From an uncultured Spirochaetota bacterium (GTDB taxonomy: Bacteria > Spirochaetota > Spirochaetia > SZUA-6 > Fen-1364): a stretch of 64,000 nucleotides of DNA. Each line of letters begins with the position of its first letter. Position 1 is the stretch's first letter. The notes beneath the pieces were generated by a model. It saw only the letters and a list, made by a program, of their open reading frames with translations. It searched no databases and had not been told where the DNA came from. Below are positions 1 through 64,000 of this stretch, piece by piece. Location of the stretch: assembly GCA_963781885.1 (NCBI GenBank), contig CAWAHW010000002.1, positions 128,001 to 192,000 on the forward strand. Reading direction: 5' to 3'. The position numbers were made by a program, and so were the translations under genes.

Positions 1-65
1 AGCACGTTTTCACACATGAGATCGGCGATCTGCAGGTAGATGGCCTGATTCTCCCGGAACTCCAT
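1..65 (-). CDS. GntR (YtrA subfamily) transcriptional regulator, 5' part only (runs off window)
   Basis: Not in the ORF track. Reverse strand from ATG 65 reads MEFRENQAIYLQIADLMCENVL, with the typical GntR N-terminal 'IYxQI' motif. Starts 2 nt after the permease stop. Confidence 0.8.
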   Translation of the reverse strand, partial: MEFRENQAIYLQIADLMCENV

Positions 66-67
66 GG

Positions 68-919
68 CTACACCTCGGTCTCGCGCAGCCGGAAGTAGGT
101 GGCGAGCCACGCGGCGACGGGCAGCGCGTAACCGAGAACCGTTGCGATGGTCTTGAAGACCATGAGACGGGCGTACGCGACCGTGCCCGGTGCGAATATC
201 TGCATGAGGTCCCTGCCGTTTGCGCTGAGGCTCCACTTGCCCGCCTGCGGGTTGCCGGCCTGCACGGTGTTCCAGACGATGTGATTGGCGAACGCAAATC
301 GCCCGACGATGGAGAAGATCGCGGCAAGACCGGCGCCGAAGATCACGATCCACAGCGCCGTCTTCAGGAACGCGGTCTTTCTGAACCAGATCGAGCCAAG
401 CAGGAACACGGACTGCAGGAGCAGGTAGCGCAGGAGCATCGTGAGCGGCGCCGGGTCGAACGGATTCAACATGCCGTGGCCGAACCCGAATATCAGGCTG
501 TCGATGCCTTCGCTCACCGCGGCGACCGCGGTCATGAAGATGAGGCTTCCCACGCCGAAGCCCACCGACGTCATGAGCAGCTTGCTCAGGAGCTTCTCGA
601 AGGCCGATCCCGGCAGCGTCAGGTAGAAGATGCCGCCGCCGTTCTGCCCGACCTCGCGGAAGCTCAGAGAGGTGACGATGAAGCCGCCGAGGAAAAGGAG
701 ATTGATGAAGTAGCCCAGGTAGAAGCCCGAAGAAGTCGGACGCGAGCCCGGGCTCATGGTGACGACGCCCAGCGTCGTCAGCGCCGAGAGGACGATCACC
801 GCCCCTGCGACCGCTGCCATGGCGATCAGGAGGGCGCGATAGCTGCCCGCGAGCTCGCGCAGCATGAGCCTGCCGAAGCGCCGCGTGCTCCAGAAACCGT
901 TTCTCACACGTGCCTCCAC
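68..919 (-). CDS. ABC transporter membrane protein (YtrA-operon type)
   Basis: 283 aa with about 6 hydrophobic segments and 'YLTLPGSAFEKLLSKLL' permease motif; GTG start directly after the ATPase stop. Confidence 0.8.
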   Translation of the reverse strand: MEARVRNGFWSTRRFGRLMLRELAGSYRALLIAMAAVAGAVIVLSALTTLGVVTMSPGSRPTSSGFYLGYFINLLFLGGFIVTSLSFREVGQNGGGIFYLTLPGSAFEKLLSKLLMTSVGFGVGSLIFMTAVAAVSEGIDSLIFGFGHGMLNPFDPAPLTMLLRYLLLQSVFLLGSIWFRKTAFLKTALWIVIFGAGLAAIFSIVGRFAFANHIVWNTVQAGNPQAGKWSLSANGRDLMQIFAPGTVAYARLMVFKTIATVLGYALPVAAWLATYFRLRETEV

Positions 920-920
920 G

Positions 921-1772
921 TCATGCCCCCTTTCCCGCGGTGCGCGCGAAAAGCGCCTGCACCCTGTCCCTGCTTGTGGTCACCGCATTGAAGAGCGTCT
1001 CCAGGTCGAGATTGGTCTCCTCCCCGCCGGTGTTCTCCCGCACGACCACGTAGCCGCCCAGAGTCTTCTCCGCGTACAGCGCGCTGCCGTCCGTCGGCTC
1101 CTCCCTTTCGATCGTCGCCTTCATGCGCGCCGCCGCCTCCTGGAGCGGCTGCTGGAAGATGATCTTTCCCTGGTCGAGGATGATGATGGGATCGATGAGG
1201 TTTTCCATGTCACGGACCTGGTGCGTCGAGATCAGGATCACCTGGTCGGTGCCGCCCGCGCGCGCAAGGAGTCGGCGGAACTGGCTCTTCGACGGGATGT
1301 CCAGGCCGTTCGTCGGCTCGTCCATCAGGAGAATGCGGCAGCCCGATGCGAGCCCGAAGGCGAGCAGGAACTTCTTCTTCTGGCCGAAGGAGAGCTCGCT
1401 GAGCTTCTTCGTGGTGCCCAGCTCGAACTCCGCGGTGTATTCCAGGAAGGCGGCCTCGCTGAACCGGGGATAGAACGGGGCATACAGCTTCACGAATGAT
1501 GCCATCGGAATGGGCGGCACGTGCAGGTCTTCCGCGATGAAACAGATGTCCTCCAGGAGACGCGCCGGTCGCTGCGCGGGATCGAATCCCAGCACGTTGC
1601 AGGTGCCCGCCTGTGGCAGGCGCAGCCCGCAGATCAGCTTGAGCAGCGTCGTCTTGCCTGCCCCGTTCTTGCCAAGGAGGCCGTAGATATTCCCGGCCTG
1701 GAGCGAAAGCTCCAGTTCCTTGAACAGCTTCTGCCTCTTGTAACCAAACGACATGTTCTTGATTTCGATCAC
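921..1772 (-). CDS. ABC transporter ATP-binding protein
   Basis: Walker A GKNGAGKT, signature LSFGQKK, Walker B LLMDE, H-loop ISTH; SD GAGGAGG upstream of GTG. Confidence 0.93.
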   Translation of the reverse strand: MIEIKNMSFGYKRQKLFKELELSLQAGNIYGLLGKNGAGKTTLLKLICGLRLPQAGTCNVLGFDPAQRPARLLEDICFIAEDLHVPPIPMASFVKLYAPFYPRFSEAAFLEYTAEFELGTTKKLSELSFGQKKKFLLAFGLASGCRILLMDEPTNGLDIPSKSQFRRLLARAGGTDQVILISTHQVRDMENLIDPIIILDQGKIIFQQPLQEAAARMKATIEREEPTDGSALYAEKTLGGYVVVRENTGGEETNLDLETLFNAVTTSRDRVQALFARTAGKGA

Positions 1773-1788
1773 GTATATCCTCCTCTTA

Positions 1789-1810
1789 GTGATCTACTAA
1801 ACTAATACAC
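1789..1810. promoter_or_regulatory. Putative YtrA-type GntR operator
   Basis: GTGATCTA-N6-TAATACAC imperfect inverted repeat just upstream of the SD; same half-site and spacing as the element at 26705-26728. Confidence 0.6.
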
Positions 1811-1924
1811 CAAATATCTAACACTCAAAGTCGACTTTGTCAACACCTTTTTCAAGCTTTCCGGCGGTATTTCTTGACATCCTGGGAAAACCCGCATACC
1901 TCATTGCATGAGGGGGAAGCCGCC

Positions 1925-2863
1925 ATGGACAAGAGGGAGCTCATGCTGACGCTCGCCGCGGGAAAGACGACAAGCCCGGTGCCTGCGGCCTTCTTTCTCC
2001 ACTTCGACGAAGCCCACCACCGCGGGCAGGCCGCCGTGGACCGACATCTCGAGTATTTCCGCGCAACCGGCATGGATTTCGTGAAGATACAGTACGAACA
2101 TCCCTTCCCGGAAATGCCGCAGATCGTGCATCCCCGCGATTGGGCACGGACCCCTGTGCTCACGGATGACTACTTTGCCCCGCCGCTGGAGGTGGTGGCA
2201 GGCATCGTCAAATCCATAAAGAAGGAAGCACTTGTCATCGTCACGCTGTATTCCGCCCTCATGCATGCCGCGCATGCCGTGGGGAGGAATCTGATCACCG
2301 CGCACCTGGACGAGGATCCAGCGGCCACGGCAAAGGGGCTCGACAGGATCGCCGACAGCATCCTCGTTTTCGTCCGCGGCTGCGTGAAAGCAGGGGTGGA
2401 CGGGTTCTACATGTCCACGCAGGGCGGCGAGGCGGGACGCTTCAAGGATCCCACTGTCTTCGACAGGGCGATACGGCCGAGCGACCTGCGCGTCATGAAC
2501 GAGGCCATGCGCACGTGCCCTTTCAACATCCTCCACGTCTGTGACTACAATGGGGTGTACGCGGACCTTGCGCCGTACGTCGACTACCCCGGCCAGATCG
2601 TGAACTGCGGCACGCAGCTCCGCAGCGGGCCAATCGCTCCGGCCGAAATCGCACGCCTGTTCAAGAGACCCTTCATGGGCGGCATGGACCGGCACGGCGT
2701 TATTGTCACGGGATCGCGCGACGAAATTCAGCGGGAGGTGCGGGGCGTGATCGACGCGGCGCCTCCGCTTTTCGCGCTTGGCGCGGACTGCACGGTCCCT
2801 TCCGACCTCCCGCTGGACAACCTCCGCGCGGCCATCGATGCCGCTCACAATTCCCCGCGCTGA
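1925..2863 (+). CDS. Uroporphyrinogen decarboxylase / MtaA-like (URO-D) family protein
   Basis: 'NILHVCD', 'FMGGMD', 'FALGADCTVP' URO-D family motifs; ATG 1925 follows GGGGGAAG. Confidence 0.8.
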   Translation: MDKRELMLTLAAGKTTSPVPAAFFLHFDEAHHRGQAAVDRHLEYFRATGMDFVKIQYEHPFPEMPQIVHPRDWARTPVLTDDYFAPPLEVVAGIVKSIKKEALVIVTLYSALMHAAHAVGRNLITAHLDEDPAATAKGLDRIADSILVFVRGCVKAGVDGFYMSTQGGEAGRFKDPTVFDRAIRPSDLRVMNEAMRTCPFNILHVCDYNGVYADLAPYVDYPGQIVNCGTQLRSGPIAPAEIARLFKRPFMGGMDRHGVIVTGSRDEIQREVRGVIDAAPPLFALGADCTVPSDLPLDNLRAAIDAAHNSPR

Positions 2864-2880
2864 GACTGTTTTCTTTCGGT

Positions 2881-2909
2881 TGGACAGCCTTTCCCATTGG
2901 GTTTACAAT
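2881..2909 (+). promoter_or_regulatory. sigma70-type promoter, probably leaderless ygfK transcript
   Basis: TGGACA-N17-TACAAT ending 8 nt before ATG 2918; no SD. Confidence 0.55.
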
Positions 2910-2917
2910 CTCCCCAT

Positions 2918-5900
2918 ATGGGCGACCGCATGCGCCCCGTCCCATTCCGGGAGCTCGTGCTCCGCTGCCTGGCGGAGTATCGGGCGGCGGGGTCTCTTTT
3001 CGACGTTCCCACGTCTCACTTCTGGCGCTCCCAGGCCGGGGCGACGGCGAGCATCTTCTCTTCGGGTGCCGCCAACCCGGTCGGCCCCGCGGCAGGTCCC
3101 CACACGCAGCTTGCCCAGAACATCGTCGCCGCATGGTGCGCGGGGGGCCGTTACATCGAGCTCAAGACGGTGCAGAAGATGGACGCGCTCTCCATCGACA
3201 AGCCCTGCATCGATGCCGTCGACGAGGGCTACAACGTTGAATGGTCCACGGAGCTCAGCCTGGATGCCGCCTACGACGAGTACCTGAAGGCCTGGATGCT
3301 TCTGCATTTCCTGGAGACCCTGCTCGGACTTTCGGGGCCAGGCACGGGTGCCGGCTCATTTCTCTTCAACATGAGCGTCGGTTATGACCTGGCGGGTATA
3401 CGCGCCGAAGCGATGGATCGCATCATCAACCGGCTCACGGATTCGTCGCGCGACCCGCTTTTCACCCGCTACCGGGATGAGCTTGCGGGGATCGTCGGCG
3501 ATGCCGGACATTTCTCCGGCACCGGCGGTGAGTCCCGCATGGATGCCCTCCGCGGCCTGCCGTCCCGCATCCCGTCGCGCATCTGCACGTCGGTGACCTT
3601 GTCCACGATGCACGGCTGCCCCCCGGGGGAGATCGAATCCATCTGCGCGTACATGCTGACGGAGAAGCGGCTCGATACGCTGGTGAAGCTGAACCCGACG
3701 CTGCTGGGATTCGATCGCGCGCGGTCGCTGTTGGACGGCATGGGGTACGGCTACGTGCAGCTCAGGCCGGAGGGTTTCCAGAAGGATCTCCAATACACGG
3801 ACGCCCTTCCCATGCTCACCCGTCTCATGGCCGTTGGAAAAAAGGAGGGGCGGCACTTCGGCGCAAAGCTTTCCAACACGCTTGCGGCCGTGAATACCGC
3901 GGGCCGTCTTCCCGGCGGAGAGATGTACATGTCGGGACGGGCGCTGTACCCGCTCACCATGAGCCTTGCCGCGACGCTCGCGGCTGATTTCAAGGGCGGT
4001 CTTCCCCTCTCGTTCTCCGGTGGCGCCTCGGCGTGGAATCTCGCCGCCATTCTCGATGCCGGCATCCGTCCCGTCACCGTTGCAACGGAGCTCCTGAAGC
4101 CGGGCGGCTACGGGCGCATGAAGGAGCTCGCGGAGATCGCCGAGGCCCATCGCGCATCCTGGACGCTCGCGCGGGTCGACGTCGACAAGACGCGCGCGGC
4201 CGCGGAGCAGGCGCGTCTGTCCCCTGCCGCCCAGAAGGATTTCCGCGGCACGGCGCGCGTCTCGGTGCCTGGCAGCCTGCCTCTCTTCGACTGCTTCGTC
4301 GCGCCGTGCGTGGAGGCCTGCCCGATACACCAGGACGTTCCCGAATACGTGCATCTTGCCGGGGTGGGCCGATACGCGGAGGCTCTGGACGTCGTCTGCG
4401 CCCGCAATCCGCTCCCCTTCATGACGGGTTACCTCTGCGACCACCAGTGCATGCAGAACTGCACGCGCATGGACTGGGAAGGAGCGGTGCGCATCCGCGA
4501 CATGAAGAGGATCTCCGCCGAGCGCGGGTATGCGAAGTTCCGGCGCGCACGGAAGGCCAGCCTTCGCGCGGCAAAGCCGCGCGGAGAAAAGATCGCGGTG
4601 GTCGGCGCGGGTCCCGCGGGTATTGCCGCCGCATCGTTGCTGTGCGCGGAGGGCTTCGAGGTCCATGTCTTCGAGCGGGAGGAGGAGGCGGGCGGAATCG
4701 TGCGCTGGCTGCTGCCCGGTTTCAGGATCCCGGCGGGCGCAGTGGAAAAAGACGTCCAGCTGCTTGAGGACCAGGGCGCCCATCTGCATTTCGGGCATGC
4801 CGACCAGACCATTACCGCGCTCCGGACGCAGGGGTTCTCCACCATCCTCGTGGGCACCGGCGCCGAGGCGGACAGGGACATCGGGATCACCGGGGCGCGC
4901 GAGGTGCTCGGGTTCCTCCGCGAGTTCCGGCAGAACCCCCGCGGCCCGAGGCTGGGGCGCAACGTGGTTGTCGTGGGCGCGGGGGACACGGCGATGGACG
5001 CGGCCCGCGCCGCGAGCAGGTGCCCGGGCGTCGGGCAGGTCAGGATCGTCTACCGCCGAAGCATCACCGAGATGCCGGCATCCCGCGAAGAATACGAATC
5101 CGCCCTTGCGGAAGGGGTTGCCTTCAGCTTCCTCCGTTCCCCCGAGAGGTGGAATCAGGGCGTGGGGCTCACGTGCCGCGTGATGGAGCTGGGTCCTGCC
5201 GACGAAACGGGAAGACGCCGCCCCGTGCCGACGGACCGCACCGAGACATTTGACTCCGACGAGGTGATCACCGCGGCAGGGGCCGAGGTGGATCATGCCG
5301 CCATGGGGCGGCTGGGTCTTGATAGTCAGGATCGGAAGATCGATGCGCAGACACAGGAGACCGCGAAGCCCGGCGTCTTCCTGATCGGTGACGCGGCAGC
5401 GGGAGCGGAGACGATCGTGAAGGCGATCGCCTCGGCGCGCAGGGCGGTGGATGCCGTCGTGGCGGCAGAGGCCGCGCGACAGGGAGGCGCATCAGCTACG
5501 CACCGGGCATCGGCCTTGCCGTTGCCCGCGGAGGACACCCGCGCCCTGCGCGCAGCGCGCGATCGCCTGGTGCCGGCATCCCCTGCCGGTACCGCGGACG
5601 CGGCCATGGCGCGGACGGAATCCGCGCGATGCCTGGGCTGCCGGGCGCTCTGCATGAAGTGCGTGGAGGTCTGTCCCAACAGGGCGAACACCCTGGTCGG
5701 CGTGACGGACGGCTTTCGCGACGAGGCACAGATCGTGCACATCGATGCCTTCTGCAACGAGTGCGGCAACTGCGCCACGTTCTGCCCCTGGGAGGGCAGG
5801 CCATACCGGGACAAGCTCACGGTTTTTGCCACGGAGGAAGACTTCCGCGATTCGACGAACCCGGGATTCTTTCTCGTGCACGGGAAGGGACAGGTGAGGC

Positions 5901-6031
5901 TGGCCGGGCAGGTGGGAGCTCTGGCGGTGGACGAAAAGGGCGAGGTCGTCACCGAGGTGGAGCGGCCCGCACGCGCGCTCATCCGCGCCATCGTGCGCGA
6001 CCACGCGTGGCTGATCGGAGGCGTCTCATGA
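2918..6031 (+). CDS. ygfK: YgfK-type Fe-S flavo-oxidoreductase ('putative selenate reductase subunit'; anaerobic purine catabolism)
   Basis: N-terminal MGDRMRPVPF, 'GPAAGPHTQLAQNI', 'TLSTMHGCPP', two GxGxxG Rossmann motifs, C-terminal CxxCxxxCP ferredoxin motifs; followed by ssnA. Confidence 0.92.
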   Translation: MGDRMRPVPFRELVLRCLAEYRAAGSLFDVPTSHFWRSQAGATASIFSSGAANPVGPAAGPHTQLAQNIVAAWCAGGRYIELKTVQKMDALSIDKPCIDAVDEGYNVEWSTELSLDAAYDEYLKAWMLLHFLETLLGLSGPGTGAGSFLFNMSVGYDLAGIRAEAMDRIINRLTDSSRDPLFTRYRDELAGIVGDAGHFSGTGGESRMDALRGLPSRIPSRICTSVTLSTMHGCPPGEIESICAYMLTEKRLDTLVKLNPTLLGFDRARSLLDGMGYGYVQLRPEGFQKDLQYTDALPMLTRLMAVGKKEGRHFGAKLSNTLAAVNTAGRLPGGEMYMSGRALYPLTMSLAATLAADFKGGLPLSFSGGASAWNLAAILDAGIRPVTVATELLKPGGYGRMKELAEIAEAHRASWTLARVDVDKTRAAAEQARLSPAAQKDFRGTARVSVPGSLPLFDCFVAPCVEACPIHQDVPEYVHLAGVGRYAEALDVVCARNPLPFMTGYLCDHQCMQNCTRMDWEGAVRIRDMKRISAERGYAKFRRARKASLRAAKPRGEKIAVVGAGPAGIAAASLLCAEGFEVHVFEREEEAGGIVRWLLPGFRIPAGAVEKDVQLLEDQGAHLHFGHADQTITALRTQGFSTILVGTGAEADRDIGITGAREVLGFLREFRQNPRGPRLGRNVVVVGAGDTAMDAARAASRCPGVGQVRIVYRRSITEMPASREEYESALAEGVAFSFLRSPERWNQGVGLTCRVMELGPADETGRRRPVPTDRTETFDSDEVITAAGAEVDHAAMGRLGLDSQDRKIDAQTQETAKPGVFLIGDAAAGAETIVKAIASARRAVDAVVAAEAARQGGASATHRASALPLPAEDTRALRAARDRLVPASPAGTADAAMARTESARCLGCRALCMKCVEVCPNRANTLVGVTDGFRDEAQIVHIDAFCNECGNCATFCPWEGRPYRDKLTVFATEEDFRDSTNPGFFLVHGKGQVRLAGQVGALAVDEKGEVVTEVERPARALIRAIVRDHAWLIGGVS

Positions 6032-7350
6032 TCGTCCTGCGAAATGCAACGGTTGCGCACCTGCACCCGGCGGAGGTGAGTCCGGGCGTGGACGTCGTGA
6101 TCGACGGCACCGAGATTCAATCCGTCGGCCGGGGGGCGGCAGAAGGGGTCAAGGCGGAACGCAGCATCGACCTTGCCGGAAGACTCCTGATGCCCGGCTT
6201 CGTCTGCGGCCACGACCACTTCTACTCGGGTCTCTCCCGCGGCATCATGGCGCAGATCGCTCCATGCCCCAACTTCGTCTCCACGCTCCAGAATCTCTGG
6301 TGGAAGCTCGACGCGGCCCTGGATGCGGAAGCCGTCCGCCTGAGCGGCCTTGTCTGCGCGATGGAGGCGGTGAAGGCCGGCTGCACGGCGGTCATCGATC
6401 ACCACGCCTCGCCGTCGTGCATCGAGGGCTCCCTTTCCCTGCTCAAGGAAGGATTCGAGAAGGTCGGGTTGCGCGGCGTCCTCTGCTACGAGACGACGGA
6501 CAGGAACGGTCGCGATGGGGCGCGCAAGGGCGCGGAGGAGAACCGCCGGTTCGCCCGGCTCGTGGAGGCGGAAAAGACCACGCGCGGCAAGCTGCGCCTG
6601 GTGGAGGCCATGATCGGCGGCCACGCGCCCTTCACGCTCTCCGACGACGACTGCGCGGCTCTTGCCGACGTGGTGAAGGACACGCATCGCGGCTTTCACG
6701 TGCACGTGGCGGAGGACAGCTTCGATCCCTCGTGGTCCCACCGTACGCATGGCAGGGACCCGCTGCGCCGGCTCGACGATTTCGGGCTCGTGACGGAAGG
6801 CTCGCTCATCGCGCACGGCCTGTACTTGAGCGGCGAAGACCGGGACATCCTCAACGGCCGGGGCGCCTGGCTCGCGCACAACAGCCGTTCGAACATGAAC
6901 AATCACGTCGGCTACAACGGGGAGCTTCCCCACGTGAAGAACGTGGTTCTCGGCACCGACGGCATCGGCTCCGACATGCTCCTGGAGGCGAAGTTCGCCT
7001 ACTTCCGCCACCGGGACGCAGGCGGTCCGCTGGGCCCGGGCGCATTCATGCGCTTTCTCCAGGCCGGCAACGAGCTCCTCCATCGCAGCTTCGGGGAGAG
7101 CTTCGGGCGCGTGGAGAAGGGGTACAAGGCGGACCTCGTGATCCTGGACTACGACCCGCCGACGCCATTCGTGCGGGAGAATGTCGCGGGGCACGTCATT
7201 TTCGGCATGGGCTCCCGGGACGTCGATACCGTGATCGTCAACGGGAAGATCGTGATGGAAAGCCGCGTCTTCCGCATGGACGCATCGTCACTGTACGCGG
7301 AGGCTCAGACAGCCGCCCGTGCGCTCTGGCAAAGGATGGACAAGATATGA
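6028..7350 (+). CDS. ssnA: SsnA-type amidohydrolase
   Basis: HxH 'GHDHFYSGLSRG', 'IDHHASP', 'HVHVAE', 'SNMNNHVG', 'LGTDGIG'; ATGA overlap with ygfK. Confidence 0.9.
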   Translation: MIVLRNATVAHLHPAEVSPGVDVVIDGTEIQSVGRGAAEGVKAERSIDLAGRLLMPGFVCGHDHFYSGLSRGIMAQIAPCPNFVSTLQNLWWKLDAALDAEAVRLSGLVCAMEAVKAGCTAVIDHHASPSCIEGSLSLLKEGFEKVGLRGVLCYETTDRNGRDGARKGAEENRRFARLVEAEKTTRGKLRLVEAMIGGHAPFTLSDDDCAALADVVKDTHRGFHVHVAEDSFDPSWSHRTHGRDPLRRLDDFGLVTEGSLIAHGLYLSGEDRDILNGRGAWLAHNSRSNMNNHVGYNGELPHVKNVVLGTDGIGSDMLLEAKFAYFRHRDAGGPLGPGAFMRFLQAGNELLHRSFGESFGRVEKGYKADLVILDYDPPTPFVRENVAGHVIFGMGSRDVDTVIVNGKIVMESRVFRMDASSLYAEAQTAARALWQRMDKI

Positions 7351-8970
7351 TTCCCGTCGAGGCCCGCATGGAGTCGTCCTCACGTCTCACGCTTCCGGGA
7401 GTGCTCGCGCGCAGTACGCGCGCCTTTGCCCGCCGGCCCGCGCTGGGCATGCTCGGTGCGGCGCCGCTCACCTATGGCGAGCTCGGCGCGCGGGTGCGGG
7501 GCACCGCATCGCTCCTGCGCGGGCACGGCATCCGTCCCGGAGACCGCGTCGCCATCCTCTCGGAGAACATGCCGCAGTGGGGCATCGCCTACTTCGCCAT
7601 CGCCTCCCTGGGGGCGGTGGTCGTCCCCGTCATGACCGAGTTCACCGAGGGACAGATTCAGCACATCCTCGATCACGCAGGGTGCGCCGCCGTCTTCGTC
7701 TCCCGCAAGCTGCGGCCGAAGCTCGGGGACGCGCCCCGCCTGCAGCTTCCGATCGAGCCTCTTGCCGGGCTGGCGGATGCGCGCGTTGTCCTTCCCCTGG
7801 TGGAGCCCGATGACCTTGCGGCGGTCATCTATACGTCCGGCACGACGGGGCACTCCAAGGGCGTCATGCTCACGCATCGCAACATCGTCTTCGACGCAGA
7901 GGCCACGCGCCATCTCGTCGACGTCACGCACCGCGACAGGATCCTTTCCATCCTCACCCTCGCCCACACCTACGAGTGCACGCTGGGTCTCGTCACAATC
8001 GTGAGCTGCGGGGCCTTTATCACCTATCTCGACCGGCCGCCGTCGGCGAGCGCGCTCCTGCCCGGCCCTCGCGTCCGTGCGTCCCACCATCGTGCTGTCC
8101 GTTCCCCTCGTCGTGGAGAAGATCTATCGCTCGGGCATCCTTCCCGAGCTGGAGAAGAGGTCCCTCTACCACGTGCCCCTGCTGTGGCGGGTCGTCGTCC
8201 TCCTGGCGGGCTGGAAGCTGCGGAAAACATTCGGCGGCAGGATCAAGATACTCGCCATCGGCGGCGCGGCGCTGGCGCCCGACGTCGAGCGCTTCCTCCA
8301 CCAGGCGATGTTCCCGTACGCAATCGGGTACGGTCTCACGGAGACCTCGCCGCTCGTCGCGGGCGCTCCCCCGTTCACTACCCGGCCAAGGTCCACGGGC
8401 ACCGTGCTCCCCGGCATCGAGGTGCGCATCTCCGATGTGCGGCCCGGTACGCGCGAAGGAGAGATACAGGTGAAGGGCCCCACCGTGATGAAGGGCTACT
8501 ATCGCAACCCTGACGCCACCGCGCAGGCATTCACGCCGGACGGCTGGCTGCGCACGGGGGACCTGGGCGAGTTCGACGCGCATGGGCACCTCTACATCCG
8601 CGGCCGGTCGAAGACCATGATCCTCGGCGCGTCGGGAGAGAACATCTATCCCGAGGAGATCGAGGCGGTGCTCAACCAGTCGCCGATGGTCGATGAATCG
8701 CTCGTCTACGGCGATTCGGGGGGTGTCGCCGCGCTCGTCGCGCTGAAGCCCGACGTGCTGGCCTCGCTTGTCGGCGCCGTCCAGGAGGGCATGGCCCGGG
8801 CGGAGCATGCCGCCGCGGAGCTCCTGGAGCGGATCAGGAAGGAAGTCAACACCCAGCTTGCCGCTTTCAGCCGTCTTTCCCGCGTGGAGCTGCAGCGCGA
8901 GCCGTTCGAAAAGACGCCGTCGCAGAAGATCAAGAGATTCCTCTACCCGCGGACGCCTCCGGCGGAATAG
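7347..8970 (+). CDS. Long-chain fatty acid-CoA ligase (AMP-binding), frameshift near 8062
   Basis: AMP motif YTSGTTGHSKG in the first frame; GYGLTET, RTGDLG and NIYPEEIE in the second frame. One extra base joins them (probable assembly indel). Confidence 0.85.
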
Positions 8971-9119
8971 AGCCCGGGCGCATCATGCGCGCACCTCACG
9001 CGTGAGACGGGGGCGGGGGGATTTCGGCCCGGCAGTGCGGGCTCCGGGCGACCTCTTTTTCATCCGTCAGCACCTCGGCATGATCGACGGATCGCGTTTC
9101 CGTATGGTACTATTTCGGC

Positions 9120-9521
9120 ATGGATGACGTGCGATGGATGCAACGTTTTTCCAATTACCGCAAGGCGGTCACCAACCTCGACGCGGCATTGCGCCAGGAA
9201 TCATACAATGATCTCGAGCTGCAGGGATTGATAAAGGGATTCGAGCTTTGCTACGAACTGGCGTGGAAAACGCTGCAGGACCTTCTCAGAGAACGCGGTT
9301 ACGACGATATCGCCGGTCCCAAGCCGGCCATACGTCAGGCATTCAAGGACGGACTGATCGGCGACGGAGAGATCTGGCAGGCCATCCACGAAGCGCGAAA
9401 TCTCGCCGCGCACACATATGACCTGGACCAGGCGCGGCGTCTTGCCGTGGAGATCAGAAGCTCATACGCGCGGGCATTCAGAGAGCTGCGCGATCGGCTC
9501 GAGATGAAAGCCGTCGAATGA
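9120..9521 (+). CDS. HEPN-domain toxin (nucleotidyltransferase substrate-binding protein, HI0074 family)
   Basis: 'GLIKGFELCYELAWKTLQD' family motif and HEPN Rx4H motif RNLAAH. Confidence 0.88.
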   Translation: MDDVRWMQRFSNYRKAVTNLDAALRQESYNDLELQGLIKGFELCYELAWKTLQDLLRERGYDDIAGPKPAIRQAFKDGLIGDGEIWQAIHEARNLAAHTYDLDQARRLAVEIRSSYARAFRELRDRLEMKAVE

Positions 9522-9823
9522 CGAAGGGCGGGTTCACGGAGGAACGGTGGCTCGCCATCGCGCGGCTGGTCGCGTCAATAAAGCCCTGCCAGCGAATCAT
9601 CGTCTTCGGCTCACGGGCCAAGGGAGTCTGGCGTGAAGGCTCCGATGTGGATCTCGCAGTATGGGGCCCGTCGTGGGATCCCCTGGATGCCGAGCACGCG
9701 CGGGACTTGTTGGAGGAGCGCTGCTTTCCCTGGAGCTTCGACGTGATTCTTCCCGAGCACGTGAAGGAGAGGCAGTTGTTCGAGCACATCCAGCGCGTCG
9801 GGTTCGAGATATCCGCTGGGTGA
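9518..9823 (+). CDS. Minimal nucleotidyltransferase (MNT) antitoxin
   Basis: 'FGSRAKG...SDVDL' GS-x10-DxD motif; ATGA overlap with the HEPN gene. Confidence 0.88.
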   Translation: MTKGGFTEERWLAIARLVASIKPCQRIIVFGSRAKGVWREGSDVDLAVWGPSWDPLDAEHARDLLEERCFPWSFDVILPEHVKERQLFEHIQRVGFEISAG

Positions 9824-9871
9824 TAGGGTTGGAACTCGCTCAGGTCTGCTCTTCGGACCTTTTCGTTTGCC

Positions 9872-10508
9872 TCACGCCTTGTCGGATCGGCGTCGCGCGC
9901 GCACGTCCAGCCGCTCCGCGCGCTGGCGGAAGCGCAGCCAGCGGCGCATGCCGCGCTCCACCAGCAGCATCATGTCCTCCGCGAGGTCCGTGGAATCCTC
10001 CGCGCCCGACGCAAGGGAGACGGCGGTGAAGACCGCCATGAGCATGCGCCGGGGGTCCTTGAAAAGCCCGGTGCGGAATGCGCCTGTCCGGGTGCCCTCG
10101 TCGAGTATGTCCGTGAGCAGCGCGCGCACGTGCGCAAAGAGGGTGGCGCCCTTTTGCACGCGCTCCTCCGCGCCCGGGTAGAGGAAGCGTCTCTCTCCAC
10201 CGTAAAGACCGCGCAGGATGGCGCTGGCCCGCAGCGTGAGATTGGTCCAGCGGAAAAGCGCCTTCAGCCGGTAGGCGGGCGAGCGGAGGCTTGTGACCCG
10301 GCCGGCTGATTTCCTTTGCGGCCCTCTCCTCGATCTGGTCCACGACGGAGGAGTAGAAGGTTTCCTTGCTGGGGAAGTAGGTGTAGAAGCTCCCCATGCC
10401 GAGCCCGGCGGCGCTCGTGATGTCGCGGATGCTCACGCTTCGGTAGCCGCTCTGGCCGAAGAGCCTCTCTCCGACAGAAAGAAGCAAACGCCTGCGGTTT
10501 CTCTCCAT
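9872..10508 (-). CDS. TetR family regulator, frameshift near 10301
   Basis: HTH 'FGQSGYRSVSIRDITSAAGLGMGSFYTYFPSKE'; C-terminal domain continues in another frame to the stop at 9872. Confidence 0.8.
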
Positions 10509-10675
10509 GTACACTCCCCCGGATTTGCGGCACGAATATCCGGTTTCAAGGGGGATTCAGTCGCCCGCCGATCGTCAGGCGTGGAGAAATCCCCCGAAAA
10601 ACCCCCTGTTTGGCGCTTCCGCGCGCGCCGCAGGTTGACATGCCCGCCAGAAGCACGGTTTTCTCTTTCCAGAGT

Positions 10676-11992
10676 ATGGACGAGGCAGCCAAAAAGCAAG
10701 GTCCCGACGATCACTACCACCTCCGCTGTCCACTGTGCGGAGGCATCTTCGCGGACAGGCCCGATCGTTTCCTGCTCACCTGCCCCGAGCCACACGCCCC
10801 CGCGCTCCTTCGCGCCCGCTACCGTCAGAGGCGCCTCGTGGCGCACCCCGAGCACACGGGAGTGTTCCGATTCTTCGACTGGCTGCCCGTACGACGCGCT
10901 CTGAAAGGCGGTGTCGGCCCGACAGTTTTCCAGAGCACCGGCCTGGGGCCTTCACTCGGCCTGGACAACCTTTTCATCATTTGGAACGGTTGGTGGCCCG
11001 AGAAGGGCGGCTTCATGGAGACCTGCACATTCAAGGAGCTCGAGGCGCAGGCGGTCTGCGGGCGCATCGGCGACGGCTGGCAGGATTCGCTCGTCGTTTC
11101 CTCCGCGGGGAACACGGCGCGCGCCTTCCACCAGGCCTGCACGCGCCACGGCGTGCCCGCCCTCCTGGTCGTGCCGGGACACGGGCTTCCCCTGCTCTGG
11201 AGCACGACCCCCTCACAGCCGCACGTCCGCCTGGCCGTGCTGGATGGCGGGGCGGATTACGCCGATGCAATTGCGCTGGGAAACGGCATCGCCCGCACGC
11301 GCGGATACTTCCCCGAAGGCGGCGCGCTCAACGCTGCCCGGCGCGACGGCATGGGCACGGTGGTGCTGGCCGCGGTGGAGAAGACGGGACGCGTCCCGCA
11401 GCATTACTTTCAAGCCGTGGGAAGCGGCACAGGAGCCATCGCGGCGTGGGAGATGAATCTGCGTCTCATGGAAGACGGAAGATTCGGCGCGGAGAAGATG
11501 CGCCTCCATCTCTCGCAGAATGCGCCCTTCACGCCCATGGTCGACGCCTGGGAGGCGGGCAGGCGCGAGCTTGCGGAGATACCCGGCGGGCGCGCGCTTG
11601 CCGCCTCCATTCACGCCCCGGTGCTCTCCAACAGGAATCCGCCGTACGGGATCGCCGGTGGGCTCTACGATGCCCTCAGCGATACCGGCGGCTTCATGTA
11701 CAGGGTCACCGCCGCGGAGGCAGGGGCCGCGGGCCGGCTTTTCGAGAAGACAGAGGGAAGCGATATCGACCCGGCGGCAGAGGTCGCCGTGGCATCGCTC
11801 CGGCAGGCGGTTGATCTCGGCAGGATCGGCGCGCATGACCTGGTGGCCCTCAACATCACCGGCGGCGGCCAGATCCGGCTGCGTCGGGACAAGAGACCCG
11901 CGGCGCTCCGGCCGCAGGCGACCCTCTCCATGAACGACGTGCGGCGGGAAGGGGAGGGGGCGCCGGCACTATTGAGAGAGGCACTGGCATGA
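10676..11992 (+). CDS. Cysteate synthase (PLP-dependent, threonine synthase-like)
   Basis: N-terminal CxxC; 'TCTFKELEA' (PLP Lys), 'SSAGNTARAF', 'ARRDGMGT', 'YFQAVGSGTGAIAAWE', 'VLSNRNPPY', which are characteristic of the cysteate synthase family. Confidence 0.85.
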   Translation: MDEAAKKQGPDDHYHLRCPLCGGIFADRPDRFLLTCPEPHAPALLRARYRQRRLVAHPEHTGVFRFFDWLPVRRALKGGVGPTVFQSTGLGPSLGLDNLFIIWNGWWPEKGGFMETCTFKELEAQAVCGRIGDGWQDSLVVSSAGNTARAFHQACTRHGVPALLVVPGHGLPLLWSTTPSQPHVRLAVLDGGADYADAIALGNGIARTRGYFPEGGALNAARRDGMGTVVLAAVEKTGRVPQHYFQAVGSGTGAIAAWEMNLRLMEDGRFGAEKMRLHLSQNAPFTPMVDAWEAGRRELAEIPGGRALAASIHAPVLSNRNPPYGIAGGLYDALSDTGGFMYRVTAAEAGAAGRLFEKTEGSDIDPAAEVAVASLRQAVDLGRIGAHDLVALNITGGGQIRLRRDKRPAALRPQATLSMNDVRREGEGAPALLREALA

Positions 11993-13233
11993 GCGACATC
12001 TTTGAAAAGTGCGGCACGGACGGCGGCTACTTCGGACGCTTCCGGGTCCAGGGAGACATGTACTTCTCCCAGCCCATACTCGAGGGCGCGCCCGGGCCGC
12101 GCATGAAGTTCCAGGGCAAGGACGTGATCGTCTGGGCCATCAACAACTACCTGGGCATCGCGGGCCGCGACGAGCTCACCGCCGCGGCGGCCGCTGCGCT
12201 TTCGCGGCACGGCCCGAGCGCGCCGATGGGCTCGCGTCTGCTCACGGGCAACTCCGAGCAGCACATCGAGCTGGAGAGGCGCCTCGGCGCCTTCTGCGGC
12301 AAGCCCGCCTCCATCGTGTTCAATTACGGCTACCTTGGCGTGCTGGGAACCGTCTCCGCGCTGGTCGGCCGCGACGACGCGGTGGTGATCGACTCCCTCT
12401 CCCATGCCTCCATGATCGATGCAACGGTGCTCGCCTCCGCGGGCAGGCGCTTTCGGCCCTACAAGCACAACGACATGGACGACCTGGAGCGCCACCTGCG
12501 CGGCGCGCGCGCGGACGTGAAGGGCGGCATCCTTGTCATCACGGAAGGCGTTTTCGGCATGAAGGGCAATCTGGCCCGGCTGCCCGACATCTGCCGGCTT
12601 GCAAAGCAATACGGCGCGCGGCTTTTCGTCGACGACGCGCATGGTTTCGGCGTGATGGGGGCGAACGGCCGCGGCACGGGCGAGCACTTCGGCTGCCAGG
12701 ACGGCATCGACCTGTATTTCGGAACTTTTGCAAAGGCCTTTGCCGCCATCGGCGGGGTGACCGCAGGAGAGAAGAGCGTCGTCGAGTGGGTGCGCTACAA
12801 CGCCCGCACGAATGTCTTCGCCAAGGCGCTGCCGCTCGTCTACGTGAAGACGGTGGAAGCGGCGCTCACGCTCGTGGAGAACGAGCCGCAGCGTCGGGAG
12901 CGCATGTGGGCCATCGCCAAGAGACTCCAGGCGGGGCTCGTGGATCTTGGTTTCGACATCGGCGGCACGGAGTCTCCCATCACGCCGGTCTACGTCATTG
13001 CGGGAAACGAAGAGACCGCGATGGCCATGATCGCCGATCTGCGGGAGAAGCACGGCGTCTTCGTCTCCGGGGTCACCTATCCGGTCGTGCCGCGCGGGGT
13101 CATCCTTTTCCGCATGATCCCCACCGCGGCGCACACGGAGGAGGACGTGGACAGGACCATCGACGCGTTCCGCGCGATGCGCGATTCGATGAAGCTCGAT
13201 CTTTCCACCAAGCCGTCGCAGCAGAATCGATGA
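11989..13233 (+). CDS. alpha-oxoamine synthase, probable cysteate C-acyltransferase (SulA/CapB-like)
   Basis: NNYLG, HASMID, DDAHG, GTFAKA (PLP Lys). N-terminus 'DIF...YF..P.LEG..GPRMKFQGK' and 'VFAKALP' resemble Bacteroidota sulfonolipid enzymes more than SPT/BioF. Coupled to cysteate synthase. Confidence 0.8.
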   Translation: MSDIFEKCGTDGGYFGRFRVQGDMYFSQPILEGAPGPRMKFQGKDVIVWAINNYLGIAGRDELTAAAAAALSRHGPSAPMGSRLLTGNSEQHIELERRLGAFCGKPASIVFNYGYLGVLGTVSALVGRDDAVVIDSLSHASMIDATVLASAGRRFRPYKHNDMDDLERHLRGARADVKGGILVITEGVFGMKGNLARLPDICRLAKQYGARLFVDDAHGFGVMGANGRGTGEHFGCQDGIDLYFGTFAKAFAAIGGVTAGEKSVVEWVRYNARTNVFAKALPLVYVKTVEAALTLVENEPQRRERMWAIAKRLQAGLVDLGFDIGGTESPITPVYVIAGNEETAMAMIADLREKHGVFVSGVTYPVVPRGVILFRMIPTAAHTEEDVDRTIDAFRAMRDSMKLDLSTKPSQQNR

Positions 13234-14039
13234 GCCGGGCGCTCGTGACCGGCGCCTCCCGCGGCATCGGGAAGGCCATTGCCGCTTCACTGGTCGCTGC
13301 CGGATACGAGGTTGTCGGCACGAGCCGGCATCCCGAGGCGCTTCCTCCGCACGACAGGATTGACGGCGTCCGCTACCTTGCACTCGACCTGTTGGAGGCC
13401 GGAAGCATCGCGTCGCTTGCGCGGGAAGCCGGACCGGTGGACGTCCTGGTGAGCAATGCCGGGCAGAGCCAGATCGGCGCGGTGGAAGAGCTGCCGGTCG
13501 ACGAGGTGAGAAGGCTTTTCGAGGCGAATCTCTTTGGCGCGCTGCGGGTGATACAGCTATTTCTTCCCGGCATGCGCCAGAGGCGCGCGGGAAAAGTCAT
13601 TGCGGTCGCTTCCATGGCCGCCGTCACACCCGTGCCTTTTCTCTCCTCCTACGCGGCGAGCAAGGCTGCCCTTGTGGCGATGATGCGCGGGCTGCGCTAT
13701 GAGACGGCATCCTTCGGGATCACGGTCGCCGTCGTTGCCCCCTTCGATATCAACACGAGCATTCCCCTGGACATCCGCTACGATGAGCGCTCGGCCTACA
13801 TGCCCGACATCGCCACGGTGCACCAGAGGCGCGACAAGGCCCTTGCCGAAGCGCCGGGACCCGATCTGGTCGCACGCAAGGTGATCTCCATCCTCCGCTC
13901 GCGCCGGCCCGGCTTCTTTCATCCCGTGGGCCGCGGGGCGGGGCTGAACGCGTTTCTCCTGCGGCATCTGCCCGCGAGGACAGTGGAGCGCATCATCCGG
14001 CGCCTCTTTGGGCTTCCGCGAGGGGCAGCTTCACGGTAA
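13230..14039 (+). CDS. Short-chain dehydrogenase, putative 3-dehydrocapnine (3-keto long-chain base) reductase
   Basis: TGASRGIG, SNAG and YAASK motifs; ATGA-coupled to the AOS gene. Confidence 0.8.
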   Translation: MSRALVTGASRGIGKAIAASLVAAGYEVVGTSRHPEALPPHDRIDGVRYLALDLLEAGSIASLAREAGPVDVLVSNAGQSQIGAVEELPVDEVRRLFEANLFGALRVIQLFLPGMRQRRAGKVIAVASMAAVTPVPFLSSYAASKAALVAMMRGLRYETASFGITVAVVAPFDINTSIPLDIRYDERSAYMPDIATVHQRRDKALAEAPGPDLVARKVISILRSRRPGFFHPVGRGAGLNAFLLRHLPARTVERIIRRLFGLPRGAASR

Positions 14040-15828
14040 AACTGGTCTTGCTGCCGGGCACACTGGAAAAGCTGAGGCTGCCGCGGTGGGCCTCCACGAT
14101 GTGCTGGCAGATCGACAAGCCCAGCCCCGTGTTTGTCTTCGTCATCTTCGTGCTGAAAAAAGGCGTGAAAATCCGGTCCTGGATCTCGCGGGGGATGCCG
14201 TAGCCGTTGTCCATGACGGTCACCTCCGCGCAGTCCTCCTCCCGGTTGTGCTGCATCGTCACCTCGATGAGACCGTGGTCCAGCACCGCCTCCACGCTGT
14301 TCATGACGAGGTTGATGAAGAGCTGCTTCAGCTTGTTCTCTTCACCGCTCACGACCAGCGGCTGCTCCGGGAAGCTTGTCCGCACCACGAGACGCTTCTG
14401 GTTCAGCTTGTGACCGAGCAGAAGGATCACCTCGCCCAGAAGCTCCCCGAGGTTCACGGTGCGGCCGTCCACCTGGCTCACGCGTGAGAAGGAGAGCAGG
14501 CTGCCGACGATCGCGACGATCCGGCTGAGCTCATTTTCGATCTTTCCGAGCTTCTCCTTCCCGTCCCCGTCCAGATCCTTCAGCTTCAGAAGCTCGACGT
14601 AGTTCTGGATGATGCCCAGCGGGTTGTTGATCTCGTGTGCCACCCCGGCGGCGAGCTCCGCGATGGAGGCGATCTTCTCCGCGCGCAGGAGGTACTCCTT
14701 CACGAAGTGGTCCATCGACACGTCTTCCAGCATGAGGATGGTCCCCGTGAACCTGTAGTCCTCGTCTTGCAGAGGGAAGCTCTTCAGGAGCAGGAAGCGT
14801 TCGTCGTTCACGGTGATGCCTTCCCAGCTGTGGCGCTCGCGGCCGACGATCTTTTCGCAGATGTCGCCGGCATCGCTCACGTGATGGACCTCCAGCATCT
14901 CGCCGATGGGCACGCGCGGCAGGACGTGATCGTCGGCGCCCAGGATGCGCCGCGCGGCCTGGTTGCTCAGGTAGATCCGGTTGTCGGTGTCCAGGATGAT
15001 CACGCCGACCGGCAGGTCGCTGATGATGCTCTCATTGTAGCGTTTGATCAGCGTGAGCTGCTGGTGCTGGCCCTCGCCCTCCTCGATGTTGAACATGAAG
15101 CTGTAGGCGAGCTTCAGGAGCTTGAACCGGTCCAGGTCGCGCACGAGCTCCGTGCCGCGCCGCTGCCCGTTCTTCAGCACCGTCACGCGGTCGGCGAACT
15201 TGAAGACCTCATCCACGCTCGTGGAGACGTAGATGATGGCCTTGTCGCGGCGGCGGTACTCGGTGAGAAGGCGGAACACCTGGTCCATCTCCTCCGAGTT
15301 CAGGCGGCTGGAGATCTCATCCACGACGAGGATGTCCGGCTCCAGGGATACGACGCGCGCGATCTCCACCATCTGCTGCTCGGCGAGGCTCAGCCGTCCG
15401 ACGGGCGTGTCCAGCGCGACGTGCACGTCGAGCTCCTCCAGCAGGTTGCGGCACCGTTCCCGCACCTCGGAGGGAAAACGCTGCCGCAGCCATACTTTCG
15501 GCAGCCTGCCCAGGGAGATGTTCTCCACGGCGTTCAGCGTCGGGATGAGGCTCAGGTTCTGGTAGACGATGCCGATGCCGTGCCGGATGGCCGCCCGGGG
15601 CGTGGGGAAATCCACCTCGCGGCCCTCCAGCAGGATCGTGCCCTTCTGCTTGCGCAGGTCGCCGCTCAGGATCTTCACGAGGCTGGATTTTCCGGAGCGT
15701 CGCTCCCCGACCAGGGCATGGATCTCCCCCGCGAACAGGTCGAAATCGACACCCTTCAGGGCGGCAACCTCGCCGAAGGAGAAATGGATGTTCTTCATCT
15801 GGAGAAGAGGAAGCCGGGGCTCCTTCAC
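13993..15828 (-). CDS. Fusion protein: degenerate sugar-ABC ATPase domain + PAS + histidine kinase
   Basis: aa ~8-245 RbsA/AraG-like (GERRSGKS, IVYQ, LSLAEQQMVEIAR, VVDE, ADRVTVLKNG); PAS 'SIISDLPVGVIILD...NQAARRILG'; H-box AHEINNPL, N-box NLVMNSVEA, G1 DNGYGI, F-box, G2 GLGLSI. One continuous ORF with no TM segment. Confidence 0.9.
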   Translation of the reverse strand: MKEPRLPLLQMKNIHFSFGEVAALKGVDFDLFAGEIHALVGERRSGKSSLVKILSGDLRKQKGTILLEGREVDFPTPRAAIRHGIGIVYQNLSLIPTLNAVENISLGRLPKVWLRQRFPSEVRERCRNLLEELDVHVALDTPVGRLSLAEQQMVEIARVVSLEPDILVVDEISSRLNSEEMDQVFRLLTEYRRRDKAIIYVSTSVDEVFKFADRVTVLKNGQRRGTELVRDLDRFKLLKLAYSFMFNIEEGEGQHQQLTLIKRYNESIISDLPVGVIILDTDNRIYLSNQAARRILGADDHVLPRVPIGEMLEVHHVSDAGDICEKIVGRERHSWEGITVNDERFLLLKSFPLQDEDYRFTGTILMLEDVSMDHFVKEYLLRAEKIASIAELAAGVAHEINNPLGIIQNYVELLKLKDLDGDGKEKLGKIENELSRIVAIVGSLLSFSRVSQVDGRTVNLGELLGEVILLLGHKLNQKRLVVRTSFPEQPLVVSGEENKLKQLFINLVMNSVEAVLDHGLIEVTMQHNREEDCAEVTVMDNGYGIPREIQDRIFTPFFSTKMTKTNTGLGLSICQHIVEAHRGSLSFSSVPGSKTSFTVKLPLAEAQRGAG

Positions 15829-15829
15829 G

Positions 15830-17155
15830 CTAGGGCTCCAGGCCGAGCTTCTTCATCTTGTTGTACAGCGTCTTTCGATGGATGCGCAGGATTTCCGCGG
15901 CCTTGTGCTTCACGCCGTCGCTCTTCTCCAGCGCGTCGAGGATCATCTGGCGCGACACCGATTCGTAGGCATTGGCCAGGGTTGCCTGCCCGCTCACCGC
16001 GTAGTCGGTATACTGCCGCGGCAGGTCATCCACGGTGAGCTCCGTTGTTTCGCAGAAGATCACCGCGCGCTCGATGCAGTTCTTCAGCTCCCGGACATTG
16101 CCCGGCCAGTTGTGCGCCAGGAGGACCTGTCGGACCCCGGGTGAAAGCCCCTGGATCTGCTTCGAGTACTGCTCGTTGAACTGCAGGAGGAAATACCCCG
16201 CCAGGAGGCCGATGTCCTCCCGGCGCTCGCGCAGGGGCGGCAGGGCGATGCTGATCACCGACATGCGGTAGAACAGGTCCTCGCGGAAGGTGCCCGCGGC
16301 GATCATCTGCGCGATGTTCTTGTTCGTGGCGGCGATGATGCGCACGTCGGCCTTCACCGCCCGGGAGCCGCCCACGCGCGTGAGCGCGCGCTCCTGCAGG
16401 ACGCGCAGCAGCTTCGCCTGCGTGTCGAGGCTCAGGTCGCCGATCTCGTCCAGGAAGAGGCTGCCGCCGTCGGCGAGCTCGAACTTGCCCCGGTGCATCT
16501 TGTGCGCCCCGGTGAACGCCCCTTCCTCGTGACCGAAGAGCTCGCTCTCCAGCAGCGTCTCGGGTATCGCCGCGCAGTTGATCTTCACGAACGGTTTCGC
16601 GCTGCGGTGGCTGAGCGCGTGCAGGGCGTCGGCGACGAGCTCCTTGCCCGTGCCGCTCTCACCGGTGATCACGACGGAGGCATCCGTCGGGCCGACCTTG
16701 TCGATGGTGCGGAATATCTCCCGCATGCGCGGGTTGACCGACCAGACGCGGAAGCTCGGGGGAAGCAGCGGCTCCACGCGGCGGCGGAGGCCATTCGTCC
16801 GCGCGAGCTGCTCCACCTCGTTGAGGAGCTCGGGGATGCGGAGCGGCTTCTCGTAGAAGTTCATCGCCCCGTACCGCATTGCCCGCACGACGTTCTCCGC
16901 GCTCGCGAATCCCGAGATCATGATGATGGGGATCGAGCGATCCCTTTCCTTGACCTCCTTGAGCAGTGCGATCCCGTCCATCACCGGCATCTTCACGTCC
17001 ACGATGATCAGGTCGGGCGGGTCCTCAACGAGGAGGCCCGGCACCTCTTCCGGAAGCGTCGTGTGGCGCGCGCGATAGCCGTGGGACGTCAGCAGCTCGG
17101 ACAGGGAAAGGCACATCTCAATCTCATCGTCCACGATGAGAACGTTGAAGGCCAT
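15830..17155 (-). CDS. NtrC-family sigma54-dependent response regulator
   Basis: REC (VDDE, DVKMP), AAA+ GESGTGKE, intact ESELFGH..GAFTGA, FLDEIG, WPGNVREL, Fis-type HTH 'AAEILRIHRKTLYNK'. Confidence 0.95.
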   Translation of the reverse strand: MAFNVLIVDDEIEMCLSLSELLTSHGYRARHTTLPEEVPGLLVEDPPDLIIVDVKMPVMDGIALLKEVKERDRSIPIIMISGFASAENVVRAMRYGAMNFYEKPLRIPELLNEVEQLARTNGLRRRVEPLLPPSFRVWSVNPRMREIFRTIDKVGPTDASVVITGESGTGKELVADALHALSHRSAKPFVKINCAAIPETLLESELFGHEEGAFTGAHKMHRGKFELADGGSLFLDEIGDLSLDTQAKLLRVLQERALTRVGGSRAVKADVRIIAATNKNIAQMIAAGTFREDLFYRMSVISIALPPLRERREDIGLLAGYFLLQFNEQYSKQIQGLSPGVRQVLLAHNWPGNVRELKNCIERAVIFCETTELTVDDLPRQYTDYAVSGQATLANAYESVSRQMILDALEKSDGVKHKAAEILRIHRKTLYNKMKKLGLEP

Positions 17156-17161
17156 GGCGCC

Positions 17162-17190
17162 ATGATAGGCGGCGGCGCGCCTGAAATCAA
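17162..17190 (-). promoter_or_regulatory. sigma70-type promoter for leaderless RR-kinase operon
   Basis: TTGATT-N17-TATCAT on the minus strand, 6 nt before ATG 17155; no SD. Confidence 0.55.
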
Positions 17191-17268
17191 GCGCGCGCCG
17201 CGGTTGCGTGCAGGAAGCGCCGTGTTGCGTGCCCCCCGGGATTCGTGTACAACGAGTGGTGAGAAGCC

Positions 17269-18360
17269 ATGCGCGGGGACACATCGACACGCCGGAGAGC
17301 TCTCGCCTGCGCCCTCTGCGTCACTCTCGCCGCCCTTGCCGCCGCCTCCTGTTCCGGGGCGAATGCCGGGCGGAAAGGCGCCTCTCCTCCCATCCGCATC
17401 GGATTCCTCGTGAAGCGCCCGGAAGAGCTGTGGTTCCAGAATGAATGGCGCTATGCGCAGAAATGCGCCGATACCAATGGCTTCCAGCTCATCAAGATCG
17501 GCGTGCCGGACGGCGACAAGGTGCTCGCCGCCATCGACAATCTTGCCGCGCAGGGCGCCCAGGGCTTCGTGATATGCACCCCTGACGTGCGCCTGGGACC
17601 GGCCATCCTCTCCCGCGCCTCCACCTATGGCATGAAGGTATTCACCGTCGACGACCAATTCGTGGGTCCTGACGGCAGCTTCATCAAGGTGCCCTACATG
17701 GGCATCTCCTCGCCGCAGATCGGCGCGGCGGTCGCGAACGCCCTCTACGACGAGTATCAGAAGCGCCAGTGGCGGCCCGAGGAGACGGCGGCACTCGCCG
17801 TGACATTCGACGAGCTGAACACCGTCAAGGAGCGCACCGACGCTGCGGCGGAAACCCTGAAGGCGCGAAGCTTCCCCGCGGACCGCATCTTCCGCATTCC
17901 CGAAAAAACGGCGGACCTGCCCGGCGCATTCGACGCCGCGAGCATCGCCCTGTCCCAGCACGCCGAGGTAAAGCGCTGGCTGGTTTTTTCCATCAACGAC
18001 GAGGGGGTGCTGGGGGCCATTCGCGCGATGGAAAACCGCGGCTTCAACGCCGACACGGTGATCGGCATCGGCATTGGCTCCAGCCTGGGCATCATCGAGT
18101 TTCGCAAGCGCGAGATCACGCCCTTCTTCGCGTTCTGTCTCATCAACCCATACATGCACGGCTTCCAGACCACCGAATGGCTCTACCGGTGGGTGAGCGC
18201 CGGCATCCAGCCGCCGATGGACACCCGCACCCCCGGTACGATCGTGACGCGCGACGACTATCGGGACATCTTCCAGAGCCGCGGACTTGAGGAGCTGCTC
18301 CTCCCGCAGCCGGGCGACGCGAAGCCGCAGGACGCCGACAGGGGACGGGGCGAATCATGA
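17269..18360 (+). CDS. araF: L-arabinose-binding-protein-like lipoprotein
   Basis: 'IGFLVKRPEELWFQNEW', 'GFVICTPD', 'VDDQFV', 'NDEGVLG' closely parallel E. coli AraF; lipobox-like LAAASC. Confidence 0.85.
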   Translation: MRGDTSTRRRALACALCVTLAALAAASCSGANAGRKGASPPIRIGFLVKRPEELWFQNEWRYAQKCADTNGFQLIKIGVPDGDKVLAAIDNLAAQGAQGFVICTPDVRLGPAILSRASTYGMKVFTVDDQFVGPDGSFIKVPYMGISSPQIGAAVANALYDEYQKRQWRPEETAALAVTFDELNTVKERTDAAAETLKARSFPADRIFRIPEKTADLPGAFDAASIALSQHAEVKRWLVFSINDEGVLGAIRAMENRGFNADTVIGIGIGSSLGIIEFRKREITPFFAFCLINPYMHGFQTTEWLYRWVSAGIQPPMDTRTPGTIVTRDDYRDIFQSRGLEELLLPQPGDAKPQDADRGRGES

Positions 18361-19334
18361 ACGCCCGCGCGGATGCCCTTTCTCGCGGCCGGCTCGTCGC
18401 CGCCCGGGTGCGCGGCGCCTGGAGCCGCTACACGAGCCTCTTGATCCTGGTGGTCATCGTCGCCGCCTCTTCGATATTCGTCCCGCACTTCCTCTCTTGG
18501 ATCAACATCATCGGCTTGGGCCTGTCGATCTCCATGGTGGGCATGGTGGCCTGCTCGATGCTCCTGTGCCTGGCCTCCGGTGGATTCGATCTCTCGGTGG
18601 AATCGGTCGTCGCATTCTCCGGGGTGCTCGCCGCGGTCGTGATCAATTCCAGCGGCAGCGTGCTCGGTGGCGTCCTGGCAGGCATACTGGCCGGCGGTCT
18701 TGTCGGCGCGGTCAACGGGGCCATCGTCTCCTACTTTTCCCTGAATCCGCTGATCACCACCCTCGCCGTCATGCAGATCGTGCGCGGTCTCGGCTTTCTG
18801 GTCTCCCAGGGCTCGGCAGTGGGCGTGAACAATACGGGCTTTTTCGTTCTGGGTGCCGGGCGCATCCTGTCCATCCCGAACCCGATCTGGATCACCGTTT
18901 TTCTCATGATCCTCTTCGCGTTCGTGCTCACGCGCACCTCGTTCGGTCGCAACATGCGCGCGGTCGGGGGAAATGAGACGGCGGCGCGCTTGAAAGGGAT
19001 CGCGGTCAACCGCACGAAGATGATCGTCTATATCGTGCAGGGCTTGATCGCGGGTTTTGCCGGTGTCGTGCTCGCCTCCCGCATGACCAGCGGTCAGCCC
19101 AATACGTCCCAGGGATTCTCCATGGACGTGATTTCCGCCTGCGTCCTGGGCGGCGTATCGCTCTCGGGTGGCGTGGGGACGCTCAGCGGCACGATCATCG
19201 GTGTGCTGATCATGGGCTCCGTCCAGAATGCCATGAATCTTCTCAATATCCCGACCTTCTACCAGTACATCCTGCGCGGCTTCATCCTTCTCCTCGCCGT
19301 GCTTCTCGACCAGTTCAAACGCAGGAGCAAGTAG
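18357..19334 (+). CDS. araH: L-arabinose ABC permease-like protein
   Basis: 'GMVACSMLLCLASGGFDLSV', 'ASRMTSGQP', 'ISACVLGGVSLSGG' match AraH; ATGA-coupled to araF. Confidence 0.85.
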   Translation: MNARADALSRGRLVAARVRGAWSRYTSLLILVVIVAASSIFVPHFLSWINIIGLGLSISMVGMVACSMLLCLASGGFDLSVESVVAFSGVLAAVVINSSGSVLGGVLAGILAGGLVGAVNGAIVSYFSLNPLITTLAVMQIVRGLGFLVSQGSAVGVNNTGFFVLGAGRILSIPNPIWITVFLMILFAFVLTRTSFGRNMRAVGGNETAARLKGIAVNRTKMIVYIVQGLIAGFAGVVLASRMTSGQPNTSQGFSMDVISACVLGGVSLSGGVGTLSGTIIGVLIMGSVQNAMNLLNIPTFYQYILRGFILLLAVLLDQFKRRSK

Positions 19335-19347
19335 CCGCCGCGCCGCA

Positions 19348-19399
19348 ACGTGCACGAATGTGCACGTCGACTATTGACGAGCGTGGCGCCACGTGCACG
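19348..19399. promoter_or_regulatory. Putative enhancer (UAS) pair for the sigma54 activator
   Basis: ACGTGCAC-GAAT-GTGCACGT (19348-19367) and the related CGTGGCGCCACGTGCACG (19382-19399), 33 bp apart and 80-135 bp upstream of the -24 box. Confidence 0.55.
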
Positions 19400-19479
19400 A
19401 CGTCCTGGGCAGCGCGACTGGGGCACATTCTATTTGCTTACCATGAATGCAGTTGACTCATTTTCCCCGCGCGCTGCCC

Positions 19480-19496
19480 TTGGTACGCCGCTTGCA
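19480..19496 (+). promoter_or_regulatory. sigma54 (-24/-12) promoter
   Basis: TTGGTACG-CCGC-TTGCA; one mismatch to TGGCACG-N4-TTGCA with exact spacing. Confidence 0.8.
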
Positions 19497-19539
19497 CCAT
19501 GAGCAGCGAGGCCCGGAACGGCTCGAGGAGGCTCAGGCG

Positions 19540-20327
19540 GTGGCGACGGCAGGCGACTACAAGACAGCAATCCGCATGGAAGGCATCGAGAAGTACTTCG
19601 GCAATGTCGCGGCGTTGCGCGGCATCAACCTGGAGGTCGGCAGGGACGAGGTCATCGGGTTGATCGGCGACAACGGGGCAGGAAAGTCCACGCTGATCAA
19701 GATCATGACGGGTGTCTTCCCCCCACCTCGGGTGCAATGTACCTGCGCGACCAGCCCGTATCCTTCTCGGGCTATAGCGTCCGTGAGGCGCACAAGCGCG
19801 GCATCGAGACGGTCTACCAGGACAAGTCACTCGGGGAGAAGCAGGTCCTCTGGAGGAACTTCTTCATCGGTCGGGAGATCACGCTCCCCTTCGGCTTCAT
19901 CGACGTGAAGAAGGAAAAGAAGATCGCCCAGGGCATCATGGTGGATACCATCGGGTTCCGCGGCAAGGGCATCACCGTGGAGTCGCGCGCAAGCAAGCTC
20001 TCCGGCGGCGAGCGCCAGGGCGTGGCCATCGGCCGCGCCATGCATTTCGAGGCGGACCTGATCATCCTGGATGAGCCCACGGTGGCCCTCTCCCTGAAAG
20101 AGGTGCGCAAGGTGCTCTCCTTCGTGCAGAAGATCAAGGAGGCCGGCAAGGCCTGCATCTACATCACGCACGATCTGCAGGATGTCTACCAGATATCGGA
20201 CCGTTTCATCGTGCTGGATAGAGGGGAGATCGTGGCAAGCATCGCGAAGAACGAGATCAGCCTGAAGGAGCTGGACACGTTCCTGCTCGAATACTCGCAC
20301 GGCCTGAAAGACAAGGTGCAGCCATGA
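19540..20327 (+). CDS. Sugar ABC transporter ATP-binding protein (single domain), frameshift in C-run near 19720
   Basis: GDNGAGKS in the first frame; LSGGERQ, ILDEPT and YITH in the second. One more C in the C6 run restores FPPTSG. SD GAGGAGG before GTG. Confidence 0.85.
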
Positions 20328-21379
20328 AACACGGAAACTCGCGCTTCGCATTCATCGGGAAGATCGAGGGGCTGCCGATCGCGGCGGTGCTTGCCATCCT
20401 CTACGTCATCTTCATCTTCACCGCGCCGTCGGTCTTTACCGGATATCGCATCTACATGTCTTTCTTCCAGACCGTGCCGCCGATGCTCGTGCTTGCAATC
20501 GGCCTGACCTTCATCATCACCGCGGGGGAGATCGACCTGAGCTTCCCCGCCGTCGTGGCGCTGTCGGGTTTCGTCTTTACCTGGGTTTTCAAGACCTACC
20601 ACGCCCCATGGATCGGCTTCATCCTCGCACTCGCCTCGGGCGCCCTGGTGGGGTATATCAACGGGATCCTGGTGGCGCGCCTGCGGGTGCCGTCCATCAT
20701 GGCAACCCTGGCGACGCAGTTCTTCTGGTACGGCGTGACGCTCCTGATCGCGGGCGGTCTCCAGATCAATATCGAAGAGATCCAGACCAATCTCATCCAC
20801 ACCGTGTTCGTCGGTCGGATCTTCGGCGTCTTCCCCGCGCAGGCGCTCTGGTCGCTCGGTGTCGTGATAGTGTTCTGGTTCATCCTGAACCGGCACAAGT
20901 TCGGCGAGGCGATCATGTTCATCGGCGACAATGCCGACGTCGCGCGCGTAATGGGCATCAACGTCGAGACGACGCGGATCAAGCTGTTCACCATGCATGG
21001 CGTGCTCGCCGCCTTTGCCGGGCTCCTCCTGACGATAGAGATCAACGTCTTCTTCCCGACGCAGGGACAGGGCATGCTCCTGCCGGTCATGGCGGCTGTC
21101 TTCATCGGCGGCACGTCGATCGCGGGCGGCCAGGGCGCCATCGTGGGCACCTTTTTCGGCTCGTACATCATCGGCTCCCTGGAAGCAGGCGTCGTGGCAA
21201 CAGGCATCGGCGGCTACTGGGTGCAGCTCGTGGAAGGAGTCGTGATGGCAGCCTCCGTGATCCTCAACGTGATCATCGGGGACGAGGGTGCCGCCCTTCT
21301 GGCGCGGACCGCCCGCAAGTGGGCCGTGCCGGAACAGGCGCCGCCCGGCAAGGAGCCCGCGGCTCACGGCGATTCATGA
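20324..21379 (+). CDS. Sugar ABC transporter permease
   Basis: 'AGEIDLSF', 'AAVFIGGTSIAGG', multiple TM segments. Confidence 0.9.
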   Translation: MKHGNSRFAFIGKIEGLPIAAVLAILYVIFIFTAPSVFTGYRIYMSFFQTVPPMLVLAIGLTFIITAGEIDLSFPAVVALSGFVFTWVFKTYHAPWIGFILALASGALVGYINGILVARLRVPSIMATLATQFFWYGVTLLIAGGLQINIEEIQTNLIHTVFVGRIFGVFPAQALWSLGVVIVFWFILNRHKFGEAIMFIGDNADVARVMGINVETTRIKLFTMHGVLAAFAGLLLTIEINVFFPTQGQGMLLPVMAAVFIGGTSIAGGQGAIVGTFFGSYIIGSLEAGVVATGIGGYWVQLVEGVVMAASVILNVIIGDEGAALLARTARKWAVPEQAPPGKEPAAHGDS

Positions 21380-21510
21380 GGAACAGGCGCGCCGTTGTGC
21401 GCGGTCTTTGAATCCTGAGCGAAAGGGGGAGGTGCAAACTGAGGCTTTCTTGTCTGCGGCCGCGCCGTGATGGCGCCGGCTTAAATACCTTTCTCAAGAA
21501 GGGGGAATCT

Positions 21511-22491
21511 GTGCGGAAGATGAAATGGGTCATTCTGGCTTTGGTGATCTTCGGGGCGCTGTTCGCAGCCCAGACCTGGGCGGCGGACAAGCAGCTCGTC
21601 ATCTACATGCAGTGCGGCGGGACGCAGGGCGACGGCGCCACGCTTGCGCGCACCAACGGCGCACGGGCGGCGGCCGCGGCGAACAACGTCAAGCTGATCG
21701 AACAGTACTCCAAGTGGGATCAGCAGACGATGATCGACCAGTTCAAGCAGGCCATGGCGGCCAACCCTGACGGCATCGAGATCATGGGCCACCCGGGCGA
21801 GGCAGCATTTGCGGCGCTCGTCGACCAGGCCGAGGCACAGGGCATCATCGTCACCAGCGGCAACAACCCGCTGCCGAACATCGAGGCGAAGTACCACGAT
21901 AAGGGCTTTGGGTACGCGGGCGCCGATCTCTACCAGGGCGGCTACCTCACGGGCCAGTCGATGGTCAAGGCAGGCAACCTGAAGGCCGGTGACAAGGCTC
22001 TCGTGTACGACATCTGGCACCAGGAAGGCCGCAGCCGCAGCAGCCAGGGCGTCTATGACGCGCTGGCAAAGGCCGGACTCATCGTCGACAAGCTCGACGT
22101 GTCCGCGGCGGTGGACAGCGACACCTCGCTTGCCATCCCCATCCTCACGGCGTATCTCCAGGCGCATCCCGACCTCAAGGCCATCGGCACCCAGCACGGC
22201 AGCGTGACCGCAATCCTGCCGAAGGTGCTCCAGGCGGCAGGGAAGAAGCCCGGCGACATCATCTGCGGCGGTATCGACCTTTCGCCCGCCACGGTAAGCG
22301 CCATCCAGGGCGGCTGGATTACCGCCAGCTTCGACCAGGTGCTGTATCTCCAGGGATACCTCCCGGTCCTCCAGATCGTCCTCACAAAGCGCTACCTGAT
22401 CCCCGGTCTGCACATCGACACCGGCGTCGGCACCGTGACCCCGCTGAACGTGGCCACGATCAAGCCCCTCATCGACCAGGGAATCCGCTAG
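21511..22491 (+). CDS. Sugar ABC transporter substrate-binding protein
   Basis: Signal peptide; type I periplasmic-binding fold motifs 'PDGI', 'DQVLYLQGY'. Confidence 0.88.
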   Translation: MRKMKWVILALVIFGALFAAQTWAADKQLVIYMQCGGTQGDGATLARTNGARAAAAANNVKLIEQYSKWDQQTMIDQFKQAMAANPDGIEIMGHPGEAAFAALVDQAEAQGIIVTSGNNPLPNIEAKYHDKGFGYAGADLYQGGYLTGQSMVKAGNLKAGDKALVYDIWHQEGRSRSSQGVYDALAKAGLIVDKLDVSAAVDSDTSLAIPILTAYLQAHPDLKAIGTQHGSVTAILPKVLQAAGKKPGDIICGGIDLSPATVSAIQGGWITASFDQVLYLQGYLPVLQIVLTKRYLIPGLHIDTGVGTVTPLNVATIKPLIDQGIR

Positions 22492-22511
22492 ACGGAGCAT
22501 GTTTGTGTGAT

Positions 22512-22544
22512 GTGCCCCCGCGAAAGCGGGGGCACTTTCTTTTT
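22512..22544 (+). terminator. Rho-independent terminator
   Basis: GTGCCCCCGC-GAAA-GCGGGGGCAC followed by TTTCTTTTT. Confidence 0.85.
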
Positions 22545-22562
22545 CACGCGATCGATACGCCG

Positions 22563-23372
22563 TCACACGCTGATATTTTTTCTCTGGAACGACCACAGGG
22601 AGCCGCCCACCAGCGCGAGCGTCGCGGCAAGCGGCACGGCGATGTCGACGCCGGACAGCCCATGCTGCATCACGTCGGCGGTGTCGTAGTACGCGTAGAA
22701 GGAGATCGCGCGGAGCGCGTGGACGAACGAGCCGGTGGCCGTCCGCCCGAGCACGTCAATGAACCAGCTCGCGATGAGAAAAACAACCGCGATGGCCGCC
22801 GCATGCGACTTTCGCCGGGCACAGGTCGCGACGAAGACAGTGAAGGCGAGCACGATCAGCGTCCCCGGCAGGATGTACAGGCTCGCATCGATGATGGTTC
22901 GGGTGGCGATATGCACCGCGGGGGTGGCGCGAAGACTGAGGAAGATCGCGCCGGTGCTGATGACAATGACCCCGACGGCCAGAACGCCGGATGCGAGGAA
23001 TTTCTCCAGCACGACGCGCCAGCGGGGCACGGGCATGCTGAGCAGCACGTCCATGATCCCCCGGTCTTCCTCGTTGGCCGTGACATTCAGTCCCATGATG
23101 ATCGCGTAGACGCCGAATATGACGAGGATGATCGCGTAGTACTGGTTGTTGAGGAAGCCCGCCGGGGAGGCCAGGAACGCGAGATCCCCGCCGCCCACCA
23201 TCTGGACGACGAACAGGGGCATTCTGGAAATCGCCTCCGCGGTCGCGCGCATGCCATTGGCATCCGGCACGGCGATGATGTTGAGGAGCGCGATCAACCC
23301 GATGCCGATTCCCCAATAGATCATCGACCGCCACCCGCGCCGCAGCGTCTCGAAGAATATCGCACGAGGCAT
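22563..23372 (-). CDS. ABC-2 type permease
   Basis: About 6 TM segments; 'ANEEDRGIMDVLLSMPVPRWRVVLEKFLA'. Confidence 0.85.
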   Translation of the reverse strand: MPRAIFFETLRRGWRSMIYWGIGIGLIALLNIIAVPDANGMRATAEAISRMPLFVVQMVGGGDLAFLASPAGFLNNQYYAIILVIFGVYAIIMGLNVTANEEDRGIMDVLLSMPVPRWRVVLEKFLASGVLAVGVIVISTGAIFLSLRATPAVHIATRTIIDASLYILPGTLIVLAFTVFVATCARRKSHAAAIAVVFLIASWFIDVLGRTATGSFVHALRAISFYAYYDTADVMQHGLSGVDIAVPLAATLALVGGSLWSFQRKNISV

Positions 23373-23382
23373 GCCGTCCTCC

Positions 23383-24192
23383 TTACAGGCCGATGTTCCG
23401 CCGCTGAAAGAGCCACGTGCCGCCCGCCATCAGCACGACCGTGACGACGCCCAGCACGAGCACATTGCCCCAGTCCAGGCCGTGGCGGATCACGGCCGTG
23501 CTGTCGTAGTAGCTGTAGAACGAGAGAAAGCGCAGCGTGCCGGCGAATGAGGCGCTCGCCTGGCGTCCGATGCTGTCGATGAAGTAGCTGCCAAGGATCA
23601 CCACGATGGCGACTGCCGCCGCAACATTCTTGCGGCGGATCACGGACGTGAGAAGCACCGTCATCGCGATCACGACGAGGGTGCTTGGCAGCATGTTGAG
23701 GGTCGTTTCCAGCAGCCTGACCTGGTCGATGGACAATGCGGGCGATGCCCGCAGACCGATCCACAGTCCGCCGAAGGTCAGGGCGATGATGCCCGCGATG
23801 ATGACGACGAAGGCCAGGAACTTTTCCAGCACCAGGCGCCAGCGGGAAACGGGCAGGCTCAACAGCACGTCCATGATCCTGCTGTCTTCCTCGTTCGCCG
23901 TGATGTTCAAGCCCGCAATCACCCCGTAGGCCGCCAGGATGAGCAGGGCGTAGCTGAAGAAGATCATGTTCAGGAACCCCGTCGGCGTCGCCATCGAGGC
24001 GGCGTCCTCTCCCCCGAACATGGCGAGCATGGCGGGCGGCACGCTTTGAAAGGCGCGCGCCATGTCCTTCAGCATGTCGGCGTTGGGGACGATCAGGGCC
24101 ACCGACAATCCCAGCGCGCCGATCCCCAGCCCCCACCAGAGCATCTGCATCCAGTTGCGCCTCAGGGTCTCCTCGAATACCGCCCCGGTCAT
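23383..24192 (-). CDS. ABC-2 type permease (paralogue of neighbour)
   Basis: 'ANEEDSRIMDVLLSLPVSRWRLVLEKFLA'; same 269-aa length as the adjacent paralogue. Confidence 0.85.
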   Translation of the reverse strand: MTGAVFEETLRRNWMQMLWWGLGIGALGLSVALIVPNADMLKDMARAFQSVPPAMLAMFGGEDAASMATPTGFLNMIFFSYALLILAAYGVIAGLNITANEEDSRIMDVLLSLPVSRWRLVLEKFLAFVVIIAGIIALTFGGLWIGLRASPALSIDQVRLLETTLNMLPSTLVVIAMTVLLTSVIRRKNVAAAVAIVVILGSYFIDSIGRQASASFAGTLRFLSFYSYYDSTAVIRHGLDWGNVLVLGVVTVVLMAGGTWLFQRRNIGL

Positions 24193-25142
24193 ACCGCCAT
24201 CTCCGCGGTCGCGCGATGATTGTTCTGCATGGCGGGCGAATCGCCGTAATAGGTGAGGAATATCTCTTCCAGCGTCGGCTCCTGGATCTGCATGTCGACG
24301 ATATAGGCCGCGTCGACCGCCCGGATCAGAGGGTCGAAATCCCCCGTCAGCTTGAGGCGGAGCCTGTCGCCGCTCGCCGACACGTCCGTCACGCCGCTGA
24401 GGCCCGCCACCGCGCCAAGAGGCGCCGCGGCGCGGAACTGGAACGTCACCCAGCGGAAGTCGGTGTGCATCATGTCGCTCACCGTTTTCACCTCCTTGAG
24501 CTGCCCGCTGCGCAGGATCCCGACACGGTCGCAGATCTCCTGCACCTCGTTGAGGACGTGGGAGGACAGGAAGACCGTGCAGCCGTCTTCCCGCGCTTCC
24601 CGCATGAGCTGGAGGAATATCTGCTGCATGAGCGGATCGAGGCCGTTGGTCGGCTCATCGAGGATGAGCAGCTCCGGCCTGCTCATCAGAGCGAGGATCA
24701 GACCGAGCTTGCGCTTGTTGCCGCTGGAGTAGCTGCGCACCTTCTTGCCCGGGTCGAATTCCAGGCGCTCGGCAAGGTTAGTGACGTATTTCATGTCCGG
24801 GCCGCCGCGCAGGCTGCCGACGTAGTGGATGACCTGGCGGGCCGTCAGGTTTTCCCACAGGCTGAGCTCGCCGGGGAGAAAGCCGATCCGCTTGTGCAGC
24901 GCGACGCTGTGCTGCCGGACGTCCATGCCCAGGATGGAGGCGTGACCCGCCGTGGGACGGATCAGGTCCAGCAGAAGCCTGATCGTGGTGGTTTTCCCCG
25001 CCCCGTTCGGTCCAAGGTACCCGAAGATCTCACCCGGCTGGATACTGAGGGTGAGGGAGTCCAGCGCGGGCTTCGCTTTTTTCCCGCCCCTGTAGACCAT
25101 TGTCAGGTTGTCCGTCTGGATCACTGGCGTCCGTGTCATCAT
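24189..25142 (-). CDS. ABC-2 type ATP-binding protein
   Basis: GPNGAGKT, YSSGNKRK, LILDEPT, LSSH. Confidence 0.92.
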   Translation of the reverse strand: MMTRTPVIQTDNLTMVYRGGKKAKPALDSLTLSIQPGEIFGYLGPNGAGKTTTIRLLLDLIRPTAGHASILGMDVRQHSVALHKRIGFLPGELSLWENLTARQVIHYVGSLRGGPDMKYVTNLAERLEFDPGKKVRSYSSGNKRKLGLILALMSRPELLILDEPTNGLDPLMQQIFLQLMREAREDGCTVFLSSHVLNEVQEICDRVGILRSGQLKEVKTVSDMMHTDFRWVTFQFRAAAPLGAVAGLSGVTDVSASGDRLRLKLTGDFDPLIRAVDAAYIVDMQIQEPTLEEIFLTYYGDSPAMQNNHRATAEMAV

Positions 25143-25167
25143 CGCTCTCCCCCTTTTCTCCACCTGC

Positions 25168-26280
25168 TCATTGTTTTTGTCCCGATCCCGGTGCGTCGCG
25201 CCCCGGCATCGTGAAATCCTCAAACGGCTTTTTCCCTTTCGCAACGTCGTCTATCACCTTGCCCAGCGAAAGGTCCTGGACCGCCGCGGACGGCAGGAGC
25301 ACGATCGTTCCGTTCTTCCGGATCCCCTCATAGGTGATGCTCATGCCGCGCAGCTGCAGGGCAGTCGGGTTGTCGCGATAACGCTTCGATGCTTCGACGT
25401 AGCTGTCGGCGACCTCCTGCTCCGCTTCCGCAAGGATGAGACGGGATTGCCGTTCGCGCTGGGCTTGTGCCTGCCGGGAGAGGGCATCCTCCAGCTCTTT
25501 CGAGATGACGATGTCGGTGATGCCGATGGAGAGGATCGTGATTCCCCACGGGCTCGTGCGCGCGTCGAGAAACTCCTGGATCTCCTTGCCCAGCCTTTCC
25601 TGCTCGGAGAGGAGGCTCGCCAAGTCGTGTTTGCCGATGGCGTTTCGCAGCGCCGCGTGGGCCGCGAGCGTCACCGATTCCAGATAATCCGCGACCTCCA
25701 GCGTGGCCTTTTCCGCGTCCCACACCATCCAGAAGGCGATGGCATCGACGCTGACCGGAACCGTGTCCTTCGTGAGGGTCGTTTCGTGATGGAACTCCAC
25801 CACCCGGATGCGGGTGTCCATCAACCGGGCGGCCCGGTCGACAAGCGGCGCGATGAGGAAGACGCCCGGTCCCCGCAGGCCGGCAAACCTTCCCAGGCGG
25901 AACATGACGACCTTTTCCCACTGCTGGGCGAGCTGGATCGTCGGCATGAGGATGAACCCTGCTCCCATCACTGCGAGCGGTGCGAGAAACGCGTCGCCCA
26001 ACGCCCAGCGCAGCGCCGCTCCCGCCGCCACGATGAATGCAAGATCGAGAATCCACAGCGGGAAGAAGTACAGAATGAGGACCGCGATGAAGCAGCCGAG
26101 AACAACACATCCCAGCGCTTCGAGCTGAAACGACGCGCCGCCGAGGATCGGGATCAGGGCGCCCGCCCCGACCGCGATCACGAAAAGGAGGAAACCCAGG
26201 CTGGAAAGCCTGAAATCCCTTTCCGTCCCGCGCCTGTCGACCTGACCCCCAGGGGGGAGCTCACGAGTGATGAGCGTCAT
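25168..26280 (-). CDS. SPFH/stomatin (slipin) family membrane protein with extra N-terminal TM helices
   Basis: 'VMFRLGRF..GPG', 'TKDTVPVSVDAI', 'SRQAQAQRERQSR', 'PTALQLR'. Confidence 0.88.
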   Translation of the reverse strand: MTLITRELPPGGQVDRRGTERDFRLSSLGFLLFVIAVGAGALIPILGGASFQLEALGCVVLGCFIAVLILYFFPLWILDLAFIVAAGAALRWALGDAFLAPLAVMGAGFILMPTIQLAQQWEKVVMFRLGRFAGLRGPGVFLIAPLVDRAARLMDTRIRVVEFHHETTLTKDTVPVSVDAIAFWMVWDAEKATLEVADYLESVTLAAHAALRNAIGKHDLASLLSEQERLGKEIQEFLDARTSPWGITILSIGITDIVISKELEDALSRQAQAQRERQSRLILAEAEQEVADSYVEASKRYRDNPTALQLRGMSITYEGIRKNGTIVLLPSAAVQDLSLGKVIDDVAKGKKPFEDFTMPGRDAPGSGQKQ

Positions 26281-26684
26281 AGGTTTCCTCCTGTCCTTTC
26301 AATTCTTCCAGATGTGAGACGATTTCCCGCATTGTGATTCCGTACGAGGAGATCTTCGGAAATGAACTCCCGCACCAGCTCGGCCAGCACGCGCTCGCGC
26401 TCGATGTCGGGGATGTCCACTTTCCGATTGCCGATGAAGGTTCCCGTTCCCTGTTGCGTCGCGAGGATCTGCCGGATTTCCAGCTCGCTGTATGCCCGGG
26501 CGACCGTGTTGGGGTTGACCTGAAGCTCCACGGCAAGGCTCCGCACCGTCGGAAGCCTGGCGCCTGGTGCAAGCCGCCCGTCAGCGATTGCCATTTCAAT
26601 CTGTAGTATCAACTGCTTGTAAAATGGCATGCCGCTCTTCGGGTCAAGTGTGAACTTCAGCCCTGCTGCCTGTTGCCTTTCCAT
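26261..26684 (-). CDS. GntR (YtrA subfamily) regulator, frameshift near 26352
   Basis: 'PFYKQL', 'LPTVRSLAVELQVNPNTVARAYSELE', 'GTGTF'; C-terminus continues as ISSYGITMREIV in the adjacent frame. Confidence 0.88.
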
Positions 26685-26704
26685 GTTGTCCTGTGTCTCT
26701 CCAG

Positions 26705-26743
26705 ATTGTATTAGTCTATTAATACAATACCTATTTAATACAA
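26705..26743. promoter_or_regulatory. YtrA-type operator
   Basis: Perfect ATTGTATTA-N6-TAATACAAT plus an extra half-site TAATACAA at 26736-26743, directly upstream of gntR. Confidence 0.7.
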
Positions 26744-26789
26744 CTACAACAGAAGGTCAACTGTTTTCGCTCATTTTTTCTTTTTCCCC

Positions 26790-26835
26790 TTGACAATATA
26801 CTCAGTACTGACTAAAAATAGTCAGTACTGAGTAT
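26790..26835 (+). promoter_or_regulatory. padR promoter with 17-bp inverted repeat operator
   Basis: TTGACA 26790-26795; ATACTCAGTACTGACTA-AAAA-TAGTCAGTACTGAGTAT (26798-26835). Confidence 0.75.
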
Positions 26836-26845
26836 TGGAGGATCG

Positions 26846-27403
26846 ATGAGTGTCCCTCTCTACATTCTCGGGCTTTTGCGGAGATTTGGACCCCAACACG
26901 GCTACCAGATAAAGAAAGTCATCAGCGAGGAGATTGCGGACTTCGCGAGAATCAAGCTGCCAACGATCTACTACCACCTTCAAAGGATGGAGGAGGATGG
27001 CCTGCTGTCCGCCGAGAACGCAAAGGATTCCAACAGGCCCGAGCGTCGCGTCTACACAATCACCCCGAAAGGTCGGGCGGCCTTTGAAAAGGAGCTCGTC
27101 AGTCTACTCGATCTCACGTTCGAGCCTTCATTCGAATGCGATGCTCTCTTCTACTTTGCCGACTGCCTGGACGATGCCGACATCCTCGGCTCGCTCGAAG
27201 CCCATGCGCGTGCGATGGACGCTGCACGGCAGACAATTGAGAGCCACGAGGCCATCGCCACGGAAGGCCTTTCCGCGGAGCAGAAAGCCTGGGCGTCGGT
27301 CATTTTTTGCCATCACAAGCTGCACGACCAGGCCGAGGCATCGTGGGCGCGCGAGGCGCTCGCCATTCTGCGCAACAAGAACTCGGGTAATCAGGAGGCA
27401 TGA
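26846..27403 (+). CDS. PadR family regulator
   Basis: 'ILGLL...HGYQIK', 'IYYHLQRMEEDG', 'RRVYTITPKGR'. Confidence 0.92.
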   Translation: MSVPLYILGLLRRFGPQHGYQIKKVISEEIADFARIKLPTIYYHLQRMEEDGLLSAENAKDSNRPERRVYTITPKGRAAFEKELVSLLDLTFEPSFECDALFYFADCLDDADILGSLEAHARAMDAARQTIESHEAIATEGLSAEQKAWASVIFCHHKLHDQAEASWAREALAILRNKNSGNQEA

Positions 27404-27404
27404 T

Positions 27405-28063
27405 ATGACGAAGGCAAGAGTGCCGGAGACAAACAGCGGCATCCAGGGAACCGCGACCGTCGAGATCTATGACGCATTCGCGAGGAACATGAGGGATCGG
27501 GGCTACCTGCCCGTGAAAGAGTACGTGTCCCGTGGTCTCGCGGGCGGCGTCGGCCTGGAAATCGGTCCCGGGCCCGGCTACGTCGGTCTGGAATGGCTCC
27601 GCGCCTGTCCGGATGGAAGCCTGACCGGACTGGAGATAAGCGCCGACATGATCCGCGTGGCCGAGCGCAATGCCCGCGAGTATGGTCTCATAGACAGGAC
27701 ACGCTATGTCGAAGGCAACTCCATGAGCATGCCGTTCACGGACGGCAGCTTCGATTGCGTCGTTCTCGAATGGCTCTCTCCACGAGTGGGAAAAGCCGGA
27801 GCTCGTCTTTTCGGAGATCGTCCGCGTGCTGAAACCGGGAGGCATCTTCTGCGTGACCGATCTGCGTCGCGATGCCGGGCTCCCGGCGCGGCTTTTCGGT
27901 CTCATGGGCGCCAGACCGAAGGCAATCCGTCAGTGGATTCCTGAGCTCGCTCAACGCATCGTACACGAAGGCAGAGCTCGAAAAGCTCCTTCACGATGGC
28001 GGCATCGAGGCGGCAGTAGAGAGCAGTTTCATGGATGTGTCAGTGACGGGGAAGAAAGGCTGA
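27405..28063 (+). CDS. Class I SAM-dependent methyltransferase, two frameshifts (~27762, ~27934)
   Basis: 'LEIGPGPG', 'MPFTDGSFD', then 'VLKPGG' and 'SLNASYT..EL' in successive frames. Confidence 0.8.
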
Positions 28064-28240
28064 AGCCCGTCCGGCGTCACGGGTCGGGGTGCCGGGCTTC
28101 GAGGGTCTTCACCAGCGCATCGAGATCGGCGTTCCACCGGGTCTCATCCAGCGCGCCGAGCCCCCGGGAGAGTCGGGCGCTCTTTTTGCACTTGACGACG
28201 GACATCCGGACCGTATTTTCTTGTGAGAAGAGGTGACGAG

Positions 28241-29230
28241 ATGAAACCTGTTGTCTGGGGCGTGCTTTCGATTTCCCACCATTACAAGCTTCGCGTCCAT
28301 ACGAATGTGAGCCGGTCCCCGCTTGTCGACATGCGCGGTCTTGCCTCCCGCTCCCGGGACAAGGCGGCGGAGGCCGCCCGCGATCTGGGCATCGCAAAGT
28401 CGTACGGTTCCTACGAGGAGCTCCTTGCGGACAAGGAGATCGAGGCAGTCTACATCCCGCTTCCCAACCACCTGCACGCGGAATGGGTGAAGAAGGCAGC
28501 GGATGCGGGAAAGCACGTCCTCTGTGAGAAGCCATTCGCCATGGATGCCAAAGAGGCGGAGGGGGCGATCCGCTACGCGGAGCGCAAGGGCGTGCGCGTG
28601 ATGGAGGCCTTCATGTACCGATTCCATCCCCAGTGGAAAAAGGCGCAGGAGCTGCTGAAGGCGGGGGAGATCGGGAAGGTGCAGCTCGTGTCCACGGTCT
28701 TCACGTACAGCAACCTCGACCCCCACAATATCCGCAATATCCTGGCCGTCGGCGGCGGGGCCATTCCCGACATCGGCTGCTACGCGGTGTCCAGCGCCCG
28801 CTTCCTCCTGGGCAGGGAACCAACGCGCGTGATCAGCCTCGTCCAGCGCGACCCCACGATGGGCACGGACATCCTCACCTCCGCCCTGCTTGACTTCGGG
28901 TCTGCCCGGTGCCAGTTCACGATCTCCACCCAGACCCACCCCTGGCAGCGGGTCGACGCACTGGGAACCGGCGGCGCGCTTTCCGTCCTGATCCCTTTCA
29001 ATGCCTACCCCGACGTGCCGATGCAGATGACCGTCACCGCGGGCGTCGGCACCCGGCAGATCTACACCCCGCCCACCGACCAGTACGTGGAGATGTTCGA
29101 GGGCTTCTCCCGCGCCGTGCGCGACGGCACGCCCGTTCCCACGCCGCCCCAGGACGCCATCGATAACATGAAGGTGCTCGACGCGCTGTTCAGGTCGGAG
29201 AAGTCGGGGAGCTGGGAGAAGGTGACGTAA
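28241..29230 (+). CDS. Gfo/Idh/MocA family oxidoreductase
   Basis: 'YIPLPNHLH', 'GKHVLCEKP', 'MEAFMYRFHP', 'DIGCY'. Confidence 0.92.
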   Translation: MKPVVWGVLSISHHYKLRVHTNVSRSPLVDMRGLASRSRDKAAEAARDLGIAKSYGSYEELLADKEIEAVYIPLPNHLHAEWVKKAADAGKHVLCEKPFAMDAKEAEGAIRYAERKGVRVMEAFMYRFHPQWKKAQELLKAGEIGKVQLVSTVFTYSNLDPHNIRNILAVGGGAIPDIGCYAVSSARFLLGREPTRVISLVQRDPTMGTDILTSALLDFGSARCQFTISTQTHPWQRVDALGTGGALSVLIPFNAYPDVPMQMTVTAGVGTRQIYTPPTDQYVEMFEGFSRAVRDGTPVPTPPQDAIDNMKVLDALFRSEKSGSWEKVT

Positions 29231-29294
29231 GCAGGCACGGCACCGGCCTTGTGCGGTCCGGTGGCCGCACCCGCCTGATCGGGATCCGGTCAGG

Positions 29295-30374
29295 TCACCG
29301 GTTGCAGCCGCATGAGGCGCGGATCTTGAGCTCAGGTGAGGATCTATGGGTCTCGTTCGCGAAAACGCCGTGAGCGGTCATGTCGAGCGCAATGGCTCCC
29401 ACGATCTCCCCCAGGTGCCGCGCGCCGGGATCCAACGATGTCATGCCCATCCCAAGGGCGAGGCCGGAGTTTCCATAGCCGATCACCGAGCAGTCCCGTC
29501 CGGGTGCGAGCCCGGTCGAGGTCAGTCCGTGGAGTGCCCCTGCCGCCGTCTCATCCGAGGCACAGAGGAATGCCCGGCATTCAGGCGACCGGGAGAGCAT
29601 CTGACGACAAGCGTCCTTTGCGGCGTCCACACCGGGCGCTATGGTTCGCATGAGCGCTGGCTCAACTGACAGCCCGGCCGCGGCCATCTCCTCCTCGTAG
29701 CCCTTTCGAAGCTGATCCACGGTAAAGCTCGTCTCTGCGGCAAGGAAGGCGATCGATCTGTGCCCGAGATCCTGGAGGTAGCGCACGGCATCACGTGCAC
29801 CTTTCACGTCGTCCACGATGACTTGGGGGGCGCGTGCCGGCTCCCGCAGGCCGCGTACGACGATGGTGTTCCGCAACTCTTCTCCCACCTGCACTATCGA
29901 CCTGGCCGATCCAGCAGGCTCGAGGATGACCAGCGACCCGGATTCGACGGCCTGGCCGTACAGAGCCGCTTCCAGGAGGACATCATTGTGATGGAGTGAG
30001 ACGCGCAGCGGCATGTCCAGGCTGCGGAGCTGCTCCTCCAATGACTCGAGGATCGCCGCATTCGTCTCATCCATGTGCGCGCAGAGCAGCTGCGCAAACG
30101 GGAAATGTGCCGCCCTCCGCGAAGCGACGGACCTGTCGCGCGAGTAGATGACGAGCGTGCCCTTGCCGCTGTAGCGCTCGATATAGCCCTCGAGCACGAG
30201 CTTCGCCAGCGCGTTCCTGACCGTGAGATGCGTGGTCGCGAACCTGTCCTTCAGCGCGCGCTCGGGCGGGAACCAGTCCCCCTTGCGATACTTGCCGGAC
30301 CTTATTTCCTCCCTGAGCTCCAGGTAGATTTTCTCGTAGAGGTACTGGCTGGTTCCCGCGGGTTCCTGCGACAT
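29295..30374 (-). CDS. GntR-HTH + LacI-type effector domain regulator (AraR-like)
   Basis: N-terminal GntR 'PPERAL...TVRNAL...GKGT'; C-terminal 'YLQDLGHRSIAF', 'CASDETA', 'SVIGYGN'; divergent from the BMC operon. Confidence 0.85.
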   Translation of the reverse strand: MSQEPAGTSQYLYEKIYLELREEIRSGKYRKGDWFPPERALKDRFATTHLTVRNALAKLVLEGYIERYSGKGTLVIYSRDRSVASRRAAHFPFAQLLCAHMDETNAAILESLEEQLRSLDMPLRVSLHHNDVLLEAALYGQAVESGSLVILEPAGSARSIVQVGEELRNTIVVRGLREPARAPQVIVDDVKGARDAVRYLQDLGHRSIAFLAAETSFTVDQLRKGYEEEMAAAGLSVEPALMRTIAPGVDAAKDACRQMLSRSPECRAFLCASDETAAGALHGLTSTGLAPGRDCSVIGYGNSGLALGMGMTSLDPGARHLGEIVGAIALDMTAHGVFANETHRSSPELKIRASCGCNR

Positions 30375-30468
30375 ATGGCTGCCGGTGGATCTTACTGTAA
30401 GATGCGCGGTTTTCGATCTCAAGGTTCGTCCTTCGCCGCGCATCATATGGCATATTTTCGTTGAATGC

Positions 30469-30551
30469 TATATAGCGCTTACGAAGTCAAAATATCCATA
30501 TTAAAAAAAGTCTTGACAGGTAGGATGTTATGCTATATATAGCGCTATATA
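30469..30551 (+). promoter_or_regulatory. BMC operon promoter and operators
   Basis: TTGACA 30513-30518; 16-bp palindrome TATATAGCGCTATATA 30536-30551 over the -10; partial copy TATATAGCGCT 30469-30479. Confidence 0.7.
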
Positions 30552-30575
30552 CAGTGATTGCGGAGGGAGCCAACT

Positions 30576-31340
30576 ATGGATCTGGGCTTGAAGGGCAAGA
30601 CCGCCCTCGTGACGGGCGGGGGAACGGGGATTGGGGCGGGGATCTGTGAAGCGCTGGCGCAGGAAGGCGTGAACGTCGGGGTCAACTGGATCGTCGGTAA
30701 GGACGACGTCACCGCTTTTGCCGCCCGCTTGAGCCGAACCTACGAAACGGACTGCCGCCCCTTCTATGCAGACGTCTCCAAGCCGGATGACCTGGACGCG
30801 ATGGTGCGGGAGCTGATCGCGGCGTACGGTCGCATCGACATCCTGGTGAACAACGCGGGCATCTGGCCCACGGAGGACATCCTCGACATGCCGGACCGCA
30901 ACTGGGACAAGGTCATCGGCATCAATCTCAACGGGCCGTTCATGCTCTGCAAGAGGGTCGCGCAGCACATGGTGGCGGCCGGCATCAAGGGGAGCATCGT
31001 CAACCTGTCCTCCAAGTCGGGCATCACGTACAACACGGGCGGTCACGCGCACTACGCGTCGGCCAAGGCCGCGATCATCATGCTCACGAAGTCCCTCCAG
31101 CGGGAGCTCGCGCAGCATGGCATCCGCGCCAACGCGATCGCCCCCGGCATGGTGCGCACGCCCATCAACGAGGACAAATGGACCGACCCCGAGCTGAAAA
31201 AGGCGTACGAGGCGCGCATCCCGTCGGGGCGTTTCGCGCTCCCCGTGGAGATCGGCTACGCGGTTGCGTTCCTGGTGTCGGAGAAATCGTTCAACATCAT
31301 GGGAACCTGTCTCGACGTCACCGGCGGAATGCTGATATAG
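30576..31340 (+). CDS. SDR oxidoreductase
   Basis: TGGGTGIG, NNAG, YASAK; SD GGAGGGAG. Confidence 0.9.
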   Translation: MDLGLKGKTALVTGGGTGIGAGICEALAQEGVNVGVNWIVGKDDVTAFAARLSRTYETDCRPFYADVSKPDDLDAMVRELIAAYGRIDILVNNAGIWPTEDILDMPDRNWDKVIGINLNGPFMLCKRVAQHMVAAGIKGSIVNLSSKSGITYNTGGHAHYASAKAAIIMLTKSLQRELAQHGIRANAIAPGMVRTPINEDKWTDPELKKAYEARIPSGRFALPVEIGYAVAFLVSEKSFNIMGTCLDVTGGMLI

Positions 31341-31350
31341 GAGGAAGGAA

Positions 31351-32131
31351 ATGAGCGTGAACCTTTCGGGAAAGACCTGCGTCGTCACCGGCTCGGCAAA
31401 GAGCATTGGACTGGGTGTGGCGGAGATGTATTGCAGCCTGGGGGCAAAAGTGGCCATGATCGATATCAACCCCGACGTCCTGAAGGAAGCCGAGCGGCTG
31501 TCGAAGGCGGGGAACGCGGTCCGGGGCTACATCCTGGACATCACCGATAAGAAGGCGGTGGGGGAATGCTTCCAGGATATCGCAAAGAAGCTGGGCGACG
31601 TCTTCGCGCTCGCAAATATTGCGGGGGCCGTCGACCAGCAGCCGTTCGAGGAGATTACGCCCGAGCGGCTCGACAAGATGAACAGGATCAATATCAATGG
31701 AACGATCTGGTGCGCGCAGGGCGCGCTCATGACAATGAAGAAGCTCAAGGACGGACGGATCATCAACTTCGCCTCGAAGTCGGGCAAGACGGGCTCCGCC
31801 ATCATGGCCGCCTACTCGGGGGCAAAGGGCGCGATCATCTCGATCACGCACGCCATGGCCTTCGAGCTCGCGAAGGAAAACATCAAGGTGAACTGCCTCT
31901 GCCCCGGCATCGTCGAGAAGACGGGAGTCTGGGGCGCGGTGAGCAAGGGCTACGTGGAGAACCTCAAGATGGAGGAGGAGGCCGTGGTGAAGCAGTTCAC
32001 CTCAAAGGTCCCTCTCGGGAGGCTCTGCAGGATCGATGACGTGGTGGCATTCGTGAGGTTCCTGACGGTGGACGGGGACTACTGCACCGGCCAGGCTTTC
32101 AATGTCAGCGGCGGACGGGAAATGCACGTAG
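31351..32131 (+). CDS. SDR oxidoreductase, sorbitol-6-phosphate dehydrogenase-like
   Basis: TGSAKSIG, 'ASKSGKTG', YSGAK, 'YCTGQAFNVSGGREMH'. The probable true stop TAG 32129-32131 is displaced by one base; the ORF track reads on to 32175. Confidence 0.8.
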
Positions 32132-32155
32132 GAACCACAGAGGAAGGGGGATGGA

Positions 32156-32449
32156 ATGGCGGAGAACCAGTTTGATGCTCTGGGCATGATCGAGACGCGC
32201 GGATTCGCGGCGATGGTGGAAGCGGCGGACGCGATGGTGAAGGCCGCGAAGGTCGATCTTGTGGGCTACGAGAAGATCGGCGGCGGGTACGTGACGGCGG
32301 TCGTGCGCGGCGACGTTGCCGCCTGTCGCGCGGCGGTGGATGCCGGTGCGCGTGCGGCGGAGAAGGTGGGAGAGATCGTGAGCACGCACGTGATCCCGCG
32401 GCCGCATGAAAGCGTGGACGCGGCGCTGCCGTTGGGCAGGAAGGGGTAG
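32156..32449 (+). CDS. BMC-H hexamer shell protein
   Basis: 'ALGMIETRG...AADAMVKAA...[17 protein letters not shown]...VIPRPH' (PduA/EutM-like). Confidence 0.97.
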
Positions 32450-32452
32450 GCC

Positions 32453-33094
32453 ATGGCGGTAGACCTCAGGACCTACGTATTCCTCGATTCGCTGCAGCTT
32501 CAGAACGCATCGTTCATCGCCACCGTGTCCAAGGGGTATTACCCCATCGGCATGCAGGCCTGCTGCGTCATCGAGATCGCCCCGGGCATCGAGATCAACA
32601 GGCTCACCGATATCGCGCTGAAGGCCACGAACGTGACCCCCGGCCTCCAGATCGTCGAACGAGCCTACGGACTTCTGGAGGTCCACTCGGACAGCCAGGG
32701 CGATGCGCGCATGGCCGGCGAGGCGGTGCTGCGCGAGCTGAAAAAGACCGAGCAGGATCGGCTGAAGCCGCGGGTGATGACCAGCCAGCTCATCAAGAAC
32801 ATCTCCGACCATCACGCGCAGCTCATCAACAAGGTGCGTCACGGCAACATGGTGCTGCGCGGCGACACGCTGTACGTGCTGGAGGTGGAGCCCGCGGGCT
32901 ACGCCTACTACGCGGCCAACGAGGCGGAGAAGACCTCGAAGGTGAACATCATCGAGGTGCTGGGCTTCGGGGCATTCGGCCGGGTGTACATCGCCGGGGA
33001 CGAGGCGGAGGTCATCGAGGCGCGCAAGGTGGTGGAGTCGCGTTTGGGCGGATTGAGCGGCCGCGAGATCGCGGCAAATACCCAGAGGATATAA
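32453..33094 (+). CDS. BMC-T(dp) double-stacking trimer shell protein
   Basis: '[11 protein letters not shown]', 'EIAPG', '[11 protein letters not shown]', 'ANEAEK', 'GAFGR' (CcmP/CsoS1D/Haliangium T2 type). Confidence 0.93.
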
Positions 33095-33144
33095 GAGCCC
33101 AGGTTTGGGCGGGCATTCGAGCCGTGGATAAGGGGAAGGAAACT

Positions 33145-33465
33145 ATGGCGGAGAACCAGTTTGACGCTTTGGGCATGATCGAGACGCGCGGATTCGCGGC
33201 GATGGTGGAAGCGGCGGACGCGATGGTGAAGGCCGCGAAGGTCGATCTTGTGGGCTACGAGAAGATCGGCGGCGGGTACGTGACGGCGGTCGTGCGCGGC
33301 GACGTTGCCGCCTGTCGCGCGGCGGTGGATGCCGGTGCGCGTGCGGCGGAGAAGGTGGGAGAGATCGTGAGCACGCACGTGATCCCGCGGCCGCATGAAA
33401 GCGTGGACGCGGCGCTGCCCCTCGGGCGGCAGCCCAGCGGCCCGAAACCGGCGGCGAAGAAGTAG
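33145..33465 (+). CDS. BMC-H hexamer shell protein with basic C-terminal tail
   Basis: Same core protein as 32156, ending [12 protein letters not shown]. Confidence 0.97.
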
Positions 33466-33503
33466 CGGCGCGCGGGCGACGTGCCCGCGGAAGGGATGCG
33501 GTC

Positions 33504-33824
33504 ATGGTACTGGCGCGGGTGAAAGGCACGGTGGTGAGCACGCACAAGCCTTCCTCCATGGAAGGGCTGCGGCTGCTCCTGCTGGAGAAGGTGGACGCGG
33601 TGACCCTCAAGGGAAAGGGCGACTTCGTCGTCGGCATCGACAGCGTGGGCGCGAATGCCGGGGAGATCGTGTTCTACGTCACGGGATCCAGCGCGCGCAT
33701 GACGGACGCCACGAAGGGCAAGCCGTCGGATGCCACGATCATCGCGATCGTGGATGCCATCGAGAAGGACGGCGCGCTCACCTACGACAAGGCACGCGGG
33801 GACGCCGCGGCAGGCCCGGCATGA
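33504..33824 (+). CDS. BMC-P pentamer (EutN/CcmL)
   Basis: 'LARVKGTVVSTHK', 'DSVGA..GE', 'DATIIAIVD'. Confidence 0.93.
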   Translation: MVLARVKGTVVSTHKPSSMEGLRLLLLEKVDAVTLKGKGDFVVGIDSVGANAGEIVFYVTGSSARMTDATKGKPSDATIIAIVDAIEKDGALTYDKARGDAAAGPA

Positions 33825-34114
33825 ACCTTGCGCGGGTGCGGGGCACGGTGGTTGCCAGCGTTCGATCGGACAAGGTGGAAGGGGCGAAGTGGCTCCTCAT
33901 CGAGGACTGCGACCAGTCGGGCAAGGGACGCGGCGAGTACCTCGTGGCGCTCGACATGGTGGGCGCCAACCGGGGCGAGCTCGTGCTCGTCACCCAGGGA
34001 AGCTCCTGCCGTTGGACGTACCGCACGGAGGACCGGCCGATGGACACCCTTGTCGTCGCGATCGTGGATGCCATCGACCAGCGCGGGGCCGTGGTCTATG
34101 CCGCGGCTCACTGA
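33821..34114 (+). CDS. BMC-P pentamer (EutN/CcmL)
   Basis: MNLARVRGTVVAS, 'ALDMVGANRGE', 'DTLVVAIVD'. Confidence 0.9.
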   Translation: MNLARVRGTVVASVRSDKVEGAKWLLIEDCDQSGKGRGEYLVALDMVGANRGELVLVTQGSSCRWTYRTEDRPMDTLVVAIVDAIDQRGAVVYAAAH

Positions 34115-34124
34115 GGGATGACGC

Positions 34125-35573
34125 ATGGCAAACCCGGCTGACGAGATTCGACAGATCGTCGCGGAGGTCCTGAAGAGCGCCGACGTCGCGGCGATGCTCA
34201 ACGGGACGGGCGCGGCAGCGGGCGCGGCGCGCCCGGGCGTCGCCTTCGGCAATGGCGTGTTCGCCGACATCGACTCCGCGGTCGGTGCCGCCGCGGCGGC
34301 ACAGAGGGAGCTTGCGGAGCTGCCGCTGGACACCCGCCGCCGCATGATCGACGCGATGCGTCACGCGGTCATTGCCGCCAACGATTCCTTCAGCGCCGAG
34401 GCCGTGGCGGAGACCGGCCTGGGCAACGTGCGGGACAAGAAGGTCAAGAACGAGCTCGCGGCGGCAAAGACCCCCGGCGTGGAGGACGTCGAGCCCTCCG
34501 CATACTCCGACGAGCACGGCCTCACCATCACGGAGCGCGCGCCGTATGGCGTGATCGGCGCGATCACGCCGGTGACCAATCCCACCGCCACGATCACGAG
34601 CAATTCCATCGGCATGATCTCCGCGGGCAATTCCGTTGTTTTCAACGTGCACCCGAACGCAAAGGGGGTCTCCAATCGGCTTGTTGCGCTTCTCAACGAT
34701 GCCATCGCGGGCGCGGGCGGGCCGCGCAACCTCCTCTGTGCCATTGCCGAGCCCACCATCGAAAGCGCGGGCGAGCTGATGAAGCATCGCGGTGTGGCGA
34801 TCCTCGTCGTCACCGGCGGCCCCGGCGTGGTGAAGGCGGCCATGGGCAGTGGCAAGAAGGCAATCTGCGCCGGTCCGGGCAACCCTCCCTGTGTCGTGGA
34901 CGCTACCGCCGACATGTCGAAGGCCGGTCGGGACATCGTGGCAGGGGCCAGCTTCGACAACAACGTGGTCTGCATCTGCGAGAAGGAAGTGCTCGCCGTG
35001 GATTCCATCGCGGACAGGCTGAAGCAGGAGATGAGGGCCAACGGCGCCTTCGAGCTCAACCCGAGCCAGCGTGACGCGGTGACCCGTCTGGTGATCCCCT
35101 CGCCCAAGGGGCCGCGCGTCGAGAGCGCGCCGAACAAGGACATGGTGGGAAAGGACGCGGCGTTCATCGCACGCGCGGCCGGCATCGAGGTTCCCCCCTC
35201 CACAAGGCTCCTCCTGATGGAGGTGGATCGTGATCACCCCCTGGTGTGGAGCGAGCAGCTCATGCCCGTGCTGCCCCTCGTGCGCATGCAGAGCGCCGAC
35301 GAGGCCATCGATTTTGCCGTGGCGGTGGAGCATGGGTTCCGGCATACGGCCATGATCCACTCCCACGACATCGAGAAGCTTTCCCGGATGGCGCGCCTCA
35401 TGAACTGCTCCCTGTTCGTGAAGAATGGTCCTTGCTACGCCGGTCTCGGCCAGGGCGGGGCAGGGTTCACCTCGTTCACCATCGCCAGCCCCACCGGCGA
35501 AGGGCTCACCCGTGCGCGCACGTTCACCCGTGAACGGCGCTGCACGCTGGTGGACTATTTCAGGATCGTGTAG
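34125..35573 (+). CDS. CoA-acylating aldehyde dehydrogenase (EutE/PduP) with N-terminal encapsulation peptide
   Basis: 'ITPVTNPT', 'TGGPGVV', 'AGPGNPP', 'FDNNVVCICEK', 'IASPTGEG', 'RRC'; amphipathic 'EIRQIVAEVLK' plus linker. Confidence 0.95.
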   Translation: MANPADEIRQIVAEVLKSADVAAMLNGTGAAAGAARPGVAFGNGVFADIDSAVGAAAAAQRELAELPLDTRRRMIDAMRHAVIAANDSFSAEAVAETGLGNVRDKKVKNELAAAKTPGVEDVEPSAYSDEHGLTITERAPYGVIGAITPVTNPTATITSNSIGMISAGNSVVFNVHPNAKGVSNRLVALLNDAIAGAGGPRNLLCAIAEPTIESAGELMKHRGVAILVVTGGPGVVKAAMGSGKKAICAGPGNPPCVVDATADMSKAGRDIVAGASFDNNVVCICEKEVLAVDSIADRLKQEMRANGAFELNPSQRDAVTRLVIPSPKGPRVESAPNKDMVGKDAAFIARAAGIEVPPSTRLLLMEVDRDHPLVWSEQLMPVLPLVRMQSADEAIDFAVAVEHGFRHTAMIHSHDIEKLSRMARLMNCSLFVKNGPCYAGLGQGGAGFTSFTIASPTGEGLTRARTFTRERRCTLVDYFRIV

Positions 35574-35575
35574 CC

Positions 35576-35860
35576 ATGAAGCTGGGACGCGTGATCGGCA
35601 GGGTGGTCTGCACGCAGAAGATGGAGTGTTTCGAGGGATTGAAGCTCCTCCTCGTGCAGCCGGTGGATGAGGACGGCAAAGACGCCGGCAGTCCCCTTGT
35701 GGCCTTCGACGTGGCACGGGCGGGGGAGGGGGACCTCGTGATGTTCGAAGCGGGAAAGGAAGCTGCGCAGGCGAACCCCAACGGCTGGTTCAATCCCGGC
35801 GACGCGGCGATCCTTGGGGTCGTGGATGAGGTATCGACAGGACCGCGGAGGGGCCGATGA
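35576..35860 (+). CDS. BMC-P pentamer (EutN/CcmL)
   Basis: 'MKLGRVIGRVVCTQK', 'DAAILGVVD'. Confidence 0.92.
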   Translation: MKLGRVIGRVVCTQKMECFEGLKLLLVQPVDEDGKDAGSPLVAFDVARAGEGDLVMFEAGKEAAQANPNGWFNPGDAAILGVVDEVSTGPRRGR

Positions 35861-36165
35861 CGCTTGCGAAGGTGACGGCGAATGTCGTTTCCACGGAGAA
35901 GCATGCCCACTACCGGGGTCGCAAGATCCTCGTGGTCCAGCCGGTGGGGCCCGATGGGACGCCGAAGGGGAAGAGCTTGCTCGCGGTGGACGGCGTGCAG
36001 GCGGGAATCGGCGACCTCGTGCTCGTTGTGGACGAGGGCGGCTCCGCGCGCGCGGTGATCGGCGATGAGACCGCGATGACCATCCGGACTGCGATCTGCG
36101 GGATCGTCGACCGCATTGATGTCGCGGAAGATCCCGCGACATCAATTGACATCGAGAACCGGTGA
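35857..36165 (+). CDS. BMC-P pentamer (EutN/CcmL)
   Basis: 'LAKVTANVVSTEKH', 'AVDGVQAGIGD', 'ICGIVD'. Confidence 0.92.
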   Translation: MTLAKVTANVVSTEKHAHYRGRKILVVQPVGPDGTPKGKSLLAVDGVQAGIGDLVLVVDEGGSARAVIGDETAMTIRTAICGIVDRIDVAEDPATSIDIENR

Positions 36166-36172
36166 GGGAGAA

Positions 36173-36640
36173 GTGAGCGGCAAAGATAACGTGCGCAGCG
36201 TGGCCATCGGCTCCGACCACGGGGCATTCAGCCAGAAGGAAGCGCTGAAGACATACCTGCAGACTGCGGGCTACCGGGTCGTGGACGTCGGCTGCTTCGA
36301 CAAAGGTCCGGTTGACTACCCGGACATCGCCGTGGCGGTGTGCCGCCACGTGGTGAGCGGGGACTGCGAACGGGGGATCGTGCTGGACGGGGCCGGGATC
36401 GGCTCCTGCATCGCCGCGAACAAGATCAAGGGGATCCGCGCGGCTCTCTGCTACGACATCCGCACCGTCATCAACAGCCGGGAGCACAACAACGCCAACG
36501 TGCTCACCCTCGGCGGACCGCTGCACGACGCGGGGCAGCTCGCCGACATGGCGCGCACGTGGCTGGAGACCCGCTTCGGCGGCGGGCGGCACATCATCCG
36601 GGTGAACAAGATCATGGCAATCGAACGAGGAGGCGTGTGA
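36173..36640 (+). CDS. rpiB: Ribose-5-phosphate isomerase B family
   Basis: 'GSDHG', 'DYPD', 'AANKIKGIRAA', 'REHNNANVL', 'GGRH'. Confidence 0.92.
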   Translation: MSGKDNVRSVAIGSDHGAFSQKEALKTYLQTAGYRVVDVGCFDKGPVDYPDIAVAVCRHVVSGDCERGIVLDGAGIGSCIAANKIKGIRAALCYDIRTVINSREHNNANVLTLGGPLHDAGQLADMARTWLETRFGGGRHIIRVNKIMAIERGGV

Positions 36641-36645
36641 GACTC

Positions 36646-37437
36646 ATGGACCAGAACCAGTTGATCGAAAAGATCGTGAGCGAGGTCATGGCGCGGATGG
36701 CCGCCGCTCCTGCCGCGGGGAAACCGGCGGAATCGGGCGCCACCAGCGCGTCGGCCGTCCCCGCCCTGGGGTCGGCGGACATCGCGAAATACATCGACCA
36801 CACCATGCTGCGGCCCGAGGCTCCCACCGCCGCGTTCGACAAGCTCTGCCAGGAGGCGCTGCAGTATCACTTCTTTGCAGTCTGCGTGAACTCCTGTCGC
36901 GTTTCCTACGTGGCGCGCAAGCTCCAGGGCACGGGCATCAAGGTCGCCTCCGTGGTCGGTTTTCCCCTCGGTGCCATGACGAGCCGGTCCAAGGCCTTCG
37001 AGACGCGGGAGGCCATCGAGGACGGAGCCTCCGAGATCGATATGGTCATCAATATCGGCCTGCTGAAGTCGGGCGATCATCGCGGCGTGGAAGAGGATAT
37101 TCGCGCGGTGCGCCGTGCCACCCGGGGGAATACGATCCTGAAAGTGATCATTGAAACGGCCCTGCTTACCCAGGACGAGAAAGTCATGGCGTGCGAGCTT
37201 TCAAAGAAGGCTGGCGCCGACTTTGTGAAGACCTGTACCGGCTTCTCGGGCGGCGGCGCAAGCGTGGAGGACATTTCCCTGATGCGCCGCGTCGTGGGCA
37301 GCGAGATGGGGGTGAAGGCGAGCGGCGGCGTGCGCACGTACAAGAGCGCGCTCGCGTTCATCGGCGCGGGGGCAAGCAGGCTGGGCTGCGTGGCGAGCGT
37401 CGCCATCGTCACCGGTGCGGAGGGATCGGGGAGCTGA
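36646..37437 (+). CDS. deoC: Deoxyribose-phosphate aldolase with N-terminal encapsulation peptide
   Basis: 'YIDHT', 'VVGFPLG', 'EIDMVIN', 'KVIIET', 'FVKT', 'VKASGG'; N-terminal 'QLIEKIVSEVMARM' plus Ala/Pro linker. Confidence 0.93.
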   Translation: MDQNQLIEKIVSEVMARMAAAPAAGKPAESGATSASAVPALGSADIAKYIDHTMLRPEAPTAAFDKLCQEALQYHFFAVCVNSCRVSYVARKLQGTGIKVASVVGFPLGAMTSRSKAFETREAIEDGASEIDMVINIGLLKSGDHRGVEEDIRAVRRATRGNTILKVIIETALLTQDEKVMACELSKKAGADFVKTCTGFSGGGASVEDISLMRRVVGSEMGVKASGGVRTYKSALAFIGAGASRLGCVASVAIVTGAEGSGS

Positions 37438-37455
37438 CTAGCCCCCGCAAACCCC

Positions 37456-38166
37456 ATGGCACTCCTGATCCCGTCGATTCTTTCCGCCGATTTCACGCGA
37501 CTCGGCGATGAGCTGCGCGCAGTGGAGGCGGCCGGCGCAGACTGGATCCACGTCGACGTCATGGACGGGCATTTCGTTCCGAACCTCACCATGGGCCCGC
37601 TGGTCGTGGAGGCCGTGCGCCGGGTGACGCGGATCCCCATCGATGCCCACCTCATGATCGAGAACCCTGATCGGTTCATCGAGCGATTCGCCGAGGCGGG
37701 GGCCACGCACATCAGCGTGCACGCGGAGACCGCCGTCCATCTGAACCGCTCACTCCAGCTCGTGCGGTCGTGCGGCGCGCATCCCGGGATCGCTTTGGGG
37801 CCCGCCGCGCCCCTGTCGCTTGTCGAGTGGTCGCTGGACTACGCGGATTACGTTCTGCTCCTCGCGGTGAATCCCGGTTTCGGCGGGCAGGATTTTCAGC
37901 CCTGCGTGCTGGAAAAGATCCGCGCCTTTTGCGCCGAGATCCGGCGCCGGGGACTCTCGACAACCATTCAATCCGATGGCGGCATCAACCTGGGAACCAT
38001 CGCGGATTTCGCGGCGGCCGGTGTGGATGCATTCGTGGTTGGATCGGCGTTGTTCGGAAGCGGCGATTACCGCGCCACCCTGGCCGCGATGCGGCAGAAG
38101 GTGGAGCGCGCGGCGGGGCAGACCCCCGCGGTTGCCAGCCGCGGCGGCGCGGGGATCGGTCGATGA
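37456..38166 (+). CDS. rpe: Ribulose-phosphate 3-epimerase
   Basis: 'PSILSADF', 'HVDVMDGHFVPNLT', 'VNPGFGGQ', 'DGGI'. Confidence 0.95.
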   Translation: MALLIPSILSADFTRLGDELRAVEAAGADWIHVDVMDGHFVPNLTMGPLVVEAVRRVTRIPIDAHLMIENPDRFIERFAEAGATHISVHAETAVHLNRSLQLVRSCGAHPGIALGPAAPLSLVEWSLDYADYVLLLAVNPGFGGQDFQPCVLEKIRAFCAEIRRRGLSTTIQSDGGINLGTIADFAAAGVDAFVVGSALFGSGDYRATLAAMRQKVERAAGQTPAVASRGGAGIGR

Positions 38167-39032
38167 TCGCGATTGCCAACGGGTTCTGGGGTGCCGCGAT
38201 CTCGGAGACGGGCGCCGAGATGAAGAGCCTCGCCAATCTCAAGACCGGTCAGGAGCACATCTGGCACGGCGATCCGACATGGTGGAACGGCTCAGCCCCG
38301 GTGCTTTTTCCCATCATCGGGGGGCTGAAAGACGGCGCGTACACATTCGAAGGGAAGCAGTACAAACTGCCGTCTCATGGGTTCGCGCGGGGCAGCGAGT
38401 TCATGGTGACCCGGGCCGGGTCGGACTTCGCGGAGCTCGTGCTCGCGTCCAACCCGAAGACACGGGAAAACTACCCCTTCGATTTCTCCCTGAAGGTGTC
38501 TTTCGGTCTAGAGCGCTCGGGCGTCGCCATTCGATATGAAGTCACCAACACGGGGTCGTCGCGCATGTTTTTCTCCATCGGGTCGCATCCCGCGTTCGTG
38601 GTTCCGTTTGCCGGGGGCGCGCTTGAAAACTACTACGTGCTCTTCGAGCGCGAGGAGAGCATCGAGCGCTGGTTCTTCAAGGACGGCATCATCCTGGCGG
38701 GCAAGACCGAGGAGGTGCTGGACAACAGCCGCACCCTCAACCTCACCCGATCGATGTTCGACGACGGCATCATGATCTTCAAGCACCCGGCCTCGCGCGA
38801 GTTCGCCATCGCCAACAGCCGCGGCGCGCACGCGGTCCGGGTGGTGACCGAGGGTGTGCCCTACCTGGGGATCTGGTCGAAGCCCGGAGGTGCGCCCTTT
38901 CTCTGCATCGAGCCGTGGCATGGCATCCCCGACATGAGCGACGCGACGGGAAACCTCGTGGAGAAGGAAGGCATCGTCGGGCTCGACCCCCGCGCGATCT
39001 TTTCGACCGGTTATCGCGTGGAGATCGAATAG
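38163..39032 (+). CDS. Aldose 1-epimerase family (LacX-like)
   Basis: 'GAEMKS', 'APVLFPIIG', 'HGFAR', 'YPFDF', 'GSHPAF', 'FLCIEPW'. Confidence 0.9.
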   Translation: MIAIANGFWGAAISETGAEMKSLANLKTGQEHIWHGDPTWWNGSAPVLFPIIGGLKDGAYTFEGKQYKLPSHGFARGSEFMVTRAGSDFAELVLASNPKTRENYPFDFSLKVSFGLERSGVAIRYEVTNTGSSRMFFSIGSHPAFVVPFAGGALENYYVLFEREESIERWFFKDGIILAGKTEEVLDNSRTLNLTRSMFDDGIMIFKHPASREFAIANSRGAHAVRVVTEGVPYLGIWSKPGGAPFLCIEPWHGIPDMSDATGNLVEKEGIVGLDPRAIFSTGYRVEIE

Positions 39033-39103
39033 CCTCACTCCCGCCGAAACCTCCGATTTGTTCGCGCGCGGGGTATTCCTTATATTAGGCGGGGGATCAA
39101 CAC

Positions 39104-40138
39104 ATGAGTGACTACCTGCCTTCCGCCAATCGCTACGCGTCAATGCTGTACAGAAGATGCGGGAAAAGCGGCCTGCGGCTGCCTGCTCTTTCCCTGGGAC
39201 TGTGGCATAACTTCGGTGGCGCGACGCCTCAGGAAAATGCCCGGCGGATGATCTTCCGTGCGTTCGACCTCGGCATCACGCATTTCGACCTGGCAAACAA
39301 TTACGGCCCTCCCCCGGGGTCCGCGGAGGAGAACTTCGGAAAGATCCTCGCCCAGGATCTTGCCGGTCACCGCGACCAAATGATCGTCTCCACGAAGGCC
39401 GGCTACCTCATGTGGCCGGGCCCGTACGGGGAATGGGGCTCGCGAAAATACATCCTGGCGAGCCTCGATCAAAGCTTGAAACGGATGGGGCTCGACTACG
39501 TCGATATCTTCTATTCCCACCGCCTGGACCCCGATACGCCGCTGGAGGAGACGCTCGGCGCGTTGCACAGCGCCGTGCAGCAGGGCAAGGCCTTGTACGT
39601 GGGCGTCTCTTCCTACTCCGCGGCCATGACGCGCAAGGCCTCGACGATTCTCCGGTCCCTCGGGACCCCGTGCCTCATCCACCAACCCTCGTATTCCATG
39701 CTGAACCGGTGGATCGAGAAGGGGCTGCTGGACGTCCTGGGCGAGGAAGGGATCGGCTGCATCGCCTTCTCGCCCCTGGCGCAGGGGATGCTTTCGGACA
39801 AATATCTTGCCGGCATTCCGGCCGGCACGAGGGCCGGGACGCAGGGCACGGCGCTGGACAAGAAGCTGTTGACGGAGGAGAACCTTCGACACATCAAGGC
39901 GCTGAATACAATCGCGAAGGCGCGCGGGCAGAGCCTCTCCCAGATGGCGCTCGCGTGGGTCCTGCGCGACACACGCGTCACCTCCGCACTGGTGGGAGCG
40001 AGCAGCCCGGCGCAGATCTCCGAGAGCGTCGCGGCCCTCTCGAACCTTCGTTTCACCACGGAGGAGATCGCGCGGATCGACAAGGACGCCGTGGAGGGCG
40101 GCATCAATCTTTGGGCGCAATCCAGCGACGCCGGCTGA
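39104..40138 (+). CDS. gpr: L-glyceraldehyde-3-phosphate reductase (YghZ-type aldo-keto reductase)
   Basis: 'CGKSGLRLPALSLGLWHNFG', 'FDLANNYGPPPGSAE', 'STKAGYLMWPGPYG', 'IHQPSYS'. Confidence 0.9.
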   Translation: MSDYLPSANRYASMLYRRCGKSGLRLPALSLGLWHNFGGATPQENARRMIFRAFDLGITHFDLANNYGPPPGSAEENFGKILAQDLAGHRDQMIVSTKAGYLMWPGPYGEWGSRKYILASLDQSLKRMGLDYVDIFYSHRLDPDTPLEETLGALHSAVQQGKALYVGVSSYSAAMTRKASTILRSLGTPCLIHQPSYSMLNRWIEKGLLDVLGEEGIGCIAFSPLAQGMLSDKYLAGIPAGTRAGTQGTALDKKLLTEENLRHIKALNTIAKARGQSLSQMALAWVLRDTRVTSALVGASSPAQISESVAALSNLRFTTEEIARIDKDAVEGGINLWAQSSDAG

Positions 40139-40226
40139 CGGTGACCGGCGAAGTGCGGTTTTTCCACCCGACGCATTGACGCGGCCCGTTGATCCGAATA
40201 ACCTTGCGCTCGAAGGAACCACGTTG

Positions 40227-40523
40227 ATGGCAATCGACCAGAACCGCTTCGAGGCCCAGGTGAGCGAGGTCCTCGCGTCATTCGATTTCAATCTCGTTCA
40301 CCGGGTCATGGAATTTCTAGACTGGACGTGGGCGAATCTCGATCGCATCCCGACGAAAAAGGAGCTTGTGGCCGAGGCAGGGCGGCTCCTGAGGGAGCTG
40401 GCGGGATCCCCCGGGGTCCTGGGCAGCGGCGGTCTGCGGGCGAGCTTCAAGGAAGACGGGACGCTCAGCCTCAAGTTCATCGTGAGCGAGAGCTGGTCCG
40501 ATCTGGCCGAGGACGCCCGTTAG
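40227..40523 (+). CDS. Hypothetical protein
   Basis: 98-aa ORF with SD AAGGA and protein-like composition filling the gap; 'FDFNLVHRVMEFLDWTW'. Confidence 0.7.
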   Translation: MAIDQNRFEAQVSEVLASFDFNLVHRVMEFLDWTWANLDRIPTKKELVAEAGRLLRELAGSPGVLGSGGLRASFKEDGTLSLKFIVSESWSDLAEDAR

Positions 40524-40541
40524 GCCCCTTTCTGCCCGCTC

Positions 40542-40570
40542 TTGACTTATTTTTACTAGTAGAATACTAT
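40542..40570 (+). promoter_or_regulatory. sigma70-type promoter of iclR-family gene
   Basis: TTGACT-N17-TACTAT, with imperfect palindrome TTTTACTAGTAGAA in the spacer. Confidence 0.65.
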
Positions 40571-40588
40571 TTGATAAGAGATGAAGAG

Positions 40589-41443
40589 ATGAAGGATCGC
40601 AGTCGTATCAAGAAGCCCGTTCGCACCTATTCGGCACCCGCGGTCGACAGGACGCTCGACATCCTGGAATACATGGCGGCGCACCCGCGTCCCTTCGGTA
40701 CCACGGAGCTCTCACGCAGCCTCAACATACCGATCAATTCCGTATTCCGCATCCTCAAACGCCTGACGGACCGCGCCTATACGGTGCAGGATCCCTTTTC
40801 CGACGGCTACCAGCTCAGCACGAAGGTTTTCACCCTCGGCATGAGCCTGTATGTCAGGTTCGAGCTGCGCCAGCGCGTCCGGCCTCATCTCGAATGGCTC
40901 TGCCGGGAAACCGAGGAGACCTGCCAGCTCCAGGTCCCGCAGGGGGACAAGATGCTGGTGCTGGACACCATCAGCCCCGAGGTCCAGTACTACATCCGGG
41001 TGGTGCCGGGCGGACTCGTTCACTATCACCCCAATGCCTTTGGAAAGGCGGTGCTCGCCTTCGATACCGAGGAGGAGATCAAGCGCCTCATCCCGCCGAG
41101 GCTGCCGGGGTTGACGCCGCACACCATCGTCCTGCGCACGGAACTCTTGAAGCAGCTCGAGAACGTGCGCAGGACGGGTCTCGCGTACGACAACGAGGAA
41201 TACAACGAGGGGATCAGGTGCGTCGGCGCGCCGGTCTTCGACGTGGAAGGCAAGGTCGTGGCGGGTCTCGGGGTCACGGGGCTCGTGTTCACCTTCCGCA
41301 ACCAAAGGCTGGCGGCGTTCGAGCAGCTCGTGCTCGAATGCGCCTTCCGCGTCTCCCGGGACATCGGGTACACGGGCGGCTTCTTCACCGACAAGATCGC
41401 GCGCCCCTTTTCCAACCAGCTCCAGAAGGCCGGCGGCTCCTGA
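40589..41443 (+). CDS. IclR family regulator
   Basis: 'APAVDRTLDILE', HTH, 'GKAVLAF', 'DNEE...GIRCVGAPVFD'. Confidence 0.93.
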   Translation: MKDRSRIKKPVRTYSAPAVDRTLDILEYMAAHPRPFGTTELSRSLNIPINSVFRILKRLTDRAYTVQDPFSDGYQLSTKVFTLGMSLYVRFELRQRVRPHLEWLCRETEETCQLQVPQGDKMLVLDTISPEVQYYIRVVPGGLVHYHPNAFGKAVLAFDTEEEIKRLIPPRLPGLTPHTIVLRTELLKQLENVRRTGLAYDNEEYNEGIRCVGAPVFDVEGKVVAGLGVTGLVFTFRNQRLAAFEQLVLECAFRVSRDIGYTGGFFTDKIARPFSNQLQKAGGS

Positions 41444-41456
41444 TCTTCAGGCCTGC

Positions 41457-42494
41457 TCAGGCCCTGATCGGGTAACGGCCGAGCTCCCGCCACGTCGTGA
41501 GCAACGCTCGATAATTCTCCGGCGTGACCGACGAGTGGATTGAGTTGCTCGACGAGAGGATGAAACCTCCGCCCGGCGCGCCGACCCGCAGCGCATGGCG
41601 CGTGGCGGCGGCGACTTGGTCGGGCGTGCCGAGGGTCATCAGGTGCGCGCAGTCTACATTGCCCTTGAGCGCAATGAGCGCCCCCAGCTTTGCCTTCACT
41701 TCCGCGAGGTCCATGCCGGCGACGGGATCGATGGGATCAAGGCAGTCGATGCCCGATTCCACGATCATGTCCATGAGCGGCCAGATCATGCCGTCGGTGT
41801 GCTTGATGACACGGAGGCCCAGCGCCTTGAACCCCTGCACGACGCGACGCAGGCCGGGCGCGAACAAGGCGCGAAAGTGCGCCGGTGACATCAGAGGCCC
41901 GCTGTCCCCGGCATAGTCGTCCCCCGTGTAGACGACCTTCGCGCCCCGTTGCGCGACCTCCTTCGCCATCGCCAGGTTGACGTCCACCGACATCTCGACC
42001 ATGGCGGCGACAAGGGTCGGCTCGGAGACGATTGCCATGAGGAGGTTTTCGTATCCCATGAGGGAGCGGGGGATGGAAAAGACGTCGTTCAGATGGACGA
42101 TCACCGCCTTCCGCCCGGCGTAGTCGCGGAGCGTCTTCTCCACGTGGAAGTAGCGTCCGGCGGCATGCGGATCAGGCGGTACGTAGCGCTCGAAGTCCCG
42201 CATGGTCCGTATCGGCGATTCGACCTCTATGCCATGCTCCTCCGCTGACTCCTGCACGGTGTATCCCCACTCCGTGCGCCATCGCCCCGGTCCGGCGGGC
42301 GCCCTGGTCCAGTCGGGCTCCGCGATCACGGCGTCAAGCCCCATGCGGTCGGCGAAATCATTCAGCGAGATGCATCCCGGGGCGAGGGCTGCGCGCACCT
42401 TCCTGTCGATGGCCCATTCGAAATGGGGCACCCTGTCGGGCTCCTTGCGATCCAGCACCCGAAGGATCCGTTCCTCACCCGTCATGTCCGCCAT
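41457..42494 (-). CDS. URO-D / MtaA-like family protein
   Basis: 'EPDRVP', 'GDDYA...GPLMSP', 'KHTDG', 'LKGNVD', 'PGGGFILSSSNSI'. Confidence 0.85.
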   Translation of the reverse strand: MADMTGEERILRVLDRKEPDRVPHFEWAIDRKVRAALAPGCISLNDFADRMGLDAVIAEPDWTRAPAGPGRWRTEWGYTVQESAEEHGIEVESPIRTMRDFERYVPPDPHAAGRYFHVEKTLRDYAGRKAVIVHLNDVFSIPRSLMGYENLLMAIVSEPTLVAAMVEMSVDVNLAMAKEVAQRGAKVVYTGDDYAGDSGPLMSPAHFRALFAPGLRRVVQGFKALGLRVIKHTDGMIWPLMDMIVESGIDCLDPIDPVAGMDLAEVKAKLGALIALKGNVDCAHLMTLGTPDQVAAATRHALRVGAPGGGFILSSSNSIHSSVTPENYRALLTTWRELGRYPIRA

Positions 42495-42639
42495 TCGGTG
42501 CCTCCGATGATGATTTCACCACCCAAGTAAAAAATATCATATCATATTTAAAATCTACTTGACAAATGGAATTTTACAAGTCATAGTCCGATTTGGTTTG
42601 ATCCTGACAGATGATGCGTGAACGAGGGAGGTGCTTTGC

Positions 42640-43389
42640 ATGAGTGAATCTTTGAAGGGAAAAGTCGCCGTCATCTCCGCTGTCGGCTCGGGCTTTGCCA
42701 AGGCGACCGCGGAGCTTTTTGCGAAACTGGACAAGGTGAATCTCGTCGTCTTCGACATCGATGAAGCCGCGCTCAAGACCACGGTGGCCAACTGTCAGGC
42801 CGCGGGTTCCAGGGTTGTTTCGTTCAAGGGGGATGCCACGAAGCCCGAGACATTCGAGCGCGCGCTTTCGGAGAGCATCGGCAATTTTGGCAAGGTGGAT
42901 TTCCTCATCAATTACGCCGGCGGGGCGGTCAAGGTGGCCCCCATCGAGGAGATGGATGACGCGGTGAACCGCAAGATCATCGATCTCAACCTCATGAGCA
43001 CGATCATGAGCTGCCGCACCTTCACTCCCCAGTTCAAGAAGCAGGGGTACGGGAAGATCATCAACGTGTCCAGCGCGTGCGACCGGCGTTCATGGCAGGG
43101 CTGGTCGGTCTACTCCGCGGCGAAGGCCGGGGTCAATGCGTTCACAAAGTGCCTTTACACGGAATTGCGTCCGTTGGGGATCGCGGTGACGCTCCTGGTG
43201 CCGGGCGGTTCCAACACCGGATTCCAGAAGGCAGCCCAGGGCGTCGACAAGTTCGAATGGGACGAGTCCCTCGCGGTGAGGCCCGAGCACTTCGCCGACA
43301 TGGTCTACCAGACCTGCGCGCTGACAAGGGGCGGCTGCGTATCCGAGATGCTCGTGTATGGCCTGGCGCAGGACGTGAGCGGGTTCTGA
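42640..43389 (+). CDS. SDR oxidoreductase
   Basis: Atypical cofactor loop SAVGSGFA, 'INYAG', YSAAK; TTGACA promoter upstream. Confidence 0.85.
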   Translation: MSESLKGKVAVISAVGSGFAKATAELFAKLDKVNLVVFDIDEAALKTTVANCQAAGSRVVSFKGDATKPETFERALSESIGNFGKVDFLINYAGGAVKVAPIEEMDDAVNRKIIDLNLMSTIMSCRTFTPQFKKQGYGKIINVSSACDRRSWQGWSVYSAAKAGVNAFTKCLYTELRPLGIAVTLLVPGGSNTGFQKAAQGVDKFEWDESLAVRPEHFADMVYQTCALTRGGCVSEMLVYGLAQDVSGF

Positions 43390-43390
43390 C

Positions 43391-43900
43391 ATGAAAGAAA
43401 TCGCCTGGAAAAAGCTGAGTCTGGAGGCTTTCGCTCCCTTTGGGGCGTATGCGCGGATGCTGAACCCTTCGGCCCTGAAGATCGGCGCGGAGCCAATCGA
43501 GTTTTTCCGCGACATGATCCAATCCCAGTTGGGCACGACCTCACTTGCGTCCTTCGGTGTCTGCCGCGTGGTGAAAAGGCCGTGCGTCGTGGACGTGTCC
43601 GAGTACCACGACACCTGCTGCGAGATCGTGCTTCCCTTGGACGGCGACGTCCTGATGCACGTGGCGCCGGCGGTACCCGAGAAAGAGTTTCCTTTCGACC
43701 GGGCCGAGGTGTTTTTCGTGCCGAAGGGAACGATTTGCTGTCTGCGCCCGGGCGTGTGGCACCACGCTCCTTTCGCTCATGCAACGCAGGTCGTCAACTG
43801 TCTGGTCGTCCTTCCAGAGCGCACCTATATGAACGACTGCACGGTCTACCCGTTCCCGGCGGAAGAGCGGATCAGGATTGTCGGCGAGGGCGTGCTTTGA
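43391..43900 (+). CDS. Ureidoglycolate lyase-like cupin
   Basis: 'LSLEAFAPFG', 'EYH', 'PGVWHHAPF'. Confidence 0.72.
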   Translation: MKEIAWKKLSLEAFAPFGAYARMLNPSALKIGAEPIEFFRDMIQSQLGTTSLASFGVCRVVKRPCVVDVSEYHDTCCEIVLPLDGDVLMHVAPAVPEKEFPFDRAEVFFVPKGTICCLRPGVWHHAPFAHATQVVNCLVVLPERTYMNDCTVYPFPAEERIRIVGEGVL

Positions 43901-44167
43901 ATGCGCAATGTCATTTTTTATTTAGAATACGATTGGATTTTGGAGGTCGGTCTTGCTTAATTTATTTTGTAACAGTACTTTAGGACATTTGATATTTGAA
44001 ATAAGATTTTTCTTGACAAATATGTATGCGCACAGCAGAATGCCATCAAGAAAACCATCTTGAAAAAAAGGAGGTGGGAGAACGCAGCAGAACAACGGAT
44101 CAAGGGCTTGGATTGTGAAAGTTGAGTGTACCGGTTTCCACAAACGTATCGAGGAGGGAGAGATCAC

Positions 44168-45193
44168 ATGAAGAAGACAGTCCTGTTGCTCGTCGCGCTC
44201 GCGCTCCTGGCCCCCATGGCATTCGCCAATGGCGGCGCAGAGAAGGCGAAGCCCATGAAGATCGCGTTCTTTGTATCAGATCTGAGCAACGTGTTTCACC
44301 AGGGGCAATTCGCGGAAGCGAAGAAGTACGCCAAGGAAAAGTACAACGCCGACGTGTACGCGTTTGACGGCAAGTCCGATTCCGCCGTCATGACGGCGAA
44401 CATCGACCAGGTCGTGGCTCAGGGCATGGATGCGGCCACCCTCCACATCTGGGACGGCGATGCCGCGACCCCTGGCGTTCAAGCTGCCATCAAGAAGGGC
44501 ATCATCATGACCGCGTTCTTCAGCCCGGTGGGCCAGACCGGGATCCCCGTGGCCCGCAGCGATGAGAAAGGCGTTTCTTTTGCCATGGGCGCGGAGATGG
44601 CCAAGCAGTGGAAGGCCGCATTCCCGAACAAGCCCATCGTGATGGTTGAGCTCGGATGGCCCGACAACACGGAAGTGAAGTCGGGACGCACCGACCCCTT
44701 CGTCCAGGGTGTCCTGTCCGTGGATCCTTCGGCGAAAGATCTCGGCTGCCAGGATGCGAGCAAGGGACCCGACACAGCCAAGCAGATCGTCACCGATCTC
44801 ATGACCACGCACCCCGAAGTCAACCTGATCGACTCCGAGGCGGGCAACCTGACCGTCGGCACGATGGCAGCGCTGACGCAGGCCGGCAGGGGCAAGTTCA
44901 ACAACGGCAAGCCGCTCACGGAAATCGTCTGCAGCTGCGACTTCGACTCGGTCGAGATCAAGGAAGTCTACGATGCCAATAGCTCGCTGAAGCTCTCCCT
45001 GGGGCTTCCCCCGATTGAAACGGCACGGGGAAGAATCGACCTGATCATGGACATCAAGAACGGCAAGGTGAAGCAGATTTCACAACCCGCGGAAGAATAC
45101 TTTTACAAGGCGTACAACATCTCCTATTGGACGATGCCGCGGGCCGATGCGGTGAAATGGCTGAACAGCCAATTCGGGACCACCGTTCAGTAG
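44168..45193 (+). CDS. Sugar ABC substrate-binding protein
   Basis: Signal MKKTVLL...FANGGAE; type I binding-protein pattern 'DLSNVFH'; SD GAGGAGG. Confidence 0.88.
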   Translation: MKKTVLLLVALALLAPMAFANGGAEKAKPMKIAFFVSDLSNVFHQGQFAEAKKYAKEKYNADVYAFDGKSDSAVMTANIDQVVAQGMDAATLHIWDGDAATPGVQAAIKKGIIMTAFFSPVGQTGIPVARSDEKGVSFAMGAEMAKQWKAAFPNKPIVMVELGWPDNTEVKSGRTDPFVQGVLSVDPSAKDLGCQDASKGPDTAKQIVTDLMTTHPEVNLIDSEAGNLTVGTMAALTQAGRGKFNNGKPLTEIVCSCDFDSVEIKEVYDANSSLKLSLGLPPIETARGRIDLIMDIKNGKVKQISQPAEEYFYKAYNISYWTMPRADAVKWLNSQFGTTVQ

Positions 45194-45227
45194 CTTGATC
45201 GAAGCCTAAGAAAGCAGCAGTCTACCG

Positions 45228-45254
45228 AAGGGGGAGGCGGAAGCCTCCCCCTTT
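45228..45254 (+). terminator. Intra-operon hairpin after the SBP gene (partial terminator or mRNA stabiliser)
   Basis: AAGGGGGAGGC-GGAA-GCCTCCCCCTT, short U tract. Confidence 0.65.
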
Positions 45255-45274
45255 CGCAGCAGGGGGGCGGATGC

Positions 45275-46789
45275 ATGAAGCTGACGGACAACGTCCTGGA
45301 AATCAGAGACCTCGTGAAGGATTTCCCCAGCGTACGGGCGGTCAATAACGTCAGTTTCGACATCAAGAGGAACACCGTGCATTGCCTGGTGGGAGAGAAC
45401 GGGGCGGGCAAATCCACCCTCATCAAGATCCTCACCGGCGCCTCGATGCGTTCGAGCGGCAGCATTCTCCTGAACGGGATGGCATACACCCCGCACAGCA
45501 CGCGCGACGCGAAGCAGAAAGGCATCAGCACGCTGTTCCAGGAATTGAACGTGGTGGATCAGCTCACCGTGGAGGAAAACCTCACACTCGGCATGGAGGA
45601 CACGACCTTTGGATTCCTCCGCAAAACGGACAAGATCAATACGATGGTGAGCGTGATGAACAGCCTCGAACCGTCCATCAGGCCGCGGCAGCTCGTCTCC
45701 ACCTTGAGCGTCGCGAAAAAACAGATCGTGGAGATCGCGAAGGCTGTCGCCACGGAGTCTGACATCATCATCATGGATGAGCCGACTGCCGCGATCTCCG
45801 AAAGCGAAATCAAGAGATTGTTCGCCATCATCAAGAGCCTCCGAGAAAAGAACGTGACCGTCATCTACATATCGCACAGGCTCGACGAGATTTTCGAACT
45901 GGGCGACTACGTGACGGTCATGCGCGATGGAAAGCATATCGACACCAAGCTCGTGTCGGAGATCAAGGACCGATCGGAGCTGGTCAAGATGATGATCGGA
46001 AAGACCGTTTTCGAGCAGTACACGCCCAAAGAGGGCGAATGCAGGGACGCCATCCTCCAGGTCAGGCACCTCACCAACCACAAGCTCAACGACATTTCCT
46101 TCGAGGTCCACCAGGGAGAGATCGTTGGATTCTACGGCCTCGTGGGCGCCGGAAAGACCGAGCTCGCGCGTGCAATCTACGGGGTCGACCCTTACGAGGG
46201 GGATATCCTCTTCAAGGGCAGGAAGCTGCCGCCCTTCCCCGACAAGGTCATCGCCGCGGGGATCGCGCTTGTGCCGGAGGAGCGACGCTCGCAGGGGCTT
46301 TTCACCATCCTCACCATCCGCGGCAATGTGCCCGTCATGAACATGAAAAAAATCTCCCGCAACGGTTTCATCGACGCGGGGCAGGAGAGAAGGGTCACGC
46401 TCGACTACATCGACAAGCTCAGGATTTCCACGAACAGCACGGAGAAGGAAGCGTCGCAGCTCTCCGGGGGCAACCAGCAAAAAGTGGTCCTGGCCAAGTG
46501 CCTTTTTGCGGACGCGGACCTGCTCATGCTCGACGAGCCCACACGCGGCATCGACGTGGGGGCGAAGAGCGAGATCTACGGCATCATCCGCCAGCTTTCC
46601 CATGAGGGGAAATCCATCATGATCTTTTCCTCGGAGCTGCCCGAGGTCGTCAACATATGCGACAGCATCTACCTGCTCTATGACGGGAGCATGAAGGCCA
46701 CCATAAGGAATGGCTGCGACATCGACAGCGAAAAGATCCTCCATATCGTCACGGGCGGAGATGTCACCTCTGGTGACGGCGGGGAATGA
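45275..46789 (+). CDS. Sugar ABC ATP-binding protein (two-domain, RbsA-like)
   Basis: GENGAGKS, MDEPTAA, YISHRLDE, LSGGNQQK, DEPTRGIDVGAK. Confidence 0.95.
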   Translation: MKLTDNVLEIRDLVKDFPSVRAVNNVSFDIKRNTVHCLVGENGAGKSTLIKILTGASMRSSGSILLNGMAYTPHSTRDAKQKGISTLFQELNVVDQLTVEENLTLGMEDTTFGFLRKTDKINTMVSVMNSLEPSIRPRQLVSTLSVAKKQIVEIAKAVATESDIIIMDEPTAAISESEIKRLFAIIKSLREKNVTVIYISHRLDEIFELGDYVTVMRDGKHIDTKLVSEIKDRSELVKMMIGKTVFEQYTPKEGECRDAILQVRHLTNHKLNDISFEVHQGEIVGFYGLVGAGKTELARAIYGVDPYEGDILFKGRKLPPFPDKVIAAGIALVPEERRSQGLFTILTIRGNVPVMNMKKISRNGFIDAGQERRVTLDYIDKLRISTNSTEKEASQLSGGNQQKVVLAKCLFADADLLMLDEPTRGIDVGAKSEIYGIIRQLSHEGKSIMIFSSELPEVVNICDSIYLLYDGSMKATIRNGCDIDSEKILHIVTGGDVTSGDGGE

Positions 46790-47814
46790 ACGTGGAGACG
46801 AAGCGGGCGCGGAAAATGACGATCGGCGGCAGGATAAGCAACGAGTCGTTCATCACCCTGTTCATGATCGGCGTGCTCGTTGTCCTGTTCGGGGTTGCCT
46901 GCGCGGTTGTGCCGAGATTCTACCTGCCTCAGAACATGATCAATCTCCTCACGAACAACTGGTACATCATCATCCTGGGCATTGGCGTCACGTTCCTCCT
47001 GATCACCGGCAACTTCGACATGTCCGTGGGCGGCGTCATTGCCATGACGGGAGTCCTCTCCGTCTGGTTCTGCCAGGACGCCACCGTGCAGCAGAACTCG
47101 CTCGCCGTCGGCCTGGGGCTCCCCTATGGGGTCGCGGTCGCGCTCGCTCTGCTCTGTGCCATGGGCATCGGCGCCATCAACGCATTTTTCATCGCACGGC
47201 TGAAAGTGCCCTCCATCATCATCACGCTGGGCACGATGATGATCGCGCGCGGCGTTGCCCAGATCGCCGCGCAAGGGGCGCAGCGGAACACCAGCCTGCC
47301 CGATGTGTTCGGCGTGCTTGGCAACCTGACCATCCGGGGCACCTCCATCAAGCTCGCCGTGCTCATCATGGCGGCCCTCATCGTTGCCGCGTTCGTCTTT
47401 GAAAAAAAGACGGTTGCCGGCCGGAGGACCTACCTCATCGGCGCCAACTCCACGGCGGCGCGGCTCTCGGGCGTCAACGTGAGACGGCACCTCACCTCCC
47501 TGTTCATCATCAGCTCCCTCCTGGCGGGAATCACGGGGATACTGCTTTCATCCGAGTTCAAGGCGGGGGGGTCCAGCCGCGCGACGGGATACGAGTTCGA
47601 CGCGCTGGTGATCTCCCTGCTGGGGGGGGTCAGCATCGCGGGCGGGTTCGGCTCGGTGCTGGGGATGTTCGTCGGGGCGATTATTCTCTCCGTCGTGACC
47701 TCGGCGGCCACGGGTCTCCTTCTGTCGCCGGACTGGCAATTCACCATCAAGGGCGTCGTGACCTTCATCGCGATCCTTGCGCAGCGGTTTGCCCTGGACA
47801 AGAGGAAGGGTTGA
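46786..47814 (+). CDS. Sugar ABC permease
   Basis: 'GNFDMSVG', 'LLGGVSIAGG', multiple TM segments. Confidence 0.9.
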   Translation: MNVETKRARKMTIGGRISNESFITLFMIGVLVVLFGVACAVVPRFYLPQNMINLLTNNWYIIILGIGVTFLLITGNFDMSVGGVIAMTGVLSVWFCQDATVQQNSLAVGLGLPYGVAVALALLCAMGIGAINAFFIARLKVPSIIITLGTMMIARGVAQIAAQGAQRNTSLPDVFGVLGNLTIRGTSIKLAVLIMAALIVAAFVFEKKTVAGRRTYLIGANSTAARLSGVNVRRHLTSLFIISSLLAGITGILLSSEFKAGGSSRATGYEFDALVISLLGGVSIAGGFGSVLGMFVGAIILSVVTSAATGLLLSPDWQFTIKGVVTFIAILAQRFALDKRKG

Positions 47815-47851
47815 AAACTCCACGGGGTACCGTAGAAGGGAGCATGGTGAC

Positions 47852-48889
47852 GTGAACAGCGCAAAGGAAGACACACTGCGCACGCAGCTGGAACGATCGA
47901 ACGCCGTGAGATCGAACATCAAGAAGCTCTATATCTACGTCGTGCTGGTCCTGATCGTGGCCATCTTCAGCGTGGTGAAGCTCGGCCAGGTGGAGTTCTT
48001 CGGCCGGGGGCATTTTCTCAGCCCGGACAGCATCATCAACCTCCTGCGCAGCGCCGTGCCCATATTGACACTGAGCGGCGCGTTCACGCTCCTGATGATC
48101 TCGGGCTATATCGACCTTTCCGTCGGCAGCGCAATGAGCCTCAGCGCCGTCGTGTTTTCCTGGCTGATCCTGAACGGCGCGAGCTTCCTGCCCGCGATGA
48201 TCATCACCCTGGTCATGGGCATCGGCCTGGGCTTCCTCAACGGCCTGCTGGTCATGAAGCTGCGCATCACGCCGGTGATCGCGACCCTTGTCACGCTGAA
48301 CCTGTTCAAGGGCATCGCGCTCCTGATCGTGCCGGACGGCATTTCAGCCATCAAGGGGAGCGCGACAAAGGCCATGCCCGCCTGGATCAACGACTACGCA
48401 CGCATGGATGTTTTGCTGGGCCTGCCCTGGGCATTCTACATCGCCATCGTCGTGATCGTCGCATTGGTCATCGTGCAGCGGAAGACCATCCTCGGCAAGT
48501 ACGCCGCCGCGATCGGCGGGAACCGCACGTCCGCGGAGCTGTCGGGCATCAACGCCGTCAGGATGGTATGGCTCCTGTACATCATCGTCGGCTTCTTCGC
48601 CGCCCTTGCCGGAATGGCGCGCGCCAGCTACATGTCCCTGGGCGACCCGCTGTCCGGTGACGGCATGGAGCTGGACTGCATCATCGCGGTGCTGCTGGGC
48701 GGCACGGCCTTTTCGGGGGGCGAGGGATCCGTCGCCAAGACAATCATTGGCGCGCTCATCATCATGTGCCTGACGACCGGCCTCATGACGGTCATCCCGG
48801 CCTTCTGGCAGACGATGGCAAAGGGCAGCGTGCTCATTGCCGCCGTCGTGCTCAACGCCCTCCTCGTGAGGGAGAAGGTCAAAGCCTGA
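47852..48889 (+). CDS. Sugar ABC permease
   Basis: 'GYIDLSVG', 'IIAVLLGGTAFSGG'. Confidence 0.9.
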   Translation: MNSAKEDTLRTQLERSNAVRSNIKKLYIYVVLVLIVAIFSVVKLGQVEFFGRGHFLSPDSIINLLRSAVPILTLSGAFTLLMISGYIDLSVGSAMSLSAVVFSWLILNGASFLPAMIITLVMGIGLGFLNGLLVMKLRITPVIATLVTLNLFKGIALLIVPDGISAIKGSATKAMPAWINDYARMDVLLGLPWAFYIAIVVIVALVIVQRKTILGKYAAAIGGNRTSAELSGINAVRMVWLLYIIVGFFAALAGMARASYMSLGDPLSGDGMELDCIIAVLLGGTAFSGGEGSVAKTIIGALIIMCLTTGLMTVIPAFWQTMAKGSVLIAAVVLNALLVREKVKA

Positions 48890-48938
48890 CGCGGGGCGGA
48901 TCCCTCATTGAATGGATGAGGCGGCGGGAAGAATGGGA

Positions 48939-50450
48939 ATGACGGCGGCAAGGTATCTCATGGGCATCGACAACGGCGGCACGGTGACAAAGGCCGGGAT
49001 CTACGACCCGACAGGGACCGAGATCGCCGTCTCCGCGGTGAAGACCGAGATGCGCTTTCCGATGCCCGGCCACGCTGAGAAGGACATGGACGCCTTGTGG
49101 GCGGCAAATGTGCGCGTGATCGGGGAGGCCATTCGCCGCGCGGGTATCGATGCGTCCCTGATCGCCGCCGTTGCCGTCACCGGACACGGCAATGGCATGT
49201 ACCTTGTCGCGGCCGATGGAAAACCGGCCTGGAACGGCATCAACTCCGCAGACAGCCGCGCCGCATCCTTCGTCGAGAAATGGTACGCGGACGGCACCTT
49301 TGAACGCATTCTTCCCCTGACGTGCCAGGCCATCTGGCCCGCACAACCCGCGGCGCTCCTTGCATGGTTCAAGGTGCATGAGCCGGAGGCGTATGCACGC
49401 GCGCGCTGGGTCTTCCAGTGCAAGGACTACATCCGCTATCGGCTCACGGGAGAGCCCTGCGCGGAGCTCACGGATTCGTCGGGCACCAGCCTCATGAATG
49501 TCCATACGCTCCGCTACGACCCGCGGGTGCTTGAGCTTTTCGGCATCTCCGATGCAATGGACAAGCTGCCTCCGGTGCGGCTGTCCTCCGACATCTGCGG
49601 CCGGGTGAGTCGCGACGCGGCGGTCGTCACCGGCCTTCGCGAAGGCACTCCCGTTGCCGGCGGGCTCTTCGACATCGACGCGTGCGCCCTGGCAACCGGA
49701 ATCACGGATTCAGAGAAGCTGTGCCTCATCGCCGGATCGTGGAGTATCAACGAATACATCAGCCCCATGCCAGTGGCATCGCCGGACCTTTTCATGACCT
49801 CCGCGTACTGCATCCCCGGTTACTGGCTGGAGAGCGAGGCGAGCGCCACCTCGGCGAGCAACCTCGAATGGTTCGTGACCGAGCTTATGGGCGGAGAGCG
49901 TGAGAAGGCCGAGGCGGCCGGGCGCTCCGTCTTCGCGCTGTGCAACGAAATGGTCGAATCGATCGCTCCGACCGTGGCCGACGTTCTCTTCCTGCCGTTC
50001 CTCTACGGAAGCAACGCGGGGGCGCATGCATCGGGCTGCTTCATCGGGCTCCACGGCTGGCACACCCGGGCGCACATGCTGCGCGCGGTCTACGAGGGGG
50101 TCGTCTTCTCGCACCGCACCCACGTCGAGCGCCTTCTGAAATTCCGTGATCGGCCGGGCGCGGCCCGGATCGCCGGCGGAGCCGCGAAGTCCGACGTCTG
50201 GGTGCAGATGTTCGCCGACGTGCTGCAGCTTCCCATCGAGATCACTGGCTCGGAAGAGCTGGGCGCCATGGGCGCGGCGATCTGCGCCGGGGTCGCCGTC
50301 GGCATGTTCGAAAGCTTCGGGGACGCCGTGGCGCGCATGGTGCACGTGGCGCGGACGGTGGAACCGGATCCCGGTCGCAAATCGGTCTATGACGGGAAAT
50401 ACGCCCGGTACCAGGGCTTTGTGCGAGCGCTGCGCGATGCCTGGAAATAA
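48939..50450 (+). CDS. FGGY kinase, L-xylulose/3-keto-L-gulonate kinase (LyxK)-like
   Basis: 'GIDNGGT', 'TGHGNG', 'KDYIRYRLTG', 'GGLFDID', 'SASNLEW', 'LFLPFLYGS'. Confidence 0.85.
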   Translation: MTAARYLMGIDNGGTVTKAGIYDPTGTEIAVSAVKTEMRFPMPGHAEKDMDALWAANVRVIGEAIRRAGIDASLIAAVAVTGHGNGMYLVAADGKPAWNGINSADSRAASFVEKWYADGTFERILPLTCQAIWPAQPAALLAWFKVHEPEAYARARWVFQCKDYIRYRLTGEPCAELTDSSGTSLMNVHTLRYDPRVLELFGISDAMDKLPPVRLSSDICGRVSRDAAVVTGLREGTPVAGGLFDIDACALATGITDSEKLCLIAGSWSINEYISPMPVASPDLFMTSAYCIPGYWLESEASATSASNLEWFVTELMGGEREKAEAAGRSVFALCNEMVESIAPTVADVLFLPFLYGSNAGAHASGCFIGLHGWHTRAHMLRAVYEGVVFSHRTHVERLLKFRDRPGAARIAGGAAKSDVWVQMFADVLQLPIEITGSEELGAMGAAICAGVAVGMFESFGDAVARMVHVARTVEPDPGRKSVYDGKYARYQGFVRALRDAWK

Positions 50451-51999
50451 GAGGACGTGCCTCGCGGGTATCGACCTCGGATCGACGAGTCTCAAATGCG
50501 TGATCTACGACCTCGCGGGCAATGTGGTGGCACGCGGGAGCCGTCCCACGGAGCGCCTGCATCCCGACGCCGCGCATCCTGACTGGACCGTGTGGGACCC
50601 TGCGCAGATATGGGGTGGCGCGGCCGCAGCCGCGCGGGAGGCGACAGGGTGTCTCGGCGACGCCGGGAGCATCGCCGCCGTGGCCGTCACGGGCATGGGC
50701 ATGGACGGTCTGCCGGTGGATGAGGACGGTGCGTGGCTCTATCCGTTCATCAGCTGGCTGTGCCCTCGGACGGAACCGCAGCACCAATGGTGGCGCGACA
50801 ACATCGGGGCGGAGCGGACCTTCGCCATCGGCGGAAACACGCTGTGGCGTTTCGGCACCGCCCTGCGCCTGCTCTGGATGGCCGCGCACGAACCGGCAAT
50901 CCTCGCCCGCACACACAAGTGGCTCCTGATCGAGGATTTCCTGAACTTCATGCTCTGCGGCAGCATGGCCACCGACTACAGCATGGCCTCGTGCACGATG
51001 CTCTTCGACCAGCGCGCGCGCGCGTGGTCGCCGGAGCTCCTCTCCCTGTCTTCGATCGACAGCGGCCTGCTTTGCGATCCCCGCCCCAGCGGCACGGTAC
51101 TGGGCGAGGTCACCGGGAGCGCCGCTTCCGCAACCGGCATCCCCGCCGGCACGCCGGTCGTGCTGGGGGGGCATGACTACCTCTGTGGCGCGCTGCCCGT
51201 CGGCGCCGTCGCCCCCGGCATGGCGCTCGACGTGACGGGGACCTGGGAGGTCGTTCACACCGCCATCCCCGCGCCTGTGCTGACGCCCGCGCTCCAGGCC
51301 GTGGGTGCGACGGTTGAATGCCACGTTGCACGCGACATGTATTCCGCCATGGGGGCCGCCGTATCGTCTGAAATGCTGGAATGGTACCGCCGGGAGTACG
51401 GGTCCGAGGCGAGTGCCCGATCCCGTGAGCGCGGCTGCGCCGACTGGGAGACGCTGATGGAGGAGGCCGCAGGATCGCCACCCGGCAGCAGGGGAGCGCT
51501 CTTCCTTCCCCACATGAGCGGCGCCGGGTGTCCGATCGTCGACACTCACTCGCGCGGCGGCTTCGTGGGTCTGAGCGACCGCACGACCCGGGGCGACATG
51601 CTGCGCGCGCTTATCGAGGGACTGGACTACCAGCTCCTGGACATCATCATCGCCCTGCAGGCGAACCTCGGGGTGGGCGTCTCCCGTCTCGTGGTCGTCG
51701 GCGGGGCGGCGCGCAATGCCTTCTGGATGCAGAACAAGGCCGACGTCATCGGACGGGTCATCGAGGTGTCGGAGATAGAGGACGCGAGCCCTCTGGGCGC
51801 CGCGATGCTCGCCGGCATCGGCGTGGGAATCTACCGGGATGAGAGAGATGCCTTCCAGCAGGTCCGCAAACCGATGAAAACCTTTGAGCCGGATACGGGC
51901 GCCGCGGCGCGCTACGCCGAGTGGTTCCCGCTCTACAAGGCCGTCTACCCGGCCCTCCGGCAGATCAACCACGCCGTCTCCGAAAGGGAGCCGGCATAA
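50437..51999 (+). CDS. FGGY family carbohydrate kinase
   Basis: 'GIDLGSTSLK', 'TDYSMASCT', 'GGHD', 'GGAARN..W.Q.KAD'. Confidence 0.88.
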   Translation: MPGNKRTCLAGIDLGSTSLKCVIYDLAGNVVARGSRPTERLHPDAAHPDWTVWDPAQIWGGAAAAAREATGCLGDAGSIAAVAVTGMGMDGLPVDEDGAWLYPFISWLCPRTEPQHQWWRDNIGAERTFAIGGNTLWRFGTALRLLWMAAHEPAILARTHKWLLIEDFLNFMLCGSMATDYSMASCTMLFDQRARAWSPELLSLSSIDSGLLCDPRPSGTVLGEVTGSAASATGIPAGTPVVLGGHDYLCGALPVGAVAPGMALDVTGTWEVVHTAIPAPVLTPALQAVGATVECHVARDMYSAMGAAVSSEMLEWYRREYGSEASARSRERGCADWETLMEEAAGSPPGSRGALFLPHMSGAGCPIVDTHSRGGFVGLSDRTTRGDMLRALIEGLDYQLLDIIIALQANLGVGVSRLVVVGGAARNAFWMQNKADVIGRVIEVSEIEDASPLGAAMLAGIGVGIYRDERDAFQQVRKPMKTFEPDTGAAARYAEWFPLYKAVYPALRQINHAVSEREPA

Positions 52000-52021
52000 A
52001 CAACACAGCAAGGAGAGTCCC

Positions 52022-52663
52022 GTGTACGAAGGAGAGAGACAACAGATCATTGACGTCGGCATCGCGCTCGACCGCTATCGTCTCATCAGCCTCTCGGGAG
52101 GAAATGTGAGCATGAGGATCGGGCGGCACATCCTCGTCACGCCGTCAGGCATGTCCTACGAGACGCTGGTGCCGGCCGACGTCGTGGTGATGGACGCGAC
52201 GGGCACGGTGATCGAAGGGGAGCGGCGTCCGTCGGTGGACACCGTTGCACTGCTGCACATCTTCAACCACATGCCGGGAGTGAATGCGGTCATCCACACG
52301 CACCAGCCCTACGCCACCGCCATCGGGCTGGTCATGGACGAGCTTCCCGCTTTCTGCACGACGCTCGTGAATGCCACGCTCGGCGCCGTGACCGTGGCTC
52401 CGTACAGCTCCGCCGCGAGCCTGGACATGGGGGTGCGCACCGTGGAATACATCGGCGACAAACGCGCCGTCATCCTTCGCAACCACGGTGTGGTCACCCT
52501 CGGTCCGTCCCTCAAGGATGCTCTCTATGCCGCCGTATACCTGGAAGACGCATCGCGCTCCTACTGCGCCGCGTGCACCATGGGGAAGCCGCGGTCCTTG
52601 ACGCCCGCCCAGGTCGACGAGGCCGTGGAATCATTCCGACACTACGGCCAGGGAAAGAAGTAG
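52022..52663 (+). CDS. Class II aldolase family, L-ribulose-5-phosphate 4-epimerase-like
   Basis: 'GNVS', 'TPSG', 'PSVDT' (Asp as in AraD rather than FucA Glu), 'HTH', 'NHG'. Confidence 0.8.
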   Translation: MYEGERQQIIDVGIALDRYRLISLSGGNVSMRIGRHILVTPSGMSYETLVPADVVVMDATGTVIEGERRPSVDTVALLHIFNHMPGVNAVIHTHQPYATAIGLVMDELPAFCTTLVNATLGAVTVAPYSSAASLDMGVRTVEYIGDKRAVILRNHGVVTLGPSLKDALYAAVYLEDASRSYCAACTMGKPRSLTPAQVDEAVESFRHYGQGKK

Positions 52664-52672
52664 GCGGACGGC

Positions 52673-53551
52673 ATGGCCGGATCCGGCGCGCCGGGCGCCT
52701 TCACCGACGCGAGCTTCCGCTGGGGCATCTACGAAAAGGCGCTGCCCGCGGGCGTGTCGTGGCCTGCCATGCTTTCCGCGGCGGCGGCGGCGGGCTACCG
52801 GTTCGTCGAGATCTCCGTCGATGAAAGCGACGAGCGGCTCGCACGGCTGGAATGGACTCCCGGCCAGCGACGCGACTTCCACAAGGCCCTTGCCGGCGGC
52901 CCCGTTTCTGTGGACACGATGTGCCTGAGCGGGCATCGCAGGTTCGCCCTGGGAAGCGCATCAAAACCTCAGCGAGAGAGGGCGCTTGAGATCATGCGGC
53001 GCGCAATCGATTTTGCCGCGGAGTTCGGCGTCCGCATCATCCAGGTGGCGGGCTACGACGTGCATTACGAACAGTCCACCGATGAGACCCGGGCCCTCTA
53101 TGCCGATGCGATTGCGCGCGCCGCCGAATGGGCGCGTCGATCCTGCGTCATGCTCGCGCTGGAAAACGTGGATTGCCCGGTCGTGGATTCGATCGAGGCG
53201 GCCCTTCGGTTCGTGCAGGCCGCCGATACCCCCTGGTTTCAGGTCTACCCCGACATCGGAAACCTCGCGGCGATGGGCAAGGACGTGGGGCGCGAGCTTC
53301 TCCTGGGTAGCCGCCACCTCGTCGGGCTCCATCTGAAGGACACGCGCCGCGGCGAGTTCCGGAGGGTGCCCTTCGGCGAAGGGATCGTGGACTTCGACGC
53401 GGCATTCAGGACCTTGAAGCTGATCGGTTTTCGCGGGCCCTTGATGGTGGAGATGTGGAACGAAGCGGCGGTCGATCCGGTTGCGGTCGCCGCCCAGGCG
53501 CGGCAGTGGTTGGGGGAGAAGCTGCGAAAGGCTTTCGCGAGAGAGGATTGA
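52673..53551 (+). CDS. ulaE: L-xylulose-5-phosphate (L-ribulose-5-phosphate) 3-epimerase
   Basis: 'GIYEKALP', 'EISVDESDERLARL', 'MCLSGHRRF', 'AGYDV', 'YPDIGNL', 'HLKDT', 'EMW'. Confidence 0.9.
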   Translation: MAGSGAPGAFTDASFRWGIYEKALPAGVSWPAMLSAAAAAGYRFVEISVDESDERLARLEWTPGQRRDFHKALAGGPVSVDTMCLSGHRRFALGSASKPQRERALEIMRRAIDFAAEFGVRIIQVAGYDVHYEQSTDETRALYADAIARAAEWARRSCVMLALENVDCPVVDSIEAALRFVQAADTPWFQVYPDIGNLAAMGKDVGRELLLGSRHLVGLHLKDTRRGEFRRVPFGEGIVDFDAAFRTLKLIGFRGPLMVEMWNEAAVDPVAVAAQARQWLGEKLRKAFARED

Positions 53552-53560
53552 CGCGGCCGT

Positions 53561-56500
53561 TCAGCTCCGCGTTGCCGGCGCCTCTCTTGCGGAAGCGATC
53601 AGGAGCTTCAGCCTGTTGAGCTGATTGACTTCACTGGCGCCGGGGTCATAGTCGATGGCGGCGATGGAGGCCTCGGGATGTCTCCTGCGCAGCTCCCGGA
53701 TCATGCCCTTGCCCGGTGACGTGATTGGGAAGGCACGCGAAGGGCTGGATGCAGGCAATCGCGTTCACCCCGTCGTGAATGAGCTCCACCATCTCGGCCG
53801 TCAGGAACCATCCCTCACCGGTCACGTTTCCTAGCTGCACGACATCGTCCACGCCCCGCGCGAGCTCGTAGATCGAAACGGGCGGATGGAAACGGTGCGA
53901 CCGGGCAAGTGAGCGCCTCTGCTGGCCGCGGAAAAGCTCGAGGCCCCAGATCCCCAGGCGTGACATAATCGCCGCGCGCGCGCTGCCGGCGAGCTTCCGG
54001 CGTCGGAACTGTGCGCCCATCGCCCCGTAGAGCAGGAAGTCCGCGAGGTCCGGCACCACCGCCTCAGCTCCCTCCGATTCGATGGCCTCCACGATGCGAT
54101 TGTTCGCCGTCGGGTGGAACTTCACGAGGATTTCGCCGACGACCCCGACACGGGTCCGGCGCGCGCCATGGATCGGCAGGCCGTCGAAATCGCGCACCAT
54201 GGCGCGTATCGTGCGGCGGTAGGCCCGAAAGCCGTGCCGCTCCAGGGATGACGCGCAGCGCGCGGTCCAGAAATCGGCCAGACGCTGCGCGGAGCCCGTC
54301 TCCACCTCATACGGCCGCACCCGGTAGAGCATGCGCATGAGCAGGTCGCCATACATGAGGGCCATGAGACCCCGGGTGACGAGCCTCCAGGAAAGCCGGA
54401 AGCCCGGGTTCTTCTCCAGTCCGAGCGCGTTCAGCGAAATGACCGGTACGTGCGCCATGCCCGCGTCGGCGAGCGCCTTGCGGATGAAGGCGATGTAATT
54501 CGTCGCCCGACAGCCGCCGCCGGTCTGTGACATGAGGAGCGCCGTGCGCGACAGGTCATAGCGGCCCGAGCGCAGGGCCGCCATCATCTGCCCCACGACG
54601 AGGATGGACGGGAAACAGGCGTCGTTGTTGACGGAGGAGAGCCCTTCATTCACCGCGCCGCGGTCCACTTCCGGCAGGATTTCCAGGCGGTAGCCGGAGA
54701 TCCTGAACGCGTGCTCGATGATGCGGAAATGAAGGGGCGACATCTGCGGCGCGAGGATCGTGTAATCCTGCCGCATCGCCTTTGTGAACACGGGTCGGGG
54801 CCGGGAGCCGCGGCGGCGCGCGGCCGCGCTCCTGTCCTTTCCCGGGCGTCCAGCGCAGCCTTCAGGGAGCGCAGGCGGATGCGCACGGCGCCGAGATTCG
54901 ACTGCTCGTCGATCTTGATGACCGTGTGTATCCTGCCGCGCTGGTCGAGTATCTCCATCACCTGGTCGGTGGTGACCGCATCCAGGCCGCACCCGAATGA
55001 ATTGAGCTGCACGAGCGCCAAGTCATCCTGCTCCGCCACGAAGCTTGCCGCGGCGTACAGCCGGGTATGGTAGACCCACTGGTCCACGACGCGCAGCGGC
55101 CGCCGCACCGTGCCGAGGTGAGCGACGGAATCCTCCGTGAGAACGGGCATGCCCAGGGAGAGGGCGAGCTCCGCGATGCCGTGATTCACCTCGGGGTCCA
55201 GGTGGTAGGGGCGACCCGCGAGCACCAGCCCGCGCAGGCCGCGTCGGCGTATCTCGGCAAGCGCCCGTTCTCCCTGCGCGCGGACCTCCGCCTTGAACCG
55301 GGCCTGCTCGGCCTTGCCGGCCGCCACCGCGCGGGCCGCCTCCTCCCGCGTCACGCCGGCCCATGCGAGCTCTTCCTGCAGCCTCACGGCGAGCCGCTTC
55401 GCGTCGTGCAAGGGCAGGAAGGGATTTGCGTAGCGCGGCCCGGCGTGCTCGGATCCTGGTGCGCCCGGCCGCGGCCGGATACCGTCGATGTTGTTCAGCA
55501 CCACCTCGGGGTAGGAGGCGACGATGGGGCAGTTGAAGTGATTGCGCGCCCCCGGATCCTCCTTCGGGTTGTGGGGGATGCAAGGGTAGAAGATGAAGGG
55601 CACACCCTGCTGCAGAAGCCGCGCGATGTGCCCGTGCACGAGCTTGCCGGGGTAACAGACGGACTCTGACGGTATCGTTTCGATGCCCGCCTCGAAGACG
55701 GCGCGGTTGGAGCGCGGCGACAGGTGCACCGAGAAACCCAGCGCGGTGAGGGCGGTGAACCAGAAGGGGTAGTCTTCATACAGGTTCAGCACGCGCGGGA
55801 TGCCGACGACGCCGCGCGGCGCCGCGGCCGGATCCAGCGGCGCGTAGTGGAAGAGCCTCTCGTACTTCCAGGCATAGAGGTTGGGAAGGGGCGCGGCCGA
55901 TGCCGCCGCGGCGGCGTTGGTCGCCGTATGCCCCGGGGCGCGCGCGGCGCCGCGCTCGCATCGGTTGCCGGAGATGAACGTGCCCTGTCCTCCGCTGCCG
56001 TCGGGGAAGCTCGTGATGGTGAGCAGGCAGTTGTTCGCGCAGCGCCCGCAGCGCGACAGGGTCGTGCGCGTCGTGAAGGACGCCAGGCGATCCAGGTCCA
56101 GGAGGCTGCTGCGCTGCCCGTCGCGTGCGCCGTCCCGCGCGACAAGGGCGGCACCGAGTGCGCCCATGAGACCGGGTATGTCCGGTCGGACCGCCTCCCG
56201 GCCCGCGATCAGCTCGAAGGCGCGCAGCACGGCGTCGTTGGAGAATGTCCCGCCCTGCACGACCACACGGGCGCCCAGCTCCGAAGGGTTTCGCAGCCTG
56301 ATCACTTTCTGCAGCGCGTTGCGGATCACCGCGTAGGAAAGACCGGCGGAGATGTCCCCCATGGAGGCGCCCTCTTTCTGCGCCTGCTTCACGCGGGAGT
56401 TCATGAAGACGGTGCACCGCGAGCCGAGGTCCACCGGCGTGCGCGCCTGCAACGCCTCCCGCGCAAAGGCCTCGATGGACAGCCCCAGCCCGTGGGCGAA

Positions 56501-57881
56501 TGTCTCCAGGAAGGATCCGCACCCCGACGAGCATGCCTCGTTCAGCAGCACGGACGAGATCGCCCCGTCGCGCACGCGCAGGAACTTCATGTCCTGGCCG
56601 CCGATGTCGAGGATGGCGTCCACGCCGGGCAAGGAAGCGCGCCGCGGCGGTGTAGTGCGCGATGGTTTCCACTTCGCCCGTGTCCATGCCGAGCGCCGCG
56701 GTGATCAGCGCCTCGCCGTACCCGGTGGCGCAGGACCGCGCGATCCACGCCGCTGCCGGCAAAGCCCGGCGCAGCTCCGTCGCCATGCGCACGGCGAGCG
56801 CGAGCGGGCTTCCGCCATTGGCCGCGTACGACGACCAGGCAAGCGCCCCGGTCGAATCGACGAGCACCGCCTTGGTCGTGGTGGATCCGGCATCGATGCC
56901 GAGGAAGCAGGGACCCGTCACGGCGGCAAGGTCAACCCGGCGCGTGCGCGCCAGGCCGTGCCGCGCGCGGAAGGCGGACAGCGCCGCTTCATCGGCGAAC
57001 AGGGGCCGCAGGCGCTCCACCTCGGGGGAGGATTCGTGGCAGAGCCCGCGCGCGCGTTCGCGCAGCTCGCCCAATGTCACCGTGGCGCCGACGGGAGCCG
57101 CCATGGCAGCACCCATGGCGACGAAGAGATGCGCGTGCGCGGGCACCCGCACCTTTTCCGGGGCAAGCCGGAGCGTCTCGATGAACAGCCGCCGGGTCTC
57201 GGGCAGGAAGTGCAGCGGTCCGCCGAGGAAGGCCACCGTGCCGCGGATGGGCTTGCCGCAGGCCAGCCCCCCGATGGTCTGGTTCACCACCGCCTGGAGG
57301 ATGCTCGCGGCGATGTCCTCCCGGCGCGCCCCTTCGTTGATGAGCGGCTGCACGTCGGTCTTTGCGAATACCCCGCAGCGCGCGGCGATGGGGTAGATGG
57401 TCGTGTGCCCGGCCGCAAGCTCGTTGAGACCCGCCGCATCCGTGGAGAGGAGCGACGCCATCTGGTCGATGAACGCGCCCGTGCCGCCGGCGCAGGTCCC
57501 GTTCATGCGCTGCTCGAGGCCGCCCGTGAAGTAGGTGATCTTCGCGTCCTCGCCGCCCAGCTCGATGGCGACGTCCGTGTCCGGGAGGGTCTTCTGCACG
57601 GCGCGCGCGCCGGCGATCACCTCCTGCACGAAAGGGATCCCCAGCCACCGCGAGACGGTGAGCCCTCCTGAGCCCGTCATCGCAACGCTGAGGAGCTGCC
57701 CCCCGCCCGCGGATTCAAGTGAGTCGCAGGCCGCCTCGATCACGGCGACGAGCGTGCCGCGGACGTCGGCCTTGTGGCGCTGGTAGGTGTGGTAGAGGAG
57801 GGCGTCATCCGCGCCGAGCGCGACGAGCTTCACGGTTGTGGATCCGACGTCGATGCCGACCCGGAGGGCGGGGGGTCTCAC
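53561..57881 (-). CDS. Multidomain 2-hydroxyacyl-CoA dehydratase activator protein (2x BadF/BcrA ATPase + DUF2229-like + C-terminal domain), three frameshifts (~56632, ~54790, ~53715)
   Basis: '[10 protein letters not shown]', '[10 protein letters not shown]', '[10 protein letters not shown]', 'DIGGQDMK', '[10 protein letters not shown]', 'SESVCYP', 'NSFGCG', 'GGCRATNY', 'QPFACLPNH', 'NQLNRLKL' appear in order across four frames. Confidence 0.85.
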
Positions 57882-58471
57882 GAGGCCTCGGGCTCCTTCA
57901 CCCAGTAATCGCGGCCTCCGCCCTCCCGATCCATGAACCCGTACTCCACGAGGCTGCGGCGCAGGCGCGCCGTGTCGTCGTTGTAGCGCAGGAGGATCTG
58001 GTTCACCTTCTTTTCGCTGTAGCGCACGCCGGGCTGGAACTCGCGCAGCACGTGCCGCAGGAGAACGAGGTATTTCTTCTCCTGGGTGGGAAAGGCGGTG
58101 AACCTGCCGTCGGGACCGGTGAAACTGGCGAGCACCTTCTTGTCGAAGGATCCAAGGTCGATGCCTTTCGCGAGCTCGGGCAGGCGCTCCGTGCGCAGGA
58201 GCCGACGCGCCATGCCGGAAAGCGCCTCGAGCTTCAGCGAGTAGATGCTGTAGTGCCCCTCGGCGCGCGCGCTCACGAGCTCCGCCTCCGCAAGACGGGA
58301 GAGATGATGGGACACCGTGGATTCCCCCAGGCCCAGGAGCGCAGAGAGCTGCTCAACCGTGTAGGCGCGTTGGGAGAGGAGCCCCACGATCTTCAGCCTG
58401 TTCGCGTCCGCGAGGGCGCGAAAGAATCCGAGAAGCTCGGCATTCGGTATTTCGTTCGTTTCTATGGGCAT
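57878..58471 (-). CDS. ArsR-type HTH + DUF2087 protein
   Basis: 'FRALADANRLKI', 'STVSHHLSRL'; C-terminal 'YSEKKVN...DDTARLRRSLVEYGFMDR'. Confidence 0.85.
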   Translation of the reverse strand: MPIETNEIPNAELLGFFRALADANRLKIVGLLSQRAYTVEQLSALLGLGESTVSHHLSRLAEAELVSARAEGHYSIYSLKLEALSGMARRLLRTERLPELAKGIDLGSFDKKVLASFTGPDGRFTAFPTQEKKYLVLLRHVLREFQPGVRYSEKKVNQILLRYNDDTARLRRSLVEYGFMDREGGGRDYWVKEPEAS

Positions 58472-58502
58472 GAAATCAATTTGACATACATCGAATCGAC
58501 TG

Positions 58503-58769
58503 TCAAGCGCGAAGCGCCGCCTGCATATGACCCGAAAAAGAGACGGCCGCGATCTGCGACGCCTGCCTGCCGCTCGTGGCAAGAAGCTCCCGCGTCGATG
58601 CGCAGAACGCGTCCCAGTAGTCGCGTGCATCCTGCTCGGCCCAGCCGGGGTGCGGATACTGGGTGGGATAGGATGCGGAGGCCGAGCCGATCAGCCTGCC
58701 CCGGGCGTCGAAGAGTGTCGCCTTGTCGCCCGTGGTGCCCAGGTCGTGGGCGAGTATCAGGTCCGCCAT
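58503..58769 (-). pseudogene. Truncated xylulokinase-like FGGY kinase (N-terminal ~85 aa only)
   Basis: 'LAHDLGTTGDKA', 'PHPGWAEQD', 'VSFSGHMQ', then a stop; the downstream DNA is the arsR promoter and gene. Confidence 0.8.
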
Positions 58770-58869
58770 TTGCGCAGTATAGCACCCGGGCGCGCCGCGC
58801 GCGCGTCCGACCGAGCGGGACGAACGCTGCGCTTGCCGACCGGGCTGCGATCGGGGCATACTCACGGGC

Positions 58870-60075
58870 ATGCCGATAACAAGTGCACACGTGATTGCTG
58901 CGGCGCGGGCTCATCGCGACGCGACCGCCCGGACTCTCTCCTCCATCGTGCAAATACCCTCCTTCAGCGGCAAGGAGGAGGCGGTGTGCCGGAAGATCGC
59001 CGCGCTCTGCACGGAGGCGGGCCTGGACGAGGTCCGCATCGACGGGCTGGGTAATGTGATTGCCCGCGTCGGCAAAGGGCCGCGGAAGATCGTCTTTGAC
59101 GCGCACATCGACACCGTCGGGGTGGGGGACCCGTCGCGCTGGGCCACCGATCCGTTCTCCGGTCTCATCCGCGACGGGCTGGTGCTCGGCCGCGGCACGT
59201 CGGATCAGAAAGGCGGAGCCGCGGCCATGATCGCGGCGGCCCGCATCCTGAAAGAGACCGGCTATGACGGGGTATTCAGCGTCTACTTCACCTTCACGGT
59301 GCTGGAGGAGGACTGCGACGGCCTGTGTTGGCGCTACCTCATCGAGAAGGAGGGGCTGCGGCCGCAATTCGCCGTCTCCACGGAGCCGACGAGCTGCCGC
59401 CTGTATCGCGGCCATCGCGGGCGGATGGAGATCGAGGCGCAGGTGCGGGGCATCTCCGCGCACGGCTCGGCGCCCGAGCGCGGGGAGAGCGCCGCCTACA
59501 AGACCGCCCGCGCGGCGCTCGCCGTGGAACGGATGAACGAGACGCTTGCCACGGACGAGTTCCTGGGCAAGGGGACGGCCGTGGTTTCCCGCATCGATGC
59601 GCACGGGCCCAGCCAGTGCGCGGTCCCCGATCAGGGCTCGCTCTACATCGACCGCAGGCTCACGTGGGGGGAGACCGCCGACCAGGCGCTCGCCCAAGTG
59701 CGGAACGCCATGGCAGGCGACGTGGAAAAGGTGGCCATGCCCCGGTACGAAGGCAGGGGATGGAACGGCGCGCGATACGACCAGGACCTGTATTTCCCGA
59801 CGTGGAAGATCGCGGAGGATCACCCGCTCGTCACAGGAGGCCGTGAGGCGTACCACGCGCTTTTCGGCCGGCAGCCCGAGGTCGGCAAGTGGACGTTCAG
59901 CACGAATTGCGTGGCCATTTGCGGCGTGCACGGGATCCCCTGCATCGGTTTCGGCCCCGGCGACGAGGACAAGGCCCACGCGCCGAACGAGCAGACGCGC
60001 ATTGATGACCTCGTGACCTGCAGCGCCTTCTACGCCATGCTCCCGCTCGTGCTGGAGGAGAGGAGCGGGGGCTGA
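58870..60075 (+). CDS. ygeY: YgeY-type M20 family hydrolase
   Basis: 'FDAHIDTVGVG', 'GRGTSDQKGG', 'EEDCDGLCW', 'YRGHRGRMEI', 'KWTFSTN', 'GFGPG...AHAPNE'. Confidence 0.9.
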   Translation: MPITSAHVIAAARAHRDATARTLSSIVQIPSFSGKEEAVCRKIAALCTEAGLDEVRIDGLGNVIARVGKGPRKIVFDAHIDTVGVGDPSRWATDPFSGLIRDGLVLGRGTSDQKGGAAAMIAAARILKETGYDGVFSVYFTFTVLEEDCDGLCWRYLIEKEGLRPQFAVSTEPTSCRLYRGHRGRMEIEAQVRGISAHGSAPERGESAAYKTARAALAVERMNETLATDEFLGKGTAVVSRIDAHGPSQCAVPDQGSLYIDRRLTWGETADQALAQVRNAMAGDVEKVAMPRYEGRGWNGARYDQDLYFPTWKIAEDHPLVTGGREAYHALFGRQPEVGKWTFSTNCVAICGVHGIPCIGFGPGDEDKAHAPNEQTRIDDLVTCSAFYAMLPLVLEERSGG

Positions 60076-60581
60076 ACGCGGAGATCCTTCGCCTCGCGCT
60101 CGATCGCTACCGGCTGGACATTCACGGCATCCACGGCATCGCGCACTGGGCGCGCGTCCTGGAGAACGGCCGCAGGCTCGCCGTGGTGACCGGCGCGGAC
60201 GGCGCCGTGCTCGAGCTCTTTGCCCTCTTTCACGACTCCTGCCGCAACGGCGACGGCCAGGACCCGGACCATGGCCCGCGCGCCGCGGCGCTGGTGGCGA
60301 GTCTGCGGGACAGCATCGCACTCGATCCTGCGCGGCTTTCCCACCTTGTCGAAGCCTGCCGGTGCCACACCTTCGGTGCCGTCGAATCGGCGCACGTCAC
60401 GGTGCTCACCTGCCTCGACTCCGACCGGCTGGACATTCCCCGTGTCGGCAAGCAGATCAAGCCCTGGCTCTTGTCAACCGATGCGGCGCGCGCGCCTGAC
60501 GTCATTGCATGGGCGACGGAGCGCGCCGAGCGCCTCGCGACCCCCGTACTGCTCGCAGAGGAGTGGGGGTGGCAGGGGTAA
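60072..60581 (+). CDS. HD-domain protein, probable CTG start
   Basis: Frame open upstream of the listed GTG: 'IHGIAHWARV...LFHDSCR...DHGPRAA...CLDSDRLD' (H...HD...D). Confidence 0.78.
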   Translation: MNAEILRLALDRYRLDIHGIHGIAHWARVLENGRRLAVVTGADGAVLELFALFHDSCRNGDGQDPDHGPRAAALVASLRDSIALDPARLSHLVEACRCHTFGAVESAHVTVLTCLDSDRLDIPRVGKQIKPWLLSTDAARAPDVIAWATERAERLATPVLLAEEWGWQG

Positions 60582-60655
60582 CCGTTCCTGCTCGCGCGCT
60601 GCCGCGCACAAAGCGCTGTGCCGGGGCGAAGGTTCATGACTTCTGATAAGGCCGA

Positions 60656-61911
60656 CTAACGTACGAGCACCTCCTTGAACCAGGGATAGATGACGTCGGC
60701 GGCAAATTGGATGTTGTTCATTGTGCAGTGTTGGTCGGCACCGTTTTCCGTCTTGAAGACGACATGTTTCTTTTCGCACTGGAGCGCATCATAGAATGCT
60801 TCCGCGGCGCGGCTCGCCTTCTCGCCTTCTCCCTCGGATTGGAGCGACAGGAATGGCGCCGTGATATGTCCGGCCAAGGGCATGATATCCCAGTCGCACT
60901 GGATCTTCTTCATGAATTCACCAAAGCTACGGGTATTGTTGGTCCAGTCCATCAGCGAAAAAACAAAGCGCGCATCATCCCGCTTTTTGGCGACCGGAGC
61001 GACAAGTTTATTCCAAGCATCTACCGAAAGGGTTTCCAACCGTGAGGCGATGAAACCACTGAATACGCCGGGCACCTGTTCCAGGGCTTCATCCAGCCAG
61101 TGTTTGAAATAGTTTGGCAATATCGCATTGACAGCCGCCGCCTTGATGCGCTTGTCGAAAGCCGCCGCCCTCGGCACCATGAAGCCGCCCAAACTCACCC
61201 CATAGACCCCAAGACAGGCCATGTCCACGTCCGGTCGGGTCTGACAGTAGTCCAGAACCGGGCCCAGCACATGTTCCCAGTCGTGGCGAAAGCACAACGT
61301 GGGATCCTGGTGCAATGCCCCGCGTTGTCCCGGTCCATGAAACACCATCACATTGAATCCGTATTCAAGCGCCTGTGGGCCCCCCCGATGAAGAACATCT
61401 CCTCTCCGGCGCCATCGCCGCCCCCATTGAGCACGATCGTAGCTCGCGGCTCGCTGTCATGCCCGCTGGTTTTGAAGAAATACCCCGGAAGTGTGGTCGA
61501 TTCATACGGAATGGCGATTTTTTCGCCATGGTAAGGACCATGTTCAAGCGCTTTGTCGAAGCAACGGATTGAATCGTGGTAGAGCCCTGCCTGCTCCTGG
61601 CTGCCCTGCGGCATGACGGCGAACTCGGCGGCTCGGAAATAATTCCAGGCCCGCAGATACGCGCGGCTGGCGGCAACCAGGTTGCCTTCTTTTTCAAAAC
61701 CGGACGCCAATTCTTCCGTCCGTATGGCCGTTTCCTTCCAGCCCGCCACCCATGCATCGAAGGTCTCACCGCGCGTCTTTATCAGGTTGGCCGCGTAATA
61801 GCACTCACCAACGCTGGCGGCTGAATACGGGGTATACCCCATCGCTCGGGTGAACCCAGCATCGAACACCTCTGACTTGAATACATTGAGGCGCAACATC
61901 ATCTGTTTCAT
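60656..61911 (-). CDS. alpha/beta hydrolase (FrsA/DHPON hydrolase-like), frameshift in G-run near 61383
   Basis: 'AYLRAWNYFRAAEF', 'IPYESTTLPGY', then 'GPGQ', nucleophile GVSLGG and C-terminal 'GADQHC'; SD AAGGAGG. Confidence 0.82.
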
Positions 61912-62032
61912 GGATTCCTCCTTGACGAGTCGTTGCTCTAGCGACTGTGTGTTGATTACACTGTAGCAAGACTGGCGGTGCCATTCAGCGACGAAGATGA
62001 TTGATGGGTCGCATAAGCAACAGGTGTCGAAC

Positions 62033-62686
62033 ATGTCCAAAGACAAGACGTCGCACGCTCGTATGACCAATAGCCGCAAGCTCGATCCGCGTATCGAACG
62101 CACCCAGGAAGCGCTCCGTGGTGCGCTCATGGCATTGATTGAGGAGAAAGGTTTTGACGCGATTTCGGTTCAGGATATCACCGAGCGTGCACGGCTTAAC
62201 CGTGCCACGTTTTACCTTCACTATGATGACAAGCAAGACCTGCTTGTTCGTGCGAGTGAAGCGGCCTTTGATCGTTTGATAGCGGAAGCCGGACCGATTG
62301 ATCGGGAGAACCTTGCTTTCCAGAAGCCACCACGGCAGGTTGTGCTTCTCTTTGAGCACATGGCAAAACACCGAAGGTTTTACCGATCGGTCCTCGGCAG
62401 ACCGGGAGAGCCGGCATTTGCTGCACGGGTGCACGAATACATCGCCACGTTTACGCAAAGGCGGACTGCCAGTTTGCACACCATCTACCCCGCGGCCGTT
62501 CCTATTCTGGATGATATCTTCATCAGCGAATATGTGACGGGGGCGCTGCTTGGCATAATAACCTGGTGGTTGGAAAACGACTTGCCGCGTTCACCAGAGT
62601 ACATGGCCGACCGATTTGGCTGGCTTAGCGCTGCCGGTACGTACCGGATGATGGGTATTGAGCCGCCAAGCCTTGACGCTGAATAG
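62033..62686 (+). CDS. TetR family regulator
   Basis: 'DPRIERT', 'EKGFDAISVQDITERARLNRATFYLHYDDK'. Confidence 0.92.
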   Translation: MSKDKTSHARMTNSRKLDPRIERTQEALRGALMALIEEKGFDAISVQDITERARLNRATFYLHYDDKQDLLVRASEAAFDRLIAEAGPIDRENLAFQKPPRQVVLLFEHMAKHRRFYRSVLGRPGEPAFAARVHEYIATFTQRRTASLHTIYPAAVPILDDIFISEYVTGALLGIITWWLENDLPRSPEYMADRFGWLSAAGTYRMMGIEPPSLDAE

Positions 62687-62824
62687 CACCTCGACGCGGC
62701 ATGCCGGTCGTTACCGTTGGGATTTCCATGCATGGAGATTTTCCCGGTTCGATGTTTCTCCGCTTGAGCGTCATAAATGAGGCGAATTTGCGAGGCCCGC
62801 GCTCTACACTTATACTGGGTGTGT

Positions 62825-63597
62825 ATGCCAACGTTGCGCAGATCGATCCTTCTTCCCCTCCTGGCCGTCATCTCCCTCGGATTTGCAGGCTGCGCGACAT
62901 TTTTCGGCCCACCGGGCAGCTTCGGCCGCGAGCCGTATCGATCTGCGGATGAGCTTCGCGCGCCGCTTTCCATGGAAGAGAAGGCCGTGCTCGCTTCCGC
63001 AAAGAGCCTGCTCGGCAGGGCCCCCGACTCCAGGGTCCGGGTGAACGGCAGGACATTCACGCTGGACTGCATCGGCACGGTGGCCGCCATATTCTGGGGG
63101 CCGGCTATGACATCATGAAGGATGCCGGCCGCTACGGCGGCGGCGGTGTGCGGAGCTTCTACGCCGAGCTTCAGGCAATGAGCGCCCTGCACCACGATCT
63201 GTACCCGCGGCCCGGCGACGTCGTGTTCTGGGACAACACCTACGACGCGAACGGGGATGGGGACCTCACGGACGACCCGCTCACGCACGTGGGCCTGGTG
63301 GTCGCGGTCGACGCCGACGGCACGATCCACTACGAGCACGAGCACCTCCGCAAGGGCGTGATCGTGGAAGTCATGAACCTCCTGCATCCCGATGAGTACG
63401 CCACCCCGGACGGCAAGATCGTCAATTCCGCGATGGCAGAGGCCCGCAAGATCAGGCCCGTGCATTGGGTCTCCGGGGACCTCTGGAACTCATTCGGAGA
63501 CGTGATCGGCAATGGGCGCCGCTTCGCCATTGCGGACGTTCGTCGGGATCCGCTCGCGGCCGTCCTGCTCGCCGTCGGGGCTCCCGCGTCCCCGTGA
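62825..63597 (+). CDS. CHAP/NlpC-P60-like lipoprotein peptidoglycan hydrolase, frameshift in G-run near 63098
   Basis: Lipobox FAGC, catalytic 'LDCIG', 'PRPGDVVFWDNTYD', 'THVGLV'. Confidence 0.75.
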
Positions 63598-63663
63598 CCG
63601 CGCCGTCAGCGGCGCCGGTGCTGCAATCTTGCCCCATTCCCGCCGCGGGAGTACCTTGGATCG

Positions 63664-64000
63664 ATGGAGAGGAAATTTCATGTCGCAGCGTCCGGGCGCA
63701 AGCTCGTCACGCTGATTCCCGGTGACGGCGTCGGCCCCGAGGTGATGACGGCGGCACAGAAAGTGATCGAGGCTGCCGGCGCGAAGGTGGAGTGGGAACG
63801 ACGCGAGGCAGGGGCAGGCGTCTTCAAGCAGGGCATCGCCTCCGGGGTGCCGGGCGACACCATCGAATCGATACGCAAGACGCGCGTCGTGCTGAAGGGT
63901 CCCCTGGAGACGCCCATCGGCTTCGGAGAGAAAAGCGCCAACGTCACCCTGCGGAAGCTGTTTGAAACCTACGCGAACATCCGGCCCGTGCGTGAGATGC
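63664..64000 (+). CDS. icd: Isocitrate dehydrogenase (Thermus-type), 5' part
   Basis: Not in the ORF track (no stop in window). MERKFHVAASGRKLVTLIPGDGVGPE...LKGPLETPIGFGEKSANVTLRKLFETYANIRPVRE. Confidence 0.9.
   Translation, partial: MERKFHVAASGRKLVTLIPGDGVGPEVMTAAQKVIEAAGAKVEWERREAGAGVFKQGIASGVPGDTIESIRKTRVVLKGPLETPIGFGEKSANVTLRKLFETYANIRPVREM

Follow-up and report, generated by a model that had tools for sequence, protein, structure and literature searches.

A candidate operon for a capnine-type sulfonated long-chain base in an uncultured Spirochaetota bacterium

Background

The closest described system is the capnine/sulfobacin pathway of Bacteroidota, in which a cysteate synthase or CapA is followed by the acyltransferase CapB/SulA (CFAT), a reductase (CapC/KCR) and N-acylation. 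Alistipes and Odoribacter use an archaeal-type cysteate synthase, and Capnocytophaga uses CapA (PMC10191378). According to the same 2023 review, bacterial sulfonolipid synthesis appears confined to Bacteroidota (PMC10191378). In a strict survey of gut genomes, 9632 of 9633 candidate genomes were Bacteroidota (PMC11525784), and all 18 CFAT/SulA-like entries in Table S1 of Pang et al. belong to Bacteroidota genera.

In this report, we describe an operon in a 64-kb stretch of DNA (64,000 nucleotides; hereafter, the window). From the sequence of this operon, we put the probability that its product is a capnine-type sulfonated long-chain base at about 0.78. An earlier note on this DNA had proposed sulfonolipid synthesis in a spirochaete; the grouping of the second enzyme and the placement of the host both favor that proposal, to which we make four corrections.

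Results and discussion

Operon layout and host

Three plus-strand open reading frames make up the operon: gene 1 (10676-11992; 438 aa), gene 2 (11989-13233; 414 aa) and gene 3 (13230-14039; 269 aa). They had been read in the earlier note as ATGA-coupled genes for a cysteate synthase, an alpha-oxoamine synthase (AOS) and an SDR. ATGA overlaps are present at both the gene 1/gene 2 and gene 2/gene 3 junctions, the frames were confirmed, and the three-gene operon is real. The start of gene 1 at 10676 is supported because the protein collection holds a 438-aa entry identical to its product.

Related loci were taken from GTDB species representatives, as the best 80 of 515 (hereafter, the best 80 loci); none of the 80 is from a cultured isolate. 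A scan for promoter consensus found no site, and a terminator scan returned one terminator-like site, not above shuffled sequences. The window has no Rfam match at gathering score. A candidate -35 element, TTGACA, is visible at 10635-10640 (+), 35 nt before the synthase start. Of the 40 loci with a synthase match among the best 80, 24 have TTGAC[ACT] in the 130 nt preceding it, a count for which no null was computed.

The host had been thought to be a spirochaete, not a member of Bacteroidota, and the nearest genomes by colinear non-operon genes are indeed Spirochaetota. A contig from a Spirochaetaceae MAG (L001) is 87.2% identical over 9735 bp and colinear with window positions 9877-19604, spanning five non-operon genes. 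Stretches of the window that lie 40 kb away also have matches of 70-76% in Spirochaetia loci, and the four named organisms among the 120 best AOS matches are all spirochaetes. Judged by these similarities, the host is an uncultured member of Spirochaetota. We regard it as highly improbable that the host belongs to Bacteroidota, or that the cluster was recently transferred from such an organism or is a chimeric join. Two of the best 80 loci are labeled Cytophagia, the window has several indels, and no ribosomal or other marker gene was found among the window proteins scanned. However, the colinear match, the distant spirochaete-like regions and the named sources all argue otherwise, as does the Bacteroidota CFAT clade described below, which excludes the window AOS. 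In addition, the GC3 of the three operon genes (0.79-0.87) fits that of the other chromosomal genes measured (0.81-0.92).

Cysteate synthase

Gene 1 encodes a cysteate synthase of the archaeal, threonine-synthase-derived type, with PLP lysine K120 and an N-terminal CxxC. It scores 464 bits on the TIGR03844 cysteate synthase model, above the equivalog cut-off of 324.9, and falls far below the cut-offs of threonine synthase models. The best PDB match is the cysteate synthase 9K3C (E = 1.8e-119), the second match having an E-value of 3.9e-08. All nine synthases scanned from related loci also exceed the TIGR03844 cut-off. A CapA-type synthase was considered and rejected, given that gene 1 is of the TIGR03844 type. 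The resemblance to the Bacteroidota route that the earlier note had drawn therefore stands for the three-step logic and the enzyme classes, but not for the Capnocytophaga CapA. By analogy with the characterized family to which gene 1 is assigned, this PLP enzyme would replace the phosphate of O-phospho-L-serine with sulfite, giving L-cysteate.

Family placement of the AOS

The AOS encoded by gene 2, with PLP lysine K249 and marker lysine K279, lies on the SulA/CapB/CFAT branch as a non-Bacteroidota sister clade. Its PDB matches are 28EH (404 bits), SulA 7U7H (383) and SPT 3A2B (269). A monomer AlphaFold model (pLDDT 80), too rough for pocket geometry, confirmed the fold in Foldseek, where SulA 7U7H was the top match and 28EH was absent from the results. 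The AOS stays below the cut-offs of three SPT models (NF047600, 322 versus 640; NF047599, 293.9 versus 500; NF047603, 230.4 versus 670), of the BioF model (314.6 versus 426.45) and of two Kbl models (329.6 versus 460 and 278.7 versus 493).

Two trees were computed, the first a quick search without bootstrap on 93 rows after 61 of 154, mostly near-duplicates, had been dropped, and the second a careful build on 49 rows. Both used Bacteroidota CFAT proxies (L082, L083, P0126 and others) and left out the characterized CFAT sequences; L083 and P0126 score 519-564 bits on 28EH/7U7H. In the 49-row tree, the AOS and the proxies form a 100/100 clade on a branch of length 0.66, apart from SPT, BioF and Kbl, with the short-chain families Kbl and BioF as outgroup. 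The window AOS is not nested within the Bacteroidota CFAT clade (100/99), which excludes it; it belongs instead to a sister clade (98/91). Its identity is 42-47% to Bacteroidota CFAT-like proteins versus 34-43% to SPT-like proteins. The prediction that the AOS is of the cysteate-acyltransferase type is thus borne out by both trees, in which it groups with the CFAT proxies and not with SPT, BioF or Kbl.

From this placement and the residues described next, the AOS is predicted to join cysteate to a long-chain acyl thioester with loss of CO2, giving 3-ketocapnine. The acyl donor would most likely be acyl-ACP from general fatty-acid synthesis.

Diagnostic residues and substrate choice

The AOS motif VFAKALP occupies residues 276-282, and the codon for K279 lies at 12823-12825. 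K279 aligns with SulA K281 and CoCFAT K280. Radka et al. proposed Lys at SulA position 281, where SPT has Ala, as a marker of CFATs, and the window AOS has this lysine. It is also present in all of the best 80 loci, in 117 of 117 near homologues and in 123 of 123 Bacteroidota CFAT-like proteins. The earlier note had set VFAKALP against FS(A/T)(S/A)LP in SPT and BioF. The motif is as described, but the comparison needs correcting: SPT-like proteins have A at this position in nine of nine cases, BioF-like proteins mostly T, and Kbl-like proteins N, T or S. The further claim that this lysine selects the sulfonate fails. Cysteate binding survives the K281A substitution in SulA (PMC9304779), and the residues that hold the sulfonate are Asn52, His139 and Lys250 (PMC13692747). 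By analogy with these enzymes, the role of the marker lysine is structural.

The sulfonate-binding residues N52, H139 and K249 are conserved in the AOS, as are G114, Y115 and K279, which are critical in mutagenesis. Cysteate-dependent catalysis requires F113, G114, Y115, H139, K250 and K280 and, to a lesser degree, N52, C141, H219 and T247. Eight of these ten residues are identical in the AOS, the exceptions being Y for F113 and S for C141; Y at position 113 is also found in 60 of 123 Bacteroidota CFAT-like proteins. At the 23 positions of the CFAT-versus-SPT swaps of Pang et al., one of which (149) aligns differently in HMMER and MAFFT, the AOS matches CoCFAT at nine, SPT at eight and neither at six. 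Two of those six, Y113 and V118, occur often in CFAT-like proteins of Bacteroidota.

This mixture bears on an alternative that we consider unlikely, namely that the AOS works like an SPT, either preferring serine or being promiscuous, and makes ordinary sphingoid bases with a KdsR-like SDR, cysteate being used partly or not at all. The eight SPT-type residues include S82 and S141, near the side-chain pocket, and the synthase is not adjacent in 40 of the best 80 loci. However, the 100/100 clade with CFAT proxies leaves SPT out, and CFAT-type Y115, E186, G190, F244, A248 and K279 are invariant in all of the best 80 loci. F244 and A248 belonged to the scan pattern, and both also hold in 117 of 117 proteins that the pattern had not picked. 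When CoCFAT residues were exchanged for their SPT counterparts, no activity with serine arose (PMC13692747); the primers listed by Pang et al. include A82S and C141S. Moreover, the AOS is tightly coupled to an intact synthase. We therefore prefer cysteate as the substrate; this specificity is putative because the AOS comes from a sister lineage and is SPT-like at 8 of the 23 diagnostic positions.

SDR

Gene 3 encodes a classical SDR (Pfam adh_short) with TGxxxGxG and the residues N100, S128, Y141 and K145, and is a candidate 3-ketocapnine reductase. It reaches no family cut-off. The KdsR model (NF049977; cut-off 400) gives 135.7 bits and ranks sixth of 213 families, a ranking that speaks for the sphingoid-base alternative above. 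SDRs from neighbor loci score 146-176 on that model where it is one of the five best models listed. Searching PDB and plasmid sequences with the window SDR returned generic SDRs only, including unrelated plasmid SDRs at up to 42% identity.

In the proposed third step, the SDR would use NADPH to reduce the 3-keto group, yielding capnine. This is the weakest step, assigned from gene position only, and we hold it to be reasonably probable. A competing view, improbable but the likeliest of the alternatives considered, accepts the first two steps and makes the SDR a passenger, or has reduction come after N-acylation, the order proposed for ceramide in Caulobacter; in either case the operon by itself would yield only 3-ketocapnine. 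In 19 of the best 80 loci the gene that follows the AOS is an SDR of this family, which is not adjacent in the other 61 and was not found at the close loci L002-L006. Aminicenantes-type loci have NAD-dependent epimerase-family genes in the SDR slot, and Radka et al. describe the order of reduction and acylation as unsettled. On the other hand, the downstream SDRs form one clade (SH-aLRT 99), whose members keep their place beside the AOS both in spirochaetes and in distant Aminicenantes-type loci, and the window SDR is translationally coupled. Reduction of 3-ketocapnine is known from several SDRs that resemble one another little, although SDR motifs are common to inactive KCR candidates too (PMC11211663). 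The reductases of C. gleum and A. finegoldii are not adjacent to cfat or cys (PMC11211663).

Regulator and flanking genes

The TetR-family regulator and acyl-CoA ligase listed in the earlier note are both present, but each is frameshifted in the window sequence, and the ligase is not a conserved partner. The divergent TetR gene (9872-10508, -) has TetR_N in its 5' half and a TetR_C_43-like domain in its 3' half. Its frameshift near 10285-10290 is probably an assembly indel; the L001 orthologue is a single open frame of 213 aa. In 44 of the best 80 loci, all Spirochaetota, a TetR orthologue is encoded no more than 2.3 kb from the AOS. A conserved inverted repeat at 10519-10543, just upstream of the TetR start, is a candidate operator. 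It is the only match in the window and is not by itself above chance, as 25 of 100 shuffles have one. Near the TetR start, 26 of the 44 TetR loci have one or the other of two related palindromes, out of 41 matches in 1.37 Mb in total, with the patterns drawn from the same loci in which they were counted. This palindrome is probably where TetR acts to control both its own gene and the operon.

The long-chain acyl-CoA ligase-like gene (7347-8970, +) has AMP-binding matches in both halves and a frameshift near 8050-8077. It recurs in one of the best 80 loci (L006) and was rejected as a member of the unit; it is probably a mere neighbor.

Related loci and recurring partners

In 40 of the best 80 loci, from five named phyla and one unclassified genome, the gene immediately before the AOS is the synthase; synthase, AOS and SDR occur together in seven of the 80. 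Within the best 80, an adjacent synthase is lacking from 19 of 53 spirochaete loci (two of them cut short upstream), and 21 of 27 non-spirochaete loci have none within the fetched flank. The order ssnA-tetR-synthase-AOS recurs in 10 further Spirochaetota MAG loci.

Other genes recur among the best 80 loci. Two of them would serve sulfur supply and favor the capnine reading: a CysH-like PAPS/APS reductase, no more than 2.1 kb from the AOS in nine loci, and a YeiH putative sulfate exporter, near it in 13. The others are a double VOC-fold protein (20), a ketopantoate-reductase-like protein (10) and a 370-aa GNAT N-acyltransferase-like gene within 5.5 kb downstream (eight). Atlas searches on the VOC and GNAT neighbors returned family labels only, with no function. 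This GNAT presumably resembles bacterial ceramide synthase; GNAT wording is absent from the ceramide paper checked. Searching the 64-kb window by tblastn with the neighbors' GNAT, YeiH, PAPS reductase and VOC proteins gave no match, and N-acylation to a full sulfonolipid would need an enzyme encoded outside the window. The double-VOC protein, GNAT, YeiH and CysH-like reductase are candidates for the missing steps.

These partners also bear on the idea that the product of the cluster, formed from cysteate and a short acyl-CoA, is a small sulfonate other than a lipid (short-chain aminoketone or amino-alcohol, osmolyte or part of a secondary metabolite). TIGR03844-family synthases do serve other ends: in the two Streptomyces plasmid matches opened, the synthase is part of an NRPS cluster, and the 15 kb displayed contain no AOS. 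The operon has no ACP or lipid-transfer gene, and the VOC-fold and ketopantoate-reductase-like partners recur. Even so, we doubt this idea strongly. The short-chain families are the outgroup of the AOS tree, all six CFATs tested use palmitoyl-CoA, and the lysine-bearing clade includes fusions with fatty acyl-AMP ligase and ACP, among them P0121, a fatty acyl-AMP ligase-ACP-AOS fusion that has the same lysine, groups within the clade of the window AOS and points to a long-chain donor. No NRPS or PKS was found among the 56 other window proteins scanned.

Implications and comparison with known systems

Most likely, as far as sequence can tell, the chemistry is known, and the phylum and enzyme branch are new. 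We lean slightly toward a broader interpretation, in which the AOS represents a second, old CFAT lineage that is a sister group of the Bacteroidota enzymes and did not arise from these. It would be inherited as a TetR-controlled operon in many free-living Spirochaetota and be present also in MAGs labeled Aminicenantes, WOR-3, Lentisphaeria, Dehalococcoidales and Myxococcota. Sulfonolipids would then be membrane lipids of these organisms and therefore not a Bacteroidota signature. If so, the operon in dozens of environmental spirochaete genomes would break the link between sulfonolipids and Bacteroidota and weaken these lipids as a biomarker of that phylum in soils and sediments. Because the lineage keeps SPT-type residues at eight of the positions believed to separate CFAT from SPT, it may also be a natural intermediate, one that leaves about nine residues to account for cysteate selectivity (Y115, E186, G190, F244, A248, K279, S360, Y364 and V366). 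Such a CFAT/SPT mosaic would offer a direct handle on the choice of cysteate over serine, which both structural papers leave open.

The AOS shares its fold and PLP scaffold with bacterial SPT, but scores 322 versus 640 on the CFB SPT model and has K, not A, at position 279. Gene 3 has the GxxxGxG and YxxxK motifs of KdsR (BT_0972), yet reaches 135.7 versus 400 on the KdsR model. Like the archaeal-type cysteate synthases (TIGR03844; 9K3C), gene 1 exceeds the equivalog cut-off, aligning over residues 13-416. Unlike them, it is coupled to an AOS, whereas its Streptomyces relatives accompany NRPS genes and the methanogen enzyme is reported to accompany coenzyme M genes.

The AOS lies on the same branch as SulA/CapB/CFAT of Alistipes finegoldii (7U7H) and Capnocytophaga ochracea (28EH) and keeps the equivalents of N52, G81, G114, Y115, H139, E187, D216, H219, F245, T247, A249, K250 and F278. 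It differs in lying outside the Bacteroidota clade, at 42-47% identity, and in having S for A82, S for C141, V for M277 and G for S120, S246 and A257. Finally, the operon resembles the Bacteroidota capnine pathway in its three-step logic and enzyme classes and, as in Alistipes and Odoribacter, in its archaeal-type synthase. It differs from that pathway in having no N-acyltransferase found in the window, in its Spirochaetota host and in its organization as one coupled operon with a dedicated TetR.

A predicted sulfonolipid operon

Three plus-strand genes, coupled by ATGA overlaps at both junctions as described in the earlier note, encode a cysteate synthase (gene 1, 10676-11992), an alpha-oxoamine synthase (AOS; gene 2, 11989-13233) and a classical SDR (gene 3, 13230-14039). 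The analysis establishes the order of the genes, the families they belong to, the conservation of catalytic residues and the co-occurrence of the genes in other genomes; we consider it probable (roughly 0.78) that the operon makes a sulfonated long-chain base. Gene 1 scores 464 bits against a cysteate synthase equivalog cut-off of 324.9, and among solved structures it comes closest to 9K3C, a cysteate synthase (E 1.8e-119; runner-up 3.9e-08). Gene 3 stays below the cut-off for each of the 25 best-scoring families listed.

In the available text of established work (PMC13692747, PMC11211663, PMC10191378, PMC9304779), synthases of this type make cysteate from phosphoserine, cysteate acyltransferases (CFATs) form 3-ketocapnine from cysteate and an acyl-ACP or acyl-CoA donor, and reduction of this product falls to SDRs. 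In the proposed pathway, gene 1 would convert phosphoserine to cysteate, gene 2 would condense cysteate with acyl-ACP, and gene 3 would reduce the resulting 3-ketocapnine; this last step, taken on its own, seems likely, with somewhat less confidence. A TetR protein would control the operon, and N-acylation would be encoded elsewhere.

The TetR gene (minus strand, start 10508) and an acyl-CoA ligase gene (7347-8970) do lie nearby, as previously noted, each frameshifted in the window. Because TetR is a single open frame in L001 (a related locus from a Spirochaetaceae MAG), other window genes are also split, and the gene 1 synthase is on record in a 1.56 Mb contig, we infer long-read indels, not decay. 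Split genes for an ABC ATPase (19447-20327) and an acyl-CoA dehydratase activase-like protein (53646-57881; one frame of about 1440 aa in L010 and L041) likewise fit an assembly that contains indel errors. A sensor kinase gene with an N-terminal sugar-ABC ATPase-like domain (13993-15828; 93% identical in L001) is convergent to the SDR gene and overlaps its 3' end by 47 nt.

Host and related loci

The spirochaete host suggested by the first, sequence-only reading is now better supported than that reading allowed, and Bacteroidota is disfavored. L001 is 87.2% identical across 9735 bp and colinear with window positions 9877-19604, a stretch that takes in the sensor kinase, a response regulator and sugar-transport genes. 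Window positions 53.6-60 kb have 70-76% matches in four Spirochaetia loci. No marker gene for formal host placement was found among the scanned window proteins.

A single GTDB scan, whose query was an alignment built from the window AOS plus 32 homologues, supplied the related loci used here, the best 80 of 515, of which 53 are Spirochaetota; these counts are not a census, and Bacteroidota are scarce among the matches by design, because the scan patterns mismatch the usual Bacteroidota CFAT motifs. Ten further Spirochaetota loci among these best 80 carry ssnA, usually with ygfK, upstream of tetR-synthase-AOS. Selenium-linked genes (ygfK, ssnA and ygeY) also occur in the window at 2930-7350 and 58870-60075, and a bacterial microcompartment locus at 32132-38166 includes genes for shell proteins, an acylating aldehyde dehydrogenase, and RpiB-like and Rpe proteins.

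The AOS as a probable cysteate acyltransferase

Gene 2 falls short of the cut-offs of all SPT, BioF and Kbl models. Its closest solved structures are the CFATs 28EH (CoCFAT, Capnocytophaga ochracea; 404 bits) and 7U7H (SulA, Alistipes finegoldii; 383 bits), with SPT 3A2B behind at 269, and SulA is the top Foldseek match for its predicted AlphaFold model. In a careful tree (49 rows picked from 153, IQ-TREE LG+G4, rooted on BioF/Kbl), the window AOS, as had been anticipated, stays apart from SPT and BioF and forms one clade (100/100) with Bacteroidota CFAT proxies; the Bacteroidota group (100/99) leaves it outside, in its own clade (98/91). A quick 93-row tree gives the same picture. Both trees use proxies in place of characterised CFATs; two of these, L083 and P0126, reach 519-564 bits on 28EH and 7U7H, well over the 383-404 of the window AOS.

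In the available text of Radka et al. (PMC9304779), SulA Lys281 (Ala in SPT) is put forward as a cysteate acyltransferase marker, and the K281A variant retains cysteate binding, indicating a structural role. The earlier proposal that the lysine of the FAK motif selects the sulfonate is therefore withdrawn. By alignment, the equivalent residue is window K279. This position, which lies outside the GTDB scan pattern, is K in all 80 loci (best 80 of 515), in 117 of 117 near homologues (after removal of three of 120 shorter than 400 aa) and in 123 of 123 Bacteroidota CFAT-like proteins, versus A in nine of nine SPT-like proteins. The window AOS also keeps the equivalents of the sulfonate ligands N52, H139 and K250 and of the most critical residues Y115, K250 and K280 named in the accessible text of Pang et al. 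(PMC13692747).

The same source gives 23 positions with CFAT-to-SPT swaps (plus K280A), at which the window AOS has the CoCFAT residue in nine cases, the SPT residue in eight (S82, L85, G120, S123, S141, G245, G256 and V357) and neither in six. According to the portion available, SPT-ward swaps gave CoCFAT no serine activity. Overall, the window AOS is 42-47% identical to CFAT-like proteins of Bacteroidota and 34-43% identical to those of SPT type. The SPT-type states are most readily explained as ancestral and retained by a sister CFAT lineage with a mixed active site; cysteate is its presumed substrate.

Conservation of the gene cluster

All counts here refer to the best 80 of 515 loci. A synthase gene lies directly 5' of the AOS gene in 40. 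Of these, 34 belong to the 53 spirochaete loci, and the remaining six comprise two from Dehalococcoidales and one each from WOR-3, Lentisphaeria, Sandaracinaceae and an unclassified organism; all nine related-locus synthases scanned exceed the cysteate synthase cut-off. Nineteen spirochaete loci lack an adjacent synthase; two of them are truncated, and L032 retains a fragment at that place. In Spirochaetia loci L026, L028, L030-L032, L034-L038, L043, L044, L054 and L059, the synthase has been lost, so that TetR and the AOS are direct neighbours; these organisms may import cysteate or encode a synthase elsewhere in the genome.

One SDR family, a clade separate from the window's other SDRs, lies directly 3' of the AOS in 19 of the 80 loci (seven spirochaete, 12 other) and is lacking downstream in L002-L006; only seven loci combine synthase, AOS and SDR. 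TetR lies within 2.3 kb of the AOS in 44 loci, all spirochaete. A palindrome near the TetR start in 26 of these 44 is descriptive, as the patterns were drawn from the same loci. The acyl-CoA ligase, noted earlier as a neighbour of the operon, recurs in L006 only. L056-L078 (minus L059 and L060) form an Aminicenantes-rich subclade in which the AOS accompanies an SDR, or CAAX-protease and epimerase genes, and in which the retrieved flanks contain no synthase; several of its loci are labelled Eubacteriales or Cytophagia, yet cluster with Aminicenantes sequences.

Other genes recur near the AOS in these 80: a CysH-like reductase (no more than 2.1 kb away in nine loci, 7-8 kb away in six), YeiH (13) and a ketopantoate-reductase-like protein (10). 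A double-VOC (glyoxalase-fold) protein of about 350 aa, whose Atlas look-alikes are mostly Bacteroidota, occurs with the AOS in 20 loci of several phyla (for example, L015:8734-9810) and is a candidate for an unknown pathway step. A GNAT of about 370 aa in eight loci (L064:12134-13252, L012, L022, L055, L062 and L067-L069), presumably similar to bacterial ceramide synthase, is a candidate capnine N-acyltransferase. By tblastn, the 64-kb window has no match to the neighbours' CysH-like/PAPS reductase, YeiH, GNAT or VOC proteins. Close relatives have YeiH in the slot where the window has a toxin-antitoxin-like HI0074-family and nucleotidyltransferase pair (9120-9823; first gene of lower GC, 0.57), which is found in none of the 80 loci.

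The protein representatives P0121, P0122 and P0124 are single-chain fatty acyl-AMP ligase (FAAL)-ACP-AOS fusions bearing the marker lysine. Because such fusions exist, and P0121 falls within the window AOS clade in the careful tree, a long-chain acyl-ACP donor is favored. On a Legionella lytica plasmid (L081:4986-9857, NZ_CP071528.1), a lysine-type AOS has as neighbours ComB and a protein in which fatty acyl-AMP ligase, ACP and ComA (phosphosulfolactate synthase) are fused, possibly a different sulfonate source for lipids of this kind. Farther upstream, an ORF matches the VipE effector family. Two Streptomyces plasmids (L089 and L090) encode cysteate synthases 46-47% identical to gene 1 within NRPS clusters that carry dihydroxyphenylglycine or type III PKS genes.

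Comparison with known systems

Sulfonolipid synthesis appears limited to Bacteroidota according to the available text of Ryan et al. 2023 (PMC10191378), where Alistipes and Odoribacter use an archaeal-type synthase. The accessible part of a gut survey (PMC11525784) gives loose homologues in 21 phyla and, after filtering, 9632 of 9633 genomes as Bacteroidota; its eight text-searchable supplement files hold no spirochaete term (one further file is picture-only). Wu et al. (PMC11211663) found loose homologues in 13 phyla, in a text without a spirochaete term, although figures and supplements may bear on the point. Spirochaete-term and broader searches, with subscription literature largely outside their reach, gave no spirochaete-sulfonolipid claim in titles or abstract openings, and spirochaete sulfonolipids are unreported in the available portions of PMC1586193, PMC12045153, PMC11334938, PMC11193023, PMC9278070 and PMC11087976. 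Public annotations already name several spirochaete proteins cysteate synthase; those of the AOS are generic or read glycine C-acetyltransferase. The finding stands: known chemistry predicted in a new phylum, with an operon that has its own putative regulator and an AOS from a sister CFAT lineage.

Follow-up and report, generated by a model that had tools for sequence, protein, structure and literature searches.

A locus in the genome of an uncultured Spirochaetota bacterium encodes a soluble histidine kinase with an ABC nucleotide-binding domain (NBD), divergent from genes for an arabinose-type binding protein (AraF) and permease (AraH) that lack an ATPase gene. Comparison of sequences and loci suggests that the kinase plugs into the arabinose transporter to sense sugar. 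We give an about even chance to a reading of the locus as a sugar sensor coupled to a transporter and derived from an arabinose ABC importer, with the kinase NBDs seated on AraH. The whole stretch of 64,000 nucleotides that was analysed is referred to here as the window, and its relevant features are as follows.

13993..15828 (-): fusion histidine kinase, 611 aa, with CUT2-type ABC NBD, PAS, HisKA and HATPase_c (Pfam, NCBIfam)
15079..15828 (-): kinase residues 1-250, the NBD module, similar to AraG/RbsA in their N-terminal half
14719..15033 (-): PAS domain of the kinase, residues 266-370 (Pfam; AF2 model)
14017..14661 (-): HisKA (390-450) and HATPase_c (496-604) of the kinase (Pfam; alignment A2)
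15830..17158 (-): NtrC-type sigma-54 activator, REC, AAA+ with GAFTGA, and HTH_8; likely start Met45 of a long ORF
17269..18360 (+): SBP1, AraF-like sugar-binding lipoprotein (PDB AraF 6abp/1abe, E 1e-90)
18357..19334 (+): PERM1, AraH-type permease (NF008441, 438.7 bits vs cut-off 378)
19349..19400 (+): candidate enhancer, three sites with GTGCAC, 85-130 bp ahead of the -24/-12 element
19481..19496 (+): sigma-54 promoter TGGTAC-N5-TTGCA, matching the -24/-12 consensus
19577..20327 (+): NBD2, single-NBD ABC ATPase of the presumed induced transporter, frameshifted in the assembly at the C-run 19719-19724
20324..21379 (+): PERM2, CUT2-type permease of the same transporter (Pfam BPD_transp_2)
21511..22491 (+): SBP2, its putative sugar-binding protein (Pfam Peripla_BP_4)

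An earlier note on this DNA had described the kinase as a 611-aa ABC-PAS-kinase ORF without a transmembrane helix, and the domain searches and hydropathy analysis bear this out. Pfam places ABC_tran at residues 24-172 (94.8 bits), followed by PAS (266-370), HisKA (390-450) and HATPase_c (496-604). In NCBIfam, residues 6-224 match positions 5-222 of the 504-position AraG model, its N-terminal half, and residues 256-607 match positions 261-612 of 616 in the AtoS model, leaving the membrane-anchored N-terminal part of AtoS unmatched; the scores against these equivalog models were 197.2 bits for AraG, far below the cut-off of 689, and 230.1 bits for AtoS (cut-off 646). No membrane helix was predicted, the best 19-residue Kyte-Doolittle window reaching only 1.31, and the kinase is therefore taken to be soluble. 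Like AtoS/NtrB-class kinases, it has a HisKA domain with a phospho-acceptor His and an HATPase_c domain, and this residue, His398, is invariant across 60 sequences (alignment A2).

The CUT2 ATPases AraG, RbsA and XylG carry two tandem NBDs in a chain of ~500 aa, whereas the kinase carries one. This NBD is 34-38% identical to the transporter ATPases of related loci and is, by sequence, a distant paralogue of AraG-type ATPases. Sequence motifs show that it keeps Walker A (GERRSGKS), the Q-loop Gln and the Walker B Asp-Glu. Its signature is degenerate (LSLAEQQ, glycines lost) and the H-loop position holds Thr instead of His, so that the domain probably binds ATP and hydrolyses it poorly. The N-terminal halves of CUT2 ATPases probably have a weakened signature motif as well.

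The kinase belongs to a conserved, uncharacterised family of soluble NBD-PAS-HisKA-HATPase_c kinases that has no curated name. Among the matches listed, 119 of 120 homologues (594-623 aa) share the architecture, and a family kinase is present in 14/401 genomes of a phylum sample and 31/92 genomes of the order. Our literature search found no account of such a kinase, in line with the earlier remark that no characterised kinase was known to supply the ABC nucleotide-binding subunit itself. Across 133 sequences the Walker A G/GKS, the Q-loop Gln and the Walker B Asp are each kept in 133/133, the catalytic Glu in 130/133 and the H-loop His in 94/133. Ser or Thr occupies the H-loop position throughout the arabinose clade, including araFGH-linked relatives that keep AraG, and comparison of the window kinase with these relatives revealed no NBD motif change that tracks araG loss.

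Next to the family kinases lie a response regulator gene, of NtrC type in nearly every case, and a CUT2 transporter operon with a sigma-54 promoter. By an automatic rule, the regulator lies directly upstream of the kinase in 62 of 73 loci, the other 11 being mostly contig ends or gaps slightly beyond the limit of the rule; the regulator in L118 and L120 belongs to a different class. The same rule finds permeases with their own ATPase nearby in 54 of the 73, a count that wrongly includes the window, since no more than 2.6 kb separates NBD2 from PERM1. In 22/22 regions from relatives, sigma-54 sites precede the operon of the adjacent transporter; their density there is 2.53 per kb, against 0.095 per kb over the remainder of these loci. 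In nearly every related locus, the CUT2 transporter next to the kinase comes with a double-NBD ATPase of its own and is the target of sigma-54 control. The earlier expectation that homologues always stand beside a binding protein and permease without an ATPase thus fails, and, judged by comparison of loci, the ATPase-less receptor is a rare derived state and not the design of the family.

The regulator and the promoter were found as previously described. The long regulator ORF (15830-17290, minus strand) matches Response_reg, Sigma54_activat (239.8 bits), AAA_lid_14 and HTH_8 in Pfam, has GAFTGA intact at residue 257, and ends with its stop codon one base from the GTG start of the kinase. The combination of REC, AAA+ GAFTGA and HTH with a nearby -24/-12 promoter is that of sigma-54 dependent two-component activators of the NtrC family, and rpoN was found in the genome. 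The promoter at 19481-19496 is the sole match (at most one mismatch) to TGGCAC-N5-TTGCW in the 64-kb window and is kept in a 93%-identical relative, although the spacer around it has diverged. The GTGCAC sites are also kept between the window and L001, amid diverged flanking spacer, and of 65 genomic sigma-54-like sites this promoter alone has three GTGCAC within 220 bp upstream; the regulator presumably binds at these sites.

The promoter precedes a separate ABC operon, in agreement with the earlier note, with the ATPase gene frameshifted in the assembly. This break in NBD2 is probably a homopolymer assembly error, since a 247-nt contig of run X1, otherwise identical, has one extra C at the C-run and the orthologue in the sister species (L162) is an intact 262-aa ORF. 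PERM2 has a dN/dS of 0.094 vs L162; SBP2, whose PDB matches are remote only, has a dN/dS of 0.078. A self-contained three-gene set paralogous to NBD2-PERM2-SBP2 lies elsewhere in the genome (C4:6225-9091).

AraF and AraH are clear homologues of the E. coli AraFGH components. SBP1 carries a lipoprotein-type signal peptide with a lipobox, and at 13 positions that we take to be the sugar contacts of AraF it has 9 identical residues, 2 Met to Ile changes and 2 different residues. araF and araH share a 4-base overlap and diverge from the kinase and regulator genes, with no ATPase gene between them in the window, confirming the divergent, ATPase-less pair reported before. Apart from the N-terminal domain of the kinase, the locus encodes no AraG-like domain. 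A promoter scan of the window found no -24/-12 site upstream of araF, where araFGH-type relatives have one, and the pattern usual in the family, a neighbouring complete CUT2 transporter under a sigma-54 promoter, is absent here.

Unlike E. coli and these relatives, which keep the canonical araF-araG-araH order, the window is without araG. Loci L117, L124, L128, L129, L187, L189 and L191 have an AraF orthologue, a double-NBD ATPase and an AraH orthologue in that order, the binding proteins being 43-50% and the permeases 52-59% identical to those of the window; in L127, a cut locus, the binding protein and ATPase are visible. In three genomes (the window, L162 and L001, the last being the same contig as L160) araF directly abuts araH. 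The window's lineage thus lacks araG, the gene that separates araF from araH in related loci. Of the 15 CUT2-permease clusters in the window's genome, 12 include an ATPase of their own; the ATPase that best matches the orthologous type is 44-45% identical and has a permease of its own next to it. This genome, 92.55% complete and searched in all but 16,000 of its bases, showed no orphan double-NBD ATPase and no araG orthologue; araG could still lie elsewhere in it.

A second group, L118 and L120, also has araF-araH without an ATPase, here convergent with the family kinase; no ATPase gene was found in the 9.1 kb of L118 or the 4.7 kb of L120 examined, and araA and a class II aldolase gene lie near the L118 locus. 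Read without a root, the kinase tree accounts for the labelled rows with a single change (support 86), so a claim of two independent losses presupposes that araFGH is ancestral. All five araG-less permeases, PERM1 included, keep the EAA coupling-helix motif.

Despite the missing araG, araF, araH and the kinase NBD are under strong purifying selection. Between the window and L001, dN/dS is 0.128 for SBP1, 0.053 for PERM1 and 0.070 for the kinase NBD (dS 0.39-0.63); against L162 it is 0.080 for both SBP1 and PERM1 (dS about 0.91), and for araH of L118 vs L120 it is 0.247 at dS 0.72. In the window's lineage, the values for araF and araH are as low as those for the kinase and regulator. The L162 kinase gene lacks residues 369-404, including the phospho-acceptor His, with a change of frame, while its araF and araH are intact, reflecting either an assembly fault or an araFH pair that has outlived its kinase.

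We consider it rather unlikely that AraF-AraH is still a normal importer that draws its energy in trans from NBD2 or another CUT2 ATPase of the genome, with a kinase NBD that makes no contact with AraH. The NBD would then sense a cytoplasmic cue (ATP/ADP or a transporter ATPase), or serve only as a nucleotide-dependent dimerisation module, the PAS domain would be the true ligand sensor, and kinase and regulator would still control the neighbouring transporter operon. NBD2 does follow araH on the same strand at a distance of 240 bp, the genome has at least 12 other CUT2 ATPases, and the kinase does contain a PAS domain; most family loci provide their transporter with an ATPase, which makes the kinase needless as a motor, and the apparently broken L162 kinase gene beside intact araF and araH also fits. 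However, NBD2 comes with a permease and binding protein of its own, matching the self-contained set at C4:6225-9091, the sigma-54 promoter separates it from araH, and L118 and L120 keep araF-araH with no ATPase gene in the sequence examined. To our knowledge, no ATPase sharing occurs among CUT2 systems, which further counts against trans energising, and the strict CUT2 linkage of the family together with its invariant Q-loop Gln is hard to square with a purely cytoplasmic ATP sensor.

Docking on AraH could also make the kinase a working motor subunit that powers (slow) arabinose import, one complex both transporting and signalling. Such a transceptor gains from the Walker A, Q-loop, Walker B and catalytic Glu kept in the window kinase and almost throughout the family, and from araG being dispensable in two lineages that conserve araF and araH, but it appears improbable: the H-loop Thr (Ser/Thr in the whole arabinose clade) and the LSLAEQQ signature would leave both ATP sites of a homodimer degenerate, and the regulated target is a separate inducible importer. 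There is very little chance that araF and araH are remnants of an importer dead since araG was deleted, beside an independent kinase. Decay would account for the absent araG and for the lack of a sigma-54 promoter upstream of araF, but is already disfavoured by both genes being intact in three genomes of the lineage, with dN/dS of 0.05-0.13 at dS 0.4-0.9, and by araH behaving likewise in L118/L120. An assembly chimera, with ABC and kinase parts as separate genes joined wrongly, has nothing in its favour beyond the odd architecture and is already refuted. Hundreds of full-length homologues come from many assemblies, a 2037-nt contig of public run X2 from another study (~90% identical) covers 13945-15916 and hence the whole kinase gene, and dN/dS is 0.07-0.15 across both halves; the fusion described in the earlier note is genuine.

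Physical docking of the kinase on AraH, put forward in the earlier note, is what we infer: the loss of araG, the selection on araF and araH and the second araG-less lineage speak for it, although the ATPase-less arrangement offered as its hallmark did not hold for the family. A complex prediction with two PERM1 chains and kinase residues 1-250 scored a weak 0.47 (best of 3 controls, 0.00), on a scale where 58/80 solved complexes and 2/110 mismatched pairs reach the passing mark, and scores of 0.60 or less at that mark include only 7/80 solved complexes but both passing mismatched pairs. Prediction runs agreed in at least 89% of contacts, with partner pLDDT of at least 73, and may reflect memory of solved NBD-permease complexes.

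For the docked sensor, we propose that the two NBDs of the kinase dimer would sit where AraG normally does, against the coupling helices of the two AraH subunits. Sugar-loaded AraF lipoprotein would dock on AraH from outside and, as happens in normal importers, favour ATP-dependent closing of the paired NBDs. This movement would pass through the conserved NBD-PAS linker to the PAS domain and DHp helices, switching autophosphorylation of His398; the low confidence of the linker (residues 234-264) in the monomer AF2 model counts against this mechanism. The phosphorylated regulator would then bind the GTGCAC repeats and open the sigma-54 promoter, inducing the NBD2-PERM2-SBP2 importer. With poor ATP hydrolysis, the AraF-AraH-kinase complex would signal rather than transport.

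Importer state read at the NBD also controls gene expression in PstSCAB-PhoU-PhoR (for PstSCAB, PMC12976172) and MalK-MalT; there, the NBD stays a transporter subunit and acts via PhoU or by sequestering MalT, whereas the NBD in the window is covalently part of the kinase. In LuxP-LuxQ, TorT-TorS and ChvE-VirA, a periplasmic sugar-type binding protein signals to a two-component kinase. LuxQ, TorS and VirA span the membrane and bind this protein directly by a periplasmic domain, whereas in the window the signal would cross the permease to a soluble kinase. According to two reports on BceRS-BceAB of Firmicutes, a kinase without a ligand-binding domain relies on an ABC transporter for its signal, the kinase, regulator and transporter genes adjoin, as here, and the transporter is also a regulated target; however, BceS is a membrane kinase contacting an exporter-type permease, and BceA stays the ATPase (PMC3023708, PMC9169098). 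The window kinase, in contrast, is soluble, has its own NBD and is associated with a CUT2 importer that depends on a binding protein and whose ATPase is gone; the Bce-type hallmarks (two-helix intramembrane kinase, BceAB exporter with a large extracellular loop) are absent, and the resemblance is functional only. CbrA and CrbS (SLC5/STAC) fuse a transporter module to a kinase, often with an NtrC-type regulator, the module being a whole membrane symporter (PMC7096432, PMC5715377, PMC9100948). The fusion in the window, by contrast, takes in the cytoplasmic motor domain of an ABC transporter only, with the membrane part and binding protein encoded by separate genes.

In relatives, the double-NBD ATPase would fill both NBD sites of the permease, and the kinase must therefore compete for them or act otherwise; where AraG is kept, kinase and AraG would share one permease, and a single transporter would import and report. 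New in the window's lineage are the missing araG, with no orphan ATPase seen, and a sigma-54 promoter placed ahead of the second transporter instead. The loss of araG, with araF and araH still under selection, is the best comparative evidence so far for docking of the kinase NBD on the permease.

All four features that the earlier note had read from the bases, namely a fusion kinase, an NtrC-type activator, an araF-araH pair without an ATPase, and a -24/-12 promoter followed by a second operon, were present in the sequence. The G+C content of the region is ~64%, so that raw ORF lists are crowded, and one coherent gene set was picked out by Pfam:

13993-15828, minus strand: kinase of 611 aa, with Pfam domains ABC_tran (24-172), PAS (266-370), HisKA (390-450) and HATPase_c (496-604)
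15830-17290, minus strand: NtrC-type activator, with Response_reg, Sigma54_activat (239.8 bits), AAA_lid_14 and HTH_8, and GAFTGA at ORF residue 257
17269-18360, plus strand: AraF homologue (PDB 6abp, E 1e-90) with a lipoprotein-type signal peptide
18357-19334, plus strand: AraH permease (438.7 bits against an NCBIfam equivalog cut-off of 378)
240-bp spacer, plus strand: between araH and the single-NBD ATPase of the second operon
second operon, plus strand: single-NBD ATPase, then second permease (20324-21379), then second binding protein (21511-22491)

The kinase ORF begins one base past the stop of the activator. Its residues 6-224 align with the N-terminal half of AraG, YtfR, AlsA and RbsA, while the match to AtoS covers residues 256-607, all NCBIfam scores being far under the equivalog cut-offs; no membrane helix was predicted. 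Downstream of the second operon, 22563-26280 on the minus strand encodes two ABC-2 type membrane proteins, a DrrA-like ABC ATPase and an SPFH/Band 7 protein, an exporter set that appears unrelated to the sugar system. The single L-arabinose isomerase gene of the genome lies away from the locus, on another contig (G000:C3:92907-93404).

A chimera of separate ABC and kinase genes, raised as a concern in the earlier note, was excluded by conserved full-length homologues and by a contig spanning the whole gene. Among the best 120 database matches, 119 were proteins of 594-623 aa carrying ABC_tran, HisKA and HATPase_c, at 47-93% identity, and the named homologues were labelled AtoS or "ATP-binding cassette domain-containing". 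The contig, 2037 nt long and ~90% identical, came from another study (public run X2) and covers the entire kinase gene. This comparison over the window used contigs only, which mostly represented conserved kinase and AAA+ regions of other organisms; just the pieces from X2 and a second run, X1, were used. Full-length matches to the kinase were found in 14 of 401 genomes sampled across the phylum, 31 of 92 genomes of the order (several with two or three copies), and 15 of 20 genomes of the genus. In a whole-kinase search of genome contigs, 79 of the 80 loci listed were ordinary sugar ABC ATPases matched through one conserved peptide pattern (L002-L080) and were set aside, leaving L001 as the only true relative among them. 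Two or three paralogous kinase-regulator pairs are common in genomes of the order, each by its own CUT2 transporter (L193:9009-15862, G464, G471, G431); at L193, two such pairs stand back to back. A literature search at the level of titles and abstract openings returned no description of an NBD-PAS-HisKA-HATPase_c kinase family.

Flanking genes were read at 17 loci from the phylum, 22 metagenome loci and 40 loci from the order. The regulator lies directly upstream of the kinase wherever sequence exists, except at the metagenome contigs L118 and L120. The neighbouring transporter was complete in nearly every case with sufficient flank, comprising a Peripla_BP_4 or BP_1 binding protein, a ~500-aa double-NBD ATPase and one or two permeases. 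An automatic tally of 73 loci gave 54 with permeases by their own ATPase, 13 in which no permease was seen, most of them on short contigs, 4 with a single permease and a truncated flank, 1 with a single permease and enough flank (L118), and 1 mixed. The rule behind this tally is coarse: it files the window as having its own ATPase, the second operon's ATPase being at most 2.6 kb from the first permease, misses the relative L162 with its split kinase gene, and scores contig-end cases as lacking a regulator or permease. For this reason, the loci without araG were inspected manually. All 22 of the 22 regions inspected have a correctly oriented sigma-54 site ahead of the transporter operon, at a density of 2.53 per kb, compared with 0.095 per kb in the remainder of these loci. 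Given these complete transporters and the sites ahead of their operons, the family would normally regulate a complete importer, as judged from gene order and motifs. The expectation that homologues always sit beside a binding protein and permease lacking an ATPase did not hold, since nearly all relatives have a complete transporter. At L183:8196-8535, short permease fragments, 64-69% identical to the permease of a relative, lie directly downstream of a family kinase whose complete transporter is on its other side; the fragments are possibly a decayed second transporter.

In the window, TGGTAC-N5-TTGCA at 19481-19496 on the plus strand, ~80 bp ahead of the ATG of the second ATPase, was the sole match with at most one mismatch to TGGCAC-N5-TTGCW. 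Another candidate, a promoter-like GGGGCAC...TTGCTT at 19415-19440, was rejected because its spacing is N7, not N5. The promoter is kept in L001 (93% identical; a Spirochaetaceae genome record), as are three GTGCAC-containing sites 85-130 bp upstream of it, the spacer between having diverged. Three GTGCAC within the upstream 220 bp are unique to this site among the 65 sigma-54-like sites of the genome, and rpoN is present. Upstream of araF, no -24/-12 site was found in either the window or L001. The GTGCAC repeats were rejected as an enhancer motif common to relatives, being confined to the window's lineage; relatives carry other palindromes. The 110 bp separating the regulator from araF contain a direct repeat, GTTGCGTGC (17203-17232), in two copies 12 bases apart. 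It is only partly kept in L001, has CGTGCA in common with the repeats ahead of the sigma-54 promoter, and might be an operator for autoregulation.

The second ATPase is read in two frames, with the switch at a six-C homopolymer (19719-19724). A 247-nt contig from X1, possibly the source sample of the window's assembly and hence not independent support, has one extra C at this position and is identical elsewhere. In L162, which represents a second species of this genus and is 82% identical at the DNA level, the orthologue is an intact 262-aa ORF, and dN/dS of the C-terminal part is 0.064. On these three grounds, the frameshift is probably a homopolymer error of assembly and not the mark of a dead gene; the same assembly may contain others.

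Binding proteins (43-50% identical to the window's) and permeases (52-59%) orthologous to those of the window were found at L117, L124, L128, L129, L187, L189 and L191, and at L127, which is cut. Apart from the cut L127, all have the canonical order of araF, double-NBD ATPase and araH. In the window, L001 (on the same contig as L160) and L162, araF adjoins araH directly, and in L162 the second operon follows as in the window. Between the window and L001 (dS 0.28-0.63), dN/dS was 0.128 for araF, 0.053 for araH, 0.070 for the kinase NBD, 0.131 for the rest of the kinase and 0.074 for the regulator; between the window and L162 (dS 0.62-0.98), it was 0.080 for both araF and araH and 0.064-0.094 for the three genes of the second operon. 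By these ratios, araF and araH are not decaying after the loss of araG. AraH also retains the EAA coupling-helix motif. This motif reads E-T-A-A-R-L-K-G in all three genomes of the window's lineage (18357-19334 and orthologues) and I/V-E-A-A-R-L-A-G in araFGH-linked relatives, a change that could be adaptive, suiting a different NBD partner, or be due to drift.

An araG-less arrangement was also found at L118 and L120, whose kinases are ~50% identical to the window's. Here araH comes immediately after araF, the pair is convergent with the kinase, and no ATPase gene was found in the available 9.1 and 4.7 kb; araA and a class II aldolase gene are also present on L118. The two araH genes are 74% identical, with dN/dS 0.247 at dS 0.72, close to the 0.228 of the kinase. 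The regulators (L118:3-1124 on the minus strand, and that of L120) have a receiver domain without a sigma-54 module, and no -24/-12 site was found near araF in either, showing that the kinase family is not always tied to sigma-54. On quick trees of the kinase, the window's clade (support 100) and L118 plus L120 (100) are not sisters; the latter lie beside an araFGH-linked clade (86), within a ten-row clade (99) that lacks the window. The canonical form suggests that araFGH is the ancestral order, in which case araG was lost twice; on an unrooted reading, a single change is possible for the labelled rows.

Across 133 family sequences, the kinase NBD retains the Walker A Gly and GKS, the Q-loop Gln and the Walker B Asp in all, the catalytic Glu in 130 and the H-loop His in 94; the glycines of the signature motif are absent. 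The H-loop residue is Thr in the window protein and six close relatives, and Ser in the araFGH-linked clade. Loss of this His was rejected as a correlate of araG loss: Ser or Thr is already found in araFGH-linked relatives, so the change predates it. We read the motifs as those of a domain that binds ATP and can close, and that would be a poor motor. An AF2 monomer model (mean pLDDT 76) folded the NBD, PAS, DHp and catalytic domains confidently; the conserved NBD-PAS linker (234-264) was uncertain, and the model carries no usable information on it. Prediction of a complex of two AraH with kinase residues 1-250 gave weak support for docking, scoring 0.47 against 0.00 for the best of three controls. 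Of the solved complexes used for calibration, 58 of 80 passed the mark, as did 2 of 110 mismatched pairs; just 7 of the 80 and both passing mismatches did so at 0.60 or under. At least 89% of contacts agreed between runs, with partner pLDDT of at least 73. Because NBD-permease complexes have already been solved, the score may reflect memory of the fold, and the prediction does not tell the kinase NBD from any other NBD.

The simplest account runs through docking, a common permease, araG loss and a dedicated receptor; from docking onwards, we infer the steps. The kinase NBD would dock on the permease, which in most species would be common to kinase and ATPase, the importer thereby also reporting. 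In the window's lineage, uptake would have been taken over by the second importer and araG lost, with AraF, AraH and the kinase becoming a dedicated receptor that induces the second importer via the sigma-54 activator. We tentatively propose, while giving it slightly less than an even chance, that an ABC importer became a dedicated transmembrane receptor, in which the kinase replaces the ATPase subunit and the binding protein and permease relay a sugar signal to the soluble kinase without importing sugar, and that this arose at least once, probably twice, by deletion of araG from a system whose permease formerly served both kinase and ATPase. The corresponding interpretation in the earlier note is partly supported: the araG-less pair holds, the missing ATPase as a general hallmark does not, and docking stays at the level of inference.

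The main rival is that a trans-acting ATPase serves AraF-AraH, the kinase NBD having a purely cytoplasmic role, and the single-NBD ATPase of the second operon, 240 bp downstream, is the obvious candidate. In the window's genome, 12 of the 15 CUT2-permease clusters include an ATPase of their own; two others are lone weak matches and the third is the window locus. For the ATPase type of the araFGH-linked relatives, the best match is just 44-45% identical and adjoins its own permease, and two further double-NBD ATPases lie next to permease-like genes. Neither an araG orthologue nor an orphan ATPase was found in this genome (92.55% complete, 16,000 bases being outside the search). Residues 369-404, the phospho-acceptor His among them, are missing from the L162 kinase gene (L162:9001-10717; window 14618-14725), whose frame shifts, with araF, araH and all neighbouring genes intact. 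If real, this break would count against a receptor. It is likely an assembly fault, because the gap falls where the kinase is most highly conserved and metagenome contigs from many organisms overlap; recent inactivation is the alternative. Both halves of the gene have dN/dS of ~0.15.

How cells read transporter activity is an old question, and the known solutions are membrane kinases in contact with a transporter, and kinases to which an entire carrier is fused. Transporter-coupled two-component sensing is thus a known kind; the wiring proposed here appears new, at the level of titles and abstract openings. A soluble kinase bearing an ABC importer's motor domain would add a third, in which docking of the binding protein is coupled mechanically and directly, by way of NBD closure, to switching of the kinase. 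The window locus is the most informative member seen, because evolution has removed the competing ATPase. It offers a minimal system of four genes (araF, araH, kinase and regulator) and one promoter that can be moved into a laboratory host, and such modules could serve as sugar biosensors, their specificity set by swapping the binding protein and permease.

Follow-up and report, generated by a model that had tools for sequence, protein, structure and literature searches.

The window analyzed here, a stretch of 64,000 nucleotides from an uncultured Spirochaetota bacterium, encodes a soluble histidine kinase whose N-terminal region is an ABC nucleotide-binding domain (NBD) of the type seen in the N-terminal halves of CUT2 sugar-transporter ATPases. 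This domain has kept the residues needed for nucleotide binding and has lost the catalytic histidine of the H-switch, and its gene lies close to those for an arabinose-binding protein homolog (SBP1) and a permease (Perm1). We propose, as a reading to which we would give slightly less than an even chance, that SBP1, Perm1 and the NBD-kinase together form a sugar receptor, in which closure of the ATP-loaded NBDs drives the kinase, its response regulator and a sigma-54-controlled operon.

Domain architecture of the fusion kinase

The kinase gene (13993-15828, GTG start), delineated from its open reading frame, translation and Pfam matches, lies with all its parts on the minus strand and codes for a 611-residue protein with NBD, PAS, HisKA and HATPase_c domains. 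The protein is soluble, its top 19-residue Kyte-Doolittle mean being 1.31 as against 2.54 for Perm1, and it has no membrane segment. The AlphaFold2 model has a mean pLDDT of 79, with values mostly between 83 and 94 in the NBD, which is thus predicted to be folded. Based on Pfam and NCBIfam matches the NBD (residues 1-242; 15103-15828) is of the CUT2 ATPase N-half type: the Pfam ABC_tran model (PF00005) matches residues 24-172 with 94.8 bits (cut-off 25), and the best NCBIfam match is to positions 5-222 of the 504 positions of AraG (NF008442) with 197.2 bits. This score is far below the AraG equivalog cut-off of 689 and the tandem NBDs are absent; hence, the protein is not AraG.

The NBD is joined to the PAS domain by a linker (residues 243-264; 15037-15102) that is predicted to be disordered, with pLDDT of 33-39 in the two blocks that cover it and the segment below 50, so that a rigid path for a signal is not obvious. 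The PAS domain (approximately residues 265-370, Pfam span 266-370; 14719-15036) is recovered with 27.1 bits against a cut-off of 22.6, and is modeled by AlphaFold2 as one helix and five strands. The kinase core (14017-14718) combines a HisKA/DHp region (residues 371-445; Pfam span 390-450, 51.2 bits) with an HATPase_c domain (residues 457-604; Pfam span 496-604, 88.7 bits). Its phospho-acceptor, His398 (14635-14637), is invariant in all 131 rows of the fusion alignment, and the residues of the N, G1 and G2 boxes (N506, N510, D540, G542, G544, G568 and G570) are invariant in alignment A2, identifying it as a kinase of the HisKA family. The PAS-HisKA-HATPase_c core (residues 256-607) resembles AtoS (NCBIfam NF008468; 230.1 bits, under the cut-off of 646), and as in AtoS and NtrB it is paired with an NtrC-type sigma-54 activator. 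Unlike the soluble fusion kinase, AtoS is anchored in the membrane and extends into the periplasm.

Conservation and loss of the NBD motifs

An RbsA-like two-domain CUT2 ATPase encoded elsewhere in the window (45275-46789, plus strand) provides an internal control, with which the fused NBD aligns without gaps across the motifs; the N-half of this control reads GENGAGKS, LSVAKKQ, DEPTAAI and YISHRLDE at the motif positions, and LSGGNQQ is found in the C-half. The earlier note had read GERRSGKS, DEISSRL and YVSTSVDE in the fusion opposite GENGAGKS, DEPTAAI and YISHRLDE in the control, and from this had claimed loss of the catalytic His with retention of the Walker A Lys, the Q-loop Gln and the Walker B Asp-Glu. 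Translation and the gapless alignment confirm each of these points, and the stretch concerned (15090-15828) codes for residues 1-246, which is the NBD. In a tree of the 131 fusion rows the window kinase falls within a clade of 21 (support 98), not one of which has the H-switch His, and the motifs are described below with reference to this clade and the 110 rows outside it.

The Walker A motif GERRSGKS (G41-S48; 15685-15708) retains Lys47 and Ser48 and conforms to the broader P-loop pattern GxxxxGK[ST], with Arg44 at the position of the second Gly. The Lys is present in all 130 fusion rows that are ungapped there, and Arg at the fourth position occurs in 14 of 21 clade rows versus 20 of 110 others. 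The Q-loop Gln90 (15559-15561; V88-Y-Q90 in the translation) is kept in 19/21 clade rows and 92/110 others, and in alignment A2 it belongs to a conserved stretch with the consensus VYQxxxxIPxLNAxENIFxGR; in ABC importers the residues beyond the Q-loop are turned toward the permease. The signature is the degenerate LSLAEQQ (residues 146-152; 15373-15393) and not LSGGQ. None of the fusions has LSGG, and Gly is the commonest residue at neither of the signature Gly positions across the 131 rows. Walker B reads ILVVDE followed by ISSRLN (residues 166-177; 15298-15333): D170 and E171 are kept, and the Pro-Thr that should follow and the D-loop Asp are absent. The Walker B Asp is found in 128 and the catalytic Glu in 119 of the 131 rows. 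Within the clade the Glu is kept in 19 rows and replaced by Asp in the other two, and the post-Walker-B Pro position is Ile or Val in all 21; Gln and Asp replace the Glu in L116 and L118, respectively, two non-His fusions from genome loci outside the tree rows. The D-loop of the fusion kinase is SRLN, with Asn177 at a position where Asp is not among the commonest residues in the 131 rows. Finally, the H-switch YVSTSVDE (residues 200-207; 15208-15231) has Thr203 (15220-15222) where the catalytic His is expected.

For comparison we assembled 22 two-domain CUT2 ATPases, 21 from related loci and the control from the window. All 22 N-halves have GENGAGKST, DEP, the His and a signature without GG, the last being of the same degenerate type as that of the fusion, and all 22 C-halves have LSGGNQQ and Ser at the H-switch, with the Walker A Lys replaced by Arg or Ala in 20. 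The premise of the earlier note that LSGGNQQ comes from the CUT2 C-half therefore holds throughout this set; the fusion, being without a C-half, has no LSGGNQQ and is left with LSLAEQQ. Thus, the fused NBD resembles AraG, RbsA, MglA and XylG in being homologous to their N-half, as its best NCBIfam matches indicate, and in its signature type. It differs from them in its Walker A motif (GE[HR][RG]xGKS in the fusions versus GENGAGKST), in lacking the post-Walker-B Pro-Thr and the D-loop Asp, and, in the clade of the window kinase, in lacking the His. Judging from the alignment, the departures that are family-wide are the missing LSGG signature, Pro-Thr and D-loop Asp.

Evolutionary history of the His loss

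The His is present in 77 of the 131 fusion rows, all of them among the 110 outside the clade, so its loss is specific to that clade and is not a trait of the whole fusion family. The question of whether the loss is conserved among homologous fusions, raised by the earlier note, thus has a divided answer: it is fixed in 21/21 rows of the well-supported clade, with the family at large retaining the His in the 77 rows. Within the clade the position is occupied by Ser (8 rows), Thr (7), Asn (2), Pro (2), Ala (1) and Gln (1), and this variability, along with the occasional change of the Walker B Glu, suggests that catalysis has been relaxed there. The values of dN/dS are 0.07 for the NBD and 0.12 for the rest of the protein relative to the genome G246, and 0.14 and 0.19, respectively, relative to G254; purifying selection is stronger on the NBD than on the rest of the kinase, and this is therefore not a decaying copy.

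The stable His loss, the purifying selection and the kept nucleotide-binding residues favor the description of the domain as a pseudo-ATPase in the earlier note. That description has to be softened in one respect, as the catalytic Glu persists in 119/131 rows and residual hydrolysis is therefore possible. Taken together with the His in 77/131 rows, this hints at a continuing requirement for some hydrolysis in much of the family.

Four sister loci that are not rows of the tree (L117, L124, L125 and L130) have the His-to-Ser state and yet carry, between the genes for the binding protein and the permease, one for a full AraG-like ATPase. These uncouple loss of the His from loss of transport, and the two-domain ATPase in them rules out the idea that His loss accompanies loss of the neighboring ATPase. 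The kinases of these loci would share the permease with the resident ATPase or compete with it for the permease.

Phyletic spread and conserved gene neighborhoods

The NBD-PAS-kinase fusions constitute an unnamed family with more than 100 full-length relatives. The wider family has more than 100 clusters at 50% identity and two deep subgroups, and related NBD-GAF-kinase forms occur in Actinomycetota. Of 201 Spirochaetia genomes sampled, 45 contain the family, and a single genome can have as many as 6 copies. Its database names, such as “AtoS” and “ATP-binding cassette domain-containing protein”, are automatic, and a full-text literature search yielded no paper on the family, as judged by the titles and abstract openings of its results. 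Whole-protein scans of large genome and metagenome contig sets were dominated by ordinary CUT2 ATPases that share AEQQMVEI, the only true fusions from them being L001 (93%) and L131 (53%); the locus contexts were accordingly drawn from genome searches.

Across 37 related loci, a regulator gene is adjacent in 36, a CUT2 permease gene in 36 and a two-domain ATPase gene in 32. The kinase gene follows that of a sigma-54 response regulator in 36 of the 37, and the two sequence subgroups are alike in their neighborhoods. The locus in the window conforms to the family pattern in its architecture, in the regulator directly upstream and in the adjoining CUT2 transporter. The regulator (15830-17155, minus strand) is of the NtrC type, with Response_reg (86.9 bits), Sigma54_activat (239.8 bits) and HTH_8 (48.6 bits) domains in Pfam and the GAFTGA motif. 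It is likely to start at Met46 of a longer reading frame (ATG at 17153-17155), and its stop directly precedes the start of the kinase.

On the plus strand, SBP1 (17269-18360) is an AraF-like periplasmic L-arabinose-binding protein homolog with a lipoprotein-like signal peptide (Pfam Peripla_BP_1, 114.2 bits), whose residues 42-340 match the E. coli L-arabinose-binding protein in the PDB (E-value 1.2e-90, 307 bits). Its stop is overlapped by the start of Perm1 (18357-19334, plus strand), an AraH-type permease with the BPD_transp_2 domain that scores 438.7 bits against the NCBIfam AraH equivalog cut-off of 378. There is no ATPase gene between the two, the order is identical in G246 and G254, and throughout the genus of the window genome (G000, G246 and G254) SBP1-Perm1 lacks a two-domain ATPase gene alongside. 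A sequence search of the PDB with Perm1 gave no match, leaving no solved homolog by this measure as a template for contact residues. Of the 11 CUT2 ATPases of the window genome, two are encoded more than 6 kb from any gene like Perm1 or Perm2 and might act on Perm1 in trans. The conclusion of the earlier note that the complex “senses rather than transports” is consistent with SBP1-Perm1 having no ATPase gene of its own; it does not extend to the His-to-Ser loci, which keep a full ATPase.

Downstream on the plus strand lies a second, complete transporter. Its first gene codes for a free single-domain ABC ATPase (19540-20327; GTG start after GAGGAGG) with canonical GDNGAGKST, LSGGERQ, LDEPT and YITHD motifs, which among the loci examined is found in this genus only, at the same locus in three species. 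In this assembly the gene is split by a frameshift at a run of six C (19719-19724). We do not uphold it as a pseudogene: it is a single frame in G254, and a short-read contig from run X1 (depth 5.9), otherwise identical over 19501-19746, has one extra C that restores the frame; X1 may be the assembly's own source sample and is not independent of the assembly. It is followed by Perm2 (20324-21379, plus strand), a second BPD_transp_2 permease (143.8 bits) with 26-28% identity to Perm1, and SBP2 (21511-22491, plus strand), a second sugar-binding protein (Peripla_BP_4, 89.1 bits) with weak PDB and NCBIfam matches. The operon is closed by an intrinsic terminator-like hairpin (22512-22535, plus strand) with a 10-pair stem, 9 of the pairs being G-C, and a T-rich tail. 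A reading frame at 22503-23444 (plus strand) is probably not a gene, since it matches no family and its start falls within this hairpin. The hairpin scan recovered no terminator-like site between Perm1 and the free ATPase gene, and thus transcription may read through, and Perm1 may make use of the free ATPase. Reads of the metatranscriptome run X2 fell over conserved ABC motifs alone, with 90-95% likeness, and gave no sign of expression of the locus.

Probable sigma-54 control of the second transporter

A -24/-12 promoter, TGGTACG-N4-TTGCA (19481-19496, plus strand), precedes the second transporter. It is the sole match to the pattern in the 64-kb window, where 0.24 are expected and at least one match arises in 22 of 100 shuffles, and it recurs in the same place with the same elements and a variable spacer in G246 and G254. 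The genome also has rpoN (188.4 bits, above the cut-off). The domains of the regulator, the presence of rpoN and the conserved -24/-12 site point to a sigma-54-dependent two-component system. Candidate activator-binding sites with the sequence CGTGCACG are located at 19349 and 19392, with a 7-of-8 copy at 19361 (span 19349-19401); this sequence has 10 matches in the window against 2.33 expected, two of the 10 being in this region, and a block at approximately 19380-19401 is conserved in the three species.

Neither of the patterns used detected a sigma-54 site upstream of SBP1. A conserved TTGCGT-N17-TACAAC upstream of SBP1 was spotted by eye and failed the sigma-70 scan rule. The strict sigma-54 pattern is matched in 22 of the 37 related loci. 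Where a locus has a site, its usual place is the stretch separating the regulator gene from the transporter operon, and it is oriented toward the operon. In L124, L125 and L130 the site immediately precedes the AraF-like gene, and in this genus (G000, G246 and G254) it has moved behind Perm1.

Proposed mechanism and alternative explanations

The anatomy of the kinase, its motif states and their history, the purifying selection, the gene neighborhood, the conserved promoter and rpoN are observed, and on these we base the following proposal. What is inferred in it is that the NBD binds ATP and does not turn it over, that it docks on Perm1, which way the signal travels and what the ligand is. The fused NBD descends from the N-half of a CUT2 sugar-transporter ATPase and would provide the input to a soluble PAS histidine kinase whose partner is the NtrC-type regulator encoded just upstream. 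It has kept the residues required for binding Mg-ATP and has lost those on which a catalytically competent sandwich dimer depends, namely the signature and D-loop across the family and the H-switch His in the clade. The kinase dimer would offer two NBDs to the cytoplasmic face of Perm1, taking the place of the transporter ATPase; docking of sugar-loaded SBP1 on the outside would cause Perm1 to bring the two ATP-loaded NBDs together, and with hydrolysis slow or absent the closed state would persist. This state would be relayed via the PAS domain to the kinase, which would phosphorylate the regulator, and the regulator would then open the promoter at 19481 for expression of the free ATPase, Perm2 and SBP2.

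A predicted complex of NBD residues 1-250 with Perm1 scored 0.56, the best of three controls scoring 0.00. On this measure 58 of 80 solved complexes pass, against 2 of 110 mismatched pairs; those that pass with a score of 0.60 or less are just 7 of the 80 complexes and both of the mismatches. The runs, for which own alignments were used, agreed in at least 82% of contacts, with partner pLDDT of at least 73. The model lends weak support to docking on Perm1, and modeling of this kind might place an unrelated ABC domain on an ABC permease just as well. Beyond the receptor itself, we entertain with more reserve the conjecture that an ABC importer has become a transmembrane receptor, the AraF/AraH pair of this genus no longer transporting and serving only to close ATP-loaded, hydrolysis-dead NBDs; the wider family would then represent a general, undescribed class of ABC-based receptors.

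In other ABC ATPases such as HlyB and MalK, replacing the H-switch His abolishes turnover. This counts against the fused NBD being a slow ATPase that still energizes uptake through AraF/AraH, with the kinase reading the transport cycle in the manner of BceS-BceAB. Such a working motor would fit the presence of the Walker A Lys, Walker B Asp-Glu and Q-loop Gln, the Glu in 19/21 clade rows, the absence of any other ATPase gene beside SBP1-Perm1 and a precedent for flux sensing (PMC4513084). We nevertheless consider it distinctly unlikely given that the His is absent from every row of the clade and its position drifts, that a homodimer would have no LSGG to complete either site, and that the His-less sister loci retain a separate full ATPase. 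An LSGG could be supplied if the NBD paired head-to-tail with a carrier of that motif, namely the free ATPase (19540-20327) or a CUT2 C-half, rebuilding one consensus site and allowing the kinase to sense or brake that ATPase. CUT2 ATPases share this exact asymmetric plan, and the free ATPase has LSGGERQ, full catalytic motifs and a constant location in three species. Yet among the loci examined it is confined to this genus, self-contained two-domain ATPases are present in 32/37 loci, and the H-switch Thr would still cripple the rebuilt site; this pairing appears to us more improbable still.

Alternatively, the NBD might bind ATP or ADP and dimerize according to the energy state or a soluble cue independently of any permease, the transporter being a mere target. 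The invariant nucleotide-binding residues, the solubility of the protein, a flexible linker suited to control of dimerization and the weakness of the complex model are all in keeping with this. It would leave unexplained the constant CUT2 N-half type along with the CUT2 neighbor (36/37 loci), the conserved segment after the Q-loop and the ATPase-less AraF-AraH pair beside the kinase in three species, and we accordingly judge it unlikely, if less so than the preceding alternatives. Lastly, this copy might merely be decaying, a prospect that the earlier note had raised; the odd motifs would then be chance damage to a gene on its way out. The kinase frame is indeed broken after the PAS domain in G254, implying that the circuit is dispensable or mis-assembled there, and the free ATPase is frameshifted in the present assembly. 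However, the NBD dN/dS of 0.07-0.14, the same motif state across a deep clade, the intact kinase frame in G000 and G246, and the X1 contig that contradicts the free-ATPase frameshift together make decay a negligible prospect.

Relationship to known systems and general implications

Bce systems consist of a membrane-bound kinase, an OmpR-type regulator and, as a protein distinct from the kinase, an exporter-like resistance pump whose ATPase is active. Here, in contrast, a soluble kinase carries the NBD in the same polypeptide, a CUT2 importer that depends on a binding protein takes the place of the pump, and the regulator activates sigma-54. The histidine kinase BceS, which has no domain for binding a ligand, relies on the ABC transporter BceAB as its sensor and controls synthesis of a transporter (PMC4513084, PMC9169098), and in the CrbS/CbrA kinases the input is a covalently attached SLC5 solute-symporter domain (PMC5715377). 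The fusion kinase is like CrbS/CbrA in the covalent linkage of a transporter module to a kinase, with the difference that theirs is a membrane-embedded symporter and the module here is a soluble ATPase subunit, which would require a permease and a binding protein as further components. Reading the state of an ABC importer from the cytoplasm is also known from PstSCAB-PhoU-PhoR, where a PAS kinase without a periplasmic sensor does so via the adaptor PhoU and PstB is a separate, active subunit; in the present case the ATPase-like domain is part of the kinase itself. CFTR and SUR have degenerate, non-hydrolytic nucleotide sites in which ATP binding and domain closure act as a switch rather than a motor. 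The likeness is one of principle only, those being eukaryotic full-length ABC proteins without a kinase output.

A recurring question is how a cytoplasmic kinase learns of the outside without a membrane-spanning sensor. The known answers are a transporter acting as co-sensor, as in Bce and Pst/PhoR, or a membrane transporter fused to the kinase, as in CbrA/CrbS. Here, the soluble motor subunit of an importer has been fused to the kinase and its catalytic machinery dismantled in steps. The family offers a natural series, from His-containing forms beside complete transporters, via His-less forms, to a genus that has lost the transporter ATPase and has its output promoter in a new position, and this series allows tests of how closure of the ABC domains is coupled to control of the kinase. 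If the proposed receptor is real, binding of a ligand outside the cell would be converted into phosphorylation inside it and sigma-54-dependent transcription of a different transporter, and its components might provide parts for engineered sugar sensors with a sigma-54 output.

Domain architecture and catalytic motifs of the fusion kinase

The fusion kinase gene (window 13993-15828, -) spans 611 codons, the first 246 of which were proposed in the earlier note to specify a catalytically crippled, nucleotide-binding ATPase domain. Pfam profiles detect an ABC_tran domain at residues 24-172 (94.8 bits), followed by PAS (266-370), HisKA (390-450) and HATPase_c (496-604) domains, and the protein scores below the cut-offs of both the AtoS and the AraG equivalog profiles of NCBIfam. 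No membrane segment was detected in it, the top 19-residue hydropathy mean being 1.31 as against 2.54 in the adjoining permease. In an AlphaFold2 model built with 38 relatives (mean pLDDT 79), the nucleotide-binding domain (NBD, residues 1-242) is folded and is connected by a low-confidence linker (243-264) to a PAS fold, after which come a long DHp hairpin and then the catalytic domain.

The motifs quoted earlier are identical in the translation, and they align without gaps to those of the RbsA-like two-domain ATPase of the window (45275-46789, +). The translation bears out both the loss of the catalytic His, with Thr203 at its expected position in this alignment, and the retention of the Walker A Lys47, the Q-loop Gln90 and the Walker B Asp170 and Glu171. 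Further departures are Arg44 in place of the inner Gly of Walker A, a signature reading LSLAEQQ, and ISSRLN after Walker B in place of PTxxLD. The premise that the intact LSGGNQQ of CUT2 ATPases comes from their C-terminal half was checked against 21 two-domain ATPases of related loci together with the RbsA-like control (n=22), and it holds throughout: every C-half carries LSGGNQQ along with Ser at the H-switch, with the Walker A Lys changed to Arg or Ala in 20/22, and every N-half carries GENGAGKST, DEP and His along with a signature devoid of GG. Based on these motif states, the 22 CUT2 ATPases each have a single consensus site, combining the N-half Walker motifs with the C-half signature. 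The fusion possesses the N-half type alone, the C-half type being absent.

Evolutionary history of the fused ABC domain

A word-based homologue search recovered 2107 proteins with E <= 0.001 among 8000 scored, of which the best 120 were considered further. An alignment of 120 rows longer than 500 residues was made from these, with the window protein entering as both P0001 and P0008 and with P0020, of 385 residues, omitted. Among these best matches Lys, Gln and Asp-Glu are each found in all 120 rows, and the fourth Walker A position is Arg in 114; the H-switch position is His in 88 and S, T, Q, P or N in 32. Among the best 150 matches of an exhaustive search of representatives at 50% identity, the 120 of 570-660 residues were taken and the 30 shorter or longer ones omitted. 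With the window protein added (121 rows), Lys is present in 120 (one row being gapped), Asp in 118, Glu in 109, Gln in 101 and His in 75. The family comprises two subgroups, that of the window reading GEH-R-AGKS ... DE-I-S, and a distant one, approximately 30% identical, reading GEHGAGKS ... LNLSDRV ... ILDEALEKLS ... LFITHRIDD.

Ten closer homologues from the word-based search were combined with these 121 rows in a FastTree phylogeny (131 rows), from which the H-switch columns were left out. The window protein falls in a clade with support of 98 that lacks His in all 21 rows (S8, T7, N2, P2, A1, Q1) and that keeps Lys in 20/20 (one row gapped), Asp in 21/21 and Glu in 19/21, with Asp at the Glu position of the other two. 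The whole tree requires 19 changes between His and non-His, and its well-supported branches alone demand at least 10. When the labels are shuffled, 41.9 are required on average, and none of 500 shuffles was as low as 19. The residues holding Mg-ATP are thus retained. Motif counts over the 131 rows indicate that the family as a whole is united by three absences, those of LSGG, the Pro-Thr behind Walker B and the D-loop Asp. The His loss is conserved in the clade of the window but does not define the family, 77/131 rows of which have His. Measured against the two closest species, G246 and G254, dN/dS is 0.07 and 0.14, respectively, for the NBD, and 0.12 and 0.19 for the remainder of the protein. 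These NBD values indicate that the domain is not decaying, contrary to the possibility entertained earlier of a merely degenerating copy. As read from the tree, the His loss in this clade is old and stable, the H-switch position having been free to vary afterwards.

Among genome-derived non-His fusions outside the tree, this Glu is replaced by Gln in L116 and by Asp in L118. The L116 gene (G182:C1, 9007-10839) is a natural fusion combining this Walker B Glu to Gln change (ILDQIA) with Glu at the H-switch, a combination of the type classically introduced in the laboratory to trap ATP. The G254 fusion (L222; G254:C44, 10493-12209) changes frame behind its PAS domain and lacks about 36 residues there, the remaining locus being intact; P0020 is the database stump of this kinase. 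Either the kinase is truly lost in G254 or the break is an artifact of assembly.

Distribution and conserved gene neighborhoods

The fusion occurs in 45/201 sampled genomes of the class (E <= 1e-60), with up to six copies per genome, and in 30/92 genomes of the order (E <= 1e-150). Its members bear automatic database names such as "AtoS" and "ATP-binding cassette domain-containing protein". In a language-model atlas the fusion kinase's own cluster has 62 members, most commonly from Spirochaetota; at lower scores, ABC_tran-HisKA and ABC_tran-GAF-HisKA clusters, most commonly from Actinomycetota, provide leads only. Two longer relatives, P0129 (851 aa) and P0276 (829 aa), couple an ABC domain and a GAF domain to the kinase core. 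ABC domains may serve as input modules of kinases outside the spirochaetes as well.

About 20 kb around each of 37 fusion copies was scored with one script; 20 copies belong to the subgroup of the window and 12 to the distant one, and 5 are near relatives. The regulator gene lies immediately next to that of the kinase in 36/37, the exception being L225 with a regulator in two pieces; a BPD_transp_2 permease is likewise present in 36, the exception, L223, ending 2.2 kb past the regulator. Of the 37 loci, 32 include a two-domain CUT2 ATPase, those lacking it being L111, L223, L225, L222 and L224. In L111 (G031:C2, 4155-6181), which has a His-containing fusion, a single NBD-like stretch was detected by the permease as opposed to two in most other loci, and it may be another locus devoid of a two-domain ATPase. 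The strict -24/-12 pattern (TGGYAY-N5-TTGCW) occurs in 22/37 loci; in most of these it occupies the gap that separates the regulator gene from the transporter operon and is directed toward the latter. The sigma-54 gene rpoN is encoded in the window's genome (188.4 bits). Based on the CUT2 neighborhood, the sigma-54 sites and rpoN, we therefore propose that the family constitutes a two-component system in which a sigma-54 promoter is used to drive expression of a CUT2 sugar transporter.

An ATPase-less variant in the window's genus

In the window, an NtrC-type regulator (-; receiver, Sigma54_activat at 239.8 bits and HTH_8 in Pfam, with GAFTGA in the translation) lies directly upstream of the kinase. 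Divergently oriented on the opposite strand are the AraF-like binding protein SBP1 (17269-18360, +; E 1.2e-90 to the E. coli L-arabinose-binding protein) and the AraH-type permease Perm1 (18357-19334, +; 438.7 bits versus the AraH equivalog cut-off of 378), whose start overlaps the SBP1 stop. After a gap of 205 bases comes a free ABC ATPase of one domain, canonical in all its motifs (19540-20327, +). It is followed by another permease, Perm2 (20324-21379, +), by another binding protein, SBP2, with weak matches only (21511-22491, +), and by a strong terminator-like hairpin (22512-22535, +). A 313-codon ORF (22503-23444, +) starting within this hairpin matched no Pfam or NCBIfam family and is probably not a gene. 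The free ATPase gene is read in two frames, split at a six-C run (19719-19724); a contig from the short-read run X1 has one extra C, is otherwise identical over 19501-19746 and regains a single frame (TGVFPPTSGAMYL...), and the G254 orthologue is in one frame. The split is probably an assembly homopolymer miscall, with strain variation as the alternative.

Orthologues of SBP1 and Perm1 occur in L117, L124, L125 and L130 (binding proteins 45-47% and permeases 57-65% identical by script comparison), with the gene order binding protein, two-domain ATPase, permease; the kinases of these four loci already have Ser at the H-switch, and a sigma-54 site directly precedes the binding-protein gene in L124, L125 and L130. 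The intervening ATPase gene is absent in the window, G246 and G254, three species of one genus (G246 kinase 93%, G254 locus 83-88% identical), which alike have the free ATPase-Perm2-SBP2 block behind Perm1. No protein of the window's genome exceeds the AraG cut-off (best of 11 CUT2 ATPases 562 versus 689); nine of these ATPases are accompanied by a permease gene of their own. Perm1 and SBP1 are single-copy in the genome, the next permease being 37% identical, and a paralogue of the target transporter lies at G000:C4:6225-9091 (binding protein 48% identical to SBP2, permease 40% to Perm2).

The gap between Perm1 and the free ATPase holds the only sigma-54 site of the 64-kb window, TGGTACGCCGCTTGCA (19481-19496), where 0.24 are expected and 22/100 shuffles have at least one. 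A GAGGAGG-GTG start lies 44 bases downstream. In a three-species alignment the -24/-12 elements, ribosome-binding site and start are kept, with spacer and flanks variable, and an upstream block with CGTGCACG, an 8-mer present in exact copies at 19349 and 19392, is also conserved. Pattern scans detected no sigma-54 site upstream of SBP1. A sigma-70-like TTGATT-17-TATCAT (17162-17190, -) ends 7 bases ahead of the regulator ATG (17153-17155), so the regulator-kinase mRNA may be leaderless or nearly so; the longer regulator ORF start at 17290 is probably unused. The regulator/SBP1 gap also has a GC-rich inverted repeat, GGCGCGCC TGAAATCAA GCGCGCGCC (17160-17200), partly kept in G246 and G254.

A proposed sensing mechanism and its alternatives

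Behind the Q-loop the fusions share a conserved segment, with the consensus VYQxxxxIPxLNAxENIFxGR, which in other ABC importers contacts the permease. The most parsimonious use of an ABC domain with these features would be to seat the kinase on a permease, the kinase dimer supplying two NBDs, the number needed by a transporter. Sugar-loaded SBP1 would dock on Perm1, which would close the two ATP-loaded NBDs; this closure would last because both the LSGG signature and the His that finish hydrolysis are missing. A resulting shift in the spacing of the two PAS-DHp arms, or in how they are oriented, would then switch the kinase, and the regulator would open the promoter at 19481 to produce more of the second transporter. 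In the sister loci, this sensor and a genuine ATPase would use one permease between them, and the operon controlled by the sensor would be that of the transporter itself; in the window's genus, with this ATPase lost, the AraF/AraH pair would act purely as a receptor. Over a 300-residue alignment with the E. coli arabinose-binding protein, SBP1 keeps Lys10, Glu14, Trp16, Phe17, Asp89, Asp90, Arg151 and Asn205, which we take to be sugar contacts; of the other presumed contacts, Met108 and Met204 are each replaced by Ile, and Asn232 is replaced by Gly. As a lead only, this makes L-arabinose or a close relative a reasonable first guess for the ligand.

An NBD-Perm1 complex model computed from own alignments scored 0.56, giving weak support (best of three controls 0.00), with contacts agreeing in at least 82% between runs and partner pLDDT of at least 73. 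The mark applied is reached by 58/80 solved complexes and 2/110 mismatched pairs, and with scores of at most 0.60 by 7/80 solved complexes and both passing mismatches. No solved relative of Perm1 was found by sequence in the PDB, and the general seating of ABC domains on permeases is well known to complex-prediction models. The model hence gives the predicted docking a small push only. Counting against the receptor mechanism, the NBD-PAS linker is predicted to be disordered in the AlphaFold2 model.

With the catalytic Glu in 119/131 rows and His in the 77 noted above, ATP turnover may persist in much of the family, so that the fused NBD may alternatively be the slow motor of a flux sensor. Perm1 might instead be energized from outside, either by the free ATPase, the scan having detected no terminator between the two genes, or by one of the two genomic CUT2 ATPases that have no permease gene nearby. 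It is also conceivable, for the window's genus alone, that the fused NBD pairs with the LSGG-bearing domain of the free ATPase. A nucleotide sensor independent of any permease would account just as readily for the invariance of Lys and Asp, but it leaves unexplained both the constant CUT2 neighborhood and the retained ATPase-less AraF-AraH pair. Of the pseudo-ATPase sensor originally envisaged, the conserved, non-canonical NBD with its nucleotide-site residues stands, whereas the His loss proves to be specific to a clade. We favor the view that this conserved, non-canonical NBD is a nucleotide-binding module, probably hydrolysis-poor, used for sensing.

Kinases employing a transporter as their sensor are established from BceS-BceAB (PMC4513084), and fusion of a transporter module to a kinase is known from CrbS/CbrA (PMC5715377). 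The proposed reading of the fusion locus resembles the former in making a transporter the kinase's sensor, and the fusion kinase resembles the latter in itself carrying a transporter module. Among the titles and abstract starts listed in full-text searches of literature outside subscription journals, none concerned a kinase to which an ABC ATPase domain is fused. The fusion locus would represent a new form of transporter-coupled kinase sensing.
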